From NCBI GenBank assembly GCA_965645245.1, contig OZ287088.1, positions 744,001-808,000 on the forward strand: a DNA stretch of 64,000 nt, given 5' to 3'. The DNA is from Massalongia carnosa (taxonomy: Eukaryota). Position numbers and translations under genes: made by a program. Below, piece after piece: positions 1-64,000 of this stretch. The notes below the pieces were generated by a model, which was not told the origin of the DNA, did no database searches, and saw only the letters and a list, made by a program, of their open reading frames with translations. Numbering within the stretch: the first letter of the stretch is position 1; every line of letters begins with the position of its first letter.

Positions 1-409
1 CGGGCCGTATCCGAAAGCTCGCCGGTATATTTCCCGCCACCGGGCTGCTCGTTGATATCGATAAAGTGCCCTTCGGCGACGAAGTTACGCATTGGTCCGA
101 TGAAACGTCCCTCTCGAGGGCGGCGTGTGTATCCATCCCCATGGGCACGACCGTCTAGAAACTCACCGATCCAGGTAATTCCCGTCGGTATTCCTTGGTC
201 ATCGACTTGACCTTGCTCCTGATGAGTAATTCACCGTAGCTGTAGCTTTCGTATCGTCATCGAACACGACTTGGGAAGCTTCACCCCGTCTTTTAACGTT
301 GCTAACCTCACATTCATCGTCGAACTCCCCTTCGTAGGAATCTCCATTCCAGTAAGTGATTTTCCCATGATCATGTTCCCGCCCATTAGTCTATTCGCCG
401 ATGTAATTT

Positions 410-990
410 TTATTATTATTATTAATTCATTAAGCGTATGCATCCTAAGGATATGACGCTGTGACTGCTATTTATGTACATAAACAACAGTCAGGAAGTG
501 GAAACCTGGCCCCCAGGGTAAAACCACTCCCTGTTCCATGTTGAACGCAACGAGACCGTCCTTCTACCACGCGGTGCATACACCCGGATCTTCAAGCGCT
601 AGGAATCCTATAGACTCGATGAACTAGACAGTGTATTTTCACACGTTCGACGAACGTTCTCTCTCTTTAAACGTTTTGATTCAATGGAGGAAAGACTGGC
701 CGTGATCGAGGGCAGATCGTGGTGTCGTATAAATGAAGGTGTGTAAGTGTGGCCATTCTAAATGAATGGGCTTTTTCGATGTGGTGAAAGGCTTCCGCCT
801 GAGGGGTGTGGCCATTCCGAATGAATGGGCTTTATATGTGTGCCTCCGAGGTGACGAATGATCAGTAGAGACGTTGATCGTTCAAATGGCCACCGAGGTG
901 GACTTCCGCGTTGGCGATGATCAGATATTGGCCACCTCCGAGGAGGTGTTGATAGCCTGCACCACGTAGAGCTTTCTGACCCAGCAGGCC
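410..990 (-). mobile_element. Non-coding SINE-like (non-LTR) retroelement with (TAA)n tail and 13-14 bp TSD
   Basis: CGCCGATGTAATTT at 396-409 and 990-1003. (TTA)n at 410-423 is the 3' tail on the minus strand. Removing the element restores a MORN repeat. No ORF. Confidence 0.85.
919..990 (-). ncRNA. Degenerate HDV-like self-cleaving ribozyme at the 5' end of the SINE-like element
   Basis: Minus strand reads GGCCUGC-UG-GGUCAGAA-AGC-UCUACGU-GGU-GCAGGCU-AU-CAACACCUCC-UC-GGAGGUG-G-CCAA-UAUCUGAUC. 7-bp P1 with G1.U wobble, P2 pseudoknot, 7-nt L3, P4 hairpin, catalytic C in J4/2. P3 has one mismatch. Confidence 0.75.
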
Positions 991-1360
991 GCCGATGTAA
1001 TTTGATCCAGTGTAGTAAATCATGATATCATGACCATGAGAGCGATCCTTGGACTACTGCCCTTCGTATTTGAACATTTCTGTTCACGTCCAACTCATGG
1101 CACCGAATCCGTCACGGCGGCCTAACACCTAGTCCCCTTCATAGACGCATCCGTCAGGACTCGAGAGCCGGCCATAGCCATGAAATTCATCGTTTGCCCA
1201 CGGCCCCCTCATAGACGGTACCAGAAGCAAACGTACAAGTACCCTGGCCTTCCCTAACATCACCTCTCCATCTTCCGATATATTTGTCGCGGTTTGCATA
1301 CACAGAACTTCCCTTTCCGTGCCGAGGGCCATCTACTAGTCTCCCTGTGTATTGGTTGTC
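991..1360 (-). pseudogene. MORN-repeat array (first five to six repeats); continues at 1-409
   Basis: YTGRLVDGPRHGKGSSVYANRDK / YIGRWRGDVREGQGTCTFASGTV / YEGPWANDEFHGYGRLSSPDGCV / YEGD*VLGRRDGFGAMSW / YEGQ*SKDRSHGH.. / NYIG. After the insertion: YIGE*TNGREHDHGKITYWNGDSYEGEF and WIGEFLDGRAHGDG. Fits YxGxWxxGxxxGxG with ~23-aa period. Confidence 0.9.
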
Positions 1361-1474
1361 AGTGCAGCCAAGCCTTGCAGCGAGCTTTCATAGTCTGTCC
1401 AGAGCGATGGCATGAACATGTTCTTCTGCCTTAACCCACGCATTCAACGTTCTAGTAATTCGCGGGCTCCATCG

Positions 1475-1915
1475 TGTCAGCTGAACATATACATAATTTC
1501 TATCTATGTTTGGGCAACCCTCCCCTCGCTGCTGCCCTGCTGGCGCTCAGTTTTGCTGAGGGCCCCTCCTATAATGGCTTTGTTTTGGCAGCATTGAGGG
1601 GGAAAACTCCATCTACCTATGCGGCTGATTCAGGGAGTGGGTGGGTGGGCAAAAGACCTTTTGGTGCTGAACTCCGAATCAATGGTGATGATGAGGAGAA
1701 GAGTGCCAAAAGGTCACCTATTTATGCCCTTTCTCTCCCTTGTTTGTCCAACTATTTTGGACATCATCCTCCTTTGTCCTTCGGCCTTCGTTGGCTGTTC
1801 GCGGCCTGCCTCCACTCGGTCCTTCGGCTATCCACGGCCTTCAGCCTTCGTCGGCTGTTTCGCGGCCTGCCTCCACTCGGTCCCGGCATTAGTTACCTTT
1901 CGCCTTAGCCGAATA
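1475..1915. mobile_element. Solo-LTR-like insertion in the NLR relic
   Basis: Starts TGTCAGCTGAA and ends TTAGCCGAATA, resembling Copia-1 LTR ends TGTTGAGCTGAA..TTAGTCCGACA. Internal ~40-bp repeat at ~1784 and ~1844. No matching TSD. Confidence 0.6.
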
Positions 1916-3320
1916 CTACCACGGCCAGAGTCTGCTCCAGTTTTTGATATGTGGCAACAGAGTATAGCCATGATAATCCACCAGACGACTTAAGAAACTC
2001 GTTGATCTAATCAACGTGTATGTCCTACATGTACGTGCCAGAAAAGGCAAGCGTACTCTCGAAAGGCTTGGGCATCTGAAGCGAAAAGGCACTTTGCTCC
2101 TTCATCGTCTGACTCGTCTGGGCTATCTCCTGCAGCTAGGATCTCAAGACAAAAGCAAGCAATCTTGTAATTTCACGACTCACTGTCAACATAGAACTCA
2201 GACCGAATATTGCTTCTGAGATATTCCTGTACTGTCATATGGTTTGCTTGGACGCGCTGTTGTTTGTCGACGCCAAGCAATTGCCCGCAAAGATTCTTCA
2301 CTGTGGAGGCGACATCCGTCAAAACTCCAAATTCAGCCTTCAATGCAACTCCGAGCTCGGCTAAAGACAATGGGTGCGCAGCGCAGGTTGTCCAACCAAG
2401 AATTGTCTTCGCTATTAGTATCCGGCGTGCACCTAAAGTTCCCATCTGATTGATAATATTATCATACAAAGAGGACAGTCCCTGTGAAGAATCATCGACA
2501 GAGTTTAAAACACCGGCAATAAGCTCCTGTTGCTCCAATGCGTCGACAGCTTTAGCAACCCAGAGGAAAGTTCCACCGGATCTCTTCACGATGGAATCCA
2601 AGACTTTCGCCTGATGCCTGTCCTGCAGCGCAATGGGAGACGTAGCAAGACGTTCTTTTGTATATAGTCGTATGTCTTCGAGGTTGTCATCTGGAAGTAC
2701 TTCGGAGATAGTAATTGGCAAAGCTGAAAGGCGCATAGCAATCTCTCGATTGTATCTGCTAAACAAAATCACTTTGATAGGTGTTTCGGAGGTCTGGAGA
2801 TGGGAGAGAAATGAAAGGAATTGAAAGAGCTCCGTGGGTTCGGATTCATCAAGGGCGTCGATGATCCAATAGATTGATTCCGTTGACTGAAGTCGAAGTA
2901 TTCCGTTACAGAATATCTTCTGCCAGAGCAGACCCAGTCTGGCCGAGTCGACATTCAAAACTTCCGAGCTAAGCTCCAACAGCCGGGCCCGGATATGAGG
3001 ACATTGTTCTGCCATTTGGAAGGCGAAGTTCGAAGCAGATTTTGAGGATCACGCAAAGCCTCGTTATTGTAACGAAATGGGAAGAAGCAACAAACTTCTC
3101 CAGCGTCTAGAAACTGCTGCGCAAGAAAGCTAGATAGCACTGATTTACCAGATCCTGGACGGGCATGACATCAAAGGATTCTGGGTAGCACACCAAGCAT
3201 CCAATCGCAATAAGATGCTTTCGAGAAGATCCAGTGACAAGTGTTAGGCCACTGCCGTATCCTTTGCAGTGTCCTCTCCTCCTCCACCTCGTCCACGGGC
3301 TTGAGCCATGATTGTAACCC
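1916..3320 (-). pseudogene. NACHT NTPase plus helical/winged-helix region of the NLR relic
   Basis: ORFs 2955-3140 and 2173-3015 join by a frameshift. Walker A RPGSGKS, Walker B IIDALDE, ILFSR, SGGTFLWV, PLSLAEL, LCGQLL..HMTVQEYL. Confidence 0.9.
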
Positions 3321-5732
3321 TATCTCGCGAGAGGAACTCAAAAGCTCCTGAATGTCTGGATTTAATTTGACTCAATAGACATCAAGCAAATTAGAACGAA
3401 TGATACCTACAATTTTCACTACTGGAGTCCAACCTAGCTTTCCACGCGACAGCGGAGAAAGCTTGCGAAGGATTTTTCGCGCGAATATTGGCCCAATATC
3501 CACCACTACTATCTAGTGTCTGCTTTTGAATAGTGAAGGATTTTGGTTGGCAATCGAACATCGTCAGAGGGTAAATTGCTTCGATTTTCAGTACGATCAA
3601 GCTCATATAGCCTCTAGGTAGGGCACGTACGCGAACAAGTCGTCTTAACAGCACGTAAAATCAAGCTACAAAACTTTACTACTTGCTTCATGATTGACAA
3701 GTAGTGCTCGGAGAGTGTGTCGTTGCCTCGAGAATTCCTAGCTTGATCCATCAATTGAATGATACTCTACTCCCGAGACTGTCTTAGCCATGGACTGAGA
3801 AGGCGGCCATTCTCCCTGCATTCTTGGAGATTAGTTGTCTGGTTTTGAGTGCGTTGACCGAGCTATTTCATAGGTAAAACGAGAAGATTAGTAGGGTTTC
3901 AGCCTGGCCATTGTGTACTGAGGTACTTTGATGCTCTCATGTATCATCGTCCTTATAAAATCGGGCAATTGCAGCTATTGGGGATTGTGTTGGTCAGTAT
4001 AAAAGTCTTTCAGAATGAATACTAGCCAAAGCTATGACTGGATCGCTAACACGTGAGTTCTTCCTCCCTTGGGACGTGATAAGGCTGAGCTCTTCGATCA
4101 AGTCGGATATATACTCCAGCGCTGGTGGTGTAGAAGTCGGCTTACTGGAAGTGTCGATGGTTAGAGTCTGAGCTACTTCAGGTGTGCTCACGGATGCTGG
4201 GTTGGGCTTAAGTCGGGAAAGGCAATAGCTCTCCCATAGGTTGCTTAATCTAATTTTGTCATTATTCTAAATGATACAATAGAAGCTCGAGCTCGGGATA
4301 TCATCAGAAACTCCGTCATCACAGAATACTAGAATACTAGAATTTTTGTAGATGAGGGAATGCTGCACCCGGCCCTGTGGAGATGCTTCTTTCATCTTGG
4401 GCATGTTGGAGCGAGTTGCGAAGATGTAAGGTTTGTATCCGAGGAATATTTAAGTCTGAAGTTGGACTATCCTCCTGGATCAGAGCCTGGAGAGTTTGTC
4501 ACTTTTCGTATTATCAATTAGCGGGGGAATGTGAGCTTGCTGCTAAGCTAGCATGAAGCTTTGCCAATTGAGCTTCGACATCAATCAGTGTCTTTCTAAG
4601 AGAAAGATCAGCAAACGCCCCTTGCCACCGCGATTTTCAGAATGCATACCCTATGATCGTGTTCAAGAGCAAATTTAATGCTTGAACATATGACTCTATC
4701 CGGTTGCGGATGCGTTGAATTTCCTCCTCTTTGTACATCCATCGGGCCTTCTTTACGTTAATACGCAGTTTAAGAACCCACTTACGTCCGTCAAGTGAAG
4801 ACATCTTTGTTGACGTCTTCGTGTTCATCGATGAGTTTTTGAAGAGCCTCCAGCGAACTACGACACCCTAATACCATTCGCCTAGTGATGTCTTGGAGTT
4901 CTAGGGTTTAGGCTATGCCGGTCGGCCTCGAGACTGCGGCAGAAAGTTGATCGAGAGTGGTGGAGCACGCCCACAGTTCATTTGCCAATACAAGGACGGC
5001 GGCCGGAGCGCCTTTCCTTCCCGTTGTGCTCGCCTGATACAACGAAAGACATATCTTGGAAAGAATAACATAGCCAACGCCAATACCAAAATATATCATG
5101 CCAGAAAGTTCGCCGGTCACCACAGTGTCGTGTTCCGATGGTTGATGCTCGCCGCCAAAAACGATGTAAGCTCTGGAACGTGAGTGTGGTAGGGCTGGGC
5201 GTGCAGCTAGCGCATTACAGGCGAGGAAATGAGACGACGAGAAAAGGACGTAGAGGACGCGGACTGCCGGAAGAAAAATAGGTGGAATGCTCAGAAGAAG
5301 GGGCTATAGTACGGGCGTAATGTTAGGACACCGGGGCGAGAAGTACACCGATACATGGATCAAAGCCGCTACTAGAAGCATGTGAATCTAGGTAATAGCA
5401 CACGTGAAATGGATCTGCAATGGAAAACGAGTGATGAGTGGACTGCCAAAGCGCAGCACTGATAAGAAAAAAACTCTCAATGGCTAGCCTTGTTTCGGCT
5501 ACTTGGGAACAAAACAAAGGGTGCGGGCGATCAAGAAATGATGCTAGCACCCAAAATTTCTCTGAAAGATCGACAGCCAGTAAGTCACCTCTTTAGATTT
5601 CCGCATATCTATCCAGGCATGCACATCTTTCCATGTACGGCTGAAAGGTGCCCCACCTAGCTGGCATCGGTATAGTTATTTTACGATGCAAAGCCGTAAT
5701 GTAAAGTCGCCAATGTTAGTTGAGAACATTAT

Positions 5733-6990
5733 TCAGAATTTTGCCGTGTGAGGGGGACTCTCCTCAATGGGAGGATTCTGCACTTTCCAATGTGCCAGCA
5801 CGGAGACTAAGGCAGCTGCTTCTTTGTATGTGTTGCCTGCATGTACGCAAAGTCGCAGCCGCTCAGTCCCGCGTGATAGGTTGGGAAAGGTCAATGGTAC
5901 TACTGCGAAACCCAGTCCCTTTAGTCAAGAAGCTAGAGGCCTGTGGTTAGGCATTTTTATTGGTATCATGGGTGAATTCGTCACCTCAGAGGTCAAGAGG
6001 ATGTAACCATGGGCCAATAAAGCTGTCTGAAGGTAGGTGGATAAGCTGAAAAGACGTTTGACGAGAGTTTCATGCTTGCTGGAAATCTGAAGGTCGTACG
6101 ACTGCTCGATGACGACGACCGTGGAAAAGGGCATCGCTGTCGAAAACTGAAATGGCGCCGCGAAGTTGATCAAGTCCGGATGACTTGAGGGCATAGTACT
6201 ACGGCTGTTGCAGGGCCTCATTTCACATTTATATGCCATCAGAATTTTGTACCAAAATACTCACCTCCATTGCAACCAGGTGCCTTGCCGAAGGTGTGTA
6301 CTTGAACAAAGCTGCTTGTCTCTATACCAAGCTCGCACACATATCATTTTCCTTGTGCGCCATAAATGCCAGTTGAATGTGCCTAAAAAATTCAAAGTCA
6401 GCCCTGATGTTAAAAATCGAGTAAATGAATCCACAAAGTGTTACATACCTCATCAACAATGATATATCCATTACCCGCTTTAAAAAGCTATTGAACGGTC
6501 TCTACGGTTTCTTGCAGAGGGAAAGTATCGCCATCCATACTGTAAAACGACTCAATGGCGATAAAGACATTGACTTCGCCTTTCTTAAGCCTTTCGACCT
6601 TAGCAAGCTCGAGAAGGTGTCGTCGCAGCTCAGGTTCTGAGTTGTGATTAAATGGAAGCTTCAATGAAGCTTGGCTGAGTCTCAGACCCTCGTGTATGCT
6701 TGCGTGAATAAGTTGATCGAACATGACCGTGTCCCCAGATCTCGAAGGCGTTGAACATATTTCTCACCCTCGCTCGTATCTGTGGCGAACGAGAGGTAGT
6801 CATTAGAAGCAAGGTCTTCTTTCTCCCTCTCTCAAACTATTCCCCTGGCATCCATCTCTTCGGCTCTGGTCTTGTAGTCCTCAATAATCCTCAGTTCGCT
6901 TTTCACCCGACGGTTTTCCAATCGGGTCGTGATTTGTTCTAGCAAAATCTCGCTCTAAGGTCTGAACTTTCTCAATGCAATGTTCTTGTC
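5733..6990 (-). pseudogene. 8-amino-7-oxononanoate synthase (BioF)-like PLP aminotransferase class I/II pseudogene
   Basis: DLASNDYLS, DQLIHASIHEGLRLS, VFIAIESFYSMDGD, IIVDE/AHSTG, HTFGKA (PLP lysine), ERLRLCVHAGNT. In-frame stops, frameshifts, apparent internal deletion and introns. Start approximate. Confidence 0.85.
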
Positions 6991-7301
6991 TTGCAAATTT
7001 GAAAGCCGAGCAAATTTCTGGTAGGCTCCGTTACTTTACCTACCCGCTCCTTTGAACCACACGAGTTTTTAGGTAAGGGGCTCTGCACTCTTCACGCAGC
7101 TGCGGATAAGATGAGCATGCAAGTGGGCTAAATTGTCCCGAGCACTGCATGGCGGATTAGCGTCGCTCTTGCCTCACAACCGACCTGAACCGTCCACCGA
7201 ACAAGAATCAAGCTACTAGAAATGTATTTAAAACATTTAGTTCTAACAAGCCGTCTACAGATCGCGGTAAATCATAAAACTTGCATGCGGAGAAAGCATT
7301 A

Positions 7302-8719
7302 ACGTAATTCACCTGTATTCGGAACACCCGCTTATTCGGAACCAACAAAACCACGAAACTACCATTATCTCTTCTACAACCTATTAATGAAAACCCTAAA
7401 ACTGATTTAATAAGGCAAAGGGTATTATGATTATTATAATAGCCGATCATCGATAAAGTACACCGCTGAAATGGCTTCTTCCCGGCAGTTTCGAGTTACA
7501 AAATCGGGATTGCGTACTACCTTGAAAGACGAGGTTAGAGAACATTTAAAATAGGCAGTTAAGGTCTATGAGAAGGCAGAAGGGTCGTTATCTATTACGC
7601 AAGCTGCTTGACTTCATGCGGTACCGAAAACAACATTGTATCCCAGGATAAACGGTCGCCAGGACCAGGTATCGTACATTACTACAAAGCAGAGGTTAAC
7701 GCCCGAGGAGGAGGGATCTCTTCAGAGCTGGGTTAGAGCTACTAGACTCCGCCTTTGACAAAATATCAGCTAAGCCTTATATAGACGATGACACTCTACC
7801 TAGCGCTAGTACTCTTATTCAAACGCGTTATCTTTAAGGCCAAATATCACCAATATCAGGAAACATAGAACAAGTCTCAGAGGTTGAGGAGTTTATCTTA
7901 CTATTTCGCCATCAGACTCTTGATTCCTCTAAGCTTACTCTTCTACAAAAAACCCTTAAAGCAGCTAGGCTTGCTATGACTGATCGTATTGTCTTGAATC
8001 GTACTATTACGGAGCTTTTAGCAGCCAATACACGAGAAAAACAACGACCTCAACGTACGGGCACTCAATACGATGTTCAAGGGGATCGCGGACTGAGTTT
8101 AGAAGATGTGGAGAAAAGAAGACAACTAACTGAAAATAAGAAAAAGGAGAAAGAGGCTAGATCATAGGTAAGGAAAGAAAAAAAGAACGATCGACTATTT
8201 TTTCAGGTATCTAAAGACCTAATGCGATTTGAACCCGACCTAATATACGTGCCTGATCTTGTAACATCTTGATCTTTACTTAAAAATAAGAAACGTGACG
8301 ATTCTATCTTTCAAAACGCTCTTCACGACCTTATTCAGATTATACCTAATATTTTTAAGGAGACAGTTGAGGGTGACCTAGGGTTTAAAAAAACTGCTCG
8401 AAATAAAGGAAAAGGTATACCAAGAAAGAAAAATATCACTAGGTTGGTACAAGGTGATGTGGAAATAGTAGGAAAGGGGGAGAAGTAGGAAGTTTTAGAG
8501 GTTCGGGTTAGCTCGCGCGGTCGTGTCATCTGTAACACTCGTAAAATGTAGCTCTACAAGCTTATGCTAGCTATATATATTCACTAGAACCTGTTCATCA
8601 ATTCCCGAGTACATGTGCTAGAAATTTTGCGGATGCGGCGGTGATAAAAAATTACGAAGGGTGGTATCAAATTTGTTAGTTCCGAATAAGCGGGTGTTCC
8701 GAATAGCGGTGAATTACGT
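7302..8719 (+). mobile_element. Pogo/Fot1-family DNA transposon, internally deleted
   Basis: ~45-bp TIRs ACGTAATTCACC..TTATTCGGAAC, TA on both sides. Decayed HTH from ATG 7471 (SITQAA*LHAVPKTTLYPRING..RLTPEEE). DDE core missing. Confidence 0.9.
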
Positions 8720-8733
8720 TAAGCTAATTTGAG

Positions 8734-9790
8734 ATGAATGGTACGCGAACAAACATCCAAGTGCACACGCAGGCATGCGGGTTATCACACCGCGATGGAT
8801 CTAGACTTGTTCTTCGTCTTGATCGAAGCTGGCTGTTATTATGGAGTGGTGAAATAATTTGGGGGGGTAAAGCCACTGACCTGAACGATCTGCCATCTTT
8901 GCCCACCGTATGCATTTCGGCAGATCAGGCAATCAGGCATCGAGAATGTGTGAAGATTTTTGTACCAGAACGAATACTTCGATCCTTCTCTTATCCTTTG
9001 CGTCCGTTGCCTGACTTCGATGATACTCGCTGTTGTGGACATGGAGACAAGACAAGTGGCATCGGCTTTCAAGCTTATGAAGTGTGTTCAATCCATATTA
9101 TCGCATCATTGACTTCCTTTGATTACAGGAGGCTTAGTGGCAGACTGAAGGCTTTGAAAGGTGATTATATTAATGCTATCTAGAAGGGAGGAAGTTCGAG
9201 GGGGTCCTCCCGAGGACCTTATTGACCAGATTGTTTGCTATAGCAAACACCTCCTTAACCAGCTTACCCCATTAGGATTCAGGGGGCCGGCCTATTGTAA
9301 GGCCGGCCTCCGATAAGGCTAGGTGGACCGTCGCTATTGTCAATCCAAAGACTTCATCGCCATTCTGCGCACAAGTTTGATGTGGGAACAGAAATCTCGA
9401 ACAGCAAGATCCGGGAGTCTGCTGAAAATGACCGAAGCCTGTGGCTTTCCACCGCCCTGTTCAAAGTCAAACTCAAATGCATGCGAGCTTCTCAGTCAAT
9501 TTCGTGATGGCATGTTGGAAGGTTTTTCATGACTTGGAAAGACGCCATCACTCGGAAAGACGCTGCAGTCGTCTAAATCTTGTGGAGGGAAGGTGCAACC
9601 TGAACAAATATCAATCTGTGAGACTCGATGGTGTGTCCTTCTGACTTGAGCATGAATACCAGAGGCTGTTTGGAGGGGATTGGTTGCGTTGCTGGCACAT
9701 TGGGGCTCTCTAGTAGGAGTTGAGGAAATCGAGGAAATCGTAGTGAGCTTGATTGTAGTGGTAAATAACATGCATTACTGAACCTAGCCA
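8734..9790 (+). pseudogene. Possible degraded fungal gene of unknown function
   Basis: Coding-like composition, 149-aa ORF cut by a small insertion. No motif recognised with certainty. Confidence 0.25.
9164..9320. mobile_element. 157-bp hairpin-rich insertion
   Basis: Flanked by AGGTG (9159-9163, 9321-9325). Contains GGTCCTC/GAGGACC, TGTTTGCTATAGCAAACA and GGCCGGCC..GGCCGGCC stems. Confidence 0.4.
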
Positions 9791-10715
9791 AAGAGATTCC
9801 TTTACGCTTTCAATGATTTCTATGGTGTCCGAAATAACTCTAACAGCATCAAAGTCTAGGATGCGAGCCTCGGCGCCAGGGCGGCCTACAGTAAAAGTTG
9901 CAACCGGCCCCTTTTGGCAGTCTCCAAGACTCTCAAGAATACATGTTCTTCAAACCCTTACATGCATGAGTCCCATATGACTTTGGAGGAGGATGAATAG
10001 CCAGGTGGAAGCAATGCATTGATGTGATGGCTTGGGTATTCTCCATTGGCCGAGAACTTTCAGTCCTGGACTTCGAGCTCCATTTGTTGGTTTAATGGTC
10101 AATGGCACCTTGGGCAAGCCATCTCGATAAACACTCAAAACTTTATCCTCACAAAAAACATGTATTCAAGTTCAAGCTTGTATTTCCAATAGGAATTGGC
10201 AAGGTTGAATGGGAAGTTATCGCTCCAGACGTTCGTTGTCAAGCCTCTAACATCTCCCGAGCAGATGCAGGCAAGGACCAGCAACATGGGACATTTGATG
10301 ACCAACACTGACCTCGCGGTACTTGCACAGCATAATGTCGCACAGTCCCATGTCCAGCGTTACCTTCAGGAAGCCGGGGAGGGCACTGTGTGGAGATGGA
10401 TCGAACGACGCCAGTGAGACGACTTGCTCTGCCCCGCATCCCCTAATCCCCTAAGTGCAGGCTATAAGCATTACCACCTTCCGCGGAGGGGTTGAACAGC
10501 GCTCAACATCGTTCAAATTTCCCCTGCATGGTTCTACCGACATACCTCCGAAAGGCAAAGTCCAATAAAGTTGAAGGATATGCATGCTCTCCTCCATGCA
10601 AAGAACAAGAATGGAAAAGCCTTGCGAAGCTGATCACAGTGCGCTACTAGCAAATACACATTTAAAAACGCCCTCATACAGTCCACACTTTTGATGCAAC
10701 TTCCTTGACGACCAA

Positions 10716-11610
10716 ATGGAGGATATTTTCAAGTCGCAGATCACGGTTCGCTTTGCAAATCTGCGCGACGTTCCCACTGTAGCACAGATTTACACCAGCG
10801 CCTTGTGCGAGGATGAGGTCTTCGACTATGTGTGCTGCTATCGAGACACTTATCGGGAGGACCATGACTTCTAGTACAAGAAGAAACTCAATAGATTTGT
10901 GTACGATCCACAAACAGCCGTCACGGTGGCGGAAACACATGGAAGCCTTCAAATTCCAAAAAAGATTCTCGGAAGCGGATCATAGGGTTTGCTATCTGGA
11001 GCCTGAAAGGGGTTGTCATGCAAAGGGAGTCCGCGTAGCGAGAGTCTATGTTCAGGAAAATCATGTGGTAAAGCAGCAATGCCATCCACAGTCGCCATGA
11101 ATTCTTTATCTTTACTTACCTTTGCGCAACCTAGATTCAACTGTGTTAGTGGAGGACTGGGTTATCTCTCGATTATTTGGTCCCAGGCGTGACCAGGACC
11201 AGGAGAGAAACCATGCCTTCTCCAAGCTCGGCGACACATAACAGAAGCAGTGAGTGAATGAGTGTTTGTTTGATCAAGGCCTGAGAGCTCCAGTGTTAAT
11301 CTGTTATCCCACGAAACATACTTACGTCTCCAGCTTCTACGATCCGTATCCTAAATATTACCACCTCGAGGTCCTTGGCACGTCTCCAGACCATCGGTGC
11401 AAAGGTGCTGCATCTGCCCTTGTCAAAAAGGTCACCGATGAGGCTGTAGAGAGTGATATCTTTGTTAGCACGGAACCCGGTGCGCAAGCGGCAGGATTTT
11501 ACCGCAAGCTGGGATTGTCAAAAGTTGGACAGCTGTTTTTGAACGTTTCAAACGATGCGAGAAATGGCTTGGAGATTCCTACAAGCAGGTATTTGCCCCA
11601 GCTCGATTGA
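10716..11610 (+). pseudogene. GNAT-family N-acetyltransferase pseudogene
   Basis: MEDIFKSQITVRFANLRDVPTVAQI..DEVFDY..YREDHDF* (likely TGG>TAG). C-terminal YHLEVLGTSPDHRCKGAASALV..GFYRKLG acetyl-CoA motifs. Confidence 0.8.
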
Positions 11611-12988
11611 CGAGGGAATAAACCTATGTTCGTGGCCAATACGCTCGTGTTAAGTGGCGTCCAAAGGATGAGGCATAACATCGAATCTCAGATCCATCAA
11701 CTGCCATATGCTTTTTATACGAATCTTTAAGTAAATTGATTTTCCGTAAAGAATTAACCGCAAGAACTAAAGTCAACATTTCCTAGATATCATCGTCAAG
11801 TAGAGTAGCATGCTATCAAGGTATTTCATTTACATGTTAAACCTAGTTTCTGATGAAGAACGGCATATGCGCGTTCTATCAAGATTAGTCTGCATATAAT
11901 GCATATAATGGCCAACGAATGTGCTGATGCATATCATATGGCTTTGCTTGGCTTTCGTCTTGCCCTTATCAAGGCTTTTCAGGGAACTGAATCAGGAAAG
12001 AGGAACACATTAAGCGTGAAGAAGCAAGCAGACTGCCTATGAATCGTTCTTTTATAAGTCGAAAATGCGCCTCACCGCGTAGCTTATCTTTGACGGATGG
12101 TAAATGATAGAATCGTAGGTCACATAAATCGTTCCGTAATTGAAATGCGAAAATGGGCGAAACCAAGCCTCTTAAAAACAACTACTACTCTCGTGTATGT
12201 TGTTCTTCATCGGCACTTGGGAAATATCGATTCTGCACATGTTTTAACACATGAGCTAGCTATATGAACATTTTCTACGTGCGTCGAGCTTTCAATGCTC
12301 GTTTTAAATGATTTGAACGTTAGGAGCATTTTTTACGTGTTTCAAGCTCTCTGACAGGCTGCAGCAACTTTTCGTAACATGATGCGCCAACTTCAAGCCC
12401 GCAACATTTCTCTTTTCTTCGACCTCTCTCTTCTCATCATCTCGATAATTGATTGCGCGCTGCTCTATCGCTTATCGTTCAAGCTTCATTATAATGCCAG
12501 GCGATGATGGTCAGCCTTCTCCGCCTTAGCCTCAATTAGAGTAGATGCGCATTGGAACCACCATGCTAAAACATTCGACGTCTTTGTCCAGGCTCCTGTT
12601 TCAGGCAGTCCCTAAGTCAAAGTTCCGCGTACTATGAGCGATACTTTCCACTGGAGATACCGAAACTTCCACCCGCGGAATCGTTACCTCAAGAGACCTT
12701 AAACCTCTGTAGGAAAGCAGTAGATGATCCCTAATCCCTCTTAGAAGAAGAGAAGCTTAAGAGGTTAAATTAGATTCCTGAAGTCAAGGTGGATATGAAA
12801 ATGTCGGAGAGTGTGTGAGATCTCCTGGCAAGAGCTTATCGCGATCTGTGGAAAGGTTCGAGGAGCTCGATGAAATTCGTATCATTGAGAGCGGGTGCAG
12901 GACGATCCCAATGACATACCGTAATCGTGCCAAGAAACTAGTAATCGAAGCGAGTCGCCTACTGGTGTCCGACACCTCAGGAACGATA

Positions 12989-14249
12989 CAGCCACGCCCT
13001 TGAAAAAACTGGTAACGTGTAAGCGAGCTTACCCCACTAAATTTTACCCCTTTTTATCAACATTTCACCTTTACATTGCGATAACCAGTCAATTGAAAGC
13101 TATTAACATCAAATTAATGACCAGTCATGGCCCCCTCAGCTGAGATGACGTCCTTTAGCCGTTGAGGCATTGATCGTACTCTCTCATTAATAAACTCCTG
13201 ACTGACTGTCGCCCAGCCCTCACAAATCAATGCTTTTAAGGTCGCTTCGTCCCAATGAGGGATACTTTTTAATATGCTGCTTTGTGGGCTGCCAGCTGTT
13301 TTCAATAGGAGCCAAATCAGGTGAAGAAGAGCAGTTGAAATAATGCTCTAAACGATGATCCTCCTTCCATTTCTTGACTGCATTTCTCGTCCTGCCTGTG
13401 CCATGCCCGGAATCCCCATCTTCTTCGAGCACAAAATCATCCCCTCGCTCTAGCCACGGCTTGACAACGGGCTCAAGTATTGAGTTAATGTATACTTGAT
13501 GCGTCATCTTGCCATTGCTGTTGCCCGGCACTTCGTAGAATATAATATCCGACTTGAAGTTGTAGCCTACAGCCGCCCAACAATGCAGTCTCTTTCGATC
13601 TTTCTCCGCTGGCGCATCACGATGTTGTATACAATCCCATCTATAGCGTGTGCCTGGCTGACGTATGATGCGTAATTTGCCCTCGGGCCCGTAGGAGAAA
13701 TGAACTTCGTCACTAAATCGTACTCGATACCAATCTTCTGGTTTAGGATATTTGGCCAGCATTATATGAGCGTATTCCACCCGTTTTTGCATAGGAGGGT
13801 CGGCCAGCCATCCTTTGACGCAGGCTAGACATTTCTCGTAATTCAATGCAGCACGTAGCACGTTATGCATTGTACGACCCACAACATCTGCTCTAACTTC
13901 CATCGCAACTTGTTCCCATGTTAAGCGTTTTCCTTCGAGTTGTAGCTCATCTTCCTGAAGCAGCCGATCAGCCTCTCGTACTTGCTCGCCTGTGATTTTT
14001 GATCGTCTTCCTCGCGTTTCTATAAGCTCTGTATGATGATGAGTACGTGTCGAAGCTCCTTCGCGAATAATTCTGTAGCCAGCTCGTTCCGAAACGCCAT
14101 ACTTCTTGAAAAGATTTCGTGGATCATGTACGATGCCTTCATCAAGAAGATATTCATGAATTCCTGGAAGTTTAGCTCGAATGGGAATATCGTAGTGAGT
14201 TGCACGTTGCTTACGAGGCATGTTGGTGTGGATTGTTGATGAAAATCGG
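12989..14249 (-). mobile_element. Tc1/mariner transposon A, 5' TIR lost
   Basis: TA followed by CAGCCACGCCC.. terminus at 12989. Transposase 14221>13114. Upstream end replaced by a LINE fragment. Confidence 0.85.
13114..14221 (-). pseudogene. Tc1-like DDE transposase (DD38E spacing), one C-terminal frameshift
   Basis: MPRKQRATHY.. HTH, VRFSDE, EEDGDSGH, SPDLAPIEN. C-terminus SMPQRLKDVISAEGAMTGH lies in another frame. Confidence 0.9.
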
Positions 14250-14523
14250 GGAATTTTAATGGCGGCATTTTCGGTATCTCGCGAGGCTTCTGACTCTTGT
14301 CTTTTGCCCATCTTGCTAGCATCCATATGCTCAACGGCGACTCGGTGGCTTTGCTTATCTCTTTGCGAAATGAGAGCGTTTTTGCTTTTTGGCTTATCTT
14401 TTGCTTCTTGTCGTTGGACTTCATATATGCCTTCCAGTCGTCTAAGTGGCGCGATGACGACCAGAAGCGGCGCAATTTGCGAGTCTCGCGGGTGGCGCGG
14501 TTGCATTCTTCGTTCCAAAAGGG
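14250..14523 (-). mobile_element. Tad1-like LINE ORF2 fragment (endonuclease-RT linker)
   Basis: PFWNEEC..WKAY..KAKTLSFR..IWMLARWAK..MPPLK. Confidence 0.8.
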
Positions 14524-14539
14524 TGTACGCATCGTGATA

Positions 14540-15392
14540 ATGATGATGATGATGATGATGATGATGATGTATTCATACTCCGATATGACACCGGCCGTAG
14601 GCCGGCCTATACGGGCAAAGCTATCTAAGTTATGTTACATGGAAAACCTTTCACAGGTGTAAAAACCATGTCCCTTGATACCCGTCGGATGTGACTACGT
14701 GTCGACGTCGGGCGGGAGACGCAGTGCAAAAGACGTGTGGGAACTGTAATGCCTCGTGAAAAGAGAAGAAAGAAAGAAAGGTTCAACTATTGTTGATTTT
14801 ACAATAATGTTGATGCTAGTGAGAATTGATTCAATAAGCCTGTTTTCATTAGCCAAGCAGTTAGTATATTCAGAGTTTTTGATAATTTGGTCAGCTGCTG
14901 ATAGTCGCTCGTGCCGGCGGCGCGAAATATCTGTTCTCTATTGTCAATAACTCTGCAGAACATGATTACATGTTCTGGAGTTTGTCTGTGCCAGCCACAT
15001 GAGCAGGCCGGTGAGGTGACGGAGGGCACCCGTCGCTTGTAGAGGAAGTCAGCTAACCCGATCTTGCTAGTACGGATTTGAGTTGTTAGAGCGCTTTCTG
15101 GCTTTTTTAGCTGCGTGTGTATTTTCAGCCGTTTTTTGCTCAGTGGGACTCATTGTGCTATGGAGGGTTCGATAACGCGATTTTGATATGCGCACCACGA
15201 GTCGTTCCAGACCTTCATTTGTCGTGCTTTGATTGTTTGCATCTGCTTGTGTCGGGCCTTTGCCGCAACGGTAGCTTCGCGGTGCCACACCGGGTAGACT
15301 TCGAACCATGGTTGGTATGCCTTTGGTTGTTGAACTATTTTTAAATCGATCAGTAGGCTTTTGGCCCAGATGTGTTTCAGCTCTCCCGGGGT
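14540..15392 (-). mobile_element. 5'-truncated Tad1-like LINE (family 1), (CAT)n tail
   Basis: TSD GGGTGTACGCATCGTGATA at 14521-14539 and 15393-15411. CSCG..QTPEHVIMFC zinc knuckle. Near-identical to 15765-16610. Confidence 0.92.
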
Positions 15393-15764
15393 GGGTGTAC
15401 GCATCGTGATATTTAATACGAATAAATAATTAATATAACGTCGTGTAACGATTTGAATTTTTATTAGGAAAACTTAATTCCTTTGTAACGAATCCTATGA
15501 TTTTTGATATGCGGGATAGGTTTTTGAATCGAAAATTCGATTACAAATGGCTTTTTTCACTCGAAAACTCAACCCGTTACGCGGCGTAATCGATATCATG
15601 TTAATTAACGATTTTTCGAACGATTTTCAAACAAATAATTTATCTTTAAAAACTTTGAAATCGATCTTTCAGTAATTAAATGATATTTTATAAGAACTGA
15701 TAAAAATTTAAATCCGTTCATTTAACAGTTGGGTTGCTAAAGTTATACTAAATTAAATGAGTTA

Positions 15765-18219
15765 ATGATGATAATGATGATGTATTCATACTCTGATATG
15801 ATACCGGCCGTAGGCCGGCCCATGCGGGCAAAGCTATCTAAGTTATGTTACATGGAAAACCTTTCACAGGTGTAAAAACCATATCCCTTGATACCCGTCG
15901 GATGTGACTACGTGTCGACGTCGGGCGGGAGACGCAGTGCAAAAGACGTGTGGGAACTGTAATGCCTCGTGAAAAGAGAAGAAAGAAAGAAAGGTTCAAC
16001 TATTGTTGATTTTACAATAATGTTGATGCTAGTGAGAATTGATTCAATAAGCCTGTTTTCATTAGCCAAGCAGTTAGTATATTCAAAGTTTTTGATAATT
16101 TGGTCAGCTGCTGATAGTCGCTCGTGCCGGCGGCGCGAAATATCTGTTCTCTATTGTCAATAAGTCTGCAGAACATGATTACATGTTCTGGAGTTTGTCT
16201 GTGCCAGCCACATGAGCAGGCCGGTGAGGTGACGGAGGGCACCCGTCGCTTGTAGAGGAAGTCAGCTAACCCGATTTTGCCAGTGCGGATTTGAGTTGTT
16301 AGAGCGCTTTCTGCCTTTTTTAGCTACGTGTGTATTTTCAGCCGTTTTTTGCTCAGTAGGACTGATTGTGCTATGGAGGGTTCGATGACGCGATTTTGAT
16401 ATGCGCACCACGAGTCGTTCCAGACCTTCATTTGTCGTGCTTTGATTGTTTGCATCTGCTTGTGTCGGGCCGTTGCCGCAACGGTAGCTTCGCGGTGCCA
16501 CGCAGGGTAGACTTCGAACCATGGTGGGTGTGAATTTGGTGGTTGAACTATTTTTGAATCGATCAGTAGGCTTTTGGCCCAGATGTGTTTCAGCTCTCCC
16601 GAGGTGGGCTTTTGAAGTCGTTTGCGACCTGCCTTGCCTCGAAGTTTGTCAGCTATTTTGTTGCATGCGGAGGAGATGATCTTCAATTGGCCTCCGGCTC
16701 GGAGCCGGTACCTTGCCTGTGCTTGTAGCATGTCGAGATGCGTGTCTATGGGCGCAATAAATGTCTCTACTTCTAGTACTGAGATGGGAGTGGCTTTAAA
16801 GGCACCGGCTATGGTGCGAAGGCAATTGTTTTGCATGACGGAGAGCTTGCTCGTTGACGTTTTTGACTTTTTGACTTCATTGGGCATGTGCCATACGGTT
16901 GACCCATATGTCATGGCCGGACGCACCACGGCACTGTAAACCTGCCTTGCCTTGGCGAAGGTGGCACCCCAGGTTGATGTGGAAATTTTTGTCAATGCCA
17001 TAGATTGTTTGTGTAAGAACCACTATCCAGGGAAGACGAATAGTAGTCAGCTACCTAAGAGACTAAGCATGAAGAAGAGAAATCTATCTACAAGGAAGAA
17101 TGTGAAATCTACATGCCCCGTTTGCCCTTCTCGAAGTTTCCATCCGGCTCTAGAAGCTTATCTCCAAAGCTTCGGTCGGAAAGAGCCGTTGGATTTAGCG
17201 CTCCCACACCCGAGTCCTGACAGTTTGACCATTTTCTCTTGCGTTTTGCGAACGTGCGGTCCCCGTTTCAATTTGGTGTCGATTTGTAGGCCCAATACTC
17301 TGATGTCCGTTTTAGGTTCAATTTCGGTGCTAGCAATATTGATGGATGCAGTCATGTTGAATCTTTTGGGATTTCTGGACAAGTGTATGAGTTCGTATTC
17401 GTCGGAGCGAATACGGACCCGTGCCGGGAAGCCCACGTCTCACATTGTCTGTGTATTGCCTCTAGAGTTTTGCAGTTTTCCTCGGTGCTTTTTCCATATG
17501 CCAAAATGTTTGCGTCGTCTACGAATCCTATGGCACTTGTGTTTTTGCCTGGTCGATCACATATTTCCAATAGATCTGCAATGTAAAATAGGTAAAGAAT
17601 GGATAACAGGGGAGAGCCCTGCGGGATACCCGTTATTACCGCAAACCGCCCGGTGACTTTTCGATTTATTGCTAAAGTGGTGCTTCGATCGCTTAGAAAG
17701 CTGTTTAACCAGTCGGTGATCCATTTTGGAATTTTTATTTTCCGTAGATTGTGTGTTAGTCGTTGATGTGATACCGTATCGAACGCGCCGGCGACGTCTA
17801 TGCTTAGCAGTATGGCTACTTTGTCTTTTCCCTGTCCCCAAATCGTGCGAACCTGTTCAGTTAGCAGTTCCAGTGCTGACTCTGTGGATCTGCCCTTCCT
17901 TGCTCCCATCTGTGTATCGGGTAGGAGCCGGTGTTTTTCCGCCAGATAGGTTATTTTCGATCCAATGATGGATTCTATAACTTTACTGAGCGTCTTGAGC
18001 AGTGCAATTGGTCGGTAGGCTTTCGGCGTAGTATAGTCTCCTTTGCCTATTTTTTTCAGCGCTATTGGGTTTGCCATTTTGAAGGCCCGCGGGTGGTACG
18101 AGTGTGTGACGCACGCCTGAAACAGAGGTGTTAGTAGTTTGACAAGTATTTCGCTACATGCTTTGAGTATTCTGTTAGATATGCCGTCTGGGCCCGGTGC
18201 CTTATCGGACTTGAGCCGA
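15765..18219 (-). mobile_element. 5'-truncated Tad1-like LINE (family 1) with RT
   Basis: KAPGPDG, YRPIALL, DVAGAFD, GIPQGSP, FVDD, C-terminal CCHC, (CAT)n tail. Imperfect TSD AAATRAGTTAAT at ~15755 and ~18220. Confidence 0.92.
17012..17222. mobile_element. Solo LTR (211 bp) inside LINE
   Basis: TGTAAGAAC...GTCCTGACA, TSD GTTTG. Confidence 0.9.
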
Positions 18220-18665
18220 AAATAAGTTAATAATAATAATAAAAGAGAAAAAAATGTAAGAAATCAAATATAACGAAGTTAACGGATTTTAATGCGGATA
18301 CTTACTAATTAAAGTATTGTAAATAAGTTGAATATTATTATCGAATATAATTAATCGCGTCAAGAAACAGTAATCGAAACGATTCGTCTACTAATATTCA
18401 ATATCCCAATAAAGCATTTTTCTCATTTTATCCATCTTTTTTATTACGTAATCACTTTATCATATCATGTCTAGTTTATCTTTCAGTGAGAAGAATTGAA
18501 TTCTTAAATTTAATGAGGCGTAAGACACGACCAGTTTTTGAAGTATGCACGTAATTACTTTGAAGTACGACGTAAATACTAGTTCTTTATAGAGAAGACT
18601 TAATGAAGATAATTCAAAAATCAATCTTTTATTCTCAATAAAGTTTTGTTTGATGAACAAGACTT

Positions 18666-20782
18666 TGCTAGATAGATAGATATATTCTTACGCCGATATG
18701 TCACCGGCCGAAGGCCGGCCTATGCGGGATAGACTACTATGCTACAGGGAAACCTTTAAGAGAAATAGAAACCCATTGCCAACGCTGCGCGTACGAGGTC
18801 CCAACGACCTCCAGCTGTGCTGCTCGTGTGCTTTTTCGATGAGTCCCTTGAATGAAAAGAAAATTATTGCTTGTATAGCAAGCTTGCCGATAAAGAGAAT
18901 TGCGCCAAAACGCCAGCTTCGATGATCCATCTCATTACCTGTTTCAATGTTTTAGATTTTTCGAGTATCGTACGATATTCGTTGGTATTTATACGCCAAA
19001 ACAGCTCTTGTCTTTTCGCCATTAATGGGCAGTGCATGCTTATGTGTTTGGCCGTTTGCTGGGGCCAACAACTGCTGCAGGCCGCCGTCGTCACGTTGGG
19101 AACTCGTCGTTTAAACAGAAAACTTGCCAGACCTGTTTTTTCCGTGCGAATTAGGGTAGCTAATGCGCTTTCCGCTTTTGCCAGATTGTCGTGTATTTTG
19201 ATTCTTCCTTTAGTTAAGGAAGCGCGCTGTGCTTCGGTGGGAAAGGGTACGCGATCTTGATATGCTTTCTAGTTTGTCTGCCATTTCGTTTTGTAATGCG
19301 CCTTTGTGGCTTTCGTGTGACCGCTGGGACTCATCCTTACTGCATTGGCTGTGAGCATGTGTTGCCCCGTAGGCGAGATCCAGGGTAGATGCGGCGTTGG
19401 GGCTACGGTGGGTATTGCGCTGATCACTCTGTTTTTGGCCCATTCGTGCTTGAGCATTCCTGGGGTCGGTTTCGGCGATCTTTTCTTGCCCGCTTTTCTG
19501 CGCAACTTGCGTTCTATCTCCTTGCAGAAAGAAGAGATGAGTCTCGTTTGCCCGGCGGTTCGTTGGCGATATCTCACTTTGACTTGTAATTCTTCCAAAT
19601 GCGATTCTATAGACGGCACGTGCGTTTCGGTTTCCAATACTGGAATCGGGGTGCCCGAAATGCACCCGTTATTGTTCGCAAGTACTTGTTTTGCATGACC
19701 GCCAGCTTGCTCGTCGCGGCTTTTTTGCTTTTCTCTATTTCTTTCGGTATGTGCCATACGGCGGATGCATAGATCATTGCCGGACAAACGACCGCAATAT
19801 AAACCTGTCTGGCCTTCGAGAACGAGGCTCTCCATGTGGACGCGGAGATCCTGGTCAGTGTACCCGATTGTTTCGTCATTTTTTCTTGAGTTTTCCGTAC
19901 ATGGGCTCCCCATCTCAGTTTGTTGTCGATTTGTAGACCCAGCACCCTGATATCCGGTTTGGGTTCGATCGTTTTTGTGCTTATCCTGATGGTGGCCGTC
20001 ATGTTGAATTTTTTCAGATTTCTGGACAGATGAATAAGCTCGTATTTGCTCGGGGCAAACACGGAGCCGTGGCGTAGGGACTATCTTTCGCATTCCTTGT
20101 GAATTCTTTCTAGCGTTCTGCAGTTTTTCTCGGTGCTTTTGCCGTATGCTAGAACGTTGACGTCGTCTACGAAGCCCAGTGAGCTTGTTTTCGTGCCTGG
20201 TCTTTGACATATTTCTAGCAGGTCTGCGTTGTAGAATAAATATAGAATCGGGGAAATAGGAGAGCCCTAGGGGATCCGTGTTCTCATATCGAATACGTCG
20301 GTGGTACGTCGTTGGATCGAAAGCGTTGTCCTTCTTTCGCTCAAGAAGCTCTCGGTCCAATCGGTAATCCATTTGGGAATCTTTCTCTTTCGCAGATTGT
20401 GTGTCAATCTTTGGTAAGATACGGTATCGAACGCTCCTGCTACGTCCATGCTGAGCAGTGTTGCCACCTTGTCGTTGCCCTGGCCCCAGACCGTGTGCAC
20501 CTGTTCCGTGAGAAGTTCCACTGCCGATTCGGTAGATCTTCCTCTACGAGCCCCCATCTGCATTTCGGGTAGCAGGTTGTTGCTCTCGGCCATATGGGTG
20601 ATTCCTTTTACAATTACTGCTTCTAGTACCTTGCCTATTGTGTTCAATAACGCTATCGGTCGATAGGCTTTCGGGATCGTGTAATCGTCTTTGCCCGGTT
20701 TTTTCAGCGTGATTGTGTTTGCGATTTTAAAGGCTCGTGGATGGTACGCGAGCGTTACGCAGGCCTGATATAGTGGGGTGAG
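18666..20782 (-). mobile_element. 5'-truncated Tad1-like LINE (family 2), (CTAT)n tail
   Basis: TSD GAACAAGACTT at 18655-18665 and 20783-20793. RT motifs YRPIALL, DVAGAFD, FVDD. Frameshifted. CSCW..HISMHC. Confidence 0.92.
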
Positions 20783-21238
20783 GAACAAGACTTAACTCTT
20801 TATAAATATATTAAAATTCTCGATCAAGTCGAATAATTTATTAGACTTTCAATGATTCGGGCGACAGCAAATTTTCTACTTCAAGAGATTCATTCAGACG
20901 TTTTATATCTTTTTCTCACGTTAACAATACCTGAATCAAACGTTTTCTGACTCGACATTTTCAATTCTTTAAACGCAAACAAAAATTATTAATCGTCGCG
21001 CGAAAACATGTGCATAACGTCGATGATATATTAAAATATTTCGAGAAATATCGAATTACTCGCGAGGCACTTAAAGTAACGAGTAAGGATATTTGAAAAA
21101 TAAGCGAGATAGAATTTTGAAAATGAATTTAAACGAGCTTATTAAGTTATTTCAACGTATTTTAAAAAGTCTTTACTGTTGACAAACTCGAACAATAAAA
21201 AATATATCTTCTCGTGTAAATATATTAATGCAGAAAAG

Positions 21239-21712
21239 TGTAACGAAGCTAGATGTCAGGACAGCTTTCTCTAAGACAGGAAGCAGTCGCATACTTCTGC
21301 AGGGGGTGCGCGGGAAGACACCTATGCGATAGTCTTAACCGGTTCAAGCATGTAATAGCAGTTAGTTTGACAAACGTGGCCTGATCAAGGTAGGGCTATA
21401 GGATAAACAGCCCTTCGCCCACCTCTTTCGGAGGGCCACTGATCAATCTATTGATTACACTCCACCTACTGCTGTTCCATAGCGACTCCTATTCTATTGT
21501 CCTACCACTACTGTAGAGCCATATAGTCACACTATTCGTACTTCGCCTCACACTAGATAGTAGATAGATTTCTACTATTGTGCCACCTGTCCTCCCGACC
21601 AAAAGGTACAATACTTAGTCCGCAGACCAAGCTCTATTCTATTATAACTGGGACGCCTGCTATGTTGGCTGTAGGTCCTGCCGTCCGCACCACGTATAGT
21701 CGAACCGTTATA
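21239..21712. mobile_element. Older solo LTR (contains a younger solo LTR)
   Basis: TGTAACG...CGTTATA (CA>TA). Flanks AAAAG/AAGAG. Confidence 0.75.
21254..21552. mobile_element. Solo LTR (299 bp)
   Basis: TGTCAGG...CCTCACA, TSD CTAGA. Confidence 0.88.
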
Positions 21713-21898
21713 AAGAGTATAATATTCATCTTATAATTATAATTGCTGATGCATGAGTAGTGAAGAAACGAATTCGACAAAATAATTTGAATAATGGTAC
21801 TCTTCTGATTATTAGTTTTATCGACTATTTTAATAACGATTTAGCTCTCTATAGATTGAATCATTTCGACAAATCCAATCGAAAGAGATAGATAAATA

Positions 21899-22102
21899 TG
21901 TTATGATCTACCTAGAGACAAGTCATAGGGACGCTAGAAAGGAATACAATCAAGATCAAGAAGTAAATAGACAATAGAAAACCAGAACCTGCTCCTATAT
22001 ATCCTCTACTGCGCTAGTACCCATATGGTATAGTCGTCATGAAATCTTCTAGTAGCTGCGGGAACGAAATCGAAAGTGCCTGCGTGTTCTATATTCGATT
22101 GC
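21899..22102. mobile_element. Probable LTR fragment, target of Gypsy A
   Basis: Begins TGTTATGA at a sharp composition change. The other end is not in the window. Confidence 0.45.
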
Positions 22103-22526
22103 TGTCAGGGGAGGGTTGGAGAGATACAAGACTCTATCTTGCAGAACGGATATCTAGATATGCTAAAACTAGAAGTAGAGAATAATACACAAGACGTCCG
22201 ATGAAGAGCTCTAAACACCTGGGAAACCACATAGACTTTATAGCCATGGCTTTCAACTCTCCTATTCTCGACTTGCCCCGTCTCTGTTCCTGTACTAATT
22301 TCCTTAACATGATTGCTTTGACCTATCCCGCCTTTATCTGTGCTGAAGCACTCTCAGTCATAAGCCTGGATAGTGGAGACGTTGAGATTGGATACGGATT
22401 GTAGGAGATTGATAGTGCGCTGAGGGCGGCAGAAGAACGCCTGAGCACGATGGATGACAGCAATGGGACCTGTTAAATACTAACCCGATCAGGACAAGCG
22501 GGAGGGTGCGAAGCGATTCCGTGACA
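22103..22526 (-). repeat. Gypsy A 3' LTR (424 bp)
   Basis: TGTCAGGG...CCGTGACA adjacent to the PPT. Confidence 0.85.
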
Positions 22527-25112
22527 GTAGCTCCCCTCTTCAAGAACGAGCTCCTGCGAGTTGACTAAATTTCTTGGCAACGACAGCGGGGAATTGTACA
22601 TGGGGTGATGTGTGGTCTGGCGGCGGCAGGGTAAGCAGAATGAAAGTCGTCTAAGGCTTGCTGACAATTAGTTAGGAAGTCGAATGGTTCCCAAGTAGGG
22701 GTATGTCCTTCCCAATTGACGAAAATACTGCAACAGAGGCGGCTGATAACGGCGATCGTATTTTGAGTTCAGAATGCTGTTTACATACCATTCCCGTTGC
22801 CCGTCTTCTGCGATAACAGGATCACGCGGTACTGGGTGTTGACCGGGGAAAGGGTCGGCAGGGTCGTGTTGCAAGAGATTGACATGGAAAACAGGATGAA
22901 TCTTGACAGTCCCTGGGAGTTCCAACTGTACGATTAAAGGATTGTTTGGGAAGACACGATTCACCCGATATGGTCCTATATTTCTGTCGTCCAATTTCAC
23001 CGTAGGTCTGGCAGTCTGGATATTCTTTGTGTTTAACCAGACCATATCTCCGACAGAATAACGAGGGCAGGGACGACGATTTGCGTTGGCGTTGGATTCA
23101 TATATGGCTTGGGCAATTAGCATTTCGTCACGCAGGTGAGAATCTAATTTCTGCATCCTGTTAGCGAATTCATTAGCAGCAATCAGATTTGCCCGGGCCT
23201 GGGTCGATATATTTTCCGGTAGAGGTTCTGCAGGTTCAAAGCCCATGCGGGGGTGTTGCCCTGAATTTGCTAAAAATGGCGATGCCAGAGTGCTAGATGA
23301 ATCAGTGTTATTGGCAGCGAATTCAGCGCCAGGAAGAAACTCGACCCAATCATCCTGCATATAATTCACATAAGCCCTAAGGTAATGCTCCATTGACGCA
23401 TTTGCTCTATCCGTTTGACCATCTGTTTCAGGATGATAACTGGTTGATAAACGAGCATCAATCTTTAGTCGTTTGCACAATGTTTGCCAGAAGTCCGATA
23501 CGAATTGGGATCCACGATCAGAAACTAGAACATCTGGCAGGCCATGGTGTTTCCATACATACCAATAGAAAGCTGTTGCGGCTTCTTCGACTTCCATCGT
23601 TATGGTAGGTGCGTAATGCTTTTGTTTGGATAATCGATCAACGAATACAAGAATGTAGCGATAGGTGACTCCCATAAAGGTACTTACGGGGAGAGGACCG
23701 ACATAATCCATGGATACGTCGCGCCAGCGGCGTTCTGGTGGAGGCAACGGTCGCAACCATCCTTGATATCTTTCCCGCGATGGTTTAGACCGTTTACACA
23801 CATGGCAGTTTCGCACGAATTGCTGAATGGTCTTATGCATACTGGGCCACCAATAGGAGCGGCCGATAATCTCGAAGCATTTCGCACGTCCTGGATGGCC
23901 ACCTACCACAATATCGTGGGCTAATTGCAGAATCCTGAGTCTCAATCTGTCTGATTTTGGTACATATCGTCGATTTCGGAAGTAAAGAACACCATCCCTG
24001 TCTTCGCATTCAGCCAACTGAATTCCGCTGTGATATCTGGTTCCGTTTTGCAGCATTACTAGAATTTTCGGGGCAAAGCGATCTCTTTGAATGGCTTGAT
24101 TCCAAAGCTCGTCGGTAGGGATATCCATCGGGTCATTGTCAGAGGCGATCTGATCTGAATCTGGATCGAGTTGAGGTTCGTCGTTATGATTATCATCTTC
24201 GTTGCCTAGATTTTCGGATTCATCGAGTTCGTGTTCCTGTTCTAAAAACGCAGGTGCTAGCCTTATGACTTCTTGTTCTAGGAAAGCGGGTGCTAATCTT
24301 ATAGCAGGGCATAAATTCAGGTCTCGGGCAACTCCTTCATCTATATTATGCGATTTGATGACAGTTTGATGTTGAAATTGTCGGCGTTCGTCTGTTTCAT
24401 CCCCTTCTTTAGGGAGATCTCCTGATCTCCTTGTTAGGGCGTCTGGTTTCCCACCTGCTTTTCCAGGGCGATAAATTATTTTATAATCAAATCGGGATAA
24501 GAATTCGCTCCAGCGGGCTTGACGGCGGCTCAATTGCTTGGAAGACGTGAAATATTCTAGATTTTTGTGATCCGTGATTACATTGATTGGGTGAGCGGAA
24601 CCCTCCAATTCGGGTCTCCATTCTTCGAAAGCCCGAACGATTGCCATTAACTCCTTATCATAGATTTCATAATTACATTCTGCCGGATTGTGTTTCTTGG
24701 AAAAGTAAGCAATAGGTCTTAGAACACTGTTCTTGTCATATTGCGAAAGAATTCCTGCGGATATATAATCAGAGGCGTCTGTCTCCACGATAATTGGCTT
24801 GTCTGGATCGAAGTGCAATAAGACTACGTCTGAGGTGAAGGTTCTCTTCATAGTGTCGAAAGCTTGCTGACATTTATCAGTCCATAAAAATTTCACGTCT
24901 TTTCGTGTGAGGTTGGTTAATGGGCCAGCAATCATGCTAAACCTCAGAATGAATCGTCTGTAAAAGTTCGCAAACCCTAAGAAGCTCTGTACGTCTTTCA
25001 CGTTTTGGGGAGTGGGCCAATTAATAACAGTTTCGACTTTGGCAGGGTCCATTTTTATCCCCTCTGTGGTCACGATTAGACCTAGATATGAAACTTCTTT
25101 CACATGAAATGC

Positions 25113-28100
25113 TGTTGAGCTGAATGTATGATAACAATGAGCTCTATGATGAATTTATATTTACGTCAGAAGAATATCTCTTGATAGTGAAATCGATGAT
25201 TGATTTATTGATGGATTTATGATGAATCCTCTAAGCCTAAATTTACAAGAAGAGAATTTTGTATGAGCTTATCTCGCTTATTACATAATCTCTGCCGTTA
25301 GTCCGACACACCCCCTTGATGAAGGTCTTCTTTCACTTGAATGAGAATAGAATCTTCATCAACTTTTTCCATTTCTAGGCCTAGTAGTCGTAAGAAGTCT
25401 TTGTGACGCTGAGGCGGAAGGGCCTTGGTTAATCCATCAGCTAGAATATTAGTAGTAGAGACCCATTCTATTTTGATTTTCCCAATAGCTATCTCTTGAC
25501 GTAGCCAATGTTTGTGGATATCGACGTGCCTTAATTTGGTAATAAGCCTATTGGTGGTGAGCGCTCGAATGGTCTGCATATTATCGCATTGAATGCTAGC
25601 TATTTGGGTTAGATGAAAGTTAATGGATTGAAAAAATCGAGTCCACCATATCAACTCTTTCCCTGCAGCTGATATAGCTAGCAATTCAGCCTCAGTTGAG
25701 CTAGTGGTCACAGTGCGTTGCTTTGATGCTTTCCAGTCTATCATACCATTGTACAATTTGAAAGCATAGCCTTGAGAGCTATATCGAGTGCTCGTATCGT
25801 CAGCGAATGAAGCATCGCTGCTGGCCAGGAAGATGGTGTGTGAGTTGACTAGCGAGCTGAATACGATGGCTAGGTGTTTAGTGTAGGCTAGATATTTAAT
25901 GGTGCGGTTTGCGCAGTCAATATGAAGCTTTGATGGGTTGGTTAGAAATTCTGACAATTTGGAAGCGGCATGAGCCACATCGGGTCTAGTGATGACTGCG
26001 GCGAAATTCAAAGACCCTACTCGCTGTTGGTATGAATGGATTTCTTGGGGCGTAGCTATAGAAAGGTTTTTAGTAAGCTCTTCTTGGGGCAGTGGTGCAC
26101 TTGTAGCTCTTTTGGTGAAGTCAGTGTTGATGCCAATGTTGAATTTGGCAATTAGCTTTTCAATATAGGAGCTTTGGCATAGCCATAATTTCCTATTTGC
26201 TCTGTCCCGGGTGATATGTATTCCTAAAAACCATTCAAGTGGACCCAAATATCGCATCTCATACCTTTGAAATAGTAGAGTTTGGAATTTATCCACTTGC
26301 CTGGTATATTTATGATCATATAGGATCACAATATCATCAACGAAAAAGAACAGCAAGATGTGGGTATCTTGGCTGATAAAAAGACAGTCCACCCCGGAGA
26401 TTGGTTCAAAACCCATATCAATTAGTGCTTTTGATAAGTTCCGAAACCATAGGGCCGGTGACTGCTTTAGGCCGTACAATGCGCGCAGTAGAAGCAATAG
26501 AAATTTGCCTTTTTCCGAATTTGAACCTGGCCACCCATCAGGTAATTTGCAATAGGTTGGCTCATCTATGGGGCTATTTGCGAAGGCGTTTACTGCATCA
26601 TACTGACGGGTTTCAAGGTCAAATGCCGCTAGTATTGCCATCAGCGCCCTAAAAATTCTTGCTGCAAGTGTAGCCGCAAATGTATCTTGCTCGGTGCGTT
26701 GTAGATCACCTCTAGCGCATAGCCTTGATTTGTATTTGGCTAGATAGCCCTTTTCATCGAATTTGTATTTGAATACCCACATAGTTGGTATGGGAATTTT
26801 TCCGGCTATGACTGCTGATTCGTAACTCACCTCTGTCCATGTCTTCTTGGAAATTAGCGCCTTGATTTCTATCTCCATAGCTAGCTTGAAACCCTCTGCA
26901 TGCGGGTGCTTCAGCATCTGGCGATAGTGTTCTGGCTCGTTGGGTAAGCTATCTCTATGAAAGTGATTGATTTTGGGATGATGTTGATCGCCTTTAAGCT
27001 CTTGATGATTAGAAGCATATGAACTTGCCTTGATATGTGCTGAGAAAGCGGCATGATATGAGTCCAATTCTCCATTAGATGCCTGTGTTAGTGCTGTTGA
27101 GTACGCTTCTTTGCGCTGATTTCGGGTTCGTCGTCTTCCCACCCCCTCAGGTAAGATATTTTGAATATCGAAGTTGGAGTTGACTTCTTTAGGAGCTCTG
27201 TTAGTGATAGTACTACTGCTTGTGGTGGTGGAAATAGAATCAGAATCAGATGGGGCTGGTGTTGGTAAGTAAGATCTCTCTTTCTCCTTTGGTGAAGAGG
27301 AAATTTTGTCAGTACTTCCCCCTTTTATTCCTTCCTCTTCATCCGATTCTATCTCAGTGATTAGTGTTACAGGATCCAAGCTATTTGCCTCGTAAGTCAT
27401 TTCAAGCATTGGCTCTTTGATTGCCTGCAATAAATCGATATCGCGAGCATCATAGCCGGTGCTATCATCAAACATTACATCTCTGGTACGAATCACCTTG
27501 CGCTGGCTAGGAATCCATATGCGAAAGATGTTTCTTGCTTCGTAGCCAATCAAATGGCCTATGTGGGCTCGCTCCTGCATCTTTTCTTTGCGCGGTAGAT
27601 TTTTGTTCAAGGTGTAGGCCTTGCACCCGTACTGATGAAGATGGCTTAGATCGGGTGCATTTCCGATGACTAACTCATATGGAGTTTTCCATTGATGCTT
27701 CTTCATCGGGGTGCGATTAGCGATATAGCCTGCAGTGCGTACGATTTCCGGCCATAAATAGATAGGTAGGCCGGCGTCGATTCTCATGGTCCTTGCTTTC
27801 ATTGCTAGAATTCCACCTTTTCTTTCCGAATGGCCATTTTGCTCTGGCGTATCAGGAGTGGACGATTCGTACGTTATGCCTTTATCAATCAGTAGATCAT
27901 TGAAATCATTTCCCAATGATCTTTCTCCATCCGATCGGAAAAACACTACTTTAGCATTGAAGCGGGTCTCAATAAGATTGATTGCTTCGCGCACTATCCG
28001 TGATGCCTCACCTTTGCGACCGTGGGTAAATACCATATTAAAATCTGTTGCATGGCATGCGAAGTGCGATACCCATTCATCTTTATTCATCGCTGGGTTT

Positions 28101-30242
28101 AGCTGCATGAGATCATATGTGATGCGATAAAATGGTGCATTAGATGACTCCGCATTGTCTGAGGATCTAGAGACTAGGCGATGGGCTTTTGACAGCGCGC
28201 ATGGCTCACACTCGTTGGTTTTGGGCACCTTACCTTCATTATCTTGATTGGATATTTTTACTCCCCTAGTTGATGATTCAAGATGTTGAATGACTTCAAT
28301 CGATGCGTGTGCTAGCATTTGATGCCATTCGTAGGCCGTTGCAACTTTGGAAGCTGTTGCTTTGAAAGCTGTTGCAACTTTATTGTTAGCTACTTCAGTC
28401 TTTTGAGCTGGAAAAGCGTATACTTGATTGTCTGAGGTGTTGTCTTCTAGCAGGTAGTGCTCGTTATATCGCTTTACATTTGCCACCGTCATTCCTTCCC
28501 TATGCAGGTGAAGTTTCCAGTTATCAAAGTAAAGCCCTTTAACATAGAGCAAGTCCTGAGAGACTAGATTGGTCATGAAGTTGGACACATATGCTACATT
28601 AAGTAGTGTCATGCTTTGCGGTCCGGTAGGGGTTGGTACAGTGATTTTTATTGTGCCATAGCTCTCTATTGCGAGGCGTTGGGTGCCCGCAATAAGATAT
28701 TCCCCTACTGCTTTCTTTTGGAGTGTGTATCTGGATTTCATGGTGCTATTGCAAACGTGGCTATTTGATCCGTTATCCAATATCCATGAATCTCTGATAG
28801 TGTAGCTATCTGCTGAGAATGATGAGGAGGTTTTTATTGATGTAAACGCTCCTATCTCCTTTTCCTGATTAGCGTTGGTGGTGGTCTTACTCTTTATTGA
28901 ATATGATTTTGATCGTTGAAGGGATTTTTCTACCCTTGCTTTCACTTGTTGGTTTTTCATTGCCTCTTCCACGATAGCCTCTGTTTGAGCCTTTGGGGTC
29001 CAATTGACAGGTCTTTTCTCTGGCACCAGATAGTAGCAGTCGCTATACCAATGTACAGAACCACATAGACACTTATTGGGTGATTTCTGCCCATTAAATG
29101 TTGCGCCAGATGCATCAGATTGTCCTTCCTTCCCCTTTTTCTCAGCCACAAATGCAGAATGGGTGTTGTTGTCCTTTGCTTTTTGCGACTGATGCAGGCG
29201 GATAAGACGGCGAAATTTTTCGATCAACAGATCAAGGTCCTGAGGCTTATCATCCTCTAAATCCATGAGATAATTATCAGCGAAGATTGGTTCTTTTGAA
29301 TGAATCGCCATAAGAAAATCTCTGAGCGGCCGATTCCCGATTGCTTCACCGATTTTATATGTTATAGCCTCGCTACAGACCAATTGCCATTCTTCCAACC
29401 ATGCTTCAATATCCTGCTTTCCAGGCCCCTTGCATAGCTTATGATACTTTGTTTCAATATCTAGCGCACGAGCCGAATCGCTGGGTGCAAGTCTTCGTTT
29501 TAGTGCTATGAGATGGTCCCATGGATGCGATTCCACTTTTTGAATGTAGGTGGCATTCGCTATCGAGAGAGTTTCTTGAATATAGGTTAACAAGTCGATG
29601 AAGGCCTTTTGTTGCCGTTCATAATTGACCAATAGTCCTTTGTATTCCTGAACATGAGCCCTATGTAGCTCATACCCCTCCTTGTCAAAGTGTGCGGTCT
29701 CTGTTGGGAGAGTATATGTGGGTTCAACTGGTTTTAGAATGTGAATTGGCTTGATAGGCTTTTCTGGGTTGACTAACTCCCATATTCCATTGGTGATGGC
29801 CCGATTCCGCACGAAAGAGTACCAGGTATCCCAATCCGCTGGTTTGGCTAGGATAATCTTTCTTGTGGTAGTAGGGTTCATCTTGACGGCTTGATTTGTT
29901 GATTCAATTGAATTGAATTTGATTGGCTTGCGAGCTTAAGAAGTCTAATGCAAATTGAATGTGCGATTAGCAAATTTTCCTCGGTTTACCTTTGTAGGAG
30001 AAAATTCTTATTCATATGACGATGGAATTGCTTCCGGGCTCATAACTGTTGAGCTGAATGTATGATAACAATGAGCTCTATGATGAATTTATATTTACGT
30101 CAGAAGAATATCTCTTGATAGTGAAATCGATGATTGATTTATTGATGGATTTATGATGAATCCTCTAAGCCTAAATTTACAAGAAGAGAATTTTGTATGA
30201 GCTTATCTCGCTTATTACATAATCTCTGCCGTTAGTCCGACA
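25113..30242 (-). mobile_element. Ty1/Copia element 1, full-length, apparently intact
   Basis: 196-bp LTRs at 25113-25308 and 30047-30242 look identical. TSD AATGC, PBS 30034-30046, PPT 25309-25318. Confidence 0.97.
25298..29881 (-). CDS. Copia-1 gag-pol polyprotein (1527 aa)
   Basis: Uninterrupted ORF: CLCGSVHWYSDC, WILDNGS protease, WH..LAH..CEPC, integrase core, RT FFVDD, RNase H SDASFAD. Confidence 0.95.
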   Translation of the reverse strand: MNPTTTRKIILAKPADWDTWYSFVRNRAITNGIWELVNPEKPIKPIHILKPVEPTYTLPTETAHFDKEGYELHRAHVQEYKGLLVNYERQQKAFIDLLTYIQETLSIANATYIQKVESHPWDHLIALKRRLAPSDSARALDIETKYHKLCKGPGKQDIEAWLEEWQLVCSEAITYKIGEAIGNRPLRDFLMAIHSKEPIFADNYLMDLEDDKPQDLDLLIEKFRRLIRLHQSQKAKDNNTHSAFVAEKKGKEGQSDASGATFNGQKSPNKCLCGSVHWYSDCYYLVPEKRPVNWTPKAQTEAIVEEAMKNQQVKARVEKSLQRSKSYSIKSKTTTNANQEKEIGAFTSIKTSSSFSADSYTIRDSWILDNGSNSHVCNSTMKSRYTLQKKAVGEYLIAGTQRLAIESYGTIKITVPTPTGPQSMTLLNVAYVSNFMTNLVSQDLLYVKGLYFDNWKLHLHREGMTVANVKRYNEHYLLEDNTSDNQVYAFPAQKTEVANNKVATAFKATASKVATAYEWHQMLAHASIEVIQHLESSTRGVKISNQDNEGKVPKTNECEPCALSKAHRLVSRSSDNAESSNAPFYRITYDLMQLNPAMNKDEWVSHFACHATDFNMVFTHGRKGEASRIVREAINLIETRFNAKVVFFRSDGERSLGNDFNDLLIDKGITYESSTPDTPEQNGHSERKGGILAMKARTMRIDAGLPIYLWPEIVRTAGYIANRTPMKKHQWKTPYELVIGNAPDLSHLHQYGCKAYTLNKNLPRKEKMQERAHIGHLIGYEARNIFRIWIPSQRKVIRTRDVMFDDSTGYDARDIDLLQAIKEPMLEMTYEANSLDPVTLITEIESDEEEGIKGGSTDKISSSPKEKERSYLPTPAPSDSDSISTTTSSSTITNRAPKEVNSNFDIQNILPEGVGRRRTRNQRKEAYSTALTQASNGELDSYHAAFSAHIKASSYASNHQELKGDQHHPKINHFHRDSLPNEPEHYRQMLKHPHAEGFKLAMEIEIKALISKKTWTEVSYESAVIAGKIPIPTMWVFKYKFDEKGYLAKYKSRLCARGDLQRTEQDTFAATLAARIFRALMAILAAFDLETRQYDAVNAFANSPIDEPTYCKLPDGWPGSNSEKGKFLLLLLRALYGLKQSPALWFRNLSKALIDMGFEPISGVDCLFISQDTHILLFFFVDDIVILYDHKYTRQVDKFQTLLFQRYEMRYLGPLEWFLGIHITRDRANRKLWLCQSSYIEKLIAKFNIGINTDFTKRATSAPLPQEELTKNLSIATPQEIHSYQQRVGSLNFAAVITRPDVAHAASKLSEFLTNPSKLHIDCANRTIKYLAYTKHLAIVFSSLVNSHTIFLASSDASFADDTSTRYSSQGYAFKLYNGMIDWKASKQRTVTTSSTEAELLAISAAGKELIWWTRFFQSINFHLTQIASIQCDNMQTIRALTTNRLITKLRHVDIHKHWLRQEIAIGKIKIEWVSTTNILADGLTKALPPQRHKDFLRLLGLEMEKVDEDSILIQVKEDLHQGGVSD

Positions 30243-31273
30243 AATGCGCATTTAGTGATGTCTGCTTGAAGGCCTGCCTCACGCAGTTTGATCAGAATTC
30301 TTTTAACGTGAATCTCGTGCTCTGATTCAACGTCACTGTATATCAGAATGTCATCCAAATATGCGGTGCAAAAGTCGTCCAGATACTCTCGCAGAGTATC
30401 GTTGATAAAGTGCTGAAAAGAGGCGGGTCCATTACACAACCCGAAAGGCATTACCAGGTACTCAAATAGACCAAATCTTGTGCGGAATGCGGTGAGTTCT
30501 TCGGCGCCTTCCTTTATGCGTAGGCGATTAAAGGCTGCTATTATATCTAATTTAGTAAATATTTTAGCTCTGGACAAGCGATTCAAGGTCTCGGCTATCA
30601 ATGGCAACGGATATCTATTCTTGATAGTGACGGCATTCAGGCCTCTGTAATCAACACAGAAGCGAAGGCCCCCTCCGGGCTTTTCCACGAACATGACAGG
30701 AGACGCCGCATGCGAACGGCTGGCACGAATGAACCCCTTGGCCAAATTATCGTCTAATGTCATGAAATAAAGTTTGAGTTAAAACCTAATGATTACCGAA
30801 CCGTCAAGCGGCGATCGAGGTAAAAGCCACCTGAAAGCCTATTCAGATTCATCCTCGGTATGAGTCTGAATATACCCCTTACTCCACTCCACCAATCTCC
30901 TCACTCCACTATACCCTCTTATCGCTAGAACGATCACATCCACGGGCCCACTTATCGCTCCACCTTATCGCCGCCACCATCACCAAAATCTCTCATCTAG
31001 GGTGAAGGTAAAACATGAGAAAGAAGGGGCTGGCTCAGGTATAAAAAGAGGACATATCCTGTAGATAGTTGACTCCTCGTCCGACGTCTTGTATAGCAAA
31101 CCATCCCCTAGCTATAGCTTCATTAATAAAGACATCTTGATCACCCAATCCCAGTCTTAGGAACATTAGTTCAATCCCTAACCCAGTCCTTGACATTAGG
31201 TCGGACCTGATCATTATAAGTGCCCTCCAGAGCATTTTTCTCCCATCTATCCCCTTTACCATAATCCATCGTC

Positions 31274-32431
31274 ATGACTGATCAAATGGATACCGAATCG
31301 ACTCAAACCGCCGCAGAATATCTTCAAGGACATATCAACGAAAACCCTCAAGGACTCGTTGATAGCATCGCTCGCATGCAGGCCGAGAATGCGGAACTTC
31401 ATCGACGAATCGATGCTTTGTAGACTCAGGCTCCTGTCCCCGCTCCCGTCCCCGCTCCTGCTATCAATCCCACCTTGGACTCTCAGCTGGCTGAGGTGAT
31501 GAAGATCCTCTTAGCCAAAAAACCCGTCGATATCCGTTCCGAGAAGCTCCCTGACATCTCCGAATACGATGGTGAGGAAGCCAAATTGGACTCCTGGGAG
31601 CAAAGCCTGATCCAACGAATGCATGTTAATCATGATAGTTATCCAACCGACGTCGCCAAGATCGCCTATGCGGAGAACCGACTCACCATTGGGAAAAGAG
31701 CTCATAACCTCATGAACGCCTATCGATTAGACGGCATCTGCACGCTAAAGACCTTCTTCGAATGGCGTACCGCTCTTCGTAAGGCTTGCGGTAACCCCTT
31801 CGAGCAGGAAGATGCTCGCAAGTATCTTCGCGAGACCCTTAAACGGGGTACTCTGAGTTTCGAAGAGTACTATAACCTCTTCGCCCAGAAAAAGGATCGC
31901 TCCAAAATGGAGGATGCTTCTCTAATTGATGCCATGAAGTCCAACATCAATTATGCCATTCAAGCCGCCGCCGTCCACTATCGAGTCCCCGGAACCAACC
32001 TGGAACCAGTCACCTTCGATCAACATGTCGCAATGTGGTTGAATACCGATCGGAAAATTCGCCAGATCAAACACCTGGCTCCCAACAACAGGACTACCCC
32101 GACATCCACAACCACCTCGTCTCAGCGAAAGGATAAAGCGACCATCACTCTCGCCGCACCCCTTGCTCGCACACCGGATATCCCTTCCGCACCAGTCCCA
32201 ATTCCTTCTATCGGAGATCCCATGGACCTGAGCCAGGCTATGGCAGCCGTCAAAGGTAAATCGCTGAAAACGGAAGGGGTGAGGGATATCTGTGATAAAT
32301 GGAATCTCTGCCATTATTGCAAGCAAAAACACCCGGGGAAGACAGCCATCGACTGTCCTAATAAAAAAACCAGTCTTCGCTCATCAGATACGACCTTCAT
32401 TTCCGAGCTCGAAGACTCGAAAAAAGCCTAG
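31274..32431 (+). pseudogene. Gypsy B gag, one premature stop (~31421)
   Basis: ATG 31274 is in frame with ORF 31475-32431. DPMDL and CHYCKQKH..C motifs. Confidence 0.85.
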
Positions 32432-35400
32432 GTCCTGCGCATCGTCGCGCGCAGGAACCATTTCTCATTTCTTCTTGTCTGCTAGCCAATTCTTTTTCTC
32501 CCCCCCTCCGATCAAACACTCGCTTTTCTGCAGCAACCGCTTTGGAGCAATTTGAGTCTGAAGAGGCGTTTAGAGATAGCCACTTAGTGGTTTCATGTAC
32601 TTTACGTCTCGGTAGATCTCGAATTCAAACTCTTAGTTTGATTGACTGTGGTGCATCCGGCTATGCATTCATTGACAAGAAATTCGCGCAAACTAATCAA
32701 ATCCCTCTTCATCCTCTGAAATACGCTCGACGCCTCGAAGGTTTTGACGGTCAACCGACCCTGACTGGAAACATCACTCATGCGGCCGAAGTAATCATGG
32801 ATCTAAACGGACACACGGAAAAAATGTTTCTCTTCGTAACTGGATTGAAAACATACCCCATTGTTCTCGGACACCCGTGGCTGCGTCGGCATCAAGCCCA
32901 TATCGATTTCAACACCAACTCTCTATCATTGGCGTCTCCTTTCTGCCTCGCTCACTGCTGTCCTCGTCCGGTCAAAGTACAAGCTCGTACTGAGGAAGAA
33001 TTTCTTTCGCCTGCTGAAAGTCAGGAGGTGTGGAAATCCGAGGACATAAATCCAGCCTCAATTGAAGCCTCAATTGAAACCTCAACAATCACAATCACGC
33101 CCGAAAACGTCGGCCAGGAGACCTCCGTGAAGGAGGAGATGAAAGACGTCAGTCGCATTGAAGCAGCGATTGAACAAGGCAACCCACCAAAAATTCGATA
33201 CCGAAGCCCCTCCTCCAAACGAACTTCGGTAGAAAGACGCGCCGCTCAGCAAAAAATCAAACCCTCAGTCATGGACATCTGCGAGATAAGCGCCATGAAC
33301 TTCAATTGTCTCGGACGCAAAGAAAACCACGAGATGTTTAGCCTCTCCTTGAAAGAAATCGATCGCTTCCTCGGAGAGACCCCAACCGAACCCAAAACCG
33401 AAATCCAATCCGCAACCGAATTCAGTCGCCATAGCAGTCTGAATAAACCGAAACCAACCTATCAACCCAACCCGCGTCACAGTCCTAGTGAAAAGGAACT
33501 TCATCTAGCCCTGTTTCGCATGAACCAAGCCCTGACACTGCAGACATCAGTGACCGCCCAAGAATTAGACGAATATCGCAAGCAGAAAAACGTCGATCCA
33601 GCCCTCCTCCTTCCCAAGCAATACCACGACCTATTGCACGCCTTTTCCAAAAAAGACTCTGACGTCTTAGCCGATCATCGACCCTATGACCATGCCATCA
33701 AGCTAAAAGAAGGCTTTCAGGCACCCAATCAAGCTCTTTACGGCATGAGCCGTGATGAGATTCAAGAACTTCGTCGCTATCTGGATGAGAACCTGGCTAA
33801 AGGTTTCATTCGAGCGAGCAAATCGCCCGCCGCGTCCCCGGTTATGTTCGTAAAAAAGCCGGGAGGAGGACTTCGCTTTTGCGTGGACTATCGAGGTCTC
33901 AATGCAGTCACCGTAAAAAATCGATATCCACTTCCCCTGATTGCTGAAACCCTGCATCGATTAGCCAGGGCCAAGATATTCACCAAGCTAGATATCATTG
34001 CAGCCTTTAATCGCCTTCGAATCAAAGAGGGGGATGAGGAACTCACCGCCTTTCGAACTCGTTTCGGCCTATTCGAATCCCTGGTCTTGCCTTTCGGTCT
34101 GTGCAACGGACCCGCCTCTTTTCAACATTTCATCAACGACATTCTTCGAGAATTTCTTGACGATTTCTGTACAGCCTATCTCGATGATATCCTTATCTAT
34201 AGTGAAATCGAAGGCGAACACGAGATCCATGTCAGAAGAGTTCTCAACAAATTGATAGAAAACGGGCTACAATGCGACATCACCAAATCCAAATTTCATG
34301 TTAAAGAGGTTGCATATCTAGGATTAATCGTAACCACCGAGGGTATCAGAATGGATCCTGCCAAAGTCGAAACCGTAACCAACTGGCCAACCCCGATCAA
34401 CATGAAGGATGTTCAAAGCTTTTTGGGATTCGCTAACTTCTATAGAAGATTCATCTATGGCTTCAGTAATATAGCCGGTCCACTAACGAATCTAACCAAG
34501 AAGGAAGTCGAGTTCAACTGGACTGATCAATGTCAGCAAGCTTTCAATACTCTCAAAAAGGCTTTTACCTCCGAAAAAGTGCTTCTGCATTTCAACCCTG
34601 ACAAACCCATCATCGTCGAAACTGACGCTTCCGATTATGTCTCCGCTGGTATTCTCTCGCAATATGATGATGAAAACGTGCTGTGCCCCATCGCCTACTT
34701 CTCCAAAAAACACAATCCGGCCGAATGCAACTACGAGATCTACGACAAAGAGTTAATGGCCATCGTCCGTTGCTTTGAAGAATGGAGACCCGAGTTGGAA
34801 GGCTCTGCTTTTCCCATTAGCGTAATTTCAGACCATAAAAACTTGGAATACTTCGCTTCCACCAAGCAGCTCAGTCGCAGACAGGCCCGTTGGTCTGAAT
34901 TCTTGTCTCGTTTTGACTTTAAAATAGTCTATCGACCCGGAAAAGCTGGAGGAAAGCCAGATGCATTAAATCGTCGATCAGGAGATCTCCCTAAAGAGGC
35001 AGATGAAACCGACGAAAGACAAAAATACCAGCATCAAACCATACTGAAAACTCACAACCTAGATGATAAAGTTGCAGCAAGCTTCCTCTCCACCATAATG
35101 CTAGCCCCTACGTTCATCGAACCCGACCGAGCTGACGAACCCCAGTTGGATCAACCTACCGATCAAGTCGATTCCGATCAAGACCCTCTAGATGTCCCCA
35201 CTCAACTGTTATGGGAACAGGCTCAACTTTGAGATCAATTCGCATCAAAAATCCTAGACGCACTCCATGACAACGTCCGTCATCATCCTAAAATTCAGCT
35301 AGCCGAGTGTGAGAATAGAGATGGAGTTCTTTATTTTCGCGATCGCAAGTACGTACCCAAGTCAGATCGCCTGAGACTTCGTCTCATCCAGCATACCCAC

Positions 35401-36744
35401 GACAGTGTAGCGGGTGGTCATCCTGGCCGCTCCAAGTGTTATGAGTTGATGAGTCGATCGTACTGGTGGCCCAATATGCATCAAACCGTAAAAAGATTCA
35501 TTCGCAACTGTCACACCTGTAAGCGATCCAAACCGTCCCGTCAACGATATCAAGGCTGGCTGCGCCCTCTATCCCCGCCTGAACGTCGATGGCGTGATGT
35601 CTCTATGGACTATGTAGGACCACTGCCTCCTAGTACCTTCATGGGTGTCACCTATCGATATGTTCTGGTCTTCATCGACCGTCTCTCCAAGATGCGACAC
35701 TTTGTCCCTACCACCTCCATGGAGGCAGAAGAAGCTGCCAACTTCTTCTATCAGAACGTGTGGAAATTACACGGACTCCCCGACGCCTTGACTTCCGATC
35801 GAGGCACTCAGTTCACCTCCGACTTCTGGGAACTCATGTGTAAACGTCTTAAGATTGATGCTAGGTTATCAACCAGCTTTCACCCTGAAACCGACGGCCA
35901 AACCGAAAGGGCTAATGCGACCATGGAGCACTATCTTCGAGCCTATGTCAATTATATGCAAGACGACTGGGCTCAGTACTTACCAGGTGCTGAATTCGCT
36001 AGCAACAACACCGACTCCTCCAGTATCCTCGCTTCTCCCTTCCTAGCCAATCACGGACAACATCCTCGAGTAGGATTCGAGCCCGAAGAACCTCTACCCC
36101 ATGATCTGACCGCTCAAGGAAGAGCCAACCTGGTTGCCGCTAATCAGTTCGTGGATAAGATGAAGGATGTAGATACTCATCTTCATGACGAAATGTTAAT
36201 CGCACAAGCCTCCTACGAAGCCACCGCTAACGAGAATCGTCGCCCGTGCCCCCGCTATCTCGTGGATGATATGGTATGGTTAAATACTCGAAACATTCAG
36301 ACAGCCCGACCGGCAGCCAAACTGAATGATCGACACGCCGGCCCCTATAGGGTCACCAAAGTATTTTCCAATCCTCTTATCGTTCAGCTTGAACTTCCCG
36401 ACACGCTACAAGTTCATCCCGTTTTTCATGTCAACCTTCTGCAGCACGATGCAGACGATCCTCTTCCTGGCCAACTTCACGAACCTCGAAACCCTATAGT
36501 CGGTACAGACGGTCAACGCGAGTGGTATGTCAACAGTATTCTCAACTCAAAGACGGATCGACGTTATCAACCACCGCTCCTCAAATATCTTGTGAATTGG
36601 GAAGGACATCCTATGACATGGGAACCTTTTAACCTGCTAACCAATTGTCAGCAAGCAATCGATGAATTTCATGAAGCTTACCCTCATGCCATAGGGCCTC
36701 ACATAATCCCTTGTCTCATTCCTCGATGTCAGTGTCATGACTGA
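32419..36744 (+). pseudogene. Gypsy B pol (PR-RT-RH-IN-chromodomain), -1 frame to gag, one nonsense codon at 35230-35232
   Basis: LIDCGA, YLDD, ETDASD, integrase core, EWYVNSIL..YLVNWEG..TWEP. Confidence 0.93.
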
Positions 36745-39700
36745 ACCAGCATCGCAGGAGCTCAGCCTTCGAAGGGGGAGCTACTGTCATGAAATAAAGT
36801 TTGAGTTAAAACCTAATGATTACCGAACCGTCAAGCGGCGATCGAGGTAAAAGCCACCTGAAAGCCTATTCAGATTCATCCTCGGTATGAGTCTGAATAA
36901 ACCCCTTACTCCACTCCACCAATCTGCTCACTCCACTATACCCTCTTATCGCTAGAACGATCACATCCACGGGCCCACTTATCGCTCCACCTTATCGCCG
37001 CCACCATCACCAAAATCTCTCATCTAGGGTGAAGGTAAAACATGAGAAAGAAGGGACTGGCTCAGGTATAAAAAGAGGACATATCCTGCAGATAGTTGAC
37101 TCCTCGTCCGACGTCTTGTATAGCAAACCATCCCCTAGCTATAGCTTCATTAATAAAGACATCTTGATCACCCAATCCCAGTCTTAGGAACATTAGTTCA
37201 ATCCCTAACCCAGTCCTTGACATCTAAATACCGACGGAGTTCTTCTATTTCGTCGCGGCTCATGCCGTATAACGCTTGATTTGGAGGTTGGAAGCCATCT
37301 TTCAAATTGATGGCATGGTCGTAGGGCCGGCGCTCTGGAAGCACTTCAGATTCTTTTATGGAAAAAACGTCTAGGAATTCGTGATATTGTTTCGGTAAGA
37401 TGGTGCTCGGGTCAACGTTCTTTCGTTCCCGAATGGCTTCAAGCTCTTCTTGAGTTACGGATGTTTCTAAGGTTAGCTCCTTATTCATTTTGCAGATGGT
37501 CATATGCATATCCTTATCGCTAGGGCAGGCCTTCGGATTCAATGGTGGAAAGGCCTGCTTCGCTATTAGGCTAATGGATGAGCTAGGGTCGGAATGACTG
37601 GGACTGGGACTGGGAGGTGCTTTTATTCCTAAAAAGCGATCGATTTCATGAAGTGAGATACTAAATATCTCGTGATTTTTCTTTCTAGCAAGGCGATCGA
37701 AAGTTACTGCGCTGACTTCGCAAATTTGTGACGAATTGCTGCAGGATGTCTGAGTTGAGTTGATTGTCTGAACTGAGCTGGATATCTGAGTCTGATTGGG
37801 TTTCTGGATTGGACTGAGTGTCCGAACTGATTGGGGTCTGACACGTACATAGCTTTGTGATCGTGGTCTGATTTTCGGAGTTGTGCCTCTCTGAATGGCG
37901 GTGAGTATTCGGCTTGGGCCATCTTCTTTTTGATATTCAAAGATGGAGAGCTCGGGTTGACTGGTCTGCAGAGCTGTTTCTTCTGATTGCCATACCTTCT
38001 GACTTTCGGCAGGCATAAGGAATTCTTCTTCTTTCGTGGTGGCTGATTGCACCATTACAGGTGAAGGACAGCAGTGTGCAAGGCAAAAGGGGGACGATAG
38101 GGACAAGGTGTTGTTGGAAAAGTTTGTAATGACTCCGTGTCTGCGAAGCCATGGGTGGCCCAAAACAATGGGGTAATGTCTTAATCCTGTTACATAAAGA
38201 AAGAGCTTTTCTACATGCCCATTTAGGTCCATGGTAACTTCGGCGATGTGAGTTATGTTGCCAGTCAATGCTGGCTGGCCATCGAAGCCGGAAAGTCGTC
38301 TAGGATATTTCAATTGGTGTAAGGGGAAGTTATGAAAACGCGCGAAATCTTGATCAATAAAGGAATATCCAGATGCACCACTGTCCACAAGAATCAAAGC
38401 TTTTATTCTGTTTTGAAAACGACGTAATATACAAGAGATAACAATATGACTATCTCTAAATGTCTCATCAGTTTCAAAAAGAGTAAGAGCAGACGCCGCC
38501 GAAAAACGATTGCTAGACATGAGCGGCGGTGTAAACGATGTGGACAGCAGGCAAGAAGAAATCAAGAAATCTGGTTGTCTCTGCGCGCGACTACGCGCAG
38601 AGACTAAGCTTTTTCCACCTCCTGGACCTTAGATATCTGTGACGTTGATATCGGCGTTGATTGTGCATTTGATGATCCCTCATATAGGACAAGGGAGCGA
38701 ACCGCGGTTGTCTTTCGATTCGGGCAGTCACCAATGGTACCCGGATGTTGACGTCGACAATAGAAGCATAGCTTCCAGTCATCACAGATCTTACGGACTC
38801 CTGGATCCGTCAACTTATGGCCTCGAACGGCGGCCATTACAGAACTCAGATCCATGGGATCGCCGCCGGCAGCGGCGACAAGGGCAGCAGGTGTGGTGAC
38901 GGCCGGGGTGATGCGTGTGGTCGTGTTGGAGGTGCTGGTCGTGGCAGGTGCGTTTCCTCGTCTAGTGGTCGGAGAATTGCTGGCATTGGCAGCAGGGGTG
39001 GTGCGAGAATGGCGATGTTTTAACTGCCTCAGGTCCCAGTATAAAAATATGTTAGGATTTTGGTGTAGGGAATATCTAGGAAAATTAAGATTTTGGAGTT
39101 TGAATGGTGGGGTCATGTTGGTGGTATGTGTTTTCATAAGCGAAATTGCAAATCATTTTGCATACGCTAATACGCTAATATCTCAAACGCAAGGCACGAG
39201 ATCGAGGATATAATCCAAATGTCTCGCGAATATTGAAGGTAGAATACGTAGAAGATGCATGTAGTTCAGGACGTCTTCCTAAAGTGACGTCTGAGGTAAA
39301 ACAGGCCGTTTTAGACAACGTTTGACATGATTGAAATTGTAGAGAAAAATCCTCAGCCGTTTTAGGATATGAGCACGGAGTCTCATCTACAACTATCTCA
39401 ATATTCTTCGACGCAATAACTTTCGTCCCTGCAAATCTACCATGAAACCAGGCCTTGAATCAGCAATAAAAGAGGCTCGATTGCAATTCTGTTTGCGTTA
39501 TCGTCATTGGACTTGATGACTGGAAGAATATTTTATGGAGCGATGAAACTAGTGTTGTGTTAGGCTCTCGAAGAGGGCGAAGACTTCAGTGGCGAACTCC
39601 AAAAGAAAAATATGCTCAAACGTGCATTCGACGTAGATGGAAAGGATGTTCCGAATTCATGTTTTGGGGTTATTTTTCGTATGAAAAGAAAGGTCCTTTT

Positions 39701-42700
39701 CATATATGGAAGCCGGAGACAGCGGCAGAAAAACGTGCCGCTCAAGGAGAAATCGACAAAATCAATGAGGCATTGGAGCCTCTAGCGAAAGAAAATTGGG
39801 AATTGGAAATAGGCATGAAACGAATGGGACTGCGTACCAAAGAAGGTCGAAAACCGGTCTGGAAATGGGATGAAAAGCATGGAAAAGTGGCTCGAAAAGG
39901 CAAAGGGGGCATCGACTGGTATCGTTATCAAAAAACTGTTCTTCTTCCTAAACTTCTTCCGTTTGCAAAAGATTGTATAAAAGATCGTCCCGATACTGTT
40001 GTGCAGGAGAACAGAGCCCCTAGTCATGCTTCCAAACATCAAGACCTCGTCTTTATGGATGCAGAAGTCTTGCGTTTATTGTGGCCGGGTAATTCTCCTG
40101 ATTTGAACATGATCGAGCAATGTTGGCCTTGGATGAAAAGGCAAACCACACGAAAAGGAGCACCTCGAAATAGCATTACGGCTATCAAAGCATGGACTCG
40201 GTGCTGGACAAAAACTCTGAAACAAAAAATTAATTCTGCAATGGATAGAACGAATTCCATGACATATAGAAGAAGTTATCGCTTTGAATGGAGGAAACGA
40301 GTGTCGAGAGGGTCGAGACAATGGTGTGATTCGGCCATATAATTCCGAAGATCGTCGCATTCGCAAAGACATTATATCTGATAGCAGTGATGTAGACTGA
40401 TCATGTCATAAGTCTGCATATAGACCTGATTTTTAATGCATTATATCAAGCTGTATGGGCTAATGTGGAATATGGGTGAAAAGGAGTGGTGTGTATTGAT
40501 CTATGGGAGGTCTAGGCTAGCTAACTGAGGGATATCTCATAGGGGTTCGTGGGTCATGTGACACATGGCGGGTCATGTGACCCCTAATCGCCTGACACAC
40601 CCCCCCAGCTTTGACCAAAGCTGCCATGACCGAAAAACCTATATTAGGTGAAAATTTCTATGTTTTACCTTGATTTCTAGTGATTTTGGCCGATTCAATT
40701 TGTGGCCGTATTTCCCTTCTTCTGATTGGCCAATTTCTTCTGATTGTTGACCAGGTCCATGGCATTGACTAGCCCTAATAGCTTGACGAAATGTTGATGC
40801 TTTTGAGGAGGTAGGATCTTGGTTAAACCATCTGCGACCATCTGATTGGTCGGCACATAGTCAACACATAATTCCCCCCTTTGCACAGATTGCCTAAGCC
40901 AGCATTGGGCGACGTCTATATGCCTCAATTTAGTGTCAGTTTTTCCCATTTCGGAGGTTAAAATGCGAATTGTCTGTAGGTTATCGTTATAGATAACTAT
41001 ATCTTGATCCGGGTTAAATTGTAGCTTTTCAAATAGATGTATCCACCATATGAGCTCTTTACCCGCATGAAGCTTATACAATAACTCGGCCTCAGTGGTT
41101 GACGTGGTCACGGTCAGTTGCTTCCTAGCGGCCCAGTCAATCATCCCACCAAATAGCTTGAATGTATAGCCCTCGGAGCTTTTCCTATCTGGGTTATTTG
41201 CATAGGATGCATCAGCCGTTGCCTTAAAAACCTGCTTATTAGCCGGAACCGGTCCATGATTTGCCATAGTAGTGATTTCACCGCCCCCTTTGGCCGAGTA
41301 CTGGATTCCCAGATATTTCGTCCCATATAGATAACGTAGGCAATGGTCTGCAGCCCTCATATGACTAGGTCCCGGGTTGGTCAGATATTCAGCTAATTTT
41401 GAAGCTGATTTTGCTATATCTGGCCGAGTCATAATAGCTGGGTAGCATATTGATCCAACTTTCTTCCTATATAGATGCATTCTGGCTGGATCCACCTCCA
41501 CCTCATATGGCGCTAGTTCTTCATTGAATGGGCGTTAGAGGTGTTTTAGCCTCCGACTTTTCATCTATGTCATATTCCTTGGCTAATTTGTTCATATAGG
41601 AGTCCTGGATCGTCTTTTCTTCTATGTTATGAATAACCCGTACGCCTAGAAAATAGGTTAATGGACCCATATCTCGTATTTCGATCATCTTCATGAAACG
41701 TTGCACATATTCCTCGACTTCGGCTTCTTTTTTGGGCCGATACGCCATTACTATGTCGTCCACATAGAAGAATAGTATGATTCCCTCCGTATAGAATAGG
41801 CATGGTTCGCCTGGCACCTGTTTTAACCCTAGTTCTATGCATTTGCCTATTAGCATTCGTAGCCATAGAAGGGGTGATTTTCTTTGACCATATAGCGCTT
41901 TTTTCACTTTTAGCACCTTCTTTCTAAGCTTAAAACCATCAGGCAAAAAACAGTAAATAGGCTCGTCATTGTGAACGTTTAGAAAGGCGTTAATAGCGTC
42001 CAACTGCCTCTTTTTCAGCCCGAATGCAGCAACTAATGCCATTAATGCCCTAAACACCTTGAAGGCTAATGTAGCTGCATAAACATCTTGAGCATTATCT
42101 TGCTGTAGGTCACCTCTAACCACTAGACGTGCTTTGAACTTTGCCAAATAGCCGTCCGAATCAGTCTTATAGGTGAAAACCCATTTGAGGGGCAATATTG
42201 GCTGTATAGCCTCATCTTGATCAACTATTTCCCATGTTTCTTTGTGGAAAAGTGCCTCCCATTCAACGTTAGCTGCTTTCATGAACTCATCTGCATAGGG
42301 ATGCCTTAGCAGAGCTCGCCAATGAGATGGGGGGTCGGGCAAATCATCAGTTCGAAGCTGATTAGTTATTCTCGCCATCCCCGCCATAAACGCGGTATGA
42401 AATTGAGGGAATTTTGACATTTCTTCTGCTGACCAAGCTCCATTTGCAGCGTATCTAGGGTTTGGTTTCCTAGTACGTTTTCCCTCTATAACGTTTGCCT
42501 CATTTATCTCATCGCTCCTTTTTCCTGATGATTGCTCTATTTCCGTCACATTGAGGGGCGTTCGGCCCGTTTGCGGGAGTTGTGGAGGGTCAATTGTTGA
42601 TGCCCTCACCTTTTTGGCCCTTCTTTTATCTATGGATATATTAGGGCTGATATCTGGTTCAGGTGTTTCTATCGGCGTTTCCAGTTGCATGGGCGTTGAT

Positions 42701-44270
42701 GAGCGAGTTATTTTCTCCTGTTTTTCGTCCTGACTAGGTGAGTTATCTTCTATGGTCAATTGCTCTATACGCTTATTGACTGATAAGTCTAGCCATTCTT
42801 CTTCCTCACTATCTATCTCCTGAATTGCGGGGCGTGGTTCAACTACATGAAACTCTATAAAGCTCGCTTTTTCAGTCTCCTTTAGCAATAGCTCCTTCTT
42901 CGACGTATAGGCGCTATAAAGCTCATCTTCGTTGAATATGACGTCTCTATAACCGCTGACATCTCCTTTTTCTGGATTCCATATCCTGAAGATATTGGTT
43001 GAATCATAGCCAACCAAATAGCCAACAATTGCCCTAGGTTTCAACTTATTGCTTTTGGGAGGAGCATCGGCCCCTTTTAGCAATGGATACGCCTTGCAAC
43101 CAAACACTTTTAGATGAGCCAGCTCGTATCTGACTGATTGACCCGGATTGGTCAGTTTCTGCAATTTGACCAATGGGGAGTCTCATTCCAGAGCTTTATT
43201 AGGGGTTCGATTCATCAGATGGGCTGCAGCTAAATAGCACTCCGGATACAGGTCTTCTGGCATTTTTGCATATTCCCTGATGCATCGAGCTTTTTCAGTT
43301 AATAGGGCTCCGAAACGCTCCGAAACGCCATTTTGCTCAGGGGTATTCTTTGCTGACCATGACCATTCTATGCCTTGCTGACTGATCCATGCTTCTAGGG
43401 CTTTTCCTATTGATGTTTCTTGCCCCGTGCGAATCGTGGTTACCATTGAATTAATAGAAATGCCAGCTCTATCGCATTGATTGATCAAGCTTTTGAAGAT
43501 GGGCAATAGGGTCTTTTCCTTATGATCATTCAATGGATAAACCCATACATATGAGGTAAATTCGTCCGTAAAATGAGCTATACAGCTCGTTCCATCGAAC
43601 CCCTTATCATTGATAGTTAGGTCAAAATGAAGCACCTGATATGGCTTGATGGCACGCCCTGACGGAGCTTTATTGATGACTCTATGCATTTTGGAGACTG
43701 CACACGTTTCGCATTGAATGGTCCTAGGTGCGTTTTTACCCCCTACGCCTTTTGAAACTGTCACCTCATCGATCTTCTTTAGCTGGTCAATCACCTCTGG
43801 CCGGCAATGACCGAGACGAAGATGCCATTTCCATGGAGTTGCTTTTGACGTATCGCGTGGCTGCACTGAGTTAGCAAACCCTATATCTATGGATTCAGGG
43901 TTATATTCTATGATTGAGAGCCCATAGTGCTCCTTTATTTCACATATTTGTTGCCCTGTCTCCTTAACTATAAGGGTATCAGTGAACATATCCCAGAAAA
44001 AGCCTCGTTTTTTCAACTTATTGGCCGAAACCAACATCACTGATGAATAAGGAATATAAGCTGTTCCTTCGAATAATAGCTCCCTTTTCTGGCCATTCAA
44101 TAGGCCATTTACCCTCATTGTGCCATGACCATGGATTTTCATCTCCCCGTCGGGGGTGTCCACCCACATGTCTGACGAAGTTGGGGTTATCTCTCCTATA
44201 AACCGTGATTTATCATAGGTCAGAGGGTTATCGCATCCAGAGTCAAAGATGACGCTTTTATGCAAGGGGT

Positions 44271-47200
44271 TGTTGAAACACCAGGCTATTGATCATGAAA
44301 CGGAAGTAGGGCAAATAAGAAGCATACATGTCATTGAGGGTTATTATCTATGTGGGCTATCTACCTGCTTTTATAGCAGTCACACAGCAGTAATGCTGTA
44401 GGCTTCCCATAGCTGCCTGTTAGGCACCTCCATAGGTGCCTGGTAGACACCCGTGTGACTCACGATGGATGCCTATATTGATGGTAGCCTGACCATCTAA
44501 CCAATGGTAGCCTCACCATCTAACAATATATTCCGTTTTGCCTCCCTTAGCTGGCAGATGGATGACATCTCGAATGATTAGTGATGTGTTGCCACGGCCG
44601 AAATAACCCTTAGTGCTTGATCCGCATTCGGTTAGTGCTCTTATTAATAAGCAGACATCTCGGCTCAATTCTCAACACTCCCACTCCGAGAATGTCTGGA
44701 TGGCCTCATGCCCTCGCAGTACCAACCATCGCGTGTCGCCCTCGGGGCCTGTCCCCTGGGCCATGGGCCAAACGGCCGATGTACGTCCAAACCCCTTAGC
44801 TAACTATCCTCATCCCTAGGCTTGCCCGGAGCCGTTCGAATGATGCCTGTGGCAAAGGCCTGGTGAATATGTCAGCTAACATTTCGGCCGTGGGGACGTA
44901 GGAAATTCGAATTAACCCATCGTCGACGATTTCCCGAATGTAGTGATATTGAACGTCAATGTGTTTTGTACGAGAGTGATGTTCAGGATTTTTAATAAGT
45001 GCTAAACATCCCTGATTGTCACCCTTCAAGTCAATGGCCTTGTTGGGACGCAGATGCAATTGACTCATTAATCTGCTGGCCCAAACGAGCTGTTTTCCGG
45101 CTTCGCACATGGAGACGTATTCGGCTTCGGTACTCGATGATGACGTCGATCGCTGTTTGGCACTTCGCCAGATGCACGCTCCCCCGAAAATTTTCATTAC
45201 CATTCCGTGAGTTGACTTTCGGTCAGCTTTTTCATTAGCATAATCGGAGTCGGCAAATGCAATTACTTCGGAGCTACCGTCAAAGATCAATCCCAATTTT
45301 GACGTGGCTTTCAGGTAGCGAAAGACTCGATCCAGAGCGCTGCGATGTGATTCGGTTGGATCATGACTGTGCTGACTTAATTTTCCCACGCAGTAGGCTA
45401 AGTCAGGACGGGTTGCAGTCATGGCATACATCAAGCTTCCTATTCGTCGTTGATATTCCAGCTGATTGGTACGAACGTCTTTTTCGTTTGCAGACGACAA
45501 GTGTCCCTCAATAGGGGTGGAAACGGGCCGACACTGGTCCATCTGATAATCGCGAAGGAACCTCTCAATGTAGGCTGTTTGATCCATGGTGATTGTTCTT
45601 TTTGCTCTATCTCTGGTGATGCGTATACCAAGAATTGAGCGTGGTTCCCCCATGTTTCGTACCTTAAACTCTTCGCTGATAAGTATCTTTACAGCTTTGA
45701 TATCCGAGTTTTGTTGTCCGAAATACAAAATGTCGTCCACATAGATGGCTATAATAACTTTGCTGACAGGATGATAAAAGACACAATTGTCGGCCGGAAT
45801 AACGTTGAATCCGATGCTTATGACGAATTTTTTGAAACGTTGATTCCAAATTCGCCCTGATTGCTTCAAGCCGTACAATCCCTTTTTTAGAAGAATTGCT
45901 TTCTCATGTCCTTTGACCTCAAGTCCTTCAGGTATCTCCATGTATATTTCCTCTGTTAATTCACCTATAAGGTACGCGTTTGATACATCGGCCTGTTGAA
46001 TTTCCAGATCCAGTTCGGCGGCTATCCCAAAGAGAATTCTGAGTGTCTCACATCTCAGGGTTGGGGCAAACGTTTCATTATAGTCAATTCCGTATTTCTG
46101 ACTAAATCCTCTGGCTACCAGACGTGCTTTGTAGCGATCAATCATTCCATTCGCATGACGTTTTACCTTGAATACCCATTTGGACGTGATCAGGTCTCGA
46201 TTCGAGGGCTGATTTACCACCAAAAATGTTCCGTTTGACAGTAAGGCATCGAGTTCTTCTTTGATGGCTATTTTCCATTTTCGCCAGTCTTTTCCGTTGA
46301 CGGCCTCACTGTACGAAGTGGGATCATGATCGTCATTTGTTTGAAGAGCTTGATTATTGTCGAATGCGTATTTGTCGTACGGCTTTCTCTCTCTCTTTGA
46401 TCGGGTGAATGCAGTCGTTGTAGGAGTCCTTTTTCTGGGCGATTTGCCTTCGATAGTTGCAGGGATACCTGTGTTTGACTGAGCATTCAGTTCAATCGTG
46501 GGTATTCCTTCATTTGAAGAGGCGGGATCAGCTCCCACTGGCGATGTAATCTCTTCAGGATTTTCAATTTGAGATGTGGGGTCAGCCCCTACTGATAAAT
46601 TCTTGTTTTGGCCGTTATCACCAATGACCTTATCTCCCCCCTCGTTGGTGATGAGTTGATTGTCGAGATACTTGTCGGGCTCGTAATCGCTGTCAATTGT
46701 GTCAATTTCCCATGTCCCTGACTCGGTAGGAACGTTTAACAATGGTCCCCAAGGCCAGTCCTCGAAAAAATCAAGGCTCGAATGCCATCCGATTTTCTTC
46801 CTTTTGGGGTTATAAATTCGATATTGTTTTGATGAGTGGTACCCGACGAATACTCCCTGAAATGAGACGACATCCATTTTGTCTCTTCTTTCGCTGGGGA
46901 TACGGGCATGAACCAAACATCCATAGGTTCGTAAGTGGCCCAGATCCGGTCTTCGGCCGTACCAGGCCTCGTATGGAGTCATTTTCCCTCCGTGTGTATT
47001 GGTTGGGAGTCGATTCCGAAGATAATTCGCGACCATCAAGGCCTCCCCCCAAAATTCCCTGGGCAATCCAGCCCATAGTTGCATAGCCCTAACCATCTGC
47101 ATTAGGGTTCGATTCAGACGCTCAGCGACCCCGTTTTGCTCAGGGGTGTACGGGTCTGTAAACTCCATTTGAATGCCTTCTTTCAGAAGGTCTTTTTCCA

Positions 47201-49664
47201 AAGCGTGATATTCCTTTGCGTTGTCCGTACGAATTAGACCTAGCTTCTCTCCAGTCTCGACTTCGAACTTCGCTTTATATCGTTGAAAGTTTTCTTTCAG
47301 GGTCAACCTCGATCCAAAATACACCTCAGATCGACGAGAAAAATCATCGACAAATGACAGGAAATATTGCGATCCTTGAAGATTCGCTACCTTGTACGGG
47401 CCCCAATAGTCCGAAAACGTACGTTCTCCTCGTCGCGTTGATTTCAATGGCGGCATTCGACTGATTACCTTCGTCATTTTGGTATATTTGCAGGTGACGC
47501 ACTTATCAGAATGAGCGGTTGCATCCACTCCTTTGATCGCACCCGTTCCGGTGGTCAATGATGGAAGTTTCTCTAGTCTTTTGAGACTGACATGCCCCAT
47601 TCGCGCATGCCATAACAAATAATCATCCCGAGCCGGGTTCGGTGAGTGTTTCTCCTTCGTTACCTCAGTAATCAGGGCCACATCCTCTCTGGCTGGCCTC
47701 AATAGGTACGACGATCCAGACAACACTCCGGTGGCCAATAAGGCCTCACCGCGGGTGATTTCGACTCCATTCAGGCCGAAGCGGACGGAAATTCCCTTCG
47801 CCTGAAGAGCTCGTATCGACAGTAGGTTGGTATCGAGTTCGGGGACAAATAACACTTCAGTCAGTCGTATCTTCTCCCCGTTTCTCATCCGTACAAGGAC
47901 GTCTCCTCTACCAATTGACAAAATGACCGTACCATCGGCCACCCTCACTGTCGTCCTAATCAGCATCATGCTGACGAATAACCCCCTATCAGGAGTCATG
48001 TGCCGACTCGCTCCGGAGTCAATAATCCATTCCTTCGATGGAGTGCCAGCCCCCGTTTGCGCAATCGCGCCAAATCGAGCGGCCTGGGCTTCAGATCCAG
48101 CCCCCATTCGTGCAGTCGCGGCCAGGGCATATTCCTCCTGGGCTTCGAATTGGGCGGCCTGAATATATTCTTCAGCGTCTTCAACAGCCATCCTGGCGTA
48201 CTCTGAAGCATCGCTGGCTTCGGATCGAGCGTCATCTTCATCCTCTCGGGTCAGTCGTGCCTCTTCCGACTTCTTCGGCTTTCGGCCCCGTCCCCCGTTC
48301 GATGATTTACCTCGGGTTTTATTCGACATATGATCAGTATTCTCACTCCCCTTTTGATGCTTCTGGCCCTCATCCGTTTTCAACCATAAGAAACAGCTGG
48401 TCTTTATATGCCCCACTTTGTCGCAATGGTAGCATTTTCCACTGAACTTTCGATCGGATGACGCCCTATTAGCAACTTCGTGAATGTTTACCTCATTGTC
48501 CTTGTTCTTCTGTTCAACTTCTTTGAACTTTTCGATGACCATCAACATGGTCAAATCGTCTTTCTCTTCCAACAGGGCTCGGGCCATTGCATACGCGCTG
48601 CCGTCCACCGAGTCTAGAAGGGTACGAGCTAGAAAGAAATCCGAAGGCTTTTCCTCAAGTCTGATTTCTCCTATGATTGAAGCTATCTTTCTAAGCTCCG
48701 ACGCGATCTGTTCCACCGTCTGTGAAGGTCCAGCTCGATACGCTGACAGTCTTCGCAGTAGGGGAACCAGCCGTGTTTTTCCTATGTCCTGATGAATTCG
48801 ATACAACGTGTCCCACTGCTCCTTGGCGGTGTCTAAGAGTACGATGTGCTGCAACTGCTCGTCGTCTACAGACGTCATGATGTAGGTCATAACCGTTGCA
48901 TTATCAAACTCCCAAGACGTCTGATCATTCGGTCTAGAATCGCTGGGGCGTGCTGTCTTACCGTCGACGATACCCCACAACTTCTTACCGATTAGATTAA
49001 GTCGCATGATCTTCATCCAGGTACGAAAGTTATCCTGTGTCAGTTTTGTCACCTTAATCTCACCTTTTAATCCCACACCAGCCTTATACTGGCCATCAAC
49101 ATTCTCACTCGTCGACTCTTCTTCCGGCCCTTTTCCGGACCCCAGCGGGGTGATCGACGTTGACGCAGCTGATGAAGACATTGGGACGAAACGAATTAGG
49201 GTGGAGTCGAATATCAATGGCTTCTTATTTCTCTAATAGCTGACCGGGCTCATAACCTGTTGAAACACCAGGCTATTGATCATGAAACGGAAGTAGGGCA
49301 AATAAGAAGCATACATGTCATTAAGGGTTATTATCTATGTGGGCTATCTACCTGCTTTTATAGCAGTCACACAGCAGTAATGCTGTAGGCTTCCCATAGC
49401 TGCCTGTTAGGCACCTCCATAGGTGCCTGGTAGACACCCGTGTGACTCACGATGGATGCCTATATTGATGGTAGCCTGACCATCTAACCAATGGTAGCCT
49501 CACCATCTAACAATATATTCCGTTTTGCCTCCCTTAGCTGGCAGATGGATGACATCTCGAATGATTAGTGATGTGTTGCCACGGCCGAAATAACCCTTAG
49601 TGCTTGATCCGCATTCGGTTAGTGCTCTTATTAATAAGCAGACATCTCGGCTCAATTCTCAACA
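44271..49664 (-). mobile_element. Ty1/Copia element 3, full-length, apparently intact
   Basis: 407-bp LTRs at 44271-44677 and 49258-49664 (1 difference), TSD GGGGT, PBS 49244-49257, PPT 44678-44687. Confidence 0.97.
44796..49181 (-). CDS. Copia-3 gag-pol polyprotein
   Basis: Uninterrupted ORF from first ATG 49181: CYHCDKVGHIKTSC, WIIDSGAS, WHARMGH, integrase, YVDD, FADSDYA. Confidence 0.95.
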   Translation of the reverse strand: MSSSAASTSITPLGSGKGPEEESTSENVDGQYKAGVGLKGEIKVTKLTQDNFRTWMKIMRLNLIGKKLWGIVDGKTARPSDSRPNDQTSWEFDNATVMTYIMTSVDDEQLQHIVLLDTAKEQWDTLYRIHQDIGKTRLVPLLRRLSAYRAGPSQTVEQIASELRKIASIIGEIRLEEKPSDFFLARTLLDSVDGSAYAMARALLEEKDDLTMLMVIEKFKEVEQKNKDNEVNIHEVANRASSDRKFSGKCYHCDKVGHIKTSCFLWLKTDEGQKHQKGSENTDHMSNKTRGKSSNGGRGRKPKKSEEARLTREDEDDARSEASDASEYARMAVEDAEEYIQAAQFEAQEEYALAATARMGAGSEAQAARFGAIAQTGAGTPSKEWIIDSGASRHMTPDRGLFVSMMLIRTTVRVADGTVILSIGRGDVLVRMRNGEKIRLTEVLFVPELDTNLLSIRALQAKGISVRFGLNGVEITRGEALLATGVLSGSSYLLRPAREDVALITEVTKEKHSPNPARDDYLLWHARMGHVSLKRLEKLPSLTTGTGAIKGVDATAHSDKCVTCKYTKMTKVISRMPPLKSTRRGERTFSDYWGPYKVANLQGSQYFLSFVDDFSRRSEVYFGSRLTLKENFQRYKAKFEVETGEKLGLIRTDNAKEYHALEKDLLKEGIQMEFTDPYTPEQNGVAERLNRTLMQMVRAMQLWAGLPREFWGEALMVANYLRNRLPTNTHGGKMTPYEAWYGRRPDLGHLRTYGCLVHARIPSERRDKMDVVSFQGVFVGYHSSKQYRIYNPKRKKIGWHSSLDFFEDWPWGPLLNVPTESGTWEIDTIDSDYEPDKYLDNQLITNEGGDKVIGDNGQNKNLSVGADPTSQIENPEEITSPVGADPASSNEGIPTIELNAQSNTGIPATIEGKSPRKRTPTTTAFTRSKRERKPYDKYAFDNNQALQTNDDHDPTSYSEAVNGKDWRKWKIAIKEELDALLSNGTFLVVNQPSNRDLITSKWVFKVKRHANGMIDRYKARLVARGFSQKYGIDYNETFAPTLRCETLRILFGIAAELDLEIQQADVSNAYLIGELTEEIYMEIPEGLEVKGHEKAILLKKGLYGLKQSGRIWNQRFKKFVISIGFNVIPADNCVFYHPVSKVIIAIYVDDILYFGQQNSDIKAVKILISEEFKVRNMGEPRSILGIRITRDRAKRTITMDQTAYIERFLRDYQMDQCRPVSTPIEGHLSSANEKDVRTNQLEYQRRIGSLMYAMTATRPDLAYCVGKLSQHSHDPTESHRSALDRVFRYLKATSKLGLIFDGSSEVIAFADSDYANEKADRKSTHGMVMKIFGGACIWRSAKQRSTSSSSTEAEYVSMCEAGKQLVWASRLMSQLHLRPNKAIDLKGDNQGCLALIKNPEHHSRTKHIDVQYHYIREIVDDGLIRISYVPTAEMLADIFTRPLPQASFERLRASLGMRIVS

Positions 49665-51329
49665 GGGGTTATTTGCCCTAGATGTAACGTTCGCAAACGA
49701 GAAGGATTGACTAGGCAATTCAATGTGATTGCCCTGATTATGTTGATCATTCTCTGCTTTTTGGGAGCTCTTTTTGACAAACTACTCAGTTATTCCATCT
49801 AGTATATAGGTGTCGGTGACCTTCTTAATGGCCATGAAAAACCGAATGTTTGACTGAATTTTCTGACGTATTTCATTGCGTACGGTTTTATCTTCCTTCC
49901 ATGCAGGGGGGCGAGCTGATTTGACGATATATGGGCATAGCCTAAACAGGTGTATTTTCCCACATACGCACTTTCTATCCTTGAATCTGGCCTCTTTTGA
50001 TTGGCCATTCCATTGACTTGATTGGCTAGGCCCCGGACCTTTATTTTCGTCTTGCAATTGCCCCTGCAGCGAGGCTGCATTAGCTTGATTTCTAGACGTT
50101 GATTGTGCCTCATTCAGGAATGATTCCACGGCTAAACGATATTCCCTGGTTGTATCGTAAAATTCAACCGTCGTCTTAGCAGCCCTATGTGCTGCATTAC
50201 CCAGTTTTCACAGAAATTGGGCGCCCATTTCTTCCCTGATTGGAGAAATTCATTGATGAATATGGTCTCGGAGCCAAATAGGCCCGTTACATTGAGCTCA
50301 ACAATTTGTCCCTTAATATTCTCCCAATCAGCTACCCATGCCTCTATTTTACCTTTAATGGGCGGGGTTTTTAGGGTTAGAAATTGCTCATGCAATTGCT
50401 CTATGACTTGGTCATCTGACCGCTTATATCTTGCAGCCAGAATTTTCACTATTTCCCTAACCGATGAAGCCATCTTATTGGGGGGGATGTATGCTCGTGC
50501 GGAGCTCTTTAGTGCATTGTCCACTATTCTGAGTCCTTGGGCGACCTTCTCCACCTGTTTTTCCTTCATCTTATAGGCTGATATCTCCATTTTATAGTCC
50601 TCCTTTTGCTCAGCCGATAAATCGCCGTATTTCTCAGCCGATTTCGTGGCTATTACAACTCCACCTTCTATAATGGGGTAAGCAATTCCACCTGCTGGCT
50701 GTGCTTGAATAGTGACTTGATATTGTGAAACTTCCGGATATTCTCCCTCTTCGGGCTCCGGTTTTGAACGATTGTGGTCCACATATTGCCATACCTTTAC
50801 TTTCTCGGATATTCCTTGTAATTCCCTAATCCATAGATGATAATTCTTGGGAGTTAGGGCGATTATCGTTGCTTTGTTGGTCTCCTCTATTTCGATCGTT
50901 TTGTTGGATCGTTTTGGGAAGAGGGTTTTATTCAACTAGATCAATGAGTAGGAATTGAAGCTTCTATGCTCTCCGGGCTCATAACTATCAAGCTGTATGG
51001 GCTAATGTGGAATATGGGTGAAAAGGAGTGGTGTGTATTGATCTATGGGAGGTCTAGGCTAGCTAACTGAGGGATATCTCATAGGGGTTCGTGGGTCATG
51101 TGACCCATGGCGGGTCATGTGACCCCTAATCGCCTGACACATTATATCGTTTTGAAAATGAGGTTGATGTGAAAAATAAGATGATAAATCAAATATGGAA
51201 AAGGGGCGGTGATGCAGCGCTAAATCCTTAGTGCCATTCTTAGCGCATCCAAGGACTTTTTGTGTCATCCTCCGTACTTGACCTTGTAGTCTAGACCTTG
51301 TGTCTGGAGGCAGGTCCGCAGTGTAGATA

Positions 51330-54300
51330 GAGATTCAGTCGGAGGTAACCTTCCGAGAAGACTCGGGACAGTCCCCCCACCGTCCCCCCAGCGAAAATCA
51401 TTCCAAATTAGGACTAGCTACAAGCCACCTTCCCATACTAAATATGTGCACGTCCACCGACTCTCCGCAAGCTTCCTCTAGCTGATTTAGCTTAGCCCCG
51501 CATTCTGAAAAATCCTCATCTACTACTACTCCTACCACTCATTGCGATGATCTCAATTCCGAAAATGCATCACTCAATTGCGAAACATCATCCTTTCTAG
51601 GCTTCATAGTCTTAGCAACCTTTCTTGCAGCTGCGTTTTTCCTCTCCTCAGCACTTGCTTGTTTGGCCGCTTGGTCGGCCCTCTGCTGAGACTCTAACTC
51701 TAACTGAGCCTTCGATTTTTTGGCTACCACACCCCGTGACCCTCGTGTTGTTGTTGCAGACGATGTGGATGGTAGCTGGCTAGCGCGGATGTTTTTTTGA
51801 CTGAGGCTATAAAGGGAAGGAGCTTTTGGAGAGGGAACCGTTTGGGAAAGAGACTTTTGGCTATGTTTCGCCAGCACTTCATCAATATCTTCAAATGAAA
51901 TCGGAAGAAGATGCCGGGGATGGAGGGATAAAATCATCATTCTCATTCAGAGAGAGTGGAGGATCGGGGGTAGGCTGAGTTGCTATATATTGCAGGTCAT
52001 CGTCGTCAGATACGATGATAGCATCTCCGGAATCTATACCGAATATTAGCCGCGCTACATCGATCGATTTGCTGATATCGTGGGTTTTATATCATCAATC
52101 ATACCCTTGTCTTCACCGCCTGCCCGCAATATATTGCAGGTCATCGTCGTCAGATACGATGATAGCATCTCCGGAATCTATACCGAATATTAGCCGCGCT
52201 ACATCGATCGATTTGCTGATATCATGGGTTTTTTATCATCAATCATACCCTTGTCTTCACCGCCTGCCCGCAATTCATCCTCATGCCTTCTTCTTCTCCC
52301 TTCTTCAATCGAGCCCTTACGTTTAGCACGTCGCTGCTTAGCTTCATCTGCCTCAGCTGGCTCACGGCCAGTGTAAGCCCGCCGGCGACTCCCACTCTTT
52401 TTATACATGAGGTTGTCCTTCGGTTGGATTTCGTCGGGGAAAGTTGTAGGGATAAGTGGCCTCGCCAGCTCCTTATCCTGCCATTTTTTATTGAAAATAG
52501 CAGTGAATTTGGCGAATTCACGAGCGTATCCCTCCCTTCTATGCACATTTTCTATTGATTTATGAAATCAATAGATTGATGTGCGGCCGCATGCACAAAT
52601 CAACACCCCCGCGCCGAAATCTATCCCCAGTATTATTGTCAACTGCCTTCTCGATCTCCTCTTCCGGCTCAGATTCTTGTCTTTGTTGAGCATTCCCCCC
52701 CTCATCCGCCTCCTCATCCTGCTCTTCTGTGGTCTTCCTGTGAGCTGCTCTCCGAAACATCTCAGCGAAATTTATGGTGGGGTCGAAAACTATTCTCCAC
52801 AAGACCACAAAAGGCGGGCCATCGAAAAACCAGCGGGATGAATGAGAGAGATAGGTATGGGGATAACATCAATGACGCAACGATACAACCAGCATCTGCA
52901 CGGAAGACCGTATCATGGAGGCAAATCACAATCATACATACAGTCCTCACCGGTTGGTTCGATTAATGCAGTCCCTTCAACTCCAAAAGAAACCTGTTGA
53001 TTGAAATCTTTGGCTAAAAGTTTAGCTGCATCCAACTCTCTAGATATGAGGTCAATAGCATGCTGAGTTATTAAACCTATAAGGTCTTTGAACGCACTTC
53101 TATCCATTAGCCGGGCGTTGTTGATTCGTTTATGATTGGATGATATTTCGTAGTCAACCTGAACCCTTTGCACTGTTTCGCATATTTTCCGCACCGTGTC
53201 CTTAATAGGTGTATGCCTATTTGTCACATTCTTTACCAAAGGATGCAACCCTTCCACCCTTTGTGTGCTATGTGCACCTAAATTAGGGAACTTTCTGGTG
53301 TATGCGGAAACAAACTGACACTGCTGACGTTGATAATAGCTAGTAAAATACTCCTGGAAATAGGAATGAGTTAGCCCTTATTAACGTTTTTTGATGGCTT
53401 CATACCTTTTCTGAAGCATGAAGCTTCAATATCAACGCGTTTCTCTTCTCATCCAGCTGTTCAACGGTAGGAGTTTTGATCCACTCCCATATCAATTCAT
53501 GCAGCTCTTTCCGTACTTCTAAAGGATATGAACCCGCCCTGATCAGGCGTTTCTTGATTGCCTCCGCTGCGTGCCACGTGCATAATTGCAACACACAATC
53601 AGGGTCGGTTTCGTGTATTGATTGGGCGACTTGCCATGCAACGGTCATTGCTGCATCCGGGTTTATTTCCTTAGCCCGTTTTTTATGCATCGCTGCAGTC
53701 AATCCAGCGGCGAAGTCTCCGAGGATGACCCTAGGACCAGGACATGTATCATGAAAAAAGAGATCTTTCATACAATCAAATAGAAACGTAAAGCACTCAG
53801 CCGATTCAGAAGTTATATAACAATAGGCCGCGGGGAAAGTCTGATTTGTGTTGGTGATGCCAACCAACACCGATAGAGGTAAGTTCAACTGATTTGTATT
53901 GAACGTAGCATCCGTTTCTATCAAAAATCCACTGACGAATCGTCTAGTCAGTCGGATCTGTTCAGCGTTACAGAAAAAGAAATGTTCAACAACACGTCTT
54001 CGGGGAGTATTGTTTTCAACGAGATATTTCTCCAAAGTCAGTACATGAAACCCTTCTTCTTCTAGAAATCCAAGTGCATAGGTCAACTCTTCTTCAGGTG
54101 TATGTTTGCCCTGGGATCGAGCCAGGTTGTAATAGTCCTTCTTCGAAAGGCGCAGGCCAGTCATTCCCAAAACGCGAGATACTTGACCGTATCTAGTTGA
54201 TGCATCACGGAGACTTCTTGCTTGATCTAGGGCAGTTGCTCGATCGAGGTCTTGGCTACGATGCTCTATGAAACCGAAAGGGGTCTGTAGCCATCTCGTG

Positions 54301-54801
54301 ATTGTGATCAGGATTGGTGACGATTAATCTCCACGATTCGTCTTTATCTTGCTTCAGTCTTAGTCGATATTTGCACTCGTTGAACGAGAATTTCGTGTTT
54401 TTTCGTACGCGGTCCTTCTCCTCTAGCTTTCTAGTGTTTCTTTCTCTTTTGTGATGACGGGTGCAATCTAGTATAACGAGATGATTCTTCTTATCATTAG
54501 TCTCTGTGACCAATGTAAAGCCTTGAGTAAAGGCATAATTCTGAAGGCGGGTTTTTCCCTCCTCCCAGGAGATAAAGATTTCACTCTCACTCGGAGGAAG
54601 ACGATGAGACGACGGTAAAATCGCTATAGCCCTTTGCAAACGTGTATCCAGGGACGTTGATGTGAGGGCCATAGCAAAGAAAAAGATAAGAAGTGCGGTC
54701 TACCTATCATAGTGATAATGGGGAGGTGGCTTGTAGCTAGTCCTAATTTGGAATGCTTTTCGCTGGGGGAAGGTGGGAGGGGACTGTCCCGAGTCTTCTC
54801 G
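51330..54801 (-). mobile_element. Mutator-like (MULE) DNA transposon with long TIRs; 5' TIR truncated
   Basis: 51354-51436 is the reverse complement of 54718-54801. Transposase from ATG 54672: FAR1-like CKYR..HNH, TDATFNTN, GDFAAGL, LCTWHA, STQRVEG. GT-AG intron ~53355-53405, frameshifts. Left edge approximate. Confidence 0.88.
51985..52272. repeat. Tandem duplication, 2 x 144 bp, inside MULE
   Basis: Units start at 51985 and 52129 (ATATATTGCAGGTCATCG..) and are near-identical. Confidence 0.95.
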
Positions 54802-57800
54802 CCTTGGGCGTACTCCGTCCGCAACAAACTGAAGACAGACGCACCCCTCTACGCCAATGAGAGCGAAAAGGTCGGTTACGCGCTGTCTCAAATGGAAGCG
54901 CCGATCTTCGGGGCTATGCACTCTTGGGTAGCGGATATGGGAGACTCACTATCGGCCGACGCTTAGTTCGAAGAGATAGAGCATTACATGGGCATTCACC
55001 TTCAGAGCCGCGACGCCAAGAAAGAGCTCCTTACCGTCATCATGAAAGGGGGCGAAAGCGTCAGCGAGTATTATCACTGGATCTTCAAGCTATGGCAGAA
55101 AGCCAAAACTCCCGTTGACGAGCGAATTGAGAAGTTCCTCGTGACGTTAAAGCCTAGCATCTCCAACTCTCTTATGGGTTCAGTCTTTACTGATTTCCGC
55201 CCTTTACTTGACGAAGCACGAAGAATCGAAGACCGCCGCAAAGATGTGGCGCACCAATTTCCTCGTCCCGATAAAGCAGCCGCAACGAAGAACTCCAGCC
55301 AACGAAGCAACTTCTCCGGCGGACAATCCTCAAACCAGTCCTCCGACGGGAAGTCCGCCTCATCCTTCATCAATCAAACCAGCTCCAAGAAATCTGAGGA
55401 TCGGCCGAATGCGAAGCTGATGCCAACGATAGTCAAACCGGCTGGTTGGGTAGGCACCTGGCAGGATCCACACCCAAGCCCAAGGAAGCTGAAGGATGAC
55501 GAGCGCGAGTCCCTCTCCCGTCAACGCCGATGCTGGGCATGCAGGGGATCAGGACATCGAGGAAACAATACCATTTATCCTCAATACAGGGACAAGAACT
55601 TGAGCACCATGAGGACAGTAGAAACAGATTCAGGAGCGGAATCTGAGGCGGGAAAAGCCTAGTCCTTGATCGAAATCGCGATCAAGGGCGTACAAACAAG
55701 GAGGTTGTTAATGGTAACGGTGACACTGAAACGAAATTGGTTAGGGTCTCTACTTGTGCTGTCCGCGATACTGAAAAGAAAATCGAGGGCAAGCATTTAG
55801 TTTTTAAGACTAGCATAGCTGGAATTAAAACCCGTTTACTTATCGATAATGGATGTGAAGCTGAACTCATTGACGAATCCTTTGTGCGTAAACACAAATT
55901 GAACACCTTCAAACTGGATAAGAAGGTGAAACTTACTTTGAGAAATGGAGAGGTGTTACAGCTCTTCTCGAAGGCCGCTTGATCGACATGAAAATCGGAG
56001 ATCACGAAGAGCATTTCTTATGTTATTTGGCAAAACTAGAAGCGTATGCAGTCATTTTAGGGGATGGATGGCTGCAAACGCACAACCCAATGATCAATTG
56101 GAAAGAGAGAACGATGAAGTTCAACTCATCAGATTGTCTTGAAAAAGGATGTCTTACACGAGGGATAACTTGTATCGAATTCGCTGTGGGAAGCAAGGTT
56201 AAGAATAGGATCGAGCCTAAGGAAGACATCGAAGTTCTTCCAGTCAACGCAAAACACTTCTTTCGAATGGCCGGAAAGAAGGATCACGACGGCTATCTAT
56301 GGATTCCTCGAGAAACAAAGAAGGCCTTCTGCGCAACTACCACCGGAGCAATGACATCAGGAGATTACGACAAGTTCATGAAGGGAAAACCGGAATACAC
56401 CCGAGAGTTGTTGAAGAGAGTCCTAGCAGCTTATCATAGCGTAATAGATGTTTTCATGAAGCACAAGGCAGATGAACTGCCTGAACATCGGAAGGAAGAT
56501 CATCAGATAAACCTCGAGGCAGGAAAAGAAGTTCCGTACGTAAGGAACTATAAACCCATGTCAGAACAATAATTGGAAGCGGTTAAGAAATACATTGACG
56601 AGCATCTGGGAAAGGGCTTCATTCGTCCAAGTTCTTGAAGCGCAGCAGCCCCCGTTCTTCTAGTTAGAAAACCAGGGGGTGGTCTAAGATTCTGCAAGGA
56701 TTATAGAGCCTCGAACTCCATCACGATCAAGAACAGATATCCAATACCGTTGATAAATGAAACATTGGGAAAACTATCACAGGCCAAGAAGTTCACGAAA
56801 CTCGATGTGATTACCGCGTTCAATCGTATGAGAATGAAAGAAGGTCACGAGTGGCTCACGGCTTTCAATCCTAGATATGGTCAGTTCGAATATCTGGTGA
56901 TGCCATTCGGCCTTTGCAACGCTCCAGGAATTTCATTAACGACACAGTCAGAGAATACTTAGACGTTTTCTACACGGCGTATTTAGACAACGTCCTAATT
57001 TACAGCGAAAACGAAGAAGAGCATTCCGAACAAGTGCTAAAAGTCCTAACTCGATTGAAAGAGAAAGGACTGCAAGTGGACAGAGACAAATGCGAATTCT
57101 CTGTGGCGGAGGTAAAGTATCTTGGATTGATAGTCACCGCCGATGGAATAAAAATGGACTCGGAGAAAATCGAGGCGATTCTGAAATGGGAGACCCCAGG
57201 CTCCGTAAAAGACGTGCAAGCATATTTAGGCTTTGCGAATTTTTATCGACGATTTATATCGAGATTTTCGCAATGGACGAGATCGTTAACAGAGTTAACA
57301 AAGGGCGAACAAATAACGACTAAATCAGGAAAGAAACGAACCAAGTATAATTCGTTCGTCTGATCTGAAGATTGTCAAAAGGCCTTCGAAGATTTAAAAA
57401 TTGCGTTCACCACCGCTCCCGTCTTAGCACATTACGATCCGCCCCTAACATGGGTCGAGACTGACTCTTCAGATTTCGTCAGCGCCGGAGTTCTCTCTCA
57501 AATGCACGATGGAGTACTGAAACCGGTAGCCTATTTTTCCAAGAAGATGACCCCTGCCGAGTGTAACTGTTGAGCTGAATGTATGATAACAATGAGCTCT
57601 ATGATGAATTTATATTTACGTCAAAAGAACATCTCTTGATAGTGAAATAGATGATTGATTTATTGATTGATTTATGATGAATCCTCTAAGCCTAAATTTA
57701 CAAGAAGAGAATTTTATATGAGCTTGTCTCGCTTGTTACATAATCTCTGCCGTTAGTCCGACAGTAACTATATGATTTATGATAAGGAACTCCTCGCTAT

Positions 57801-60106
57801 TGTAAAGAGCTTCGAAGTCTGGCGCCCCGAGGTTGCAAGTGCTGCTCCTGATAAACCTGTCAAAGTATACACCGATCACAAGAACTTAGAGCATTTCATG
57901 ACCACGAAGCAGCTGAACAGAAGACAAGCCAGATGGGCCGAATTTCTCTCCGAATTTAATTTCAAGATAATGTATCGACCGGGGAAGCAAGGAGAGAAAC
58001 CGGACACGCTGACCCAACGCTCTCAAGATCTCCCGAAGGGATTCGAAGATATCAAAGAACAACATCAATTTCAAACGTTGTTGTAGGAGCATCAATTAGA
58101 TGACGATATACGTAAAGCATTAACAGTTGTGTTCTGCGCGAACACAGCAGGCGACGACGATCACGATAACGATCAAGACGATCGAAGCAAAATCACTGAG
58201 AAAGACGCAACGGAATCAGAAGAACCCAATGCAGAACATATATCAGGGACCGATGAGACCGAGAACCCGATAACGAAGACTTGGAAGGAGCTAATCGAAG
58301 AAGCTTACGAAAGAGATGAAACGGTACAAGACATAATAGCGGCAAAGAAAAAGGAACTGAGAAAACTCCCATTGAACCTCATCAAAAGAGGACTAAAGTT
58401 AGCAATGGGGGACCTCAAAATAGAAAACGGCAAGTTGTATGTCAAAGGAAGACTATACGTACCAAATCACGAGACACTGCAGCTACATTTACTGCAAAAG
58501 CACGACGAACCACCATTACAGGGCCATCCAGGATACAAGAGTATGTATCAAACAATAAGAGAAAATTACTTCTGGTTCGAAATGAAAGAGCATTGCAAGA
58601 GATACGCAGTGAACTGTTCCGTATGTCGAAGATCAAAAGCATACAACGACAAAAAGCAAGGTCTCTTGAACCCTCTTCCGATCCCGAACAGAAAATGGAT
58701 GGACGTATCGTTGGACTTCGTTGAATTTCTACCAGAATGCCGAAGACGAAACAGAGTCTATCAACACATATTAGTGAAAGTAGATCGTTTAACGAAAAGA
58801 CGATTATACGAACCACTAACCTCTCTCTCCATGGACGAACTGATGGACGCAATGTCCAGAAGATTATTCTCCTCCTACGGATTTCCTATATCAACAGTCA
58901 ATGATCGCGGTAGTCAACTAACCGCTCACCTTTGGAAAAGAGTTTGCGAAAGATACGGTGTTAAAATAAAGTTCTCTTCCGCACATCACCCCGAAACAGA
59001 CGGTCAAACCGAAAACGCCAACAAGGTAATGAAGAACTACCTTCGAGCATACGTAAGTTATACACAAGACAATTGGGTGGATTATCTCTCGGGCGCCGAG
59101 TTTGCCGCCAACAATCATTTAAAAGTATCAACGGGAATGACTCCATTCTTCGCAGACCATGGCTTCCACCCACGCTGTGGCATCGAACCACCAGGCACAT
59201 ACGAAGGAAAAGGAAAAGCAGAGATACTGCATGCTGACAAAATCATAGAACGGCAAGAAGCCATGCGAACCTGGCTCCGAGATCAATTAGCCTGGGCTCA
59301 GGAAGAACAAACACGACAAGCAAACAAAGGCCGTCAACCTCACCCCGAATACAAAATCGGGGACATGGTTTATGTAAACGCCAAGCACTTTGCTCCAGAA
59401 AGACCCAGCAGATCATTAAGGTTCAAGAACCCAGGACCATGGAAGATAATAAGAATTATCAACAATAAAGCATACGAATTAGAGATCCCGGATCGGTTAA
59501 AGAAGGTCGGGCTTACTCCCATTTTCATCCGTGGAAGCTACATCTCGCACCTTCCAACCCATTCCTAGGACAAGTCTTACCGTCTGGACCGCCCATAGCC
59601 ATAACCGAAAACGATAAAGAGGAGGCCCACGAAGAATGGGAAGTCCTCGAAATAATAGACTGCCGCGAAACAAGAAAGTTCGGCGTGCAGTACAAAGCAA
59701 CATTCATTGGAAATTGGGATGAATGGAACGCGAACCCTTACTGGCAACCATGGACAGACTTCAAGAATTCAAAGGACAAAATTCTCCAATACCATCGAGA
59801 ACATCCACAGAAACCCAAACCATCAGATGATCTAACAAAAATAGACGATAATCAAGAATCAGGCTAGCTGGCAGGGCGACTGCCACTTAGCGCTTCGGAG
59901 ACCTCGCCAATAGAAGGGGGGGATAGTGTCAGGGTCCTAGCCTGACATAAGGCTGAGATGGAAAGGGGGATCACGGGAGCACGCGAGGCTAGCGCGACAC
60001 TCGGTGCAGATATTCCTAGCGAGTCGCGCACAATGATTCTATTCTTCTTTATAGATAAATTTTGGTTTAATAGCGGTTGATTAGAATCGACGACAGCTTC
60101 CTTACA
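54802..60106 (+). mobile_element. Ty3/Gypsy chromovirus C, 5'-truncated, degenerate
   Basis: Gag to 55662, LIDNGC protease, RT YLDN, RNase H, integrase, chromodomain-like EEWEVLEIIDCR. PPT AGAAGGGGGGGATAG, LTR 59927-~60106. Many stops. Confidence 0.9.
57568..57763 (-). mobile_element. Solo LTR of the Copia-1 family in Gypsy C RNase H
   Basis: 196 bp, ~7 substitutions versus Copia-1 LTR, TSD GTAAC. Confidence 0.96.
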
Positions 60107-60630
60107 ATCTTGAACGTATCAAAATCGTCGCTATTCGTGATTTACGATATCATAATATTGATACAGAAATGCGCGACTGTTCGATTCAACAATGAAGATT
60201 GTGATTTAGTAAGGTTTTTAGGGTCGGATATCGTGTATATACTTTCTATTTATACTATATTTAATACACATTCCATTAATCGTTGTAGTTGTTGATTAAC
60301 GACGAAAACAATATTCTTATGCAGAATTGTAAAGTGCGGCATTTCGCCGGGCGCGGCATTTTCTCGGGAAATCTTCTAGAAGGTGAGTGCGGCCGAAATG
60401 AAGTAGCCTGATTTGTACATTCTAACACTATCAAAACTCCATATTTTTGGTGGAAACCTAGCTTACATAACTGCCACTTATTTTGTCACCCCCGCCCTGC
60501 CATATAGATAGCTAGCCTAGACCACAACAAATACACACCTTTTTGCACCCATTCTTCACATAGCCCACTACGTGATACGACTTCTGCACAGGCTAGCTGT
60601 ATAAATATAAGAAGTTCAGGACCTTCTGTC

Positions 60631-60716
60631 ATGCCAGATAAAGACTTATGCCTATTATCTCTCGATGGAGGTGGAGTGCGAGGGCTATCGTCACTCGCAA
60701 TCCTCAAGCGACTGAT
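60631..60716 (+). pseudogene. 5' end of a patatin-like phospholipase gene disrupted by Copia-4
   Basis: MPDKDLCLLSLDGGGVRGLSSLAILKRL (DGGGxRG oxyanion motif). TATA-like TATAAATATA at ~60599. Confidence 0.85.
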
Positions 60717-63700
60717 TGTAGAAGTATGAGGTTATTCATTGTTGTTATATTTATGATTCTATGACTCTACTTCTAAGGTCTGAAATCCTCCTAGTCCAGG
60801 ATGCGTGCCGCATACCGGAATAGGTCTACTGTTACACGTGACCATAATAATGTCTAGCGCCATAGGTTGGTATCCAACACCCCCCCACAAGCTATGCGCT
60901 AGTTACGTAAGAATCGCCCACGCTAACGAATCGATTTTTATCTCGTTTTTTCTGGAAGAATCAGCAGCTGTTGGTTGCATCGGTTCATTGGTAGGTTGTG
61001 GCTCCAGGTAGTGTGGCTGTGCTGATTTGGCTCTAGGTCATCTGCATCTGTTCGACAAAGGTGTGGAACTTTGCGTGCGTTAGGGCCTTCGTCAGGCCGT
61101 CGGCGATCATCTCCCCAGTTGGCACGTAGGTCAACTCGATTCTCTTTGCCTCCACCTCGTCTCGGATGTAATGGTGCTGGATATCGTGTTTGGTCCTGGC
61201 ATGGAATACTGGGTTGTGTGCCAGAGCAAGAGATCCTTGGTTGTCACCTTTGAGTGAAATAGTGGGGTATCCGTCGCTGGGCTTGAGGCTGTTGAGGTCT
61301 CTGTCGATCGCTTGTACGCACGAGTTCTTGTTGGAGACCTTGATCTCAGCATGCTGTTGGTCCGCTTCCAACACCCCAAGCTCTGTGAGGAGTAGACGAA
61401 GCCAGGTGGCTTCTTTGGCGGCCAGCGTGAGTGCGATGTATTCCGCTTCTGTGGAAGAGAGAGCAACTGTTAATTGCCTTTTAGAGCACCAGCTTATCGG
61501 TCCCCCGTTCAGCATAAAGATGAAACCGGATGTTGACTTCCGGCTGTCCTTGTCACCTGCCCAATCCGAGTCCGAATAGCCTTCGATTTTCAGTTCTTCA
61601 TCCCCCCCATAGGTTATGCCTCGATGTTTCGAGCCCTTGAGGTATTTGAGGATGGTTTTGACTGCTTCGGTGTGCTGATGGCTCGGGTTCTTGGCAAAGC
61701 GACTTACGAGGGACGTGGCGAAGGCAATATCTGGTCTGGTCTCTACCATGGAGAACATTATGGACCCCGTCATTCCTTGGTATCTCTCCTTCTCTGGTGG
61801 TGAGGCTTCTCCTTCCTCGCGTTGGGAGAGTGGCACAGATTCTTTCATCGGGGTGTTGACGGGGTTGGCTTTGTCGAGATGGAATCTCTCCAACACTTTT
61901 TCGATGTAGGCCGGTTGAGACAGTTTGATGGTTCGTTGCTTTCGATCCCGATCTATTCTCAGTCCTAGGTAAAAGCTGATGGGACCCATATCTGACATAG
62001 AGAATGCAGCTGTGAGTTCTGCTTTGACTCGCTTGATTATCCCACTGTCCTTTGGCGCCATAATCTTGATGTCATCTACGAAGACGCTGAGTACGGGACC
62101 TTTCAGCCCTGCACCCGATACGAATATACTGTGGTCTGCGTGGATGCGTTTCAAGCCTAGTTTCTCGAGGAGGAAGGCTGAAAAGCGTTCGTACCAGAGG
62201 CAGGGAGATTGTTTGAGGCCGTAGATAGCTTTCAACAGTTTGCAAACCATATTCTTTGTGGCTTCTGTCTCAGTTCCCTTTGGAATCTCCATATATATCA
62301 GTTGATCAATGAGGCCATAGAGAAAAGCCGTTTTTACGTCCATCTGGTCGATGTCCAGGTCGAAGAAGGCGGCAAGGGCGAACAGGGTTCTGAAGGCCAT
62401 TGGCTTCACCACGGATGCGTAGGTTTGATCGAAATCAACACCAAACTGTTGTAGGTACCCTTTGATAATCTATTTGGCTTTGAATCTAGATTACCTTGCC
62501 TTCGACATCACGCTTGACCTTGTACACCCAGTTCCCCCCCAGAGGTCGATGACCTGACTCTATCTCGTTCTTTGGTATGAGAACCCAGGTCTTGTTTTCG
62601 TGTAGAGAGTCTATTTCTTCTTTCATTGCCTGTGCCCACTGCGAGGCGTGGGGGCATTGCATTGCCCTGTTGTATGACTCAGGTTCTTCGACATCTAATT
62701 GGGTGGCAAGGACGTAGTCTCCTTTACTTTGGGCGTTGGCCTGAATGAGCCTCGAAGTCAAGATTGTGTATGGGTCGTCGTCTGCGTCATGGCCGTCCTC
62801 CTCGCATTCGATGTTTGTCAGGAACGCGTTTGCTTTTTCCTCCGAGTTGTGTTCCCAGTCAAGGTCTAGCAGCTTGCTGAGATGTACTATCAGATCTTGA
62901 TCTTGAGCCTTTTGTGTAGGCCTTATCGTTCGGCCAGACCGAGACTTCCTTGTCTCCGTAGTTTCATTTGACGCTCCAGTAGTTTCATCTCTAGTAGTGA
63001 CCTTTCGGCCCTTCCTAGGGGTTACTTTGCTGGGAGTTGACTCGCTGGCACCTGTTGCATTGTTGACCTTTCGGCCTACATCCAACATCTGTGTGTCGCT
63101 CGTAGCCTCGTCATCGTCATCGGAGAGTAAGAAACCTGAGAAGGTGGGAGTGTTTTTGTATTCAGGAAGCTCGGTGGACGTCTTGGCCTCGTAGTCTTCA
63201 AAGATTCTGAGATCTTTGATGCGAATGACTTTATTCTGTTCTCGGATGTGGACTCTGTAGATTGTATGACCATCGTATCCAACAAGAATACCGTGTAAGG
63301 CTCGTGGGTTCCACTTCTCAGACTTTAAGGCTCGTTCCTCTTCGTGTAGGAGAACGTACACTGTCGAGCCTAACACTCGGAGGTGTTGGATATCTGGGTG
63401 GATTTTCTGCTGTGCATGGTAGGGGTTGTCTCCACCTAAAGCCTTCGTGGGGCGAACGTTTTTGACGTACGTCATCGCAAGAACAATTTCAGGCCATAGC
63501 TCGTCATCAAGGCTTCCCTCTAGGATTGTCGCTCTTGTCATATCCATGATGGTTCTTCCCATTCGTTCTGACACGCCGTTTTGTTCCTGAGAGTACGGTG
63601 CTGAGGGTTCAAAAGTGATGCCCTTCTTCGCAAACCATTCCTCTACCCTTTTGCTCTACAGTTCTGATTCATAATCTGAACGTAGGCGTTCGACTGGTCT

Positions 63701-64000
63701 CTCCTTGTGTGACCTGGTTTTGCAGAGGTTGTAGAAGGTCTTGAGACATATGAACCAATCGCATTTCCGGGCACCAGTGTACACTTCGGTATATCGCGTG
63801 AAGTCATCCGTAAATGTGAAGAATTATCTCTCGCCTCCAAGACCAACAGGGTTGATGGGACCTACTAGGTCTGTGTGTATAAACTGGTACGTCTCGCTTG
63901 CTCGTTTCTGAGGCTCGTGGCGGTTGTAGATTTTCGTGGCTTTCGCACGTTGGCAGCTGTCACACACGTACTTTTCTGAGTCGTCCACGTAGTCGATCTC
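60717..64000 (-). mobile_element. Ty1/Copia element 4, 3' part, frameshifted; runs off window end
   Basis: LTR 60717-60879 (TGTAGAAG..TATCCAACA) beside a G-rich PPT. RT DVKTAFL/FVDD, RNase H YSDSDWA, integrase at 63300-64000. Confidence 0.93.

Follow-up and report, generated by a model that had tools for sequence, protein, structure and literature searches.

The first 5,099 nucleotides of the window, by which we mean the whole 64,000-nucleotide stretch of Massalongia carnosa DNA analyzed here, raise the question of whether a fungal NLR-type gene can carry MORN repeats as its C-terminal domain or whether two separate genes were joined by accident. Our analysis suggests that window 1–5099 is a decayed member of a small, genuine ascomycete family of NLR-type STAND proteins, whose intact members are putative MORN-gated cell-death switches. 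We give this reading a probability of about 80%, based on homologous sequences, a predicted structure, and analogy with other NLRs.

On the minus strand, positions 5099 to 1 are collinear with residues 1–1234 of the homolog P0005 (1347 aa), with tblastn hits in order down to position 3; the collinearity proposed in the original prediction, once two insertions are removed, was thus borne out. The domains run from a SesA-like helical head through an NPHP3_N-type NACHT core with a winged helix and a helical linker to the MORN units. The gene is truncated by the window start, and its final ~113 residues lie outside. The start had been placed at 5123, which was close, but the ATG is at 5099. Exon 1 (4652–5099, corresponding to P0005 1–152) contains the head and is 70% identical to P0005 1–100 by tblastn. 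It is followed by intron 1 (4595–4651, GTATGC...CTGAT...TTAG), recognized by comparison with the metagenome locus L002, in which a 51-nt intron has the same position; the segment is missing from P0005. The poorly conserved helical region between head and NACHT (3356–4594, P0005 ~153–450) aligns in tblastn segments of 31–42% identity. Splice sites read in the sequence place further introns there, the last at 3356–3410, along with further stops, and a Pfam search of this region found no family. The gene is located at the border of a transposon-rich region.

The NACHT-type NTPase core (2755–3245) was identified by tblastn alignment and by the Pfam model NPHP3_N, which scored 40.4 and 55.3 bits on two broken ORF pieces (cutoff 24.8) and 142.5 bits on P0005. 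After it lies the winged-helix domain of the STAND module (GPIID_WHD, 2188–2418; 63.7 bits, E 2.2e-17). The classic NACHT model PF05729 gave 20–29 bits, under its own cutoff. Walker A reads RPGSGKS at 3141–3161 and fits GxxxxGK[ST]; residues G55, G57, K58, and S59 (P0002 numbering, another homolog) are invariant in 15 of 15 sequences. Walker B reads IIDALDE at 2845–2865, and its DALDE (2845–2859) fits the NACHT signature D[GAS]hDE, as worded by Kibby et al. (bioRxiv 10.1101/2022.07.19.500537); D154, D157, and E158 (P0002 numbering) are invariant across the family. With both domains above cutoff and both Walker motifs readable, the predicted NACHT module was confirmed. So was the post-NACHT helical region: the first part of the linker, placed by tblastn at 1917–2187, corresponds to helices 379–501 in the P0002 model. 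In Foldseek searches, the NOD part of this model matched Apaf-1, Dark, MalT, and Avs3.

The end of the linker (1352–1453) shares the stretch 1004–1453 with MORN units 1–5 and the start of unit 6, the first Tyr being at 1349–1351. The rest of unit 6, units 7–10, and the start of unit 11 were placed at 1–395 by tblastn alignment. Counted against P0005, which has 14 whole MORN units and one partial unit, the window array comprises 10 complete units and the beginning of an 11th, in keeping with the expected eight or more. The Pfam MORN model (PF02493) scored 47.8 bits on 1187–1387 (cutoff 22.5) and 113.3 bits in six stretches of P0005, whose unit starts are 23–25 residues apart except at two wider spacings (42 and 48 residues). 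The AlphaFold model, built on the homolog P0002 and not on the broken window copy, has a mean pLDDT of 86.1 and a pTM of 0.73, and places 32 strands within residues 508–872 at pLDDT ~90. This predicted beta-hairpin array gave MORN1 of Trypanosoma brucei and Toxoplasma gondii as its top Foldseek matches (E 2.6e-18), with further matches to junctophilins and radial-spoke MORN proteins; the structural modelling that had been proposed as a check therefore returned the MORN fold.

Both domains occur on the same polypeptide in all 10 closest homologs (40–77% identity), which carry NACHT, winged helix, and MORN (PF24883, PF22939, and PF02493). NPHP3_N with MORN was also found in 6 more of the 30 scanned cluster representatives at 50% identity. 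The best 150 matches, 30 of which were scanned, include at least 9 NACHT–MORN representatives at 50% identity. On a NACHT tree, 12 of 16 MORN-bearing rows fall in one clade (99/96), and the MORN rows as a whole are clustered (none of 500 label shuffles was as low). Two metagenome loci read from NACHT through MORN in one gap-free frame, L001 over P0005 452–1252 (801 codons) and L002 over P0005 452–1257 (806 codons), and since both carry lesions themselves, they attest to the architecture rather than to a working gene. The uninterrupted NACHT-to-MORN frame measures ~2.4 kb in each.

The original prediction carried the caveat that a deletion could have joined two separate genes. One could suppose that a deletion or a repeat insertion at 1454–1916 brought a NACHT gene together with a MORN gene unrelated to it, and the insertion at this site, insertion 1, is indeed without a clear target duplication. 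However, the codons flanking it are adjacent in homologs, with zero residues missing, and the closest homologs have both domains without exception. A deletion joining two genes is excluded because L001 and L002 read from NACHT to MORN without a gap in a single frame. We therefore regard a chimera as extremely improbable; judged by these sequence comparisons, the NACHT–MORN fusion is genuine. Two findings had been set beforehand as refuting it, NACHT and MORN parts in separate genes and NACHT homologs all ending in WD40, ankyrin, or TPR repeats, and neither was seen among the homologs. The proposed reading as an atypical NLR class was supported.

The N-terminal head was more difficult to classify. 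Of 12 N-termini from the family, 10 had SesA (PF17107) as their top Pfam match at E ≤ 1 (best E 3.5e-4). Two of the scores, 13.6 and 17.9 bits, are below the 26.3-bit cutoff; the latter match spans profile positions 7–122 of 122. RPW8 was also touched by two of the 12, and SesA or PigL_N occurs in only 10–27% of the members of the nearest Atlas clusters. The N-terminal model is all-helical (residues 9–26, 32–51, 53–57, 67–102, and 108–151), although it is a poor model with a pLDDT of 58.7. The proposed SesA/HeLo-like head thus stays a candidate assignment, with a best match below the Pfam cutoff. In P0005, the head and NACHT–MORN are on one polypeptide, and the exon-1 products come from source contigs equal in size to those of P0001, P0002, P0004, P0007, and P0008. 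This sequence evidence supports the view that the SesA-like head is part of the NACHT–MORN gene in relatives.

The two insertions were both real. Insertion 1, a high-copy dispersed repeat in minus-strand orientation, occupies 1454–1916 (463 bp), not 1475–1915, as defined by junction codons together with repeat and depth data. It sits exactly between the codons of ..QTLAVV and RTLNAW.., which are neighbors in homologs, begins with GTATTC.. and ends with ..AATTACT in gene orientation, and has an internal tandem duplication of ~60 bp. No target duplication was found past a possible TA, as the original prediction had noted. The label of a solo LTR was not supported: the insertion has neither TG..CA ends nor a duplication of 4–6 bp, and it matches none of the LTR elements elsewhere in the window. 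The window holds several gypsy and copia elements and no second copy of insertion 1. Summed contig depth over the insertion was ~100- to 500-fold that of its flanks in the sequencing run X3, with a large excess in X4 and X5 too, and other copies of the repeat begin at 1455 in contigs.

Insertion 2 (410–989, 580 bp, in gene orientation on the minus strand) is a SINE-like non-LTR retroposon. A repeat search found it flanked by an exact 14-bp direct repeat, CGCCGATGTAATTT on the plus strand, at 396–409 and 990–1003 (100% identical, 594 nt apart); the copy at 990–1003 is the upstream one in gene orientation, and the copy at 396–409 is the downstream one. Its (TAA)n-A tail, TTAATAATAATAATAAAA, adjoins the downstream duplication. 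The empty site that had been suggested as a check was found in the X4 lichen-metagenome allele, of which record 9 joins 395 to 990. Summed depth exceeded that of the flanks several-hundred-fold, and another 17 contigs have an end at 990/991, representing copies with the same 5′ end. The duplication, A-rich 3′ tail, empty site, and many copies are the marks of a non-LTR retroposon or SINE. ARAGORN found no tRNA in 1–6000, and Rfam gave no tRNA, 5S, or 7SL match in 380–1950 at E ≤ 1; a pol III head was not found.

Some non-LTR retroposons, including R2, L1Tc, and similar elements, have a 5′ end set by an HDV-like self-cleaving ribozyme. Insertion 2 resembles them in its 14-bp duplication, A-rich tail, and shared 5′ end. 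Its 5′ end (919–990) gave full-length, sub-threshold matches to two HDV-type models (20.7 versus 44 bits and 16.8 versus 50 bits, against the Rfam thresholds), starting within 1 nt of the insertion boundary. In contrast to ribozyme-ended elements, these scores are far below threshold and the 580 bp contain no reverse transcriptase. The candidate has a P3 with a mismatch, P1.1 is not evident, and shuffled sequences fold just as well (z = −1.17).

As predicted, the copy in the window is a pseudogene, and a deeply decayed one; no intact reading frame for the NACHT–MORN gene is present in the window. Lesions of the main exon comprise 8 in-frame stops, 7 of them at Trp codons, along with 4 frameshifts and the 2 high-copy repeat insertions. 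Exon 1 has a TAA stop at 4908–4910 and a 2-nt deletion near 4802. In the NACHT core, TGG is changed to TGA at 3171–3173 and 1 nt is deleted near 3027, and the linker at 1917–2187 has a stop at 2173–2175 and an out-of-frame loss of 17 nt near 2024–2038. Within 1004–1453, there are stops at 1388–1390, 1129–1131, 1084–1086, and 1054–1056 and a +1 frameshift near 1211; within 1–395, there is a stop at 391–393, 8 nt are missing near 217, and 27 nt are missing in frame near 178–192. That this is a functional gene disfigured by sequencing or assembly errors found no supporting evidence. Contigs of runs X3, X5, and X6 are letter-identical to the window wherever they cover it, and not one difference was seen at the lesion sites or the insertion junctions, although X3 is possibly the source sample and thus not independent. 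Together with the number of lesions within one exon, this refutes the error explanation, within the limits of the contig data.

The X4 allele, ~98% identical, has the same indels as the window. It differs in having CGA at 1388–1390, 27 extra nt at 178, a +G of its own at 2612, and an empty site where the window has insertion 2. The frameshifts and at least one stop predate the split between the two alleles, after which the window copy gained the SINE-like retroposon, the 27-nt deletion, and one more stop.

Fungal NACHT NLRs of the HET-E/HET-D kind have the same NOD type (NPHP3_N/NACHT with GPIID_WHD) and the same tripartite layout with a helical head. Next-tier relatives of the window NACHT, at 27–30% identity its nearest non-MORN relatives, carry WD40 propellers, as in the HET-E/HET-D kind; in contrast, the repeat domain of the window family is MORN, and not WD40, ankyrin, or TPR. 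In the accessible portions of two surveys of fungal NLRs (Dyrka et al. 2014, PMC4986451; Wojciechowski et al. 2022, PMC9815663), the repeat tails are ankyrin, TPR, and WD40 only, and the repeats form highly internally conserved, hypervariable arrays. The MORN array of the window family differs. Mean pairwise identity in the close set of homologs was 73.8% for NACHT, 68.6% for MORN, and 47.5% for the linker, whereas the units of P0005 are on average 25.5% identical to one another (13 units, 78 pairs); near-identical units were sought within P0005 and were absent, the maximum being 47.8%. By these alignments, the array is not hypervariable and its ortholog conservation is about that of the NACHT domain. 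Such strong repeat conservation is unlike that of the best-studied fungal NLR sensors.

One published data table already lists the combination of a MORN tail with a fungal NLR. The part of supplementary file 2 of Wojciechowski et al. 2022 (PMC9815663) available to us annotates at least two fungal NLRs with a MORN C-terminus: CRG89396.1 of Talaromyces islandicus, with a SesB-like head, and PMD14608.1 of Hyaloscypha hepaticicola, a NACHT protein annotated “MORN PKINASE”, also with a SesB-like head. Compared by table annotation, both are ascomycete NLRs with MORN after the NOD, like the window family, but they differ in having SesB-like rather than SesA-like heads and, in one case, a kinase. The accessible main text contains no discussion of these entries. 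Likewise, the Figure 2 legend of Kibby et al. (bioRxiv 10.1101/2022.07.19.500537) gives MORN as one of the domains to which NACHT modules are fused throughout the tree of life, and the available text holds no discussion of this architecture. We rate the window gene family as a rare variant of fungal NLRs.

An intact member consists of a SesA-like head, a ~300-residue helical spacer, NACHT with winged helix, a linker, and ~14–15 MORN units. In a mechanism proposed by analogy to other NLRs, its MORN sheet would hold the NACHT module off and bind a cue; binding would release nucleotide-dependent oligomerization, and the clustered SesA-like heads, as HeLo/RPW8-type helical domains, would act on the membrane, leading to cell death. 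The array is conserved like the NACHT domain and is made of dissimilar units, so that a conserved molecule is a likelier cue than an allorecognition partner that changes fast.

MORN1 dimerizes through its own MORN repeats, and junctophilins tether membranes. The C-terminal 365 residues of the family have the same predicted fold as MORN1 of T. brucei, T. gondii, and Plasmodium falciparum (PDB 6T4R, 6T6Q, and 6T4D) and junctophilins (7RW4 and 7RXE), with Foldseek E-values down to 2.6e-18 and 24–34% identity. These are stand-alone scaffolds or membrane tethers without an NTPase, whereas the array of the window family is the tail of a STAND switch. Since the solved MORN proteins among the matches are, by their titles, scaffolds, dimerization modules, and membrane-junction proteins, the array may anchor or dimerize rather than sense. 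It would then place or dimerize the NTPase as a membrane anchor or self-association module, with sensing elsewhere, such as in the ~300-residue spacer or a partner protein. The closest solved folds, which also include axonemal MORN proteins, and the conservation of the array are consistent with this, but the array sits in place of the sensor/autoinhibitory repeats of NLRs, and the pTM of 0.73 for the whole P0002 chain suggests that array and NOD are arranged in a defined way. Furthermore, other MORN arrays in the same search lie behind TIR or STAND-kinase heads (P0025, P0031, P0039, and P0042), an immune-like layout. We consider an anchoring or self-association role possible but less likely than the putative MORN-gated switch.

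NLR genes are usually dispensable. The ortholog-like conservation of all domains and the lack of hypervariable repeats would also fit a STAND ATPase that some ascomycetes conserve for housekeeping, with no immune or cell-death role. Against this, disabled alleles recur (the window, X4, L001, and L002, the last two alongside an intact P0006), which suggests that the gene is dispensable; the family is small and patchy, as its few representatives among the best 150 matches attest; and the head resembles SesA. A housekeeping role is thus distinctly improbable.

The window copy is of value only as a record of how a gene of the putative switch family dies: frameshifts came first, long ago, and transposon hits came later, at the border of a repeat-rich region. 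Fungal NLRs mix heads, NODs, and repeat tails. It is conceivable, if still a tentative idea, that MORN-tailed NLRs form a distinct conserved ascomycete sensor class, perhaps enriched in lichen-associated fungi, that, in contrast to hypervariable WD40, ankyrin, or TPR receptors, would watch one conserved cue and fire a membrane-attacking SesA-type head. MORN would then serve as a receptor in the same way behind the TIR and kinase-STAND heads of other organisms. If so, the cue could be the state of membrane lipids or a conserved protein, of a partner or of an invader, that the groove of the MORN sheet binds. The gain is modest, since fungal NLRs are expected to swap domains and one published table (PMC9815663) already has this combination. 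Nevertheless, MORN repeats, whose partners are poorly known, gain a setting with a built-in read-out, oligomerization or cell death, and the strongly conserved tail of 14–15 MORN units offers a manageable system in which to ask what an NLR tail senses when it does not vary.

Within positions 1–7000 of the window, the single longer open reading frame (ORF) encodes 291 aa on the minus strand, and the remaining six-frame ORFs are all short. In Pfam analysis of the minus-strand pieces, an NPHP3_N-type NACHT domain was recovered in two parts lying in different frames, scoring 40.4 and 55.3 bits against a cutoff of 24.8. A GPIID winged-helix domain scored 63.7 bits, and MORN repeats scored 47.8 bits against a cutoff of 22.5. 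By tblastn, residues 1–1234 of P0005, a full-length homologous protein of 1347 aa, align collinearly with minus-strand positions 5099 to 3; the alignment shows changes of frame and, on the DNA side, two gaps. The original prediction that the parts are collinear once two insertions are set aside was thus borne out. This collinearity indicates that the ATG at 5099 is the gene start and that approximately 113 residues of the end lie beyond the window start. The Walker A motif (RPGSGKS) and a NACHT-form Walker B motif (IIDALDE) are both legible in the window, and their key residues are invariant among the 15 family members compared; the NACHT Walker B signature is given as D[GAS]hDE by Kibby et al. 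(bioRxiv 10.1101/2022.07.19.500537). At 4490–4550 on the minus strand, GCAAGC stands in place of the GT donor of intron 2 of the homologous metagenome locus L002; this is a GC-AG intron or else a further lesion.

Our analysis argues for a genuine union of NACHT and MORN in one gene. The 291-aa piece was used as a query among longer proteins, and 20 matches were returned. The best 10 (40–77% identity, E ≤ 1.4e-51) all carry NPHP3_N, a winged helix, and MORN; in the other 10 (27–31% identity), MORN is lacking throughout, and six have WD40 or other beta-propeller families. A scan of metagenome contigs yielded two loci, L001 and L002, in which the equivalents of P0005 residues 452–1252 (801 codons) and 452–1257 (806 codons), respectively, form a single gap-free frame that is 79% identical to P0005, begins ahead of the P-loop, and extends into MORN unit 12. 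The original prediction carried the caveat that a deletion at the first insertion could have joined two separate genes. This explanation was ruled out, since the codons flanking that insertion (..QTLAVV and RTLNAW..) are neighbors in L001, L002, and other homologs, with nothing missing. As judged by sequence comparison, the NACHT+MORN fusion is real.

The same architecture was found more widely. In an HMMER search with the homolog P0002 against 1.84 billion cluster representatives, 30 of the best 150 matches were Pfam-scanned, and six more representatives contained NPHP3_N plus MORN (P0021, P0022, P0026, P0045, P0052, and P0086). With P0006, P0007, and P0010 added, nine NACHT+MORN representatives at 50% identity are present among the best 150 matches; the 117 unscanned matches aligned to the MORN part of the query only. 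In a maximum-likelihood tree of 33 NACHT+WHD modules, from which the fragments P0013 and P0023 were left out, one clade (support 99/96) unites 12 of the 16 MORN-bearing rows. P0026 and the repeat-less P0041 (666 aa) attach to this clade with weaker support (90/88), and a further three MORN rows group in a second clade, without firm placement on the tree. The MORN label is clustered on the tree (no value this low in 500 shuffles), and the starred branches require at least two changes of the label. Long MORN arrays also follow a kinase combined with a STAND NTPase of non-NACHT type in P0025, and TIR domains in P0031, P0039, and P0042. These four arrays comprise 12–21 Pfam-matched MORN stretches, with MORN again in the repeat-tail position, and the layouts are immune-like.

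The MORN-like units of P0005 start at residues 972, 995, 1018, 1041, 1066, 1089, 1112, 1154, 1178, ~1202 (degenerate), 1226, 1249, 1272, and 1295, followed by a partial unit from 1319. The window holds the first ten of these and the start of the eleventh, in agreement with the predicted minimum of eight. An AlphaFold model of P0002, built on a 15-sequence alignment (mean pLDDT 86.1, pTM 0.73), contains an NTPase of alpha/beta type and helical domains, with 32 strands in residues 508–872. Foldseek searches of the PDB with this model placed MORN1 of T. brucei and T. gondii at the top (E 2.6e-18), followed by radial-spoke MORN proteins and junctophilins, while the NOD part matched Apaf-1, Dark, MalT, and Avs3. 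Pairwise identities within the set of eight nearest proteins average 73.8% for NACHT, 62.8% for the lid and WHD, 47.5% for the helical linker, and 68.6% for the MORN array; across all 15 sequences, the averages are 45.0% (NACHT) and 44.2% (MORN). The units of P0005 share on average only 25.5% identity with one another (maximum 47.8%, 78 pairs). According to Wojciechowski et al. (2022, PMC9815663), approximately one sixth of fungal NLR tails consist of highly internally conserved, hypervariable repeats. The MORN units of P0005, dissimilar to one another and conserved among relatives, are the opposite. These comparisons indicate that the MORN tail of the NACHT-MORN family is conserved, not variable.

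The N-terminal head had been predicted to be SesA/HeLo-like. SesA is the top Pfam match of the P0005 head (13.6 bits) and matches the L002 head with 17.9 bits over profile positions 7–122 of 122, both below the cutoff. It was the best match at E ≤ 1 in 10 of 12 family N-termini (best E 3.5e-4), and two of the 12 also touched RPW8. The resemblance is thus a sub-threshold one, with no score reaching the Pfam cutoff. The language-model neighbors of the head are ascomycete clusters in which 10–27% of members carry SesA or PigL_N; Atlas searches led to nothing more specific than broad NACHT or SesA/PigL_N clusters. The AlphaFold model of the N-terminus is all-helical and poor (pLDDT 58.7), and a word-based search among long proteins with P0005 residues 1–175 found no match besides P0005 itself. 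The family probably has a SesA-like head. Contigs that yielded short ORF products of exon 1 are equal in length to those of P0001, P0002, P0004, P0007, and P0008; these equal contig sizes alone suggest that the head lies upstream of the NACHT-MORN body in these genomes too. The segments that form stop-bearing introns in L002 and the window are absent from P0005, which probably derives from a spliced transcript.

The window gene is a fossil, as the original prediction of pseudogenization held. The main exon (3355 to 1, insertions removed) was aligned with the L002 frame at 72.9% DNA identity. Eight in-frame stops were found on the minus strand, at 3171–3173, 2173–2175, 2007–2009, 1388–1390, 1129–1131, 1084–1086, 1054–1056, and 391–393; that at 2007–2009, within a gapped stretch, is the least certain. 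There are four frameshifts (−1 near 3027, −17 near 2024–2038, +1 near 1211, and −8 near 217) and in-frame losses of 27 nt near 178–192 and net 3 nt near 1412–1420. Exon 1 carries a TAA at 4908–4910 and a 2-nt loss near 4802, and two insertions interrupt the main exon. Seven of the eight main-exon stops replace TGG Trp codons. RIP was considered as the source of these changes and rejected because the dinucleotide indices in the gene are normal, similar to those of the rest of the window (TpA/ApT 0.73, (CpA+TpG)/(ApC+GpT) 1.31). The Trp-rich MORN units offer many one-step routes to nonsense and are unusually exposed. Assembly error was also rejected as the source of the lesions, since contigs of the sequencing runs X3, X5, and X6 show no difference from the window over the parts that they cover, both insertion junctions among them; of these runs, X3 may be the one from the source sample.

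The summed contig depth in X3 is 250,000–700,000 for insertion 2 (410–989, 580 bp) and 93,000–425,000 for insertion 1 (1454–1916, 463 bp), versus approximately 850 in the flanks; in X4, a lichen-metagenome run with a related allele, it is 1,800–6,200 for the insertions versus 25–28. Both insertions are thus high-copy dispersed repeats. No second copy of either was found elsewhere within the 64-kb window. Insertion 2 lies in the gene orientation, with a terminal TTAATAATAATAATAAAA and an exact 14-bp flanking duplication. The empty site is present in a related allele: a 1112-nt X4 contig joins window 395 straight to 990 and keeps a single copy of the 14-mer. Seventeen other contigs from X4 and X5 terminate at 990/991 and thus define a constant 5′ end for the unit. 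By its marks, insertion 2 is a SINE-like non-LTR retroposon. Its first 72 nt (919–990, minus strand) gave full-length matches to the HDV-type ribozyme models RF02682 (20.7 bits) and RF00094 (16.8 bits), both far below threshold, beginning no more than 1 nt from the 5′ boundary. P1 and P4 are present in the MFE fold, whose z-score is only −1.17; an unmodeled P2 pairing (GGUCAG/CUGAUC) can be traced by eye. As a lead only, insertion 2 may be a ribozyme-headed SINE-like element with many copies in Massalongia carnosa.

Insertion 1 had been labeled an LTR (1475–1915), and this label was not upheld. It has no TG..CA ends and no target duplication beyond a possible TA, and none of the LTR features tested was found. 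An end repeat search detected no terminal inverted repeats, with only an imperfect match of approximately 8 nt visible by eye. The insertion contains an internal tandem duplication of approximately 60 bp, and its other copies start at 1455. At this site in X4, the match of record 9 ends at 1453 and that of record 15 starts at 1921; none among the contigs listed bridges the two.

The X4 allele and the window differ at approximately 2% of their aligned positions. Since X4 is labeled a lichen metagenome, this closeness (~98% identity) suggests a lichen-forming or lichen-associated ascomycete as the source. The complete set of X4 indels in 1921–5400 is +G at 2612, +G at 3919, −8 at 4323, and +6 at 5078; there are none in 990–1453, and the sole indel in 1–395 is an extra 27 nt. 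Because these indels lie elsewhere, X4 shares the window frameshifts near 4802, 3027, 2024–2038, 1211, and 217. The stop at 391–393 is also common to both, since none of the seven X4 differences in 1–395 falls there. X4 reads CGA where the window has the TGA stop at 1388–1390, and the frameshift at 2612 is private to X4. The shared lesions indicate that the gene was already dead in the common ancestor of the two alleles; on the alignment, the retroposon insertion, the loss of 27 nt, and a single stop arose later, in the window lineage.

Broken alleles were also found in another species, at the metagenome loci. L001 (1295–5724) has an exon 1 stop in the alignment column of the window stop and a 1-nt loss near residue 1252, and L002 (4505–8644) has a 284-bp deletion and an 8-nt deletion; the two alleles are 99% identical and broken differently. 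P0006, a Logan-derived representative with 13 member sequences, has an open ORF of 884 aa that is 99.7% identical to the L002 translation. Some of the small L001/L002 indels could be metagenome assembly errors. These observations suggest recurrent loss of the NLR gene or, for the small indels, assembly errors.

An aminotransferase class I/II exon (PF00155; 6491–6763, minus strand; 23.1 bits, cutoff 19.7) marks an aminotransferase-like gene fragment upstream of the NLR start on the same strand. From approximately 13000 to 64000, the window is packed with Ty3/gypsy and Ty1/copia polyprotein ORFs of up to 1545 aa, together with DDE_3 (Tc1/mariner-like) transposases and a MULE transposase. The NLR pseudogene lies close to the edge of this transposon-rich stretch.

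The main texts of Dyrka 2014 (PMC4986451), Wojciechowski 2022 (PMC9815663), and the 2025 Sordariales NLR paper do not contain the term “MORN”, nor do the supplements searched for the first and last of these. The term occurs in at least two rows of supplementary file 2 of Wojciechowski et al., for CRG89396.1 (Talaromyces islandicus) and PMD14608.1 (Hyaloscypha hepaticicola), both with SesB-like heads, and among the domain abbreviations in the legend of the NACHT architecture figure of Kibby et al. A Drechmeria paper describes MORN domains as relatively uncommon in fungi. The NACHT+MORN combination is thus on record in data tables, and no description or discussion of it was found in the literature searched. 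The original prediction of an atypical, pseudogenized NLR with a MORN tail was right overall. This fossil gene is of interest because it points to a small, conserved family with the SesA-like-NACHT-MORN layout, a rare variant.

What the first reader, a model, noticed from the sequence alone, without database searches (positions are those of the whole stretch)
410..990. Non-coding retroelement that begins exactly at the cleavage site of an HDV-like ribozyme
Seen: a ~580-bp ORF-less insert with a 13-14 bp TSD and a (TAA)n tail. Its first 72 nt (minus strand 990>919) fit the nested double pseudoknot: P1 GGCCUGC/GCAGGCU with G1.U wobble, P2 GGUCAGA/UCUGAUC, L3 UCUACGU, a CAAC junction, P4 CACCUCC/GGAGGUG and J4/2 CCAA. 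G1 falls on the element boundary. Known: HDV-like ribozymes process the 5' ends of R2, RTE, L1Tc and some fungal LINEs. Inference: this is a non-autonomous family with no tRNA head or Pol III boxes that I can see, which cuts itself out of read-through transcripts and borrows a LINE RT. This copy is probably damaged: P3 has a G.G mismatch, P2 has a bulge, and P1.1 is reduced to a possible single U-A pair.
Basis: partly seen in the sequence, partly recalled or inferred. Interest (0 to 1): 0.85.

Follow-up and report, generated by a model that had tools for sequence, protein, structure and literature searches.

The report
Short fungal retroelement with ribozyme head
A 581-base non-coding jumping element, found in many copies in DNA from lichen samples, starts exactly where a hepatitis-delta-type self-cutting RNA fold would cut itself free; this design is known from trypanosome and insect elements, but I found no report of it in fungi.

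Summary
Window 410-990 (minus strand) is a 581-nt ORF-less insert with an exact 14-nt target-site duplication and a (TAA)5 tail. It has no tRNA or B box.

Its first 72 nt form P1, P2 and P4 of an HDV-type nested fold. Two Rfam HDV models align end to end and both put the cleavage site at base 990, but both score far below threshold.

The element is a family:
- Other public runs hold 26 to 1985 matching contigs.
- Their similarity stops at base 990, next to mutually unlike flanks.
- The two longest stretches without common variants are the ribozyme end and the 3' end.
- Three other copies, seen as read-through ORFs, also begin at G1G2 after unrelated flanks.

All three of those copies carry C19, which gives a perfect P3. 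The G.G mismatch is therefore derived. It is not private to this copy, because G19 dominates in all three runs that hold other copies. P1.1 is at most one U-A pair.

Self-cleavage, read-through transcription and the LINE partner remain untested. No stem covariation could be obtained.

Verdict: a probable new fungal member of a known kind, the ribozyme-headed non-autonomous non-LTR elements such as NARTc, SIDER and R2 SIDEs. Interest is moderate.

The parts
991..1003 (-). Upstream copy of the target-site duplication. It is 13 nt, or 14 nt if the shared G at 990 is counted.
   Evidence: Exact 14-nt direct repeat 990-1003 / 396-409.
919..990 (-). HDV-like ribozyme fold, nt 1-72 of the element. 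The predicted cleavage is 5' of G1 at 990.
   Evidence: RF02682 20.7 bits and RF00094 16.8 bits, both full-length with G1 at 990 and both below threshold. Pairs checked. P1 and P4 appear in the minimum-energy fold. No variant at 10% or more in 908-990 in X4 or X6.
984..990 (-). P1 5' strand (GGCCUGC). It pairs with 954-960 (GCAGGCU), with a G1.U37 wobble at the cleavage site.
   Evidence: Aligned to P1 of both Rfam models.
975..981 (-). P2 5' strand (GGUCAGA). It pairs with 919-925 (UCUGAUC): 7 contiguous pairs, one G.U, no bulge.
   Evidence: The descriptor run finds P2 of 7 pairs.
961..973 (-). P3 and L3. P3 is A18-U30, G19.G29 (mismatch) and C20-G28, around L3 UCUACGU. An alternative register is G19.U30, C20-G29, U21.G28 with a 6-nt loop.
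   Evidence: Three of three other copies have Thr for Ser at nt 18-20 (AGC to ACC), which means C19 and a perfect P3.
949..953 (-). J1/4 (AUCAA). Only A38 can pair with L3 (U23), so P1.1 is at most 1 bp.
   Evidence: In the RF00094 alignment, consensus GGG in ...CuGGGCAAC aligns to A-U here.
933..948 (-). P4 hairpin: 6 pairs and a CUCG loop.
   Evidence: Similar hairpin motifs recur at 889-900 and 842-853.
926..932 (-). J4/2 (GCCAAUA). C60 at 931 is the candidate catalytic cytosine.
   Evidence: Aligned to GGCuAA of RF00094 and GGCUAAG of RF02682. Its role is inferred.
747..842 (-). Internal direct repeat: two units, 59 nt start to start, 84% alike. The number of units varies among copies.
   Evidence: ORF products of other copies carry 2-4 such units. 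Joints that skip 57-110 nt occur in this region.
426..539 (-). Conserved 3' region with stem-loops, including a 16-nt-arm hairpin at 462-493. It is the presumed recognition site for a LINE reverse transcriptase.
   Evidence: It is one of the two longest stretches without a variant at 10% or more: 448-539 in X4 and 426-539 in X6. Hairpins. The function is inferred.
410..424 (-). (TAA)5 tail.
   Evidence: The tail ends of other copies vary and are A/T-rich (loose ends at 406-435).
396..409 (-). Downstream copy of the target-site duplication.

Best explanation
This is one copy of a dispersed, non-coding, non-LTR retroposon family. It is SINE-like but has no Pol III head. The host is probably a fungus from lichen samples.

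Shown:
- The copy has insertion hallmarks: a 13-14-nt duplication and a (TAA)n tail.
- The family has many copies.
- Those copies share a uniform 5' end at G1.
- The first 72 nt fit the HDV nested fold, with its cleavage site on that same base.
- The two ends of the element are its least variable parts.

Inferred mechanism:
1. The element is transcribed as part of a longer transcript from an upstream promoter.
2. The 72-nt head folds and cleaves 5' of G1, which frees an RNA that starts at G1.
3. A LINE reverse transcriptase, not yet identified, binds the conserved 3' stem-loops and the (UAA)n tail.
4. It copies the RNA at a nicked A/T-rich target, which produces the duplication.

In the window's lineage the head carries G19, which gives either a mismatched P3 or a P3 shifted by one base. 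P1.1 is a single pair. Cleavage may therefore be slow, or may depend on the shifted register.
For: Insertion hallmarks.

Multi-copy (4 of the 18 listed runs were laid):
- X4 laid 1985 contigs, X6 127 and X8 26.
- Summed depth in X4 is 2.3e5 to 1.2e6 over the element against about 825-871 on the flanks. The tool warns that this is not a copy number.

The 5' end sits at G1:
- Loose ends lie at 990 in 10 contigs (X4), 7 (X6) and 2 (X8), and at 991 in 6 (X4).
- Agreement among the loose letters is 0.42-0.65. Loose ends over shared internal variants agree at 0.92-0.96.
- The copies therefore abut different flanks rather than running on.

Protein-level copies:
- P0001, P0005 and P0011 have unrelated N-terminal flanks.
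- The junction codons are R, G and W, all xGG, followed by the same peptide as the window.

Fold:
- RF02682 and RF00094 both align full-length with G1 at 990.
- The printed E-values are multiplied by 4227 families.
- Strict descriptor: 3 hits in the window against a mean of 0.3 in 20 shuffles.

Module boundary: 4 X6 contigs match only from 919 upward and become unlike below it. Base 919 is the predicted end of P2'.

Conservation: all 30 (X4) and 32 (X6) variant rows at 10% or more lie outside 908-990 and 448-539. The chance of none falling in the 72 nt is about 0.019 and 0.015 if the variants were scattered evenly. The two runs are not independent.

P3: three of three other copies imply C19, which gives a perfect P3.

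Precedent: NARTc, NARTco and SIDER ribozymes are active in vitro (PMC4035085, passages read).
Against: - Both Rfam scores are far below gathering (20.7 against 44; 16.8 against 50), and nothing passes at gathering thresholds.
- C/D snoRNA models give equally weak hits on the other strand.
- P1.1 has at most one U-A pair. The reference list of PMC5640933 (seen) cites Wadkins et al. [quoted passage not shown] I saw only that title.
- P3 is mismatched in more than 90% of copy depth in X4, X6 and X8. The big amplification therefore happened with an imperfect core.
- No compensatory change was seen. The three other copies are identical at amino-acid level over nt 3-35, so the stems are neither supported nor contradicted by covariation.
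- The nested part folds no better than shuffles (z = -1.42; 16 of 200 shuffles fold as well).
- My descriptor was written after seeing the candidate.
- No autonomous LINE sharing either end was found. The LINE-type RT fragments in the window show no similarity to the element.
- The source-like run X1 shows only this one copy. I cannot explain that.
Confidence: 0.62

Rival explanations
1. The family is real, but its uniform 5' end is made by transcription starting at G1 from an internal promoter. The HDV-like head would then be an inactive relic, or serve another role such as protein binding or a promoter, as Pr77 does in L1Tc.
For: - G19 breaks or shifts P3 in more than 90% of copy depth, yet this lineage amplified most.
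- P1.1 is reduced to one pair.
- Uniform 5' ends fit a fixed start site equally well.
- Pr77 in L1Tc/NARTc acts as both promoter and ribozyme (PMC3383444, abstract seen in the search listing).
Against: - The HDV core positions are kept: L3, the C in J4/2 followed by NAA, and the G1.U37 wobble.
- The head is one of the two least variable parts of the element.
- The module breaks exactly at the end of P2' in 4 X6 contigs.
- The alternative P3 register keeps three pairs.
Confidence: 0.22
2. The HDV-like fit is a chance resemblance at the 5' end of an ordinary SINE-like or internally deleted LINE fragment.
For: - The Rfam scores are sub-threshold.
- Weak snoRNA hits occur at the same place on the other strand.
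- A loose descriptor matches thousands of places.
- The strict descriptor also hits 62207(+) and 33227(-), inside LTR-element genes.
- There are no covariation data.
Against: - Two separate HDV models out of 4227 families align end to end and agree on a cleavage site that is also the element's first base.
- The strict descriptor expects about 0.3 matches per 128 kb, so a match starting on one given base is very unlikely.
- L3 UCUACGU equals the RF02682 consensus loop.
- C19 in three of three other copies completes P3.
Confidence: 0.12
3. The 72 nt encode a C/D-box snoRNA-like RNA on the plus strand.
For: Weak hits to sR44 (18.3 bits), SNORD24 (18.4 bits) and SNORD103 (15.9 bits) on the plus strand at 910-985.
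Against: - All are far below their thresholds of 41-45 bits.
- Rfam holds very many C/D families with little information in each (my knowledge).
- The plus strand is antisense to the element, whose tail and duplication fix its direction.
- The apparent C box is imperfect in the printed alignments.
Confidence: 0.02

Closest known systems
NARTc/NARTco and SIDER elements of trypanosomatids (partners L1Tc, L1Tco, ingi; Pr77/L1TcRz)
   Same: They are short, ORF-less, dispersed non-LTR elements whose first ~77-126 nt are an HDV-like ribozyme that cuts at the element's first base. The same head is shared with an autonomous LINE. Source: PMC4035085, passages read; PMC3185411 and PMC3383444, abstracts in the search listing.
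   Different: Here the host is a fungus, the tail is (TAA)n, and Rfam shows the closest match to the classical HDV and F. prausnitzii cores. No partner LINE was found and activity is untested. P1.1 is reduced to one pair, and P3 is mismatched in the dominant lineage.
R2 SIDEs (short internally deleted elements) of Drosophila
   Same: They are non-autonomous and have lost their ORF. They keep the 5' HDV-like ribozyme and the 3' end needed by the parent's protein. Source: PMC3414825, abstract in the search listing; PMC6765202, passages read.
   Different: SIDEs sit at one site in 28S rDNA and are cut from a Pol I co-transcript. This family is dispersed among unrelated flanks. Descent from a LINE by internal deletion is not shown here.
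Fungal HDV ribozyme variants (Li and Breaker 2017, PMC5640933; section 7 read whole)
   Same: They are HDV-class ribozymes in ascomycetes: 230 examples in 26 species, two of which were shown to cleave. Their gene associations vary widely. They carry an extra nucleotide between P2 and P3. Here A17 sits between P2 and P3.
   Different: Those variants typically have a C-G pair at the cleavage site and an E-loop in P4. This one has the classical G.U wobble and a plain P4. That paper never uses a word beginning 'retrotranspos' (0 occurrences). Its alignments (.sto files) could not be read, so overlap with this family is unknown.
Rfam RF02682 (HDV-F-prausnitzii) and RF00094 (HDV ribozyme)
   Same: Both give full-length alignments with the same cleavage site. 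L3 is identical to the RF02682 consensus. CAAC in J1/4 and GGC.AA in J4/2 are kept.
   Different: Scores are 20.7 and 16.8 bits against thresholds of 44 and 50. The GG that forms P1.1 is missing. P3 has a central mismatch in this copy.
Classical SINEs (tRNA, 5S or 7SL heads)
   Same: They are short, non-coding, have target-site duplications and a simple-repeat tail, and depend on a LINE.
   Different: There is no tRNA, no B box in the element, and no tRNA, 5S or 7SL hit in Rfam E-value mode.

Membership tests
HDV-like self-cleaving ribozyme | P1 of about 7 pairs that begins at the cleavage site, with a purine-pyrimidine pair (G.U) at its base | tested here: met
   G1.U37 to C7-G31. Aligned to P1 of RF00094 and RF02682.
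HDV-like self-cleaving ribozyme | P2 pairs the segment after P1 with the 3' end, giving the nested double-pseudoknot topology | tested here: met
   G10-C72 to A16-U66: 7 pairs with one G.U. Rfam models do not score this pseudoknot.
HDV-like self-cleaving ribozyme | P3 of 3 pairs closing L3 | tested here: inconclusive
   This copy has a central G19.G29 mismatch. A register shifted by one base gives three pairs, two of them G.U. Three of three other copies imply C19 and a perfect P3. G19 dominates in X4, X6 and X8.
HDV-like self-cleaving ribozyme | P1.1: two pairs between L3 and the start of J1/4 | tested here: not met
   Only U23-A38 can form. Consensus GGG aligns to A-U with a gap. Nt 38 is a silent third codon position in the other copies, so their state is unknown.
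HDV-like self-cleaving ribozyme | Catalytic C in J4/2 followed by NAA, and a conserved L3 core | tested here: met
   GCCAA aligns to GGCuAA. L3 UCUACGU equals the RF02682 consensus loop.
HDV-like self-cleaving ribozyme | Rfam gathering score | tested here: not met
   20.7 against 44 (RF02682) and 16.8 against 50 (RF00094).
HDV-like self-cleaving ribozyme | Site-specific self-cleavage that leaves a 5'-OH on G1 | not testable with these tools
No RNA run was listed.
Non-autonomous non-LTR retroposon | Target-site duplication and a simple-repeat or A-rich 3' tail, with no terminal inverted or long terminal repeats | tested here: met
Non-autonomous non-LTR retroposon | Many dispersed copies with different flanks and no coding capacity | tested here: met
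   (X4, X6, X8). The nine ORF products P0001-P0009 come from 8 contigs of 1.7-3.8 Mb. No frame exceeds 89 aa.
Non-autonomous non-LTR retroposon | Shares its 3' end, or both ends, with an autonomous LINE | tested here: inconclusive
   The LINE-type RT fragments in the window share nothing with it. Four X6 contigs carry the head on another body, but their sequence could not be fetched.
Classical SINE | A Pol III head derived from tRNA, 5S or 7SL, with A and B boxes | tested here: not met

The most novel reading that the evidence does not exclude
The lineage that amplified to hundreds of copy-equivalents uses a working HDV core that breaks two textbook rules. P3 is shifted by one base (G19.U30, C20-G29, U21.G28), and P1.1 is a single U-A pair. 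If so, fungi hold a new minimal variant of the HDV core that defines the 5' end of a SINE-like family. This family would also give many 'orphan' canonical HDV-like ribozymes of fungi a function. The 72-nt head might in addition act as a promoter, as Pr77 does.
Probability: 0.3. Interest if true: 0.6.

Novelty: new member of a known kind. Interest (0 to 1): 0.45.

Why it matters
HDV-like ribozymes at the 5' ends of retroelements are documented for animals and trypanosomatids (PMC6765202 and PMC4035085, passages read). For fungi, 230 HDV-class ribozymes were reported with 'widely variable gene associations' and no assigned role (PMC5640933, section 7). A fungal family with a uniform 5' end on the cleavage site would give at least some of them a role.

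It would also add a ribozyme-headed type to the short retroposons of fungi. In my four searches of the held library no paper linked an HDV-like ribozyme to a fungal retroelement.

The natural G19 and C19 pair is a ready-made test of how much P3 matters for spread.

In practice, such elements are easily missed by repeat annotation of lichen-fungus genomes.

Tried and rejected
- Whole-genome search: no genome is held for this window.
- Pattern scans with the L3/P3'/J1/4 core and P1' left open: 2 hits in metagenome contigs, 4 in genome contigs and 0 in viral contigs. I inspected all 6. None has a P1 partner, and they look like coding sequence. No DNA of other copies could be fetched, so no covariation test was possible.
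- RNA evidence: no RNA holder was listed.
- Loose HDV descriptor: thousands of raw matches, 4517 on the plus strand alone. It was uninformative and I dropped it.
- RIP as the source of the transitions: only 3 of 17 G>A changes have T before, and only 1 of 5 C>T changes have A after. Not supported for the element.
- LINE fragments in the window (17352-18263 and 20267-20791, minus strand) as partner: no similarity.
- MITE or DNA transposon: no terminal inverted repeats.
- snoRNA on the other strand: rejected (see rivals).
- Earlier notes of this scan: none for this sequence or genome. Of the 81 notes on 'HDV ribozyme', the 8 shown were mostly on phages or viruses, and none affected this reading.
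- Papers: Webb 2009 and Webb and Luptak 2011 are not held. Ruminski 2011 was not found. Statements on RTE and Baggins therefore rest on the review PMC6765202.
- Supplements: the .sto alignments of PMC5640933 could not be read.
- Third protein search, with P0011: it found only itself.
- P0012 (714 aa, 9 short stretches) was not fetched. I judged it low-complexity noise and left it out of the counts.

Full report
What is there

On the minus strand, window 410-990 is a 581-nt insert. The 14-mer AAATTACATCGGCG stands at 990-1003 and again at 396-409. Its last G, at 990, can belong to the duplication or to the element. The 3' end is (TAA)5 at 410-424. There are no terminal inverted repeats. No stop-to-stop frame exceeds 89 aa, and that one runs into the flank. 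There is no tRNA. None of the 18 near-matches to a B-box consensus in the window lies in 410-990 (the consensus is recalled).

The insert sits in the sense direction inside a decayed MORN-like repeat, whose frame has stops where Trp is expected. The window is otherwise full of transposons: copia, gypsy, Tc1-type, MULE and LINE-type RT fragments, plus an NLR-like piece. Together with 'lichen metagenome' among the holders, this suggests a fungus from lichen samples. That is my inference, not a tool result.

The fold

Numbering from G1 at 990, one search confirms the following.
- P1: G1.U37 to C7-G31.
- P2: G10-C72 to A16-U66, seven contiguous pairs with one G.U and no bulge.
- P3: A18-U30, G19.G29 (mismatch), C20-G28.
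- L3: UCUACGU.
- J1/4: AUCAA.
- P4: six pairs with a CUCG loop.
- J4/2: GCCAAUA.

Rfam at gathering thresholds reports nothing in the window. In E-value mode two HDV-class models align end to end. RF02682 scores 20.7 bits (threshold 44) and RF00094 scores 16.8 bits (threshold 50). Both put the cleavage site 5' of base 990. The alignments show L3 equal to the RF02682 consensus loop, and CAAC and GGC.AA kept. The consensus GGG that supplies P1.1 is replaced by A-U with a gap, so only U23-A38 can pair.

The same call gives equally weak C/D-snoRNA hits on the other strand, so the scores by themselves prove little. A loose descriptor of mine matched thousands of places. A strict structure-only one, written after seeing the candidate, matched 3 places in the window against a mean of 0.3 and a maximum of 2 in 20 shuffles. 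The nested part folds as P1 plus P4, but no better than shuffles (z = -1.42). What counts is that the fold starts on the first base of the element.

It is a family with a fixed 5' end

The element is single-copy in the window, and no genome is held. Of the 18 listed runs I laid 4. X1 looks like the source: one 2051-nt contig with no differences, and no second copy. I cannot explain that.

| Run | Contigs laid | Depth on flanks | Summed depth over the element |
|---|---|---|---|
| X4 | 1985 | about 825-871 (same flanks, no differences over 200-372) | 2.3e5 to 1.2e6 |
| X6 | 127 | about 6 | 159 to 884 |
| X8 | 26 | none | 9.6 to 32 |

The tool warns that summed depth is not a copy number.

Similarity to other copies stops at 990 in 10 (X4), 7 (X6) and 2 (X8) contigs, at 991 in 6 (X4), and at 992 in 1 (X6). 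The letters beyond agree only 0.42-0.65 with each other. Loose ends over shared internal variants agree 0.92-0.96. Other copies therefore abut different flanks at G1 rather than running on. Twenty rows of that table were shown and 156 were hidden.

On the tail side the ends scatter over 406-435 and are T-rich on the plus strand. One X4 contig joins 990 straight to 421, a head-to-tail pair. Four X6 contigs match only from 919 upward and become unlike below it. Base 919 is the predicted last base of P2', so the head behaves as a separate module on another body. That body could be the partner LINE, but I could not fetch it.

Conservation

The per-run tallies of change types equal the rows shown for X4 (30 rows, 29 places) and X6 (32 rows, 31 places). 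I recounted this. The 18 hidden rows therefore belong to X8 alone. In X4 and X6 no variant reaches 10% in 908-990 or in 448-539. These are the two longest variant-free stretches. If the places were scattered evenly over 426-990, none would fall in the 72 nt with probability about 0.019 (X4) and 0.015 (X6). The two runs share ancestry and are not independent. The element's two functional ends, as the model sees them, are its most constant parts.

Other copies seen as proteins

Translating nt 3-233 and searching the protein collections gave these results.
- 4 of 4 candidates passed.
- 5 of 16 candidates passed.
- 8 representatives passed. One of them, P0012, I did not fetch.
- The last search found only its own query.

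Nine of the products (P0001-P0009) lie on 8 different contigs of 1.7-3.8 Mb. Nine of the 12 related products cover only the body and show 2-4 units of the internal repeat.

Three products read through the head: P0001, P0005 and P0011. In all three the N-terminal part is unrelated to the window's flank and to the other two. The junction codon is R, G or W (all xGG, so G1G2 is kept), and the same peptide follows.
- All three have Thr where the window has Ser at nt 18-20. The only single-base route is AGC to ACC, which means C19 and gives a perfect P3.
- P0001 and P0005 are otherwise identical to the window over nt 3-74.
- P0011 implies U37C, which turns G1.U37 into G1-C37. It also has a P4 region two codons shorter, and U64C.
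- Third codon positions, including nt 38, are invisible at this level.
- No compensatory pair change was seen, so the stems are untested by covariation.

G19 is therefore derived. No C>G class of change reaches 10% in X4, X6 or X8, so it is the common state there and not damage private to this copy.

Mechanism

The best-supported reading is the known one for ribozyme-headed non-LTR elements.
1. The element is co-transcribed from outside.
2. The RNA cuts itself 5' of G1.
3. A LINE enzyme recognises the 3' stem-loops and the (UAA)n tail.
4. Target-primed reverse transcription follows.

Only the genomic footprints are shown: the duplication, the tail, the fixed 5' end and the conserved ends. Every RNA step is inferred.

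The main rival is a fixed transcription start at G1 with an inactive or re-used head. The imperfect core of the amplified lineage speaks for that rival. The kept core positions and the module boundary at 919 speak against it.

Comparison and novelty

The closest kinds are:
- NARTc, NARTco and SIDER of trypanosomatids, whose ribozymes were shown to be active (PMC4035085, passages read);
- R2 SIDEs (PMC3414825, abstract; PMC6765202, passages read).

Fungal HDV-class ribozymes are known: 230 in 26 species, two of them assayed (PMC5640933, section 7 read). That paper describes a different variant, with a C-G pair at the cleavage site and an E-loop in P4, and never mentions retrotransposons. Four searches of the held library returned no paper linking an HDV-like ribozyme to a fungal or lichen retroelement. 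The library lacks most subscription journals.

I file this as a new member of a known kind. Membership of the HDV class is probable but not established. P1, P2, L3 and J4/2 are met. P3 is inconclusive. P1.1 and the Rfam thresholds are not met. Cleavage is untested.

Noticed in passing
window 991-1500 and 2-409, minus strand: The flanks read as a decayed MORN-like repeat (YEG..G..G motifs) with stop codons where Trp is expected. The element lies in the same direction as this frame.
   Followed up: partly
window 25112-30242: Apparently intact copia-type LTR element. It has 197-nt ends that are 100% identical (25112-25308 and 30046-30242) and one 1545-aa frame with RVT_2. A third LTR-like copy, 96% alike, lies at 57567-57763.
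   Followed up: no
window 44271-49557: Second copia-type element. Its repeats of at least 300 nt are 100% identical, and it has a 1478-aa frame carrying gag, integrase and RVT_2.
   Followed up: no
window 30754-37080: Gypsy-type element with 99% identical ends 6027 nt apart. Its pol is split over three frames.
   Followed up: no
window 16300-20800, minus strand: Two LINE-type RT fragments (17352-18263 and 20267-20791). The best solved relatives are LINE-1 ORF2p and R2. Next to them is a 1213-nt tandem duplication (14552-14851 / 15765-16064). They show no similarity to the element.
   Followed up: partly
window 842-853, 889-900, 934-945: Three similar short hairpin motifs (CACCUCGG-type) lie 45-47 nt apart. 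The first of them is P4 of the ribozyme. Their role is unknown.
   Followed up: no
flank codons upstream of G1 in the window, P0001, P0005 and P0011: A Leu codon sits four codons before the junction in 4 of 4 copies (KLHR|R, HLHS|R, NLNG|G, FLPP|W). In the window it is TTA, near the start of the duplication. This may reflect a target preference.
   Followed up: no
run X1: The source-like run holds the whole stretch in one contig and shows no other copy of the element. Run X4 holds the same flanks plus 1985 element contigs. Unexplained.
   Followed up: no
window 910-985, plus strand: Weak C/D-box snoRNA-like matches lie antisense to the ribozyme: sR44 18.3 bits, SNORD24 18.4 bits, SNORD103 15.9 bits. 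All are far below threshold.
   Followed up: partly
window 51982-52269: Two tandem copies of a 144-nt unit, 98% alike.
   Followed up: no
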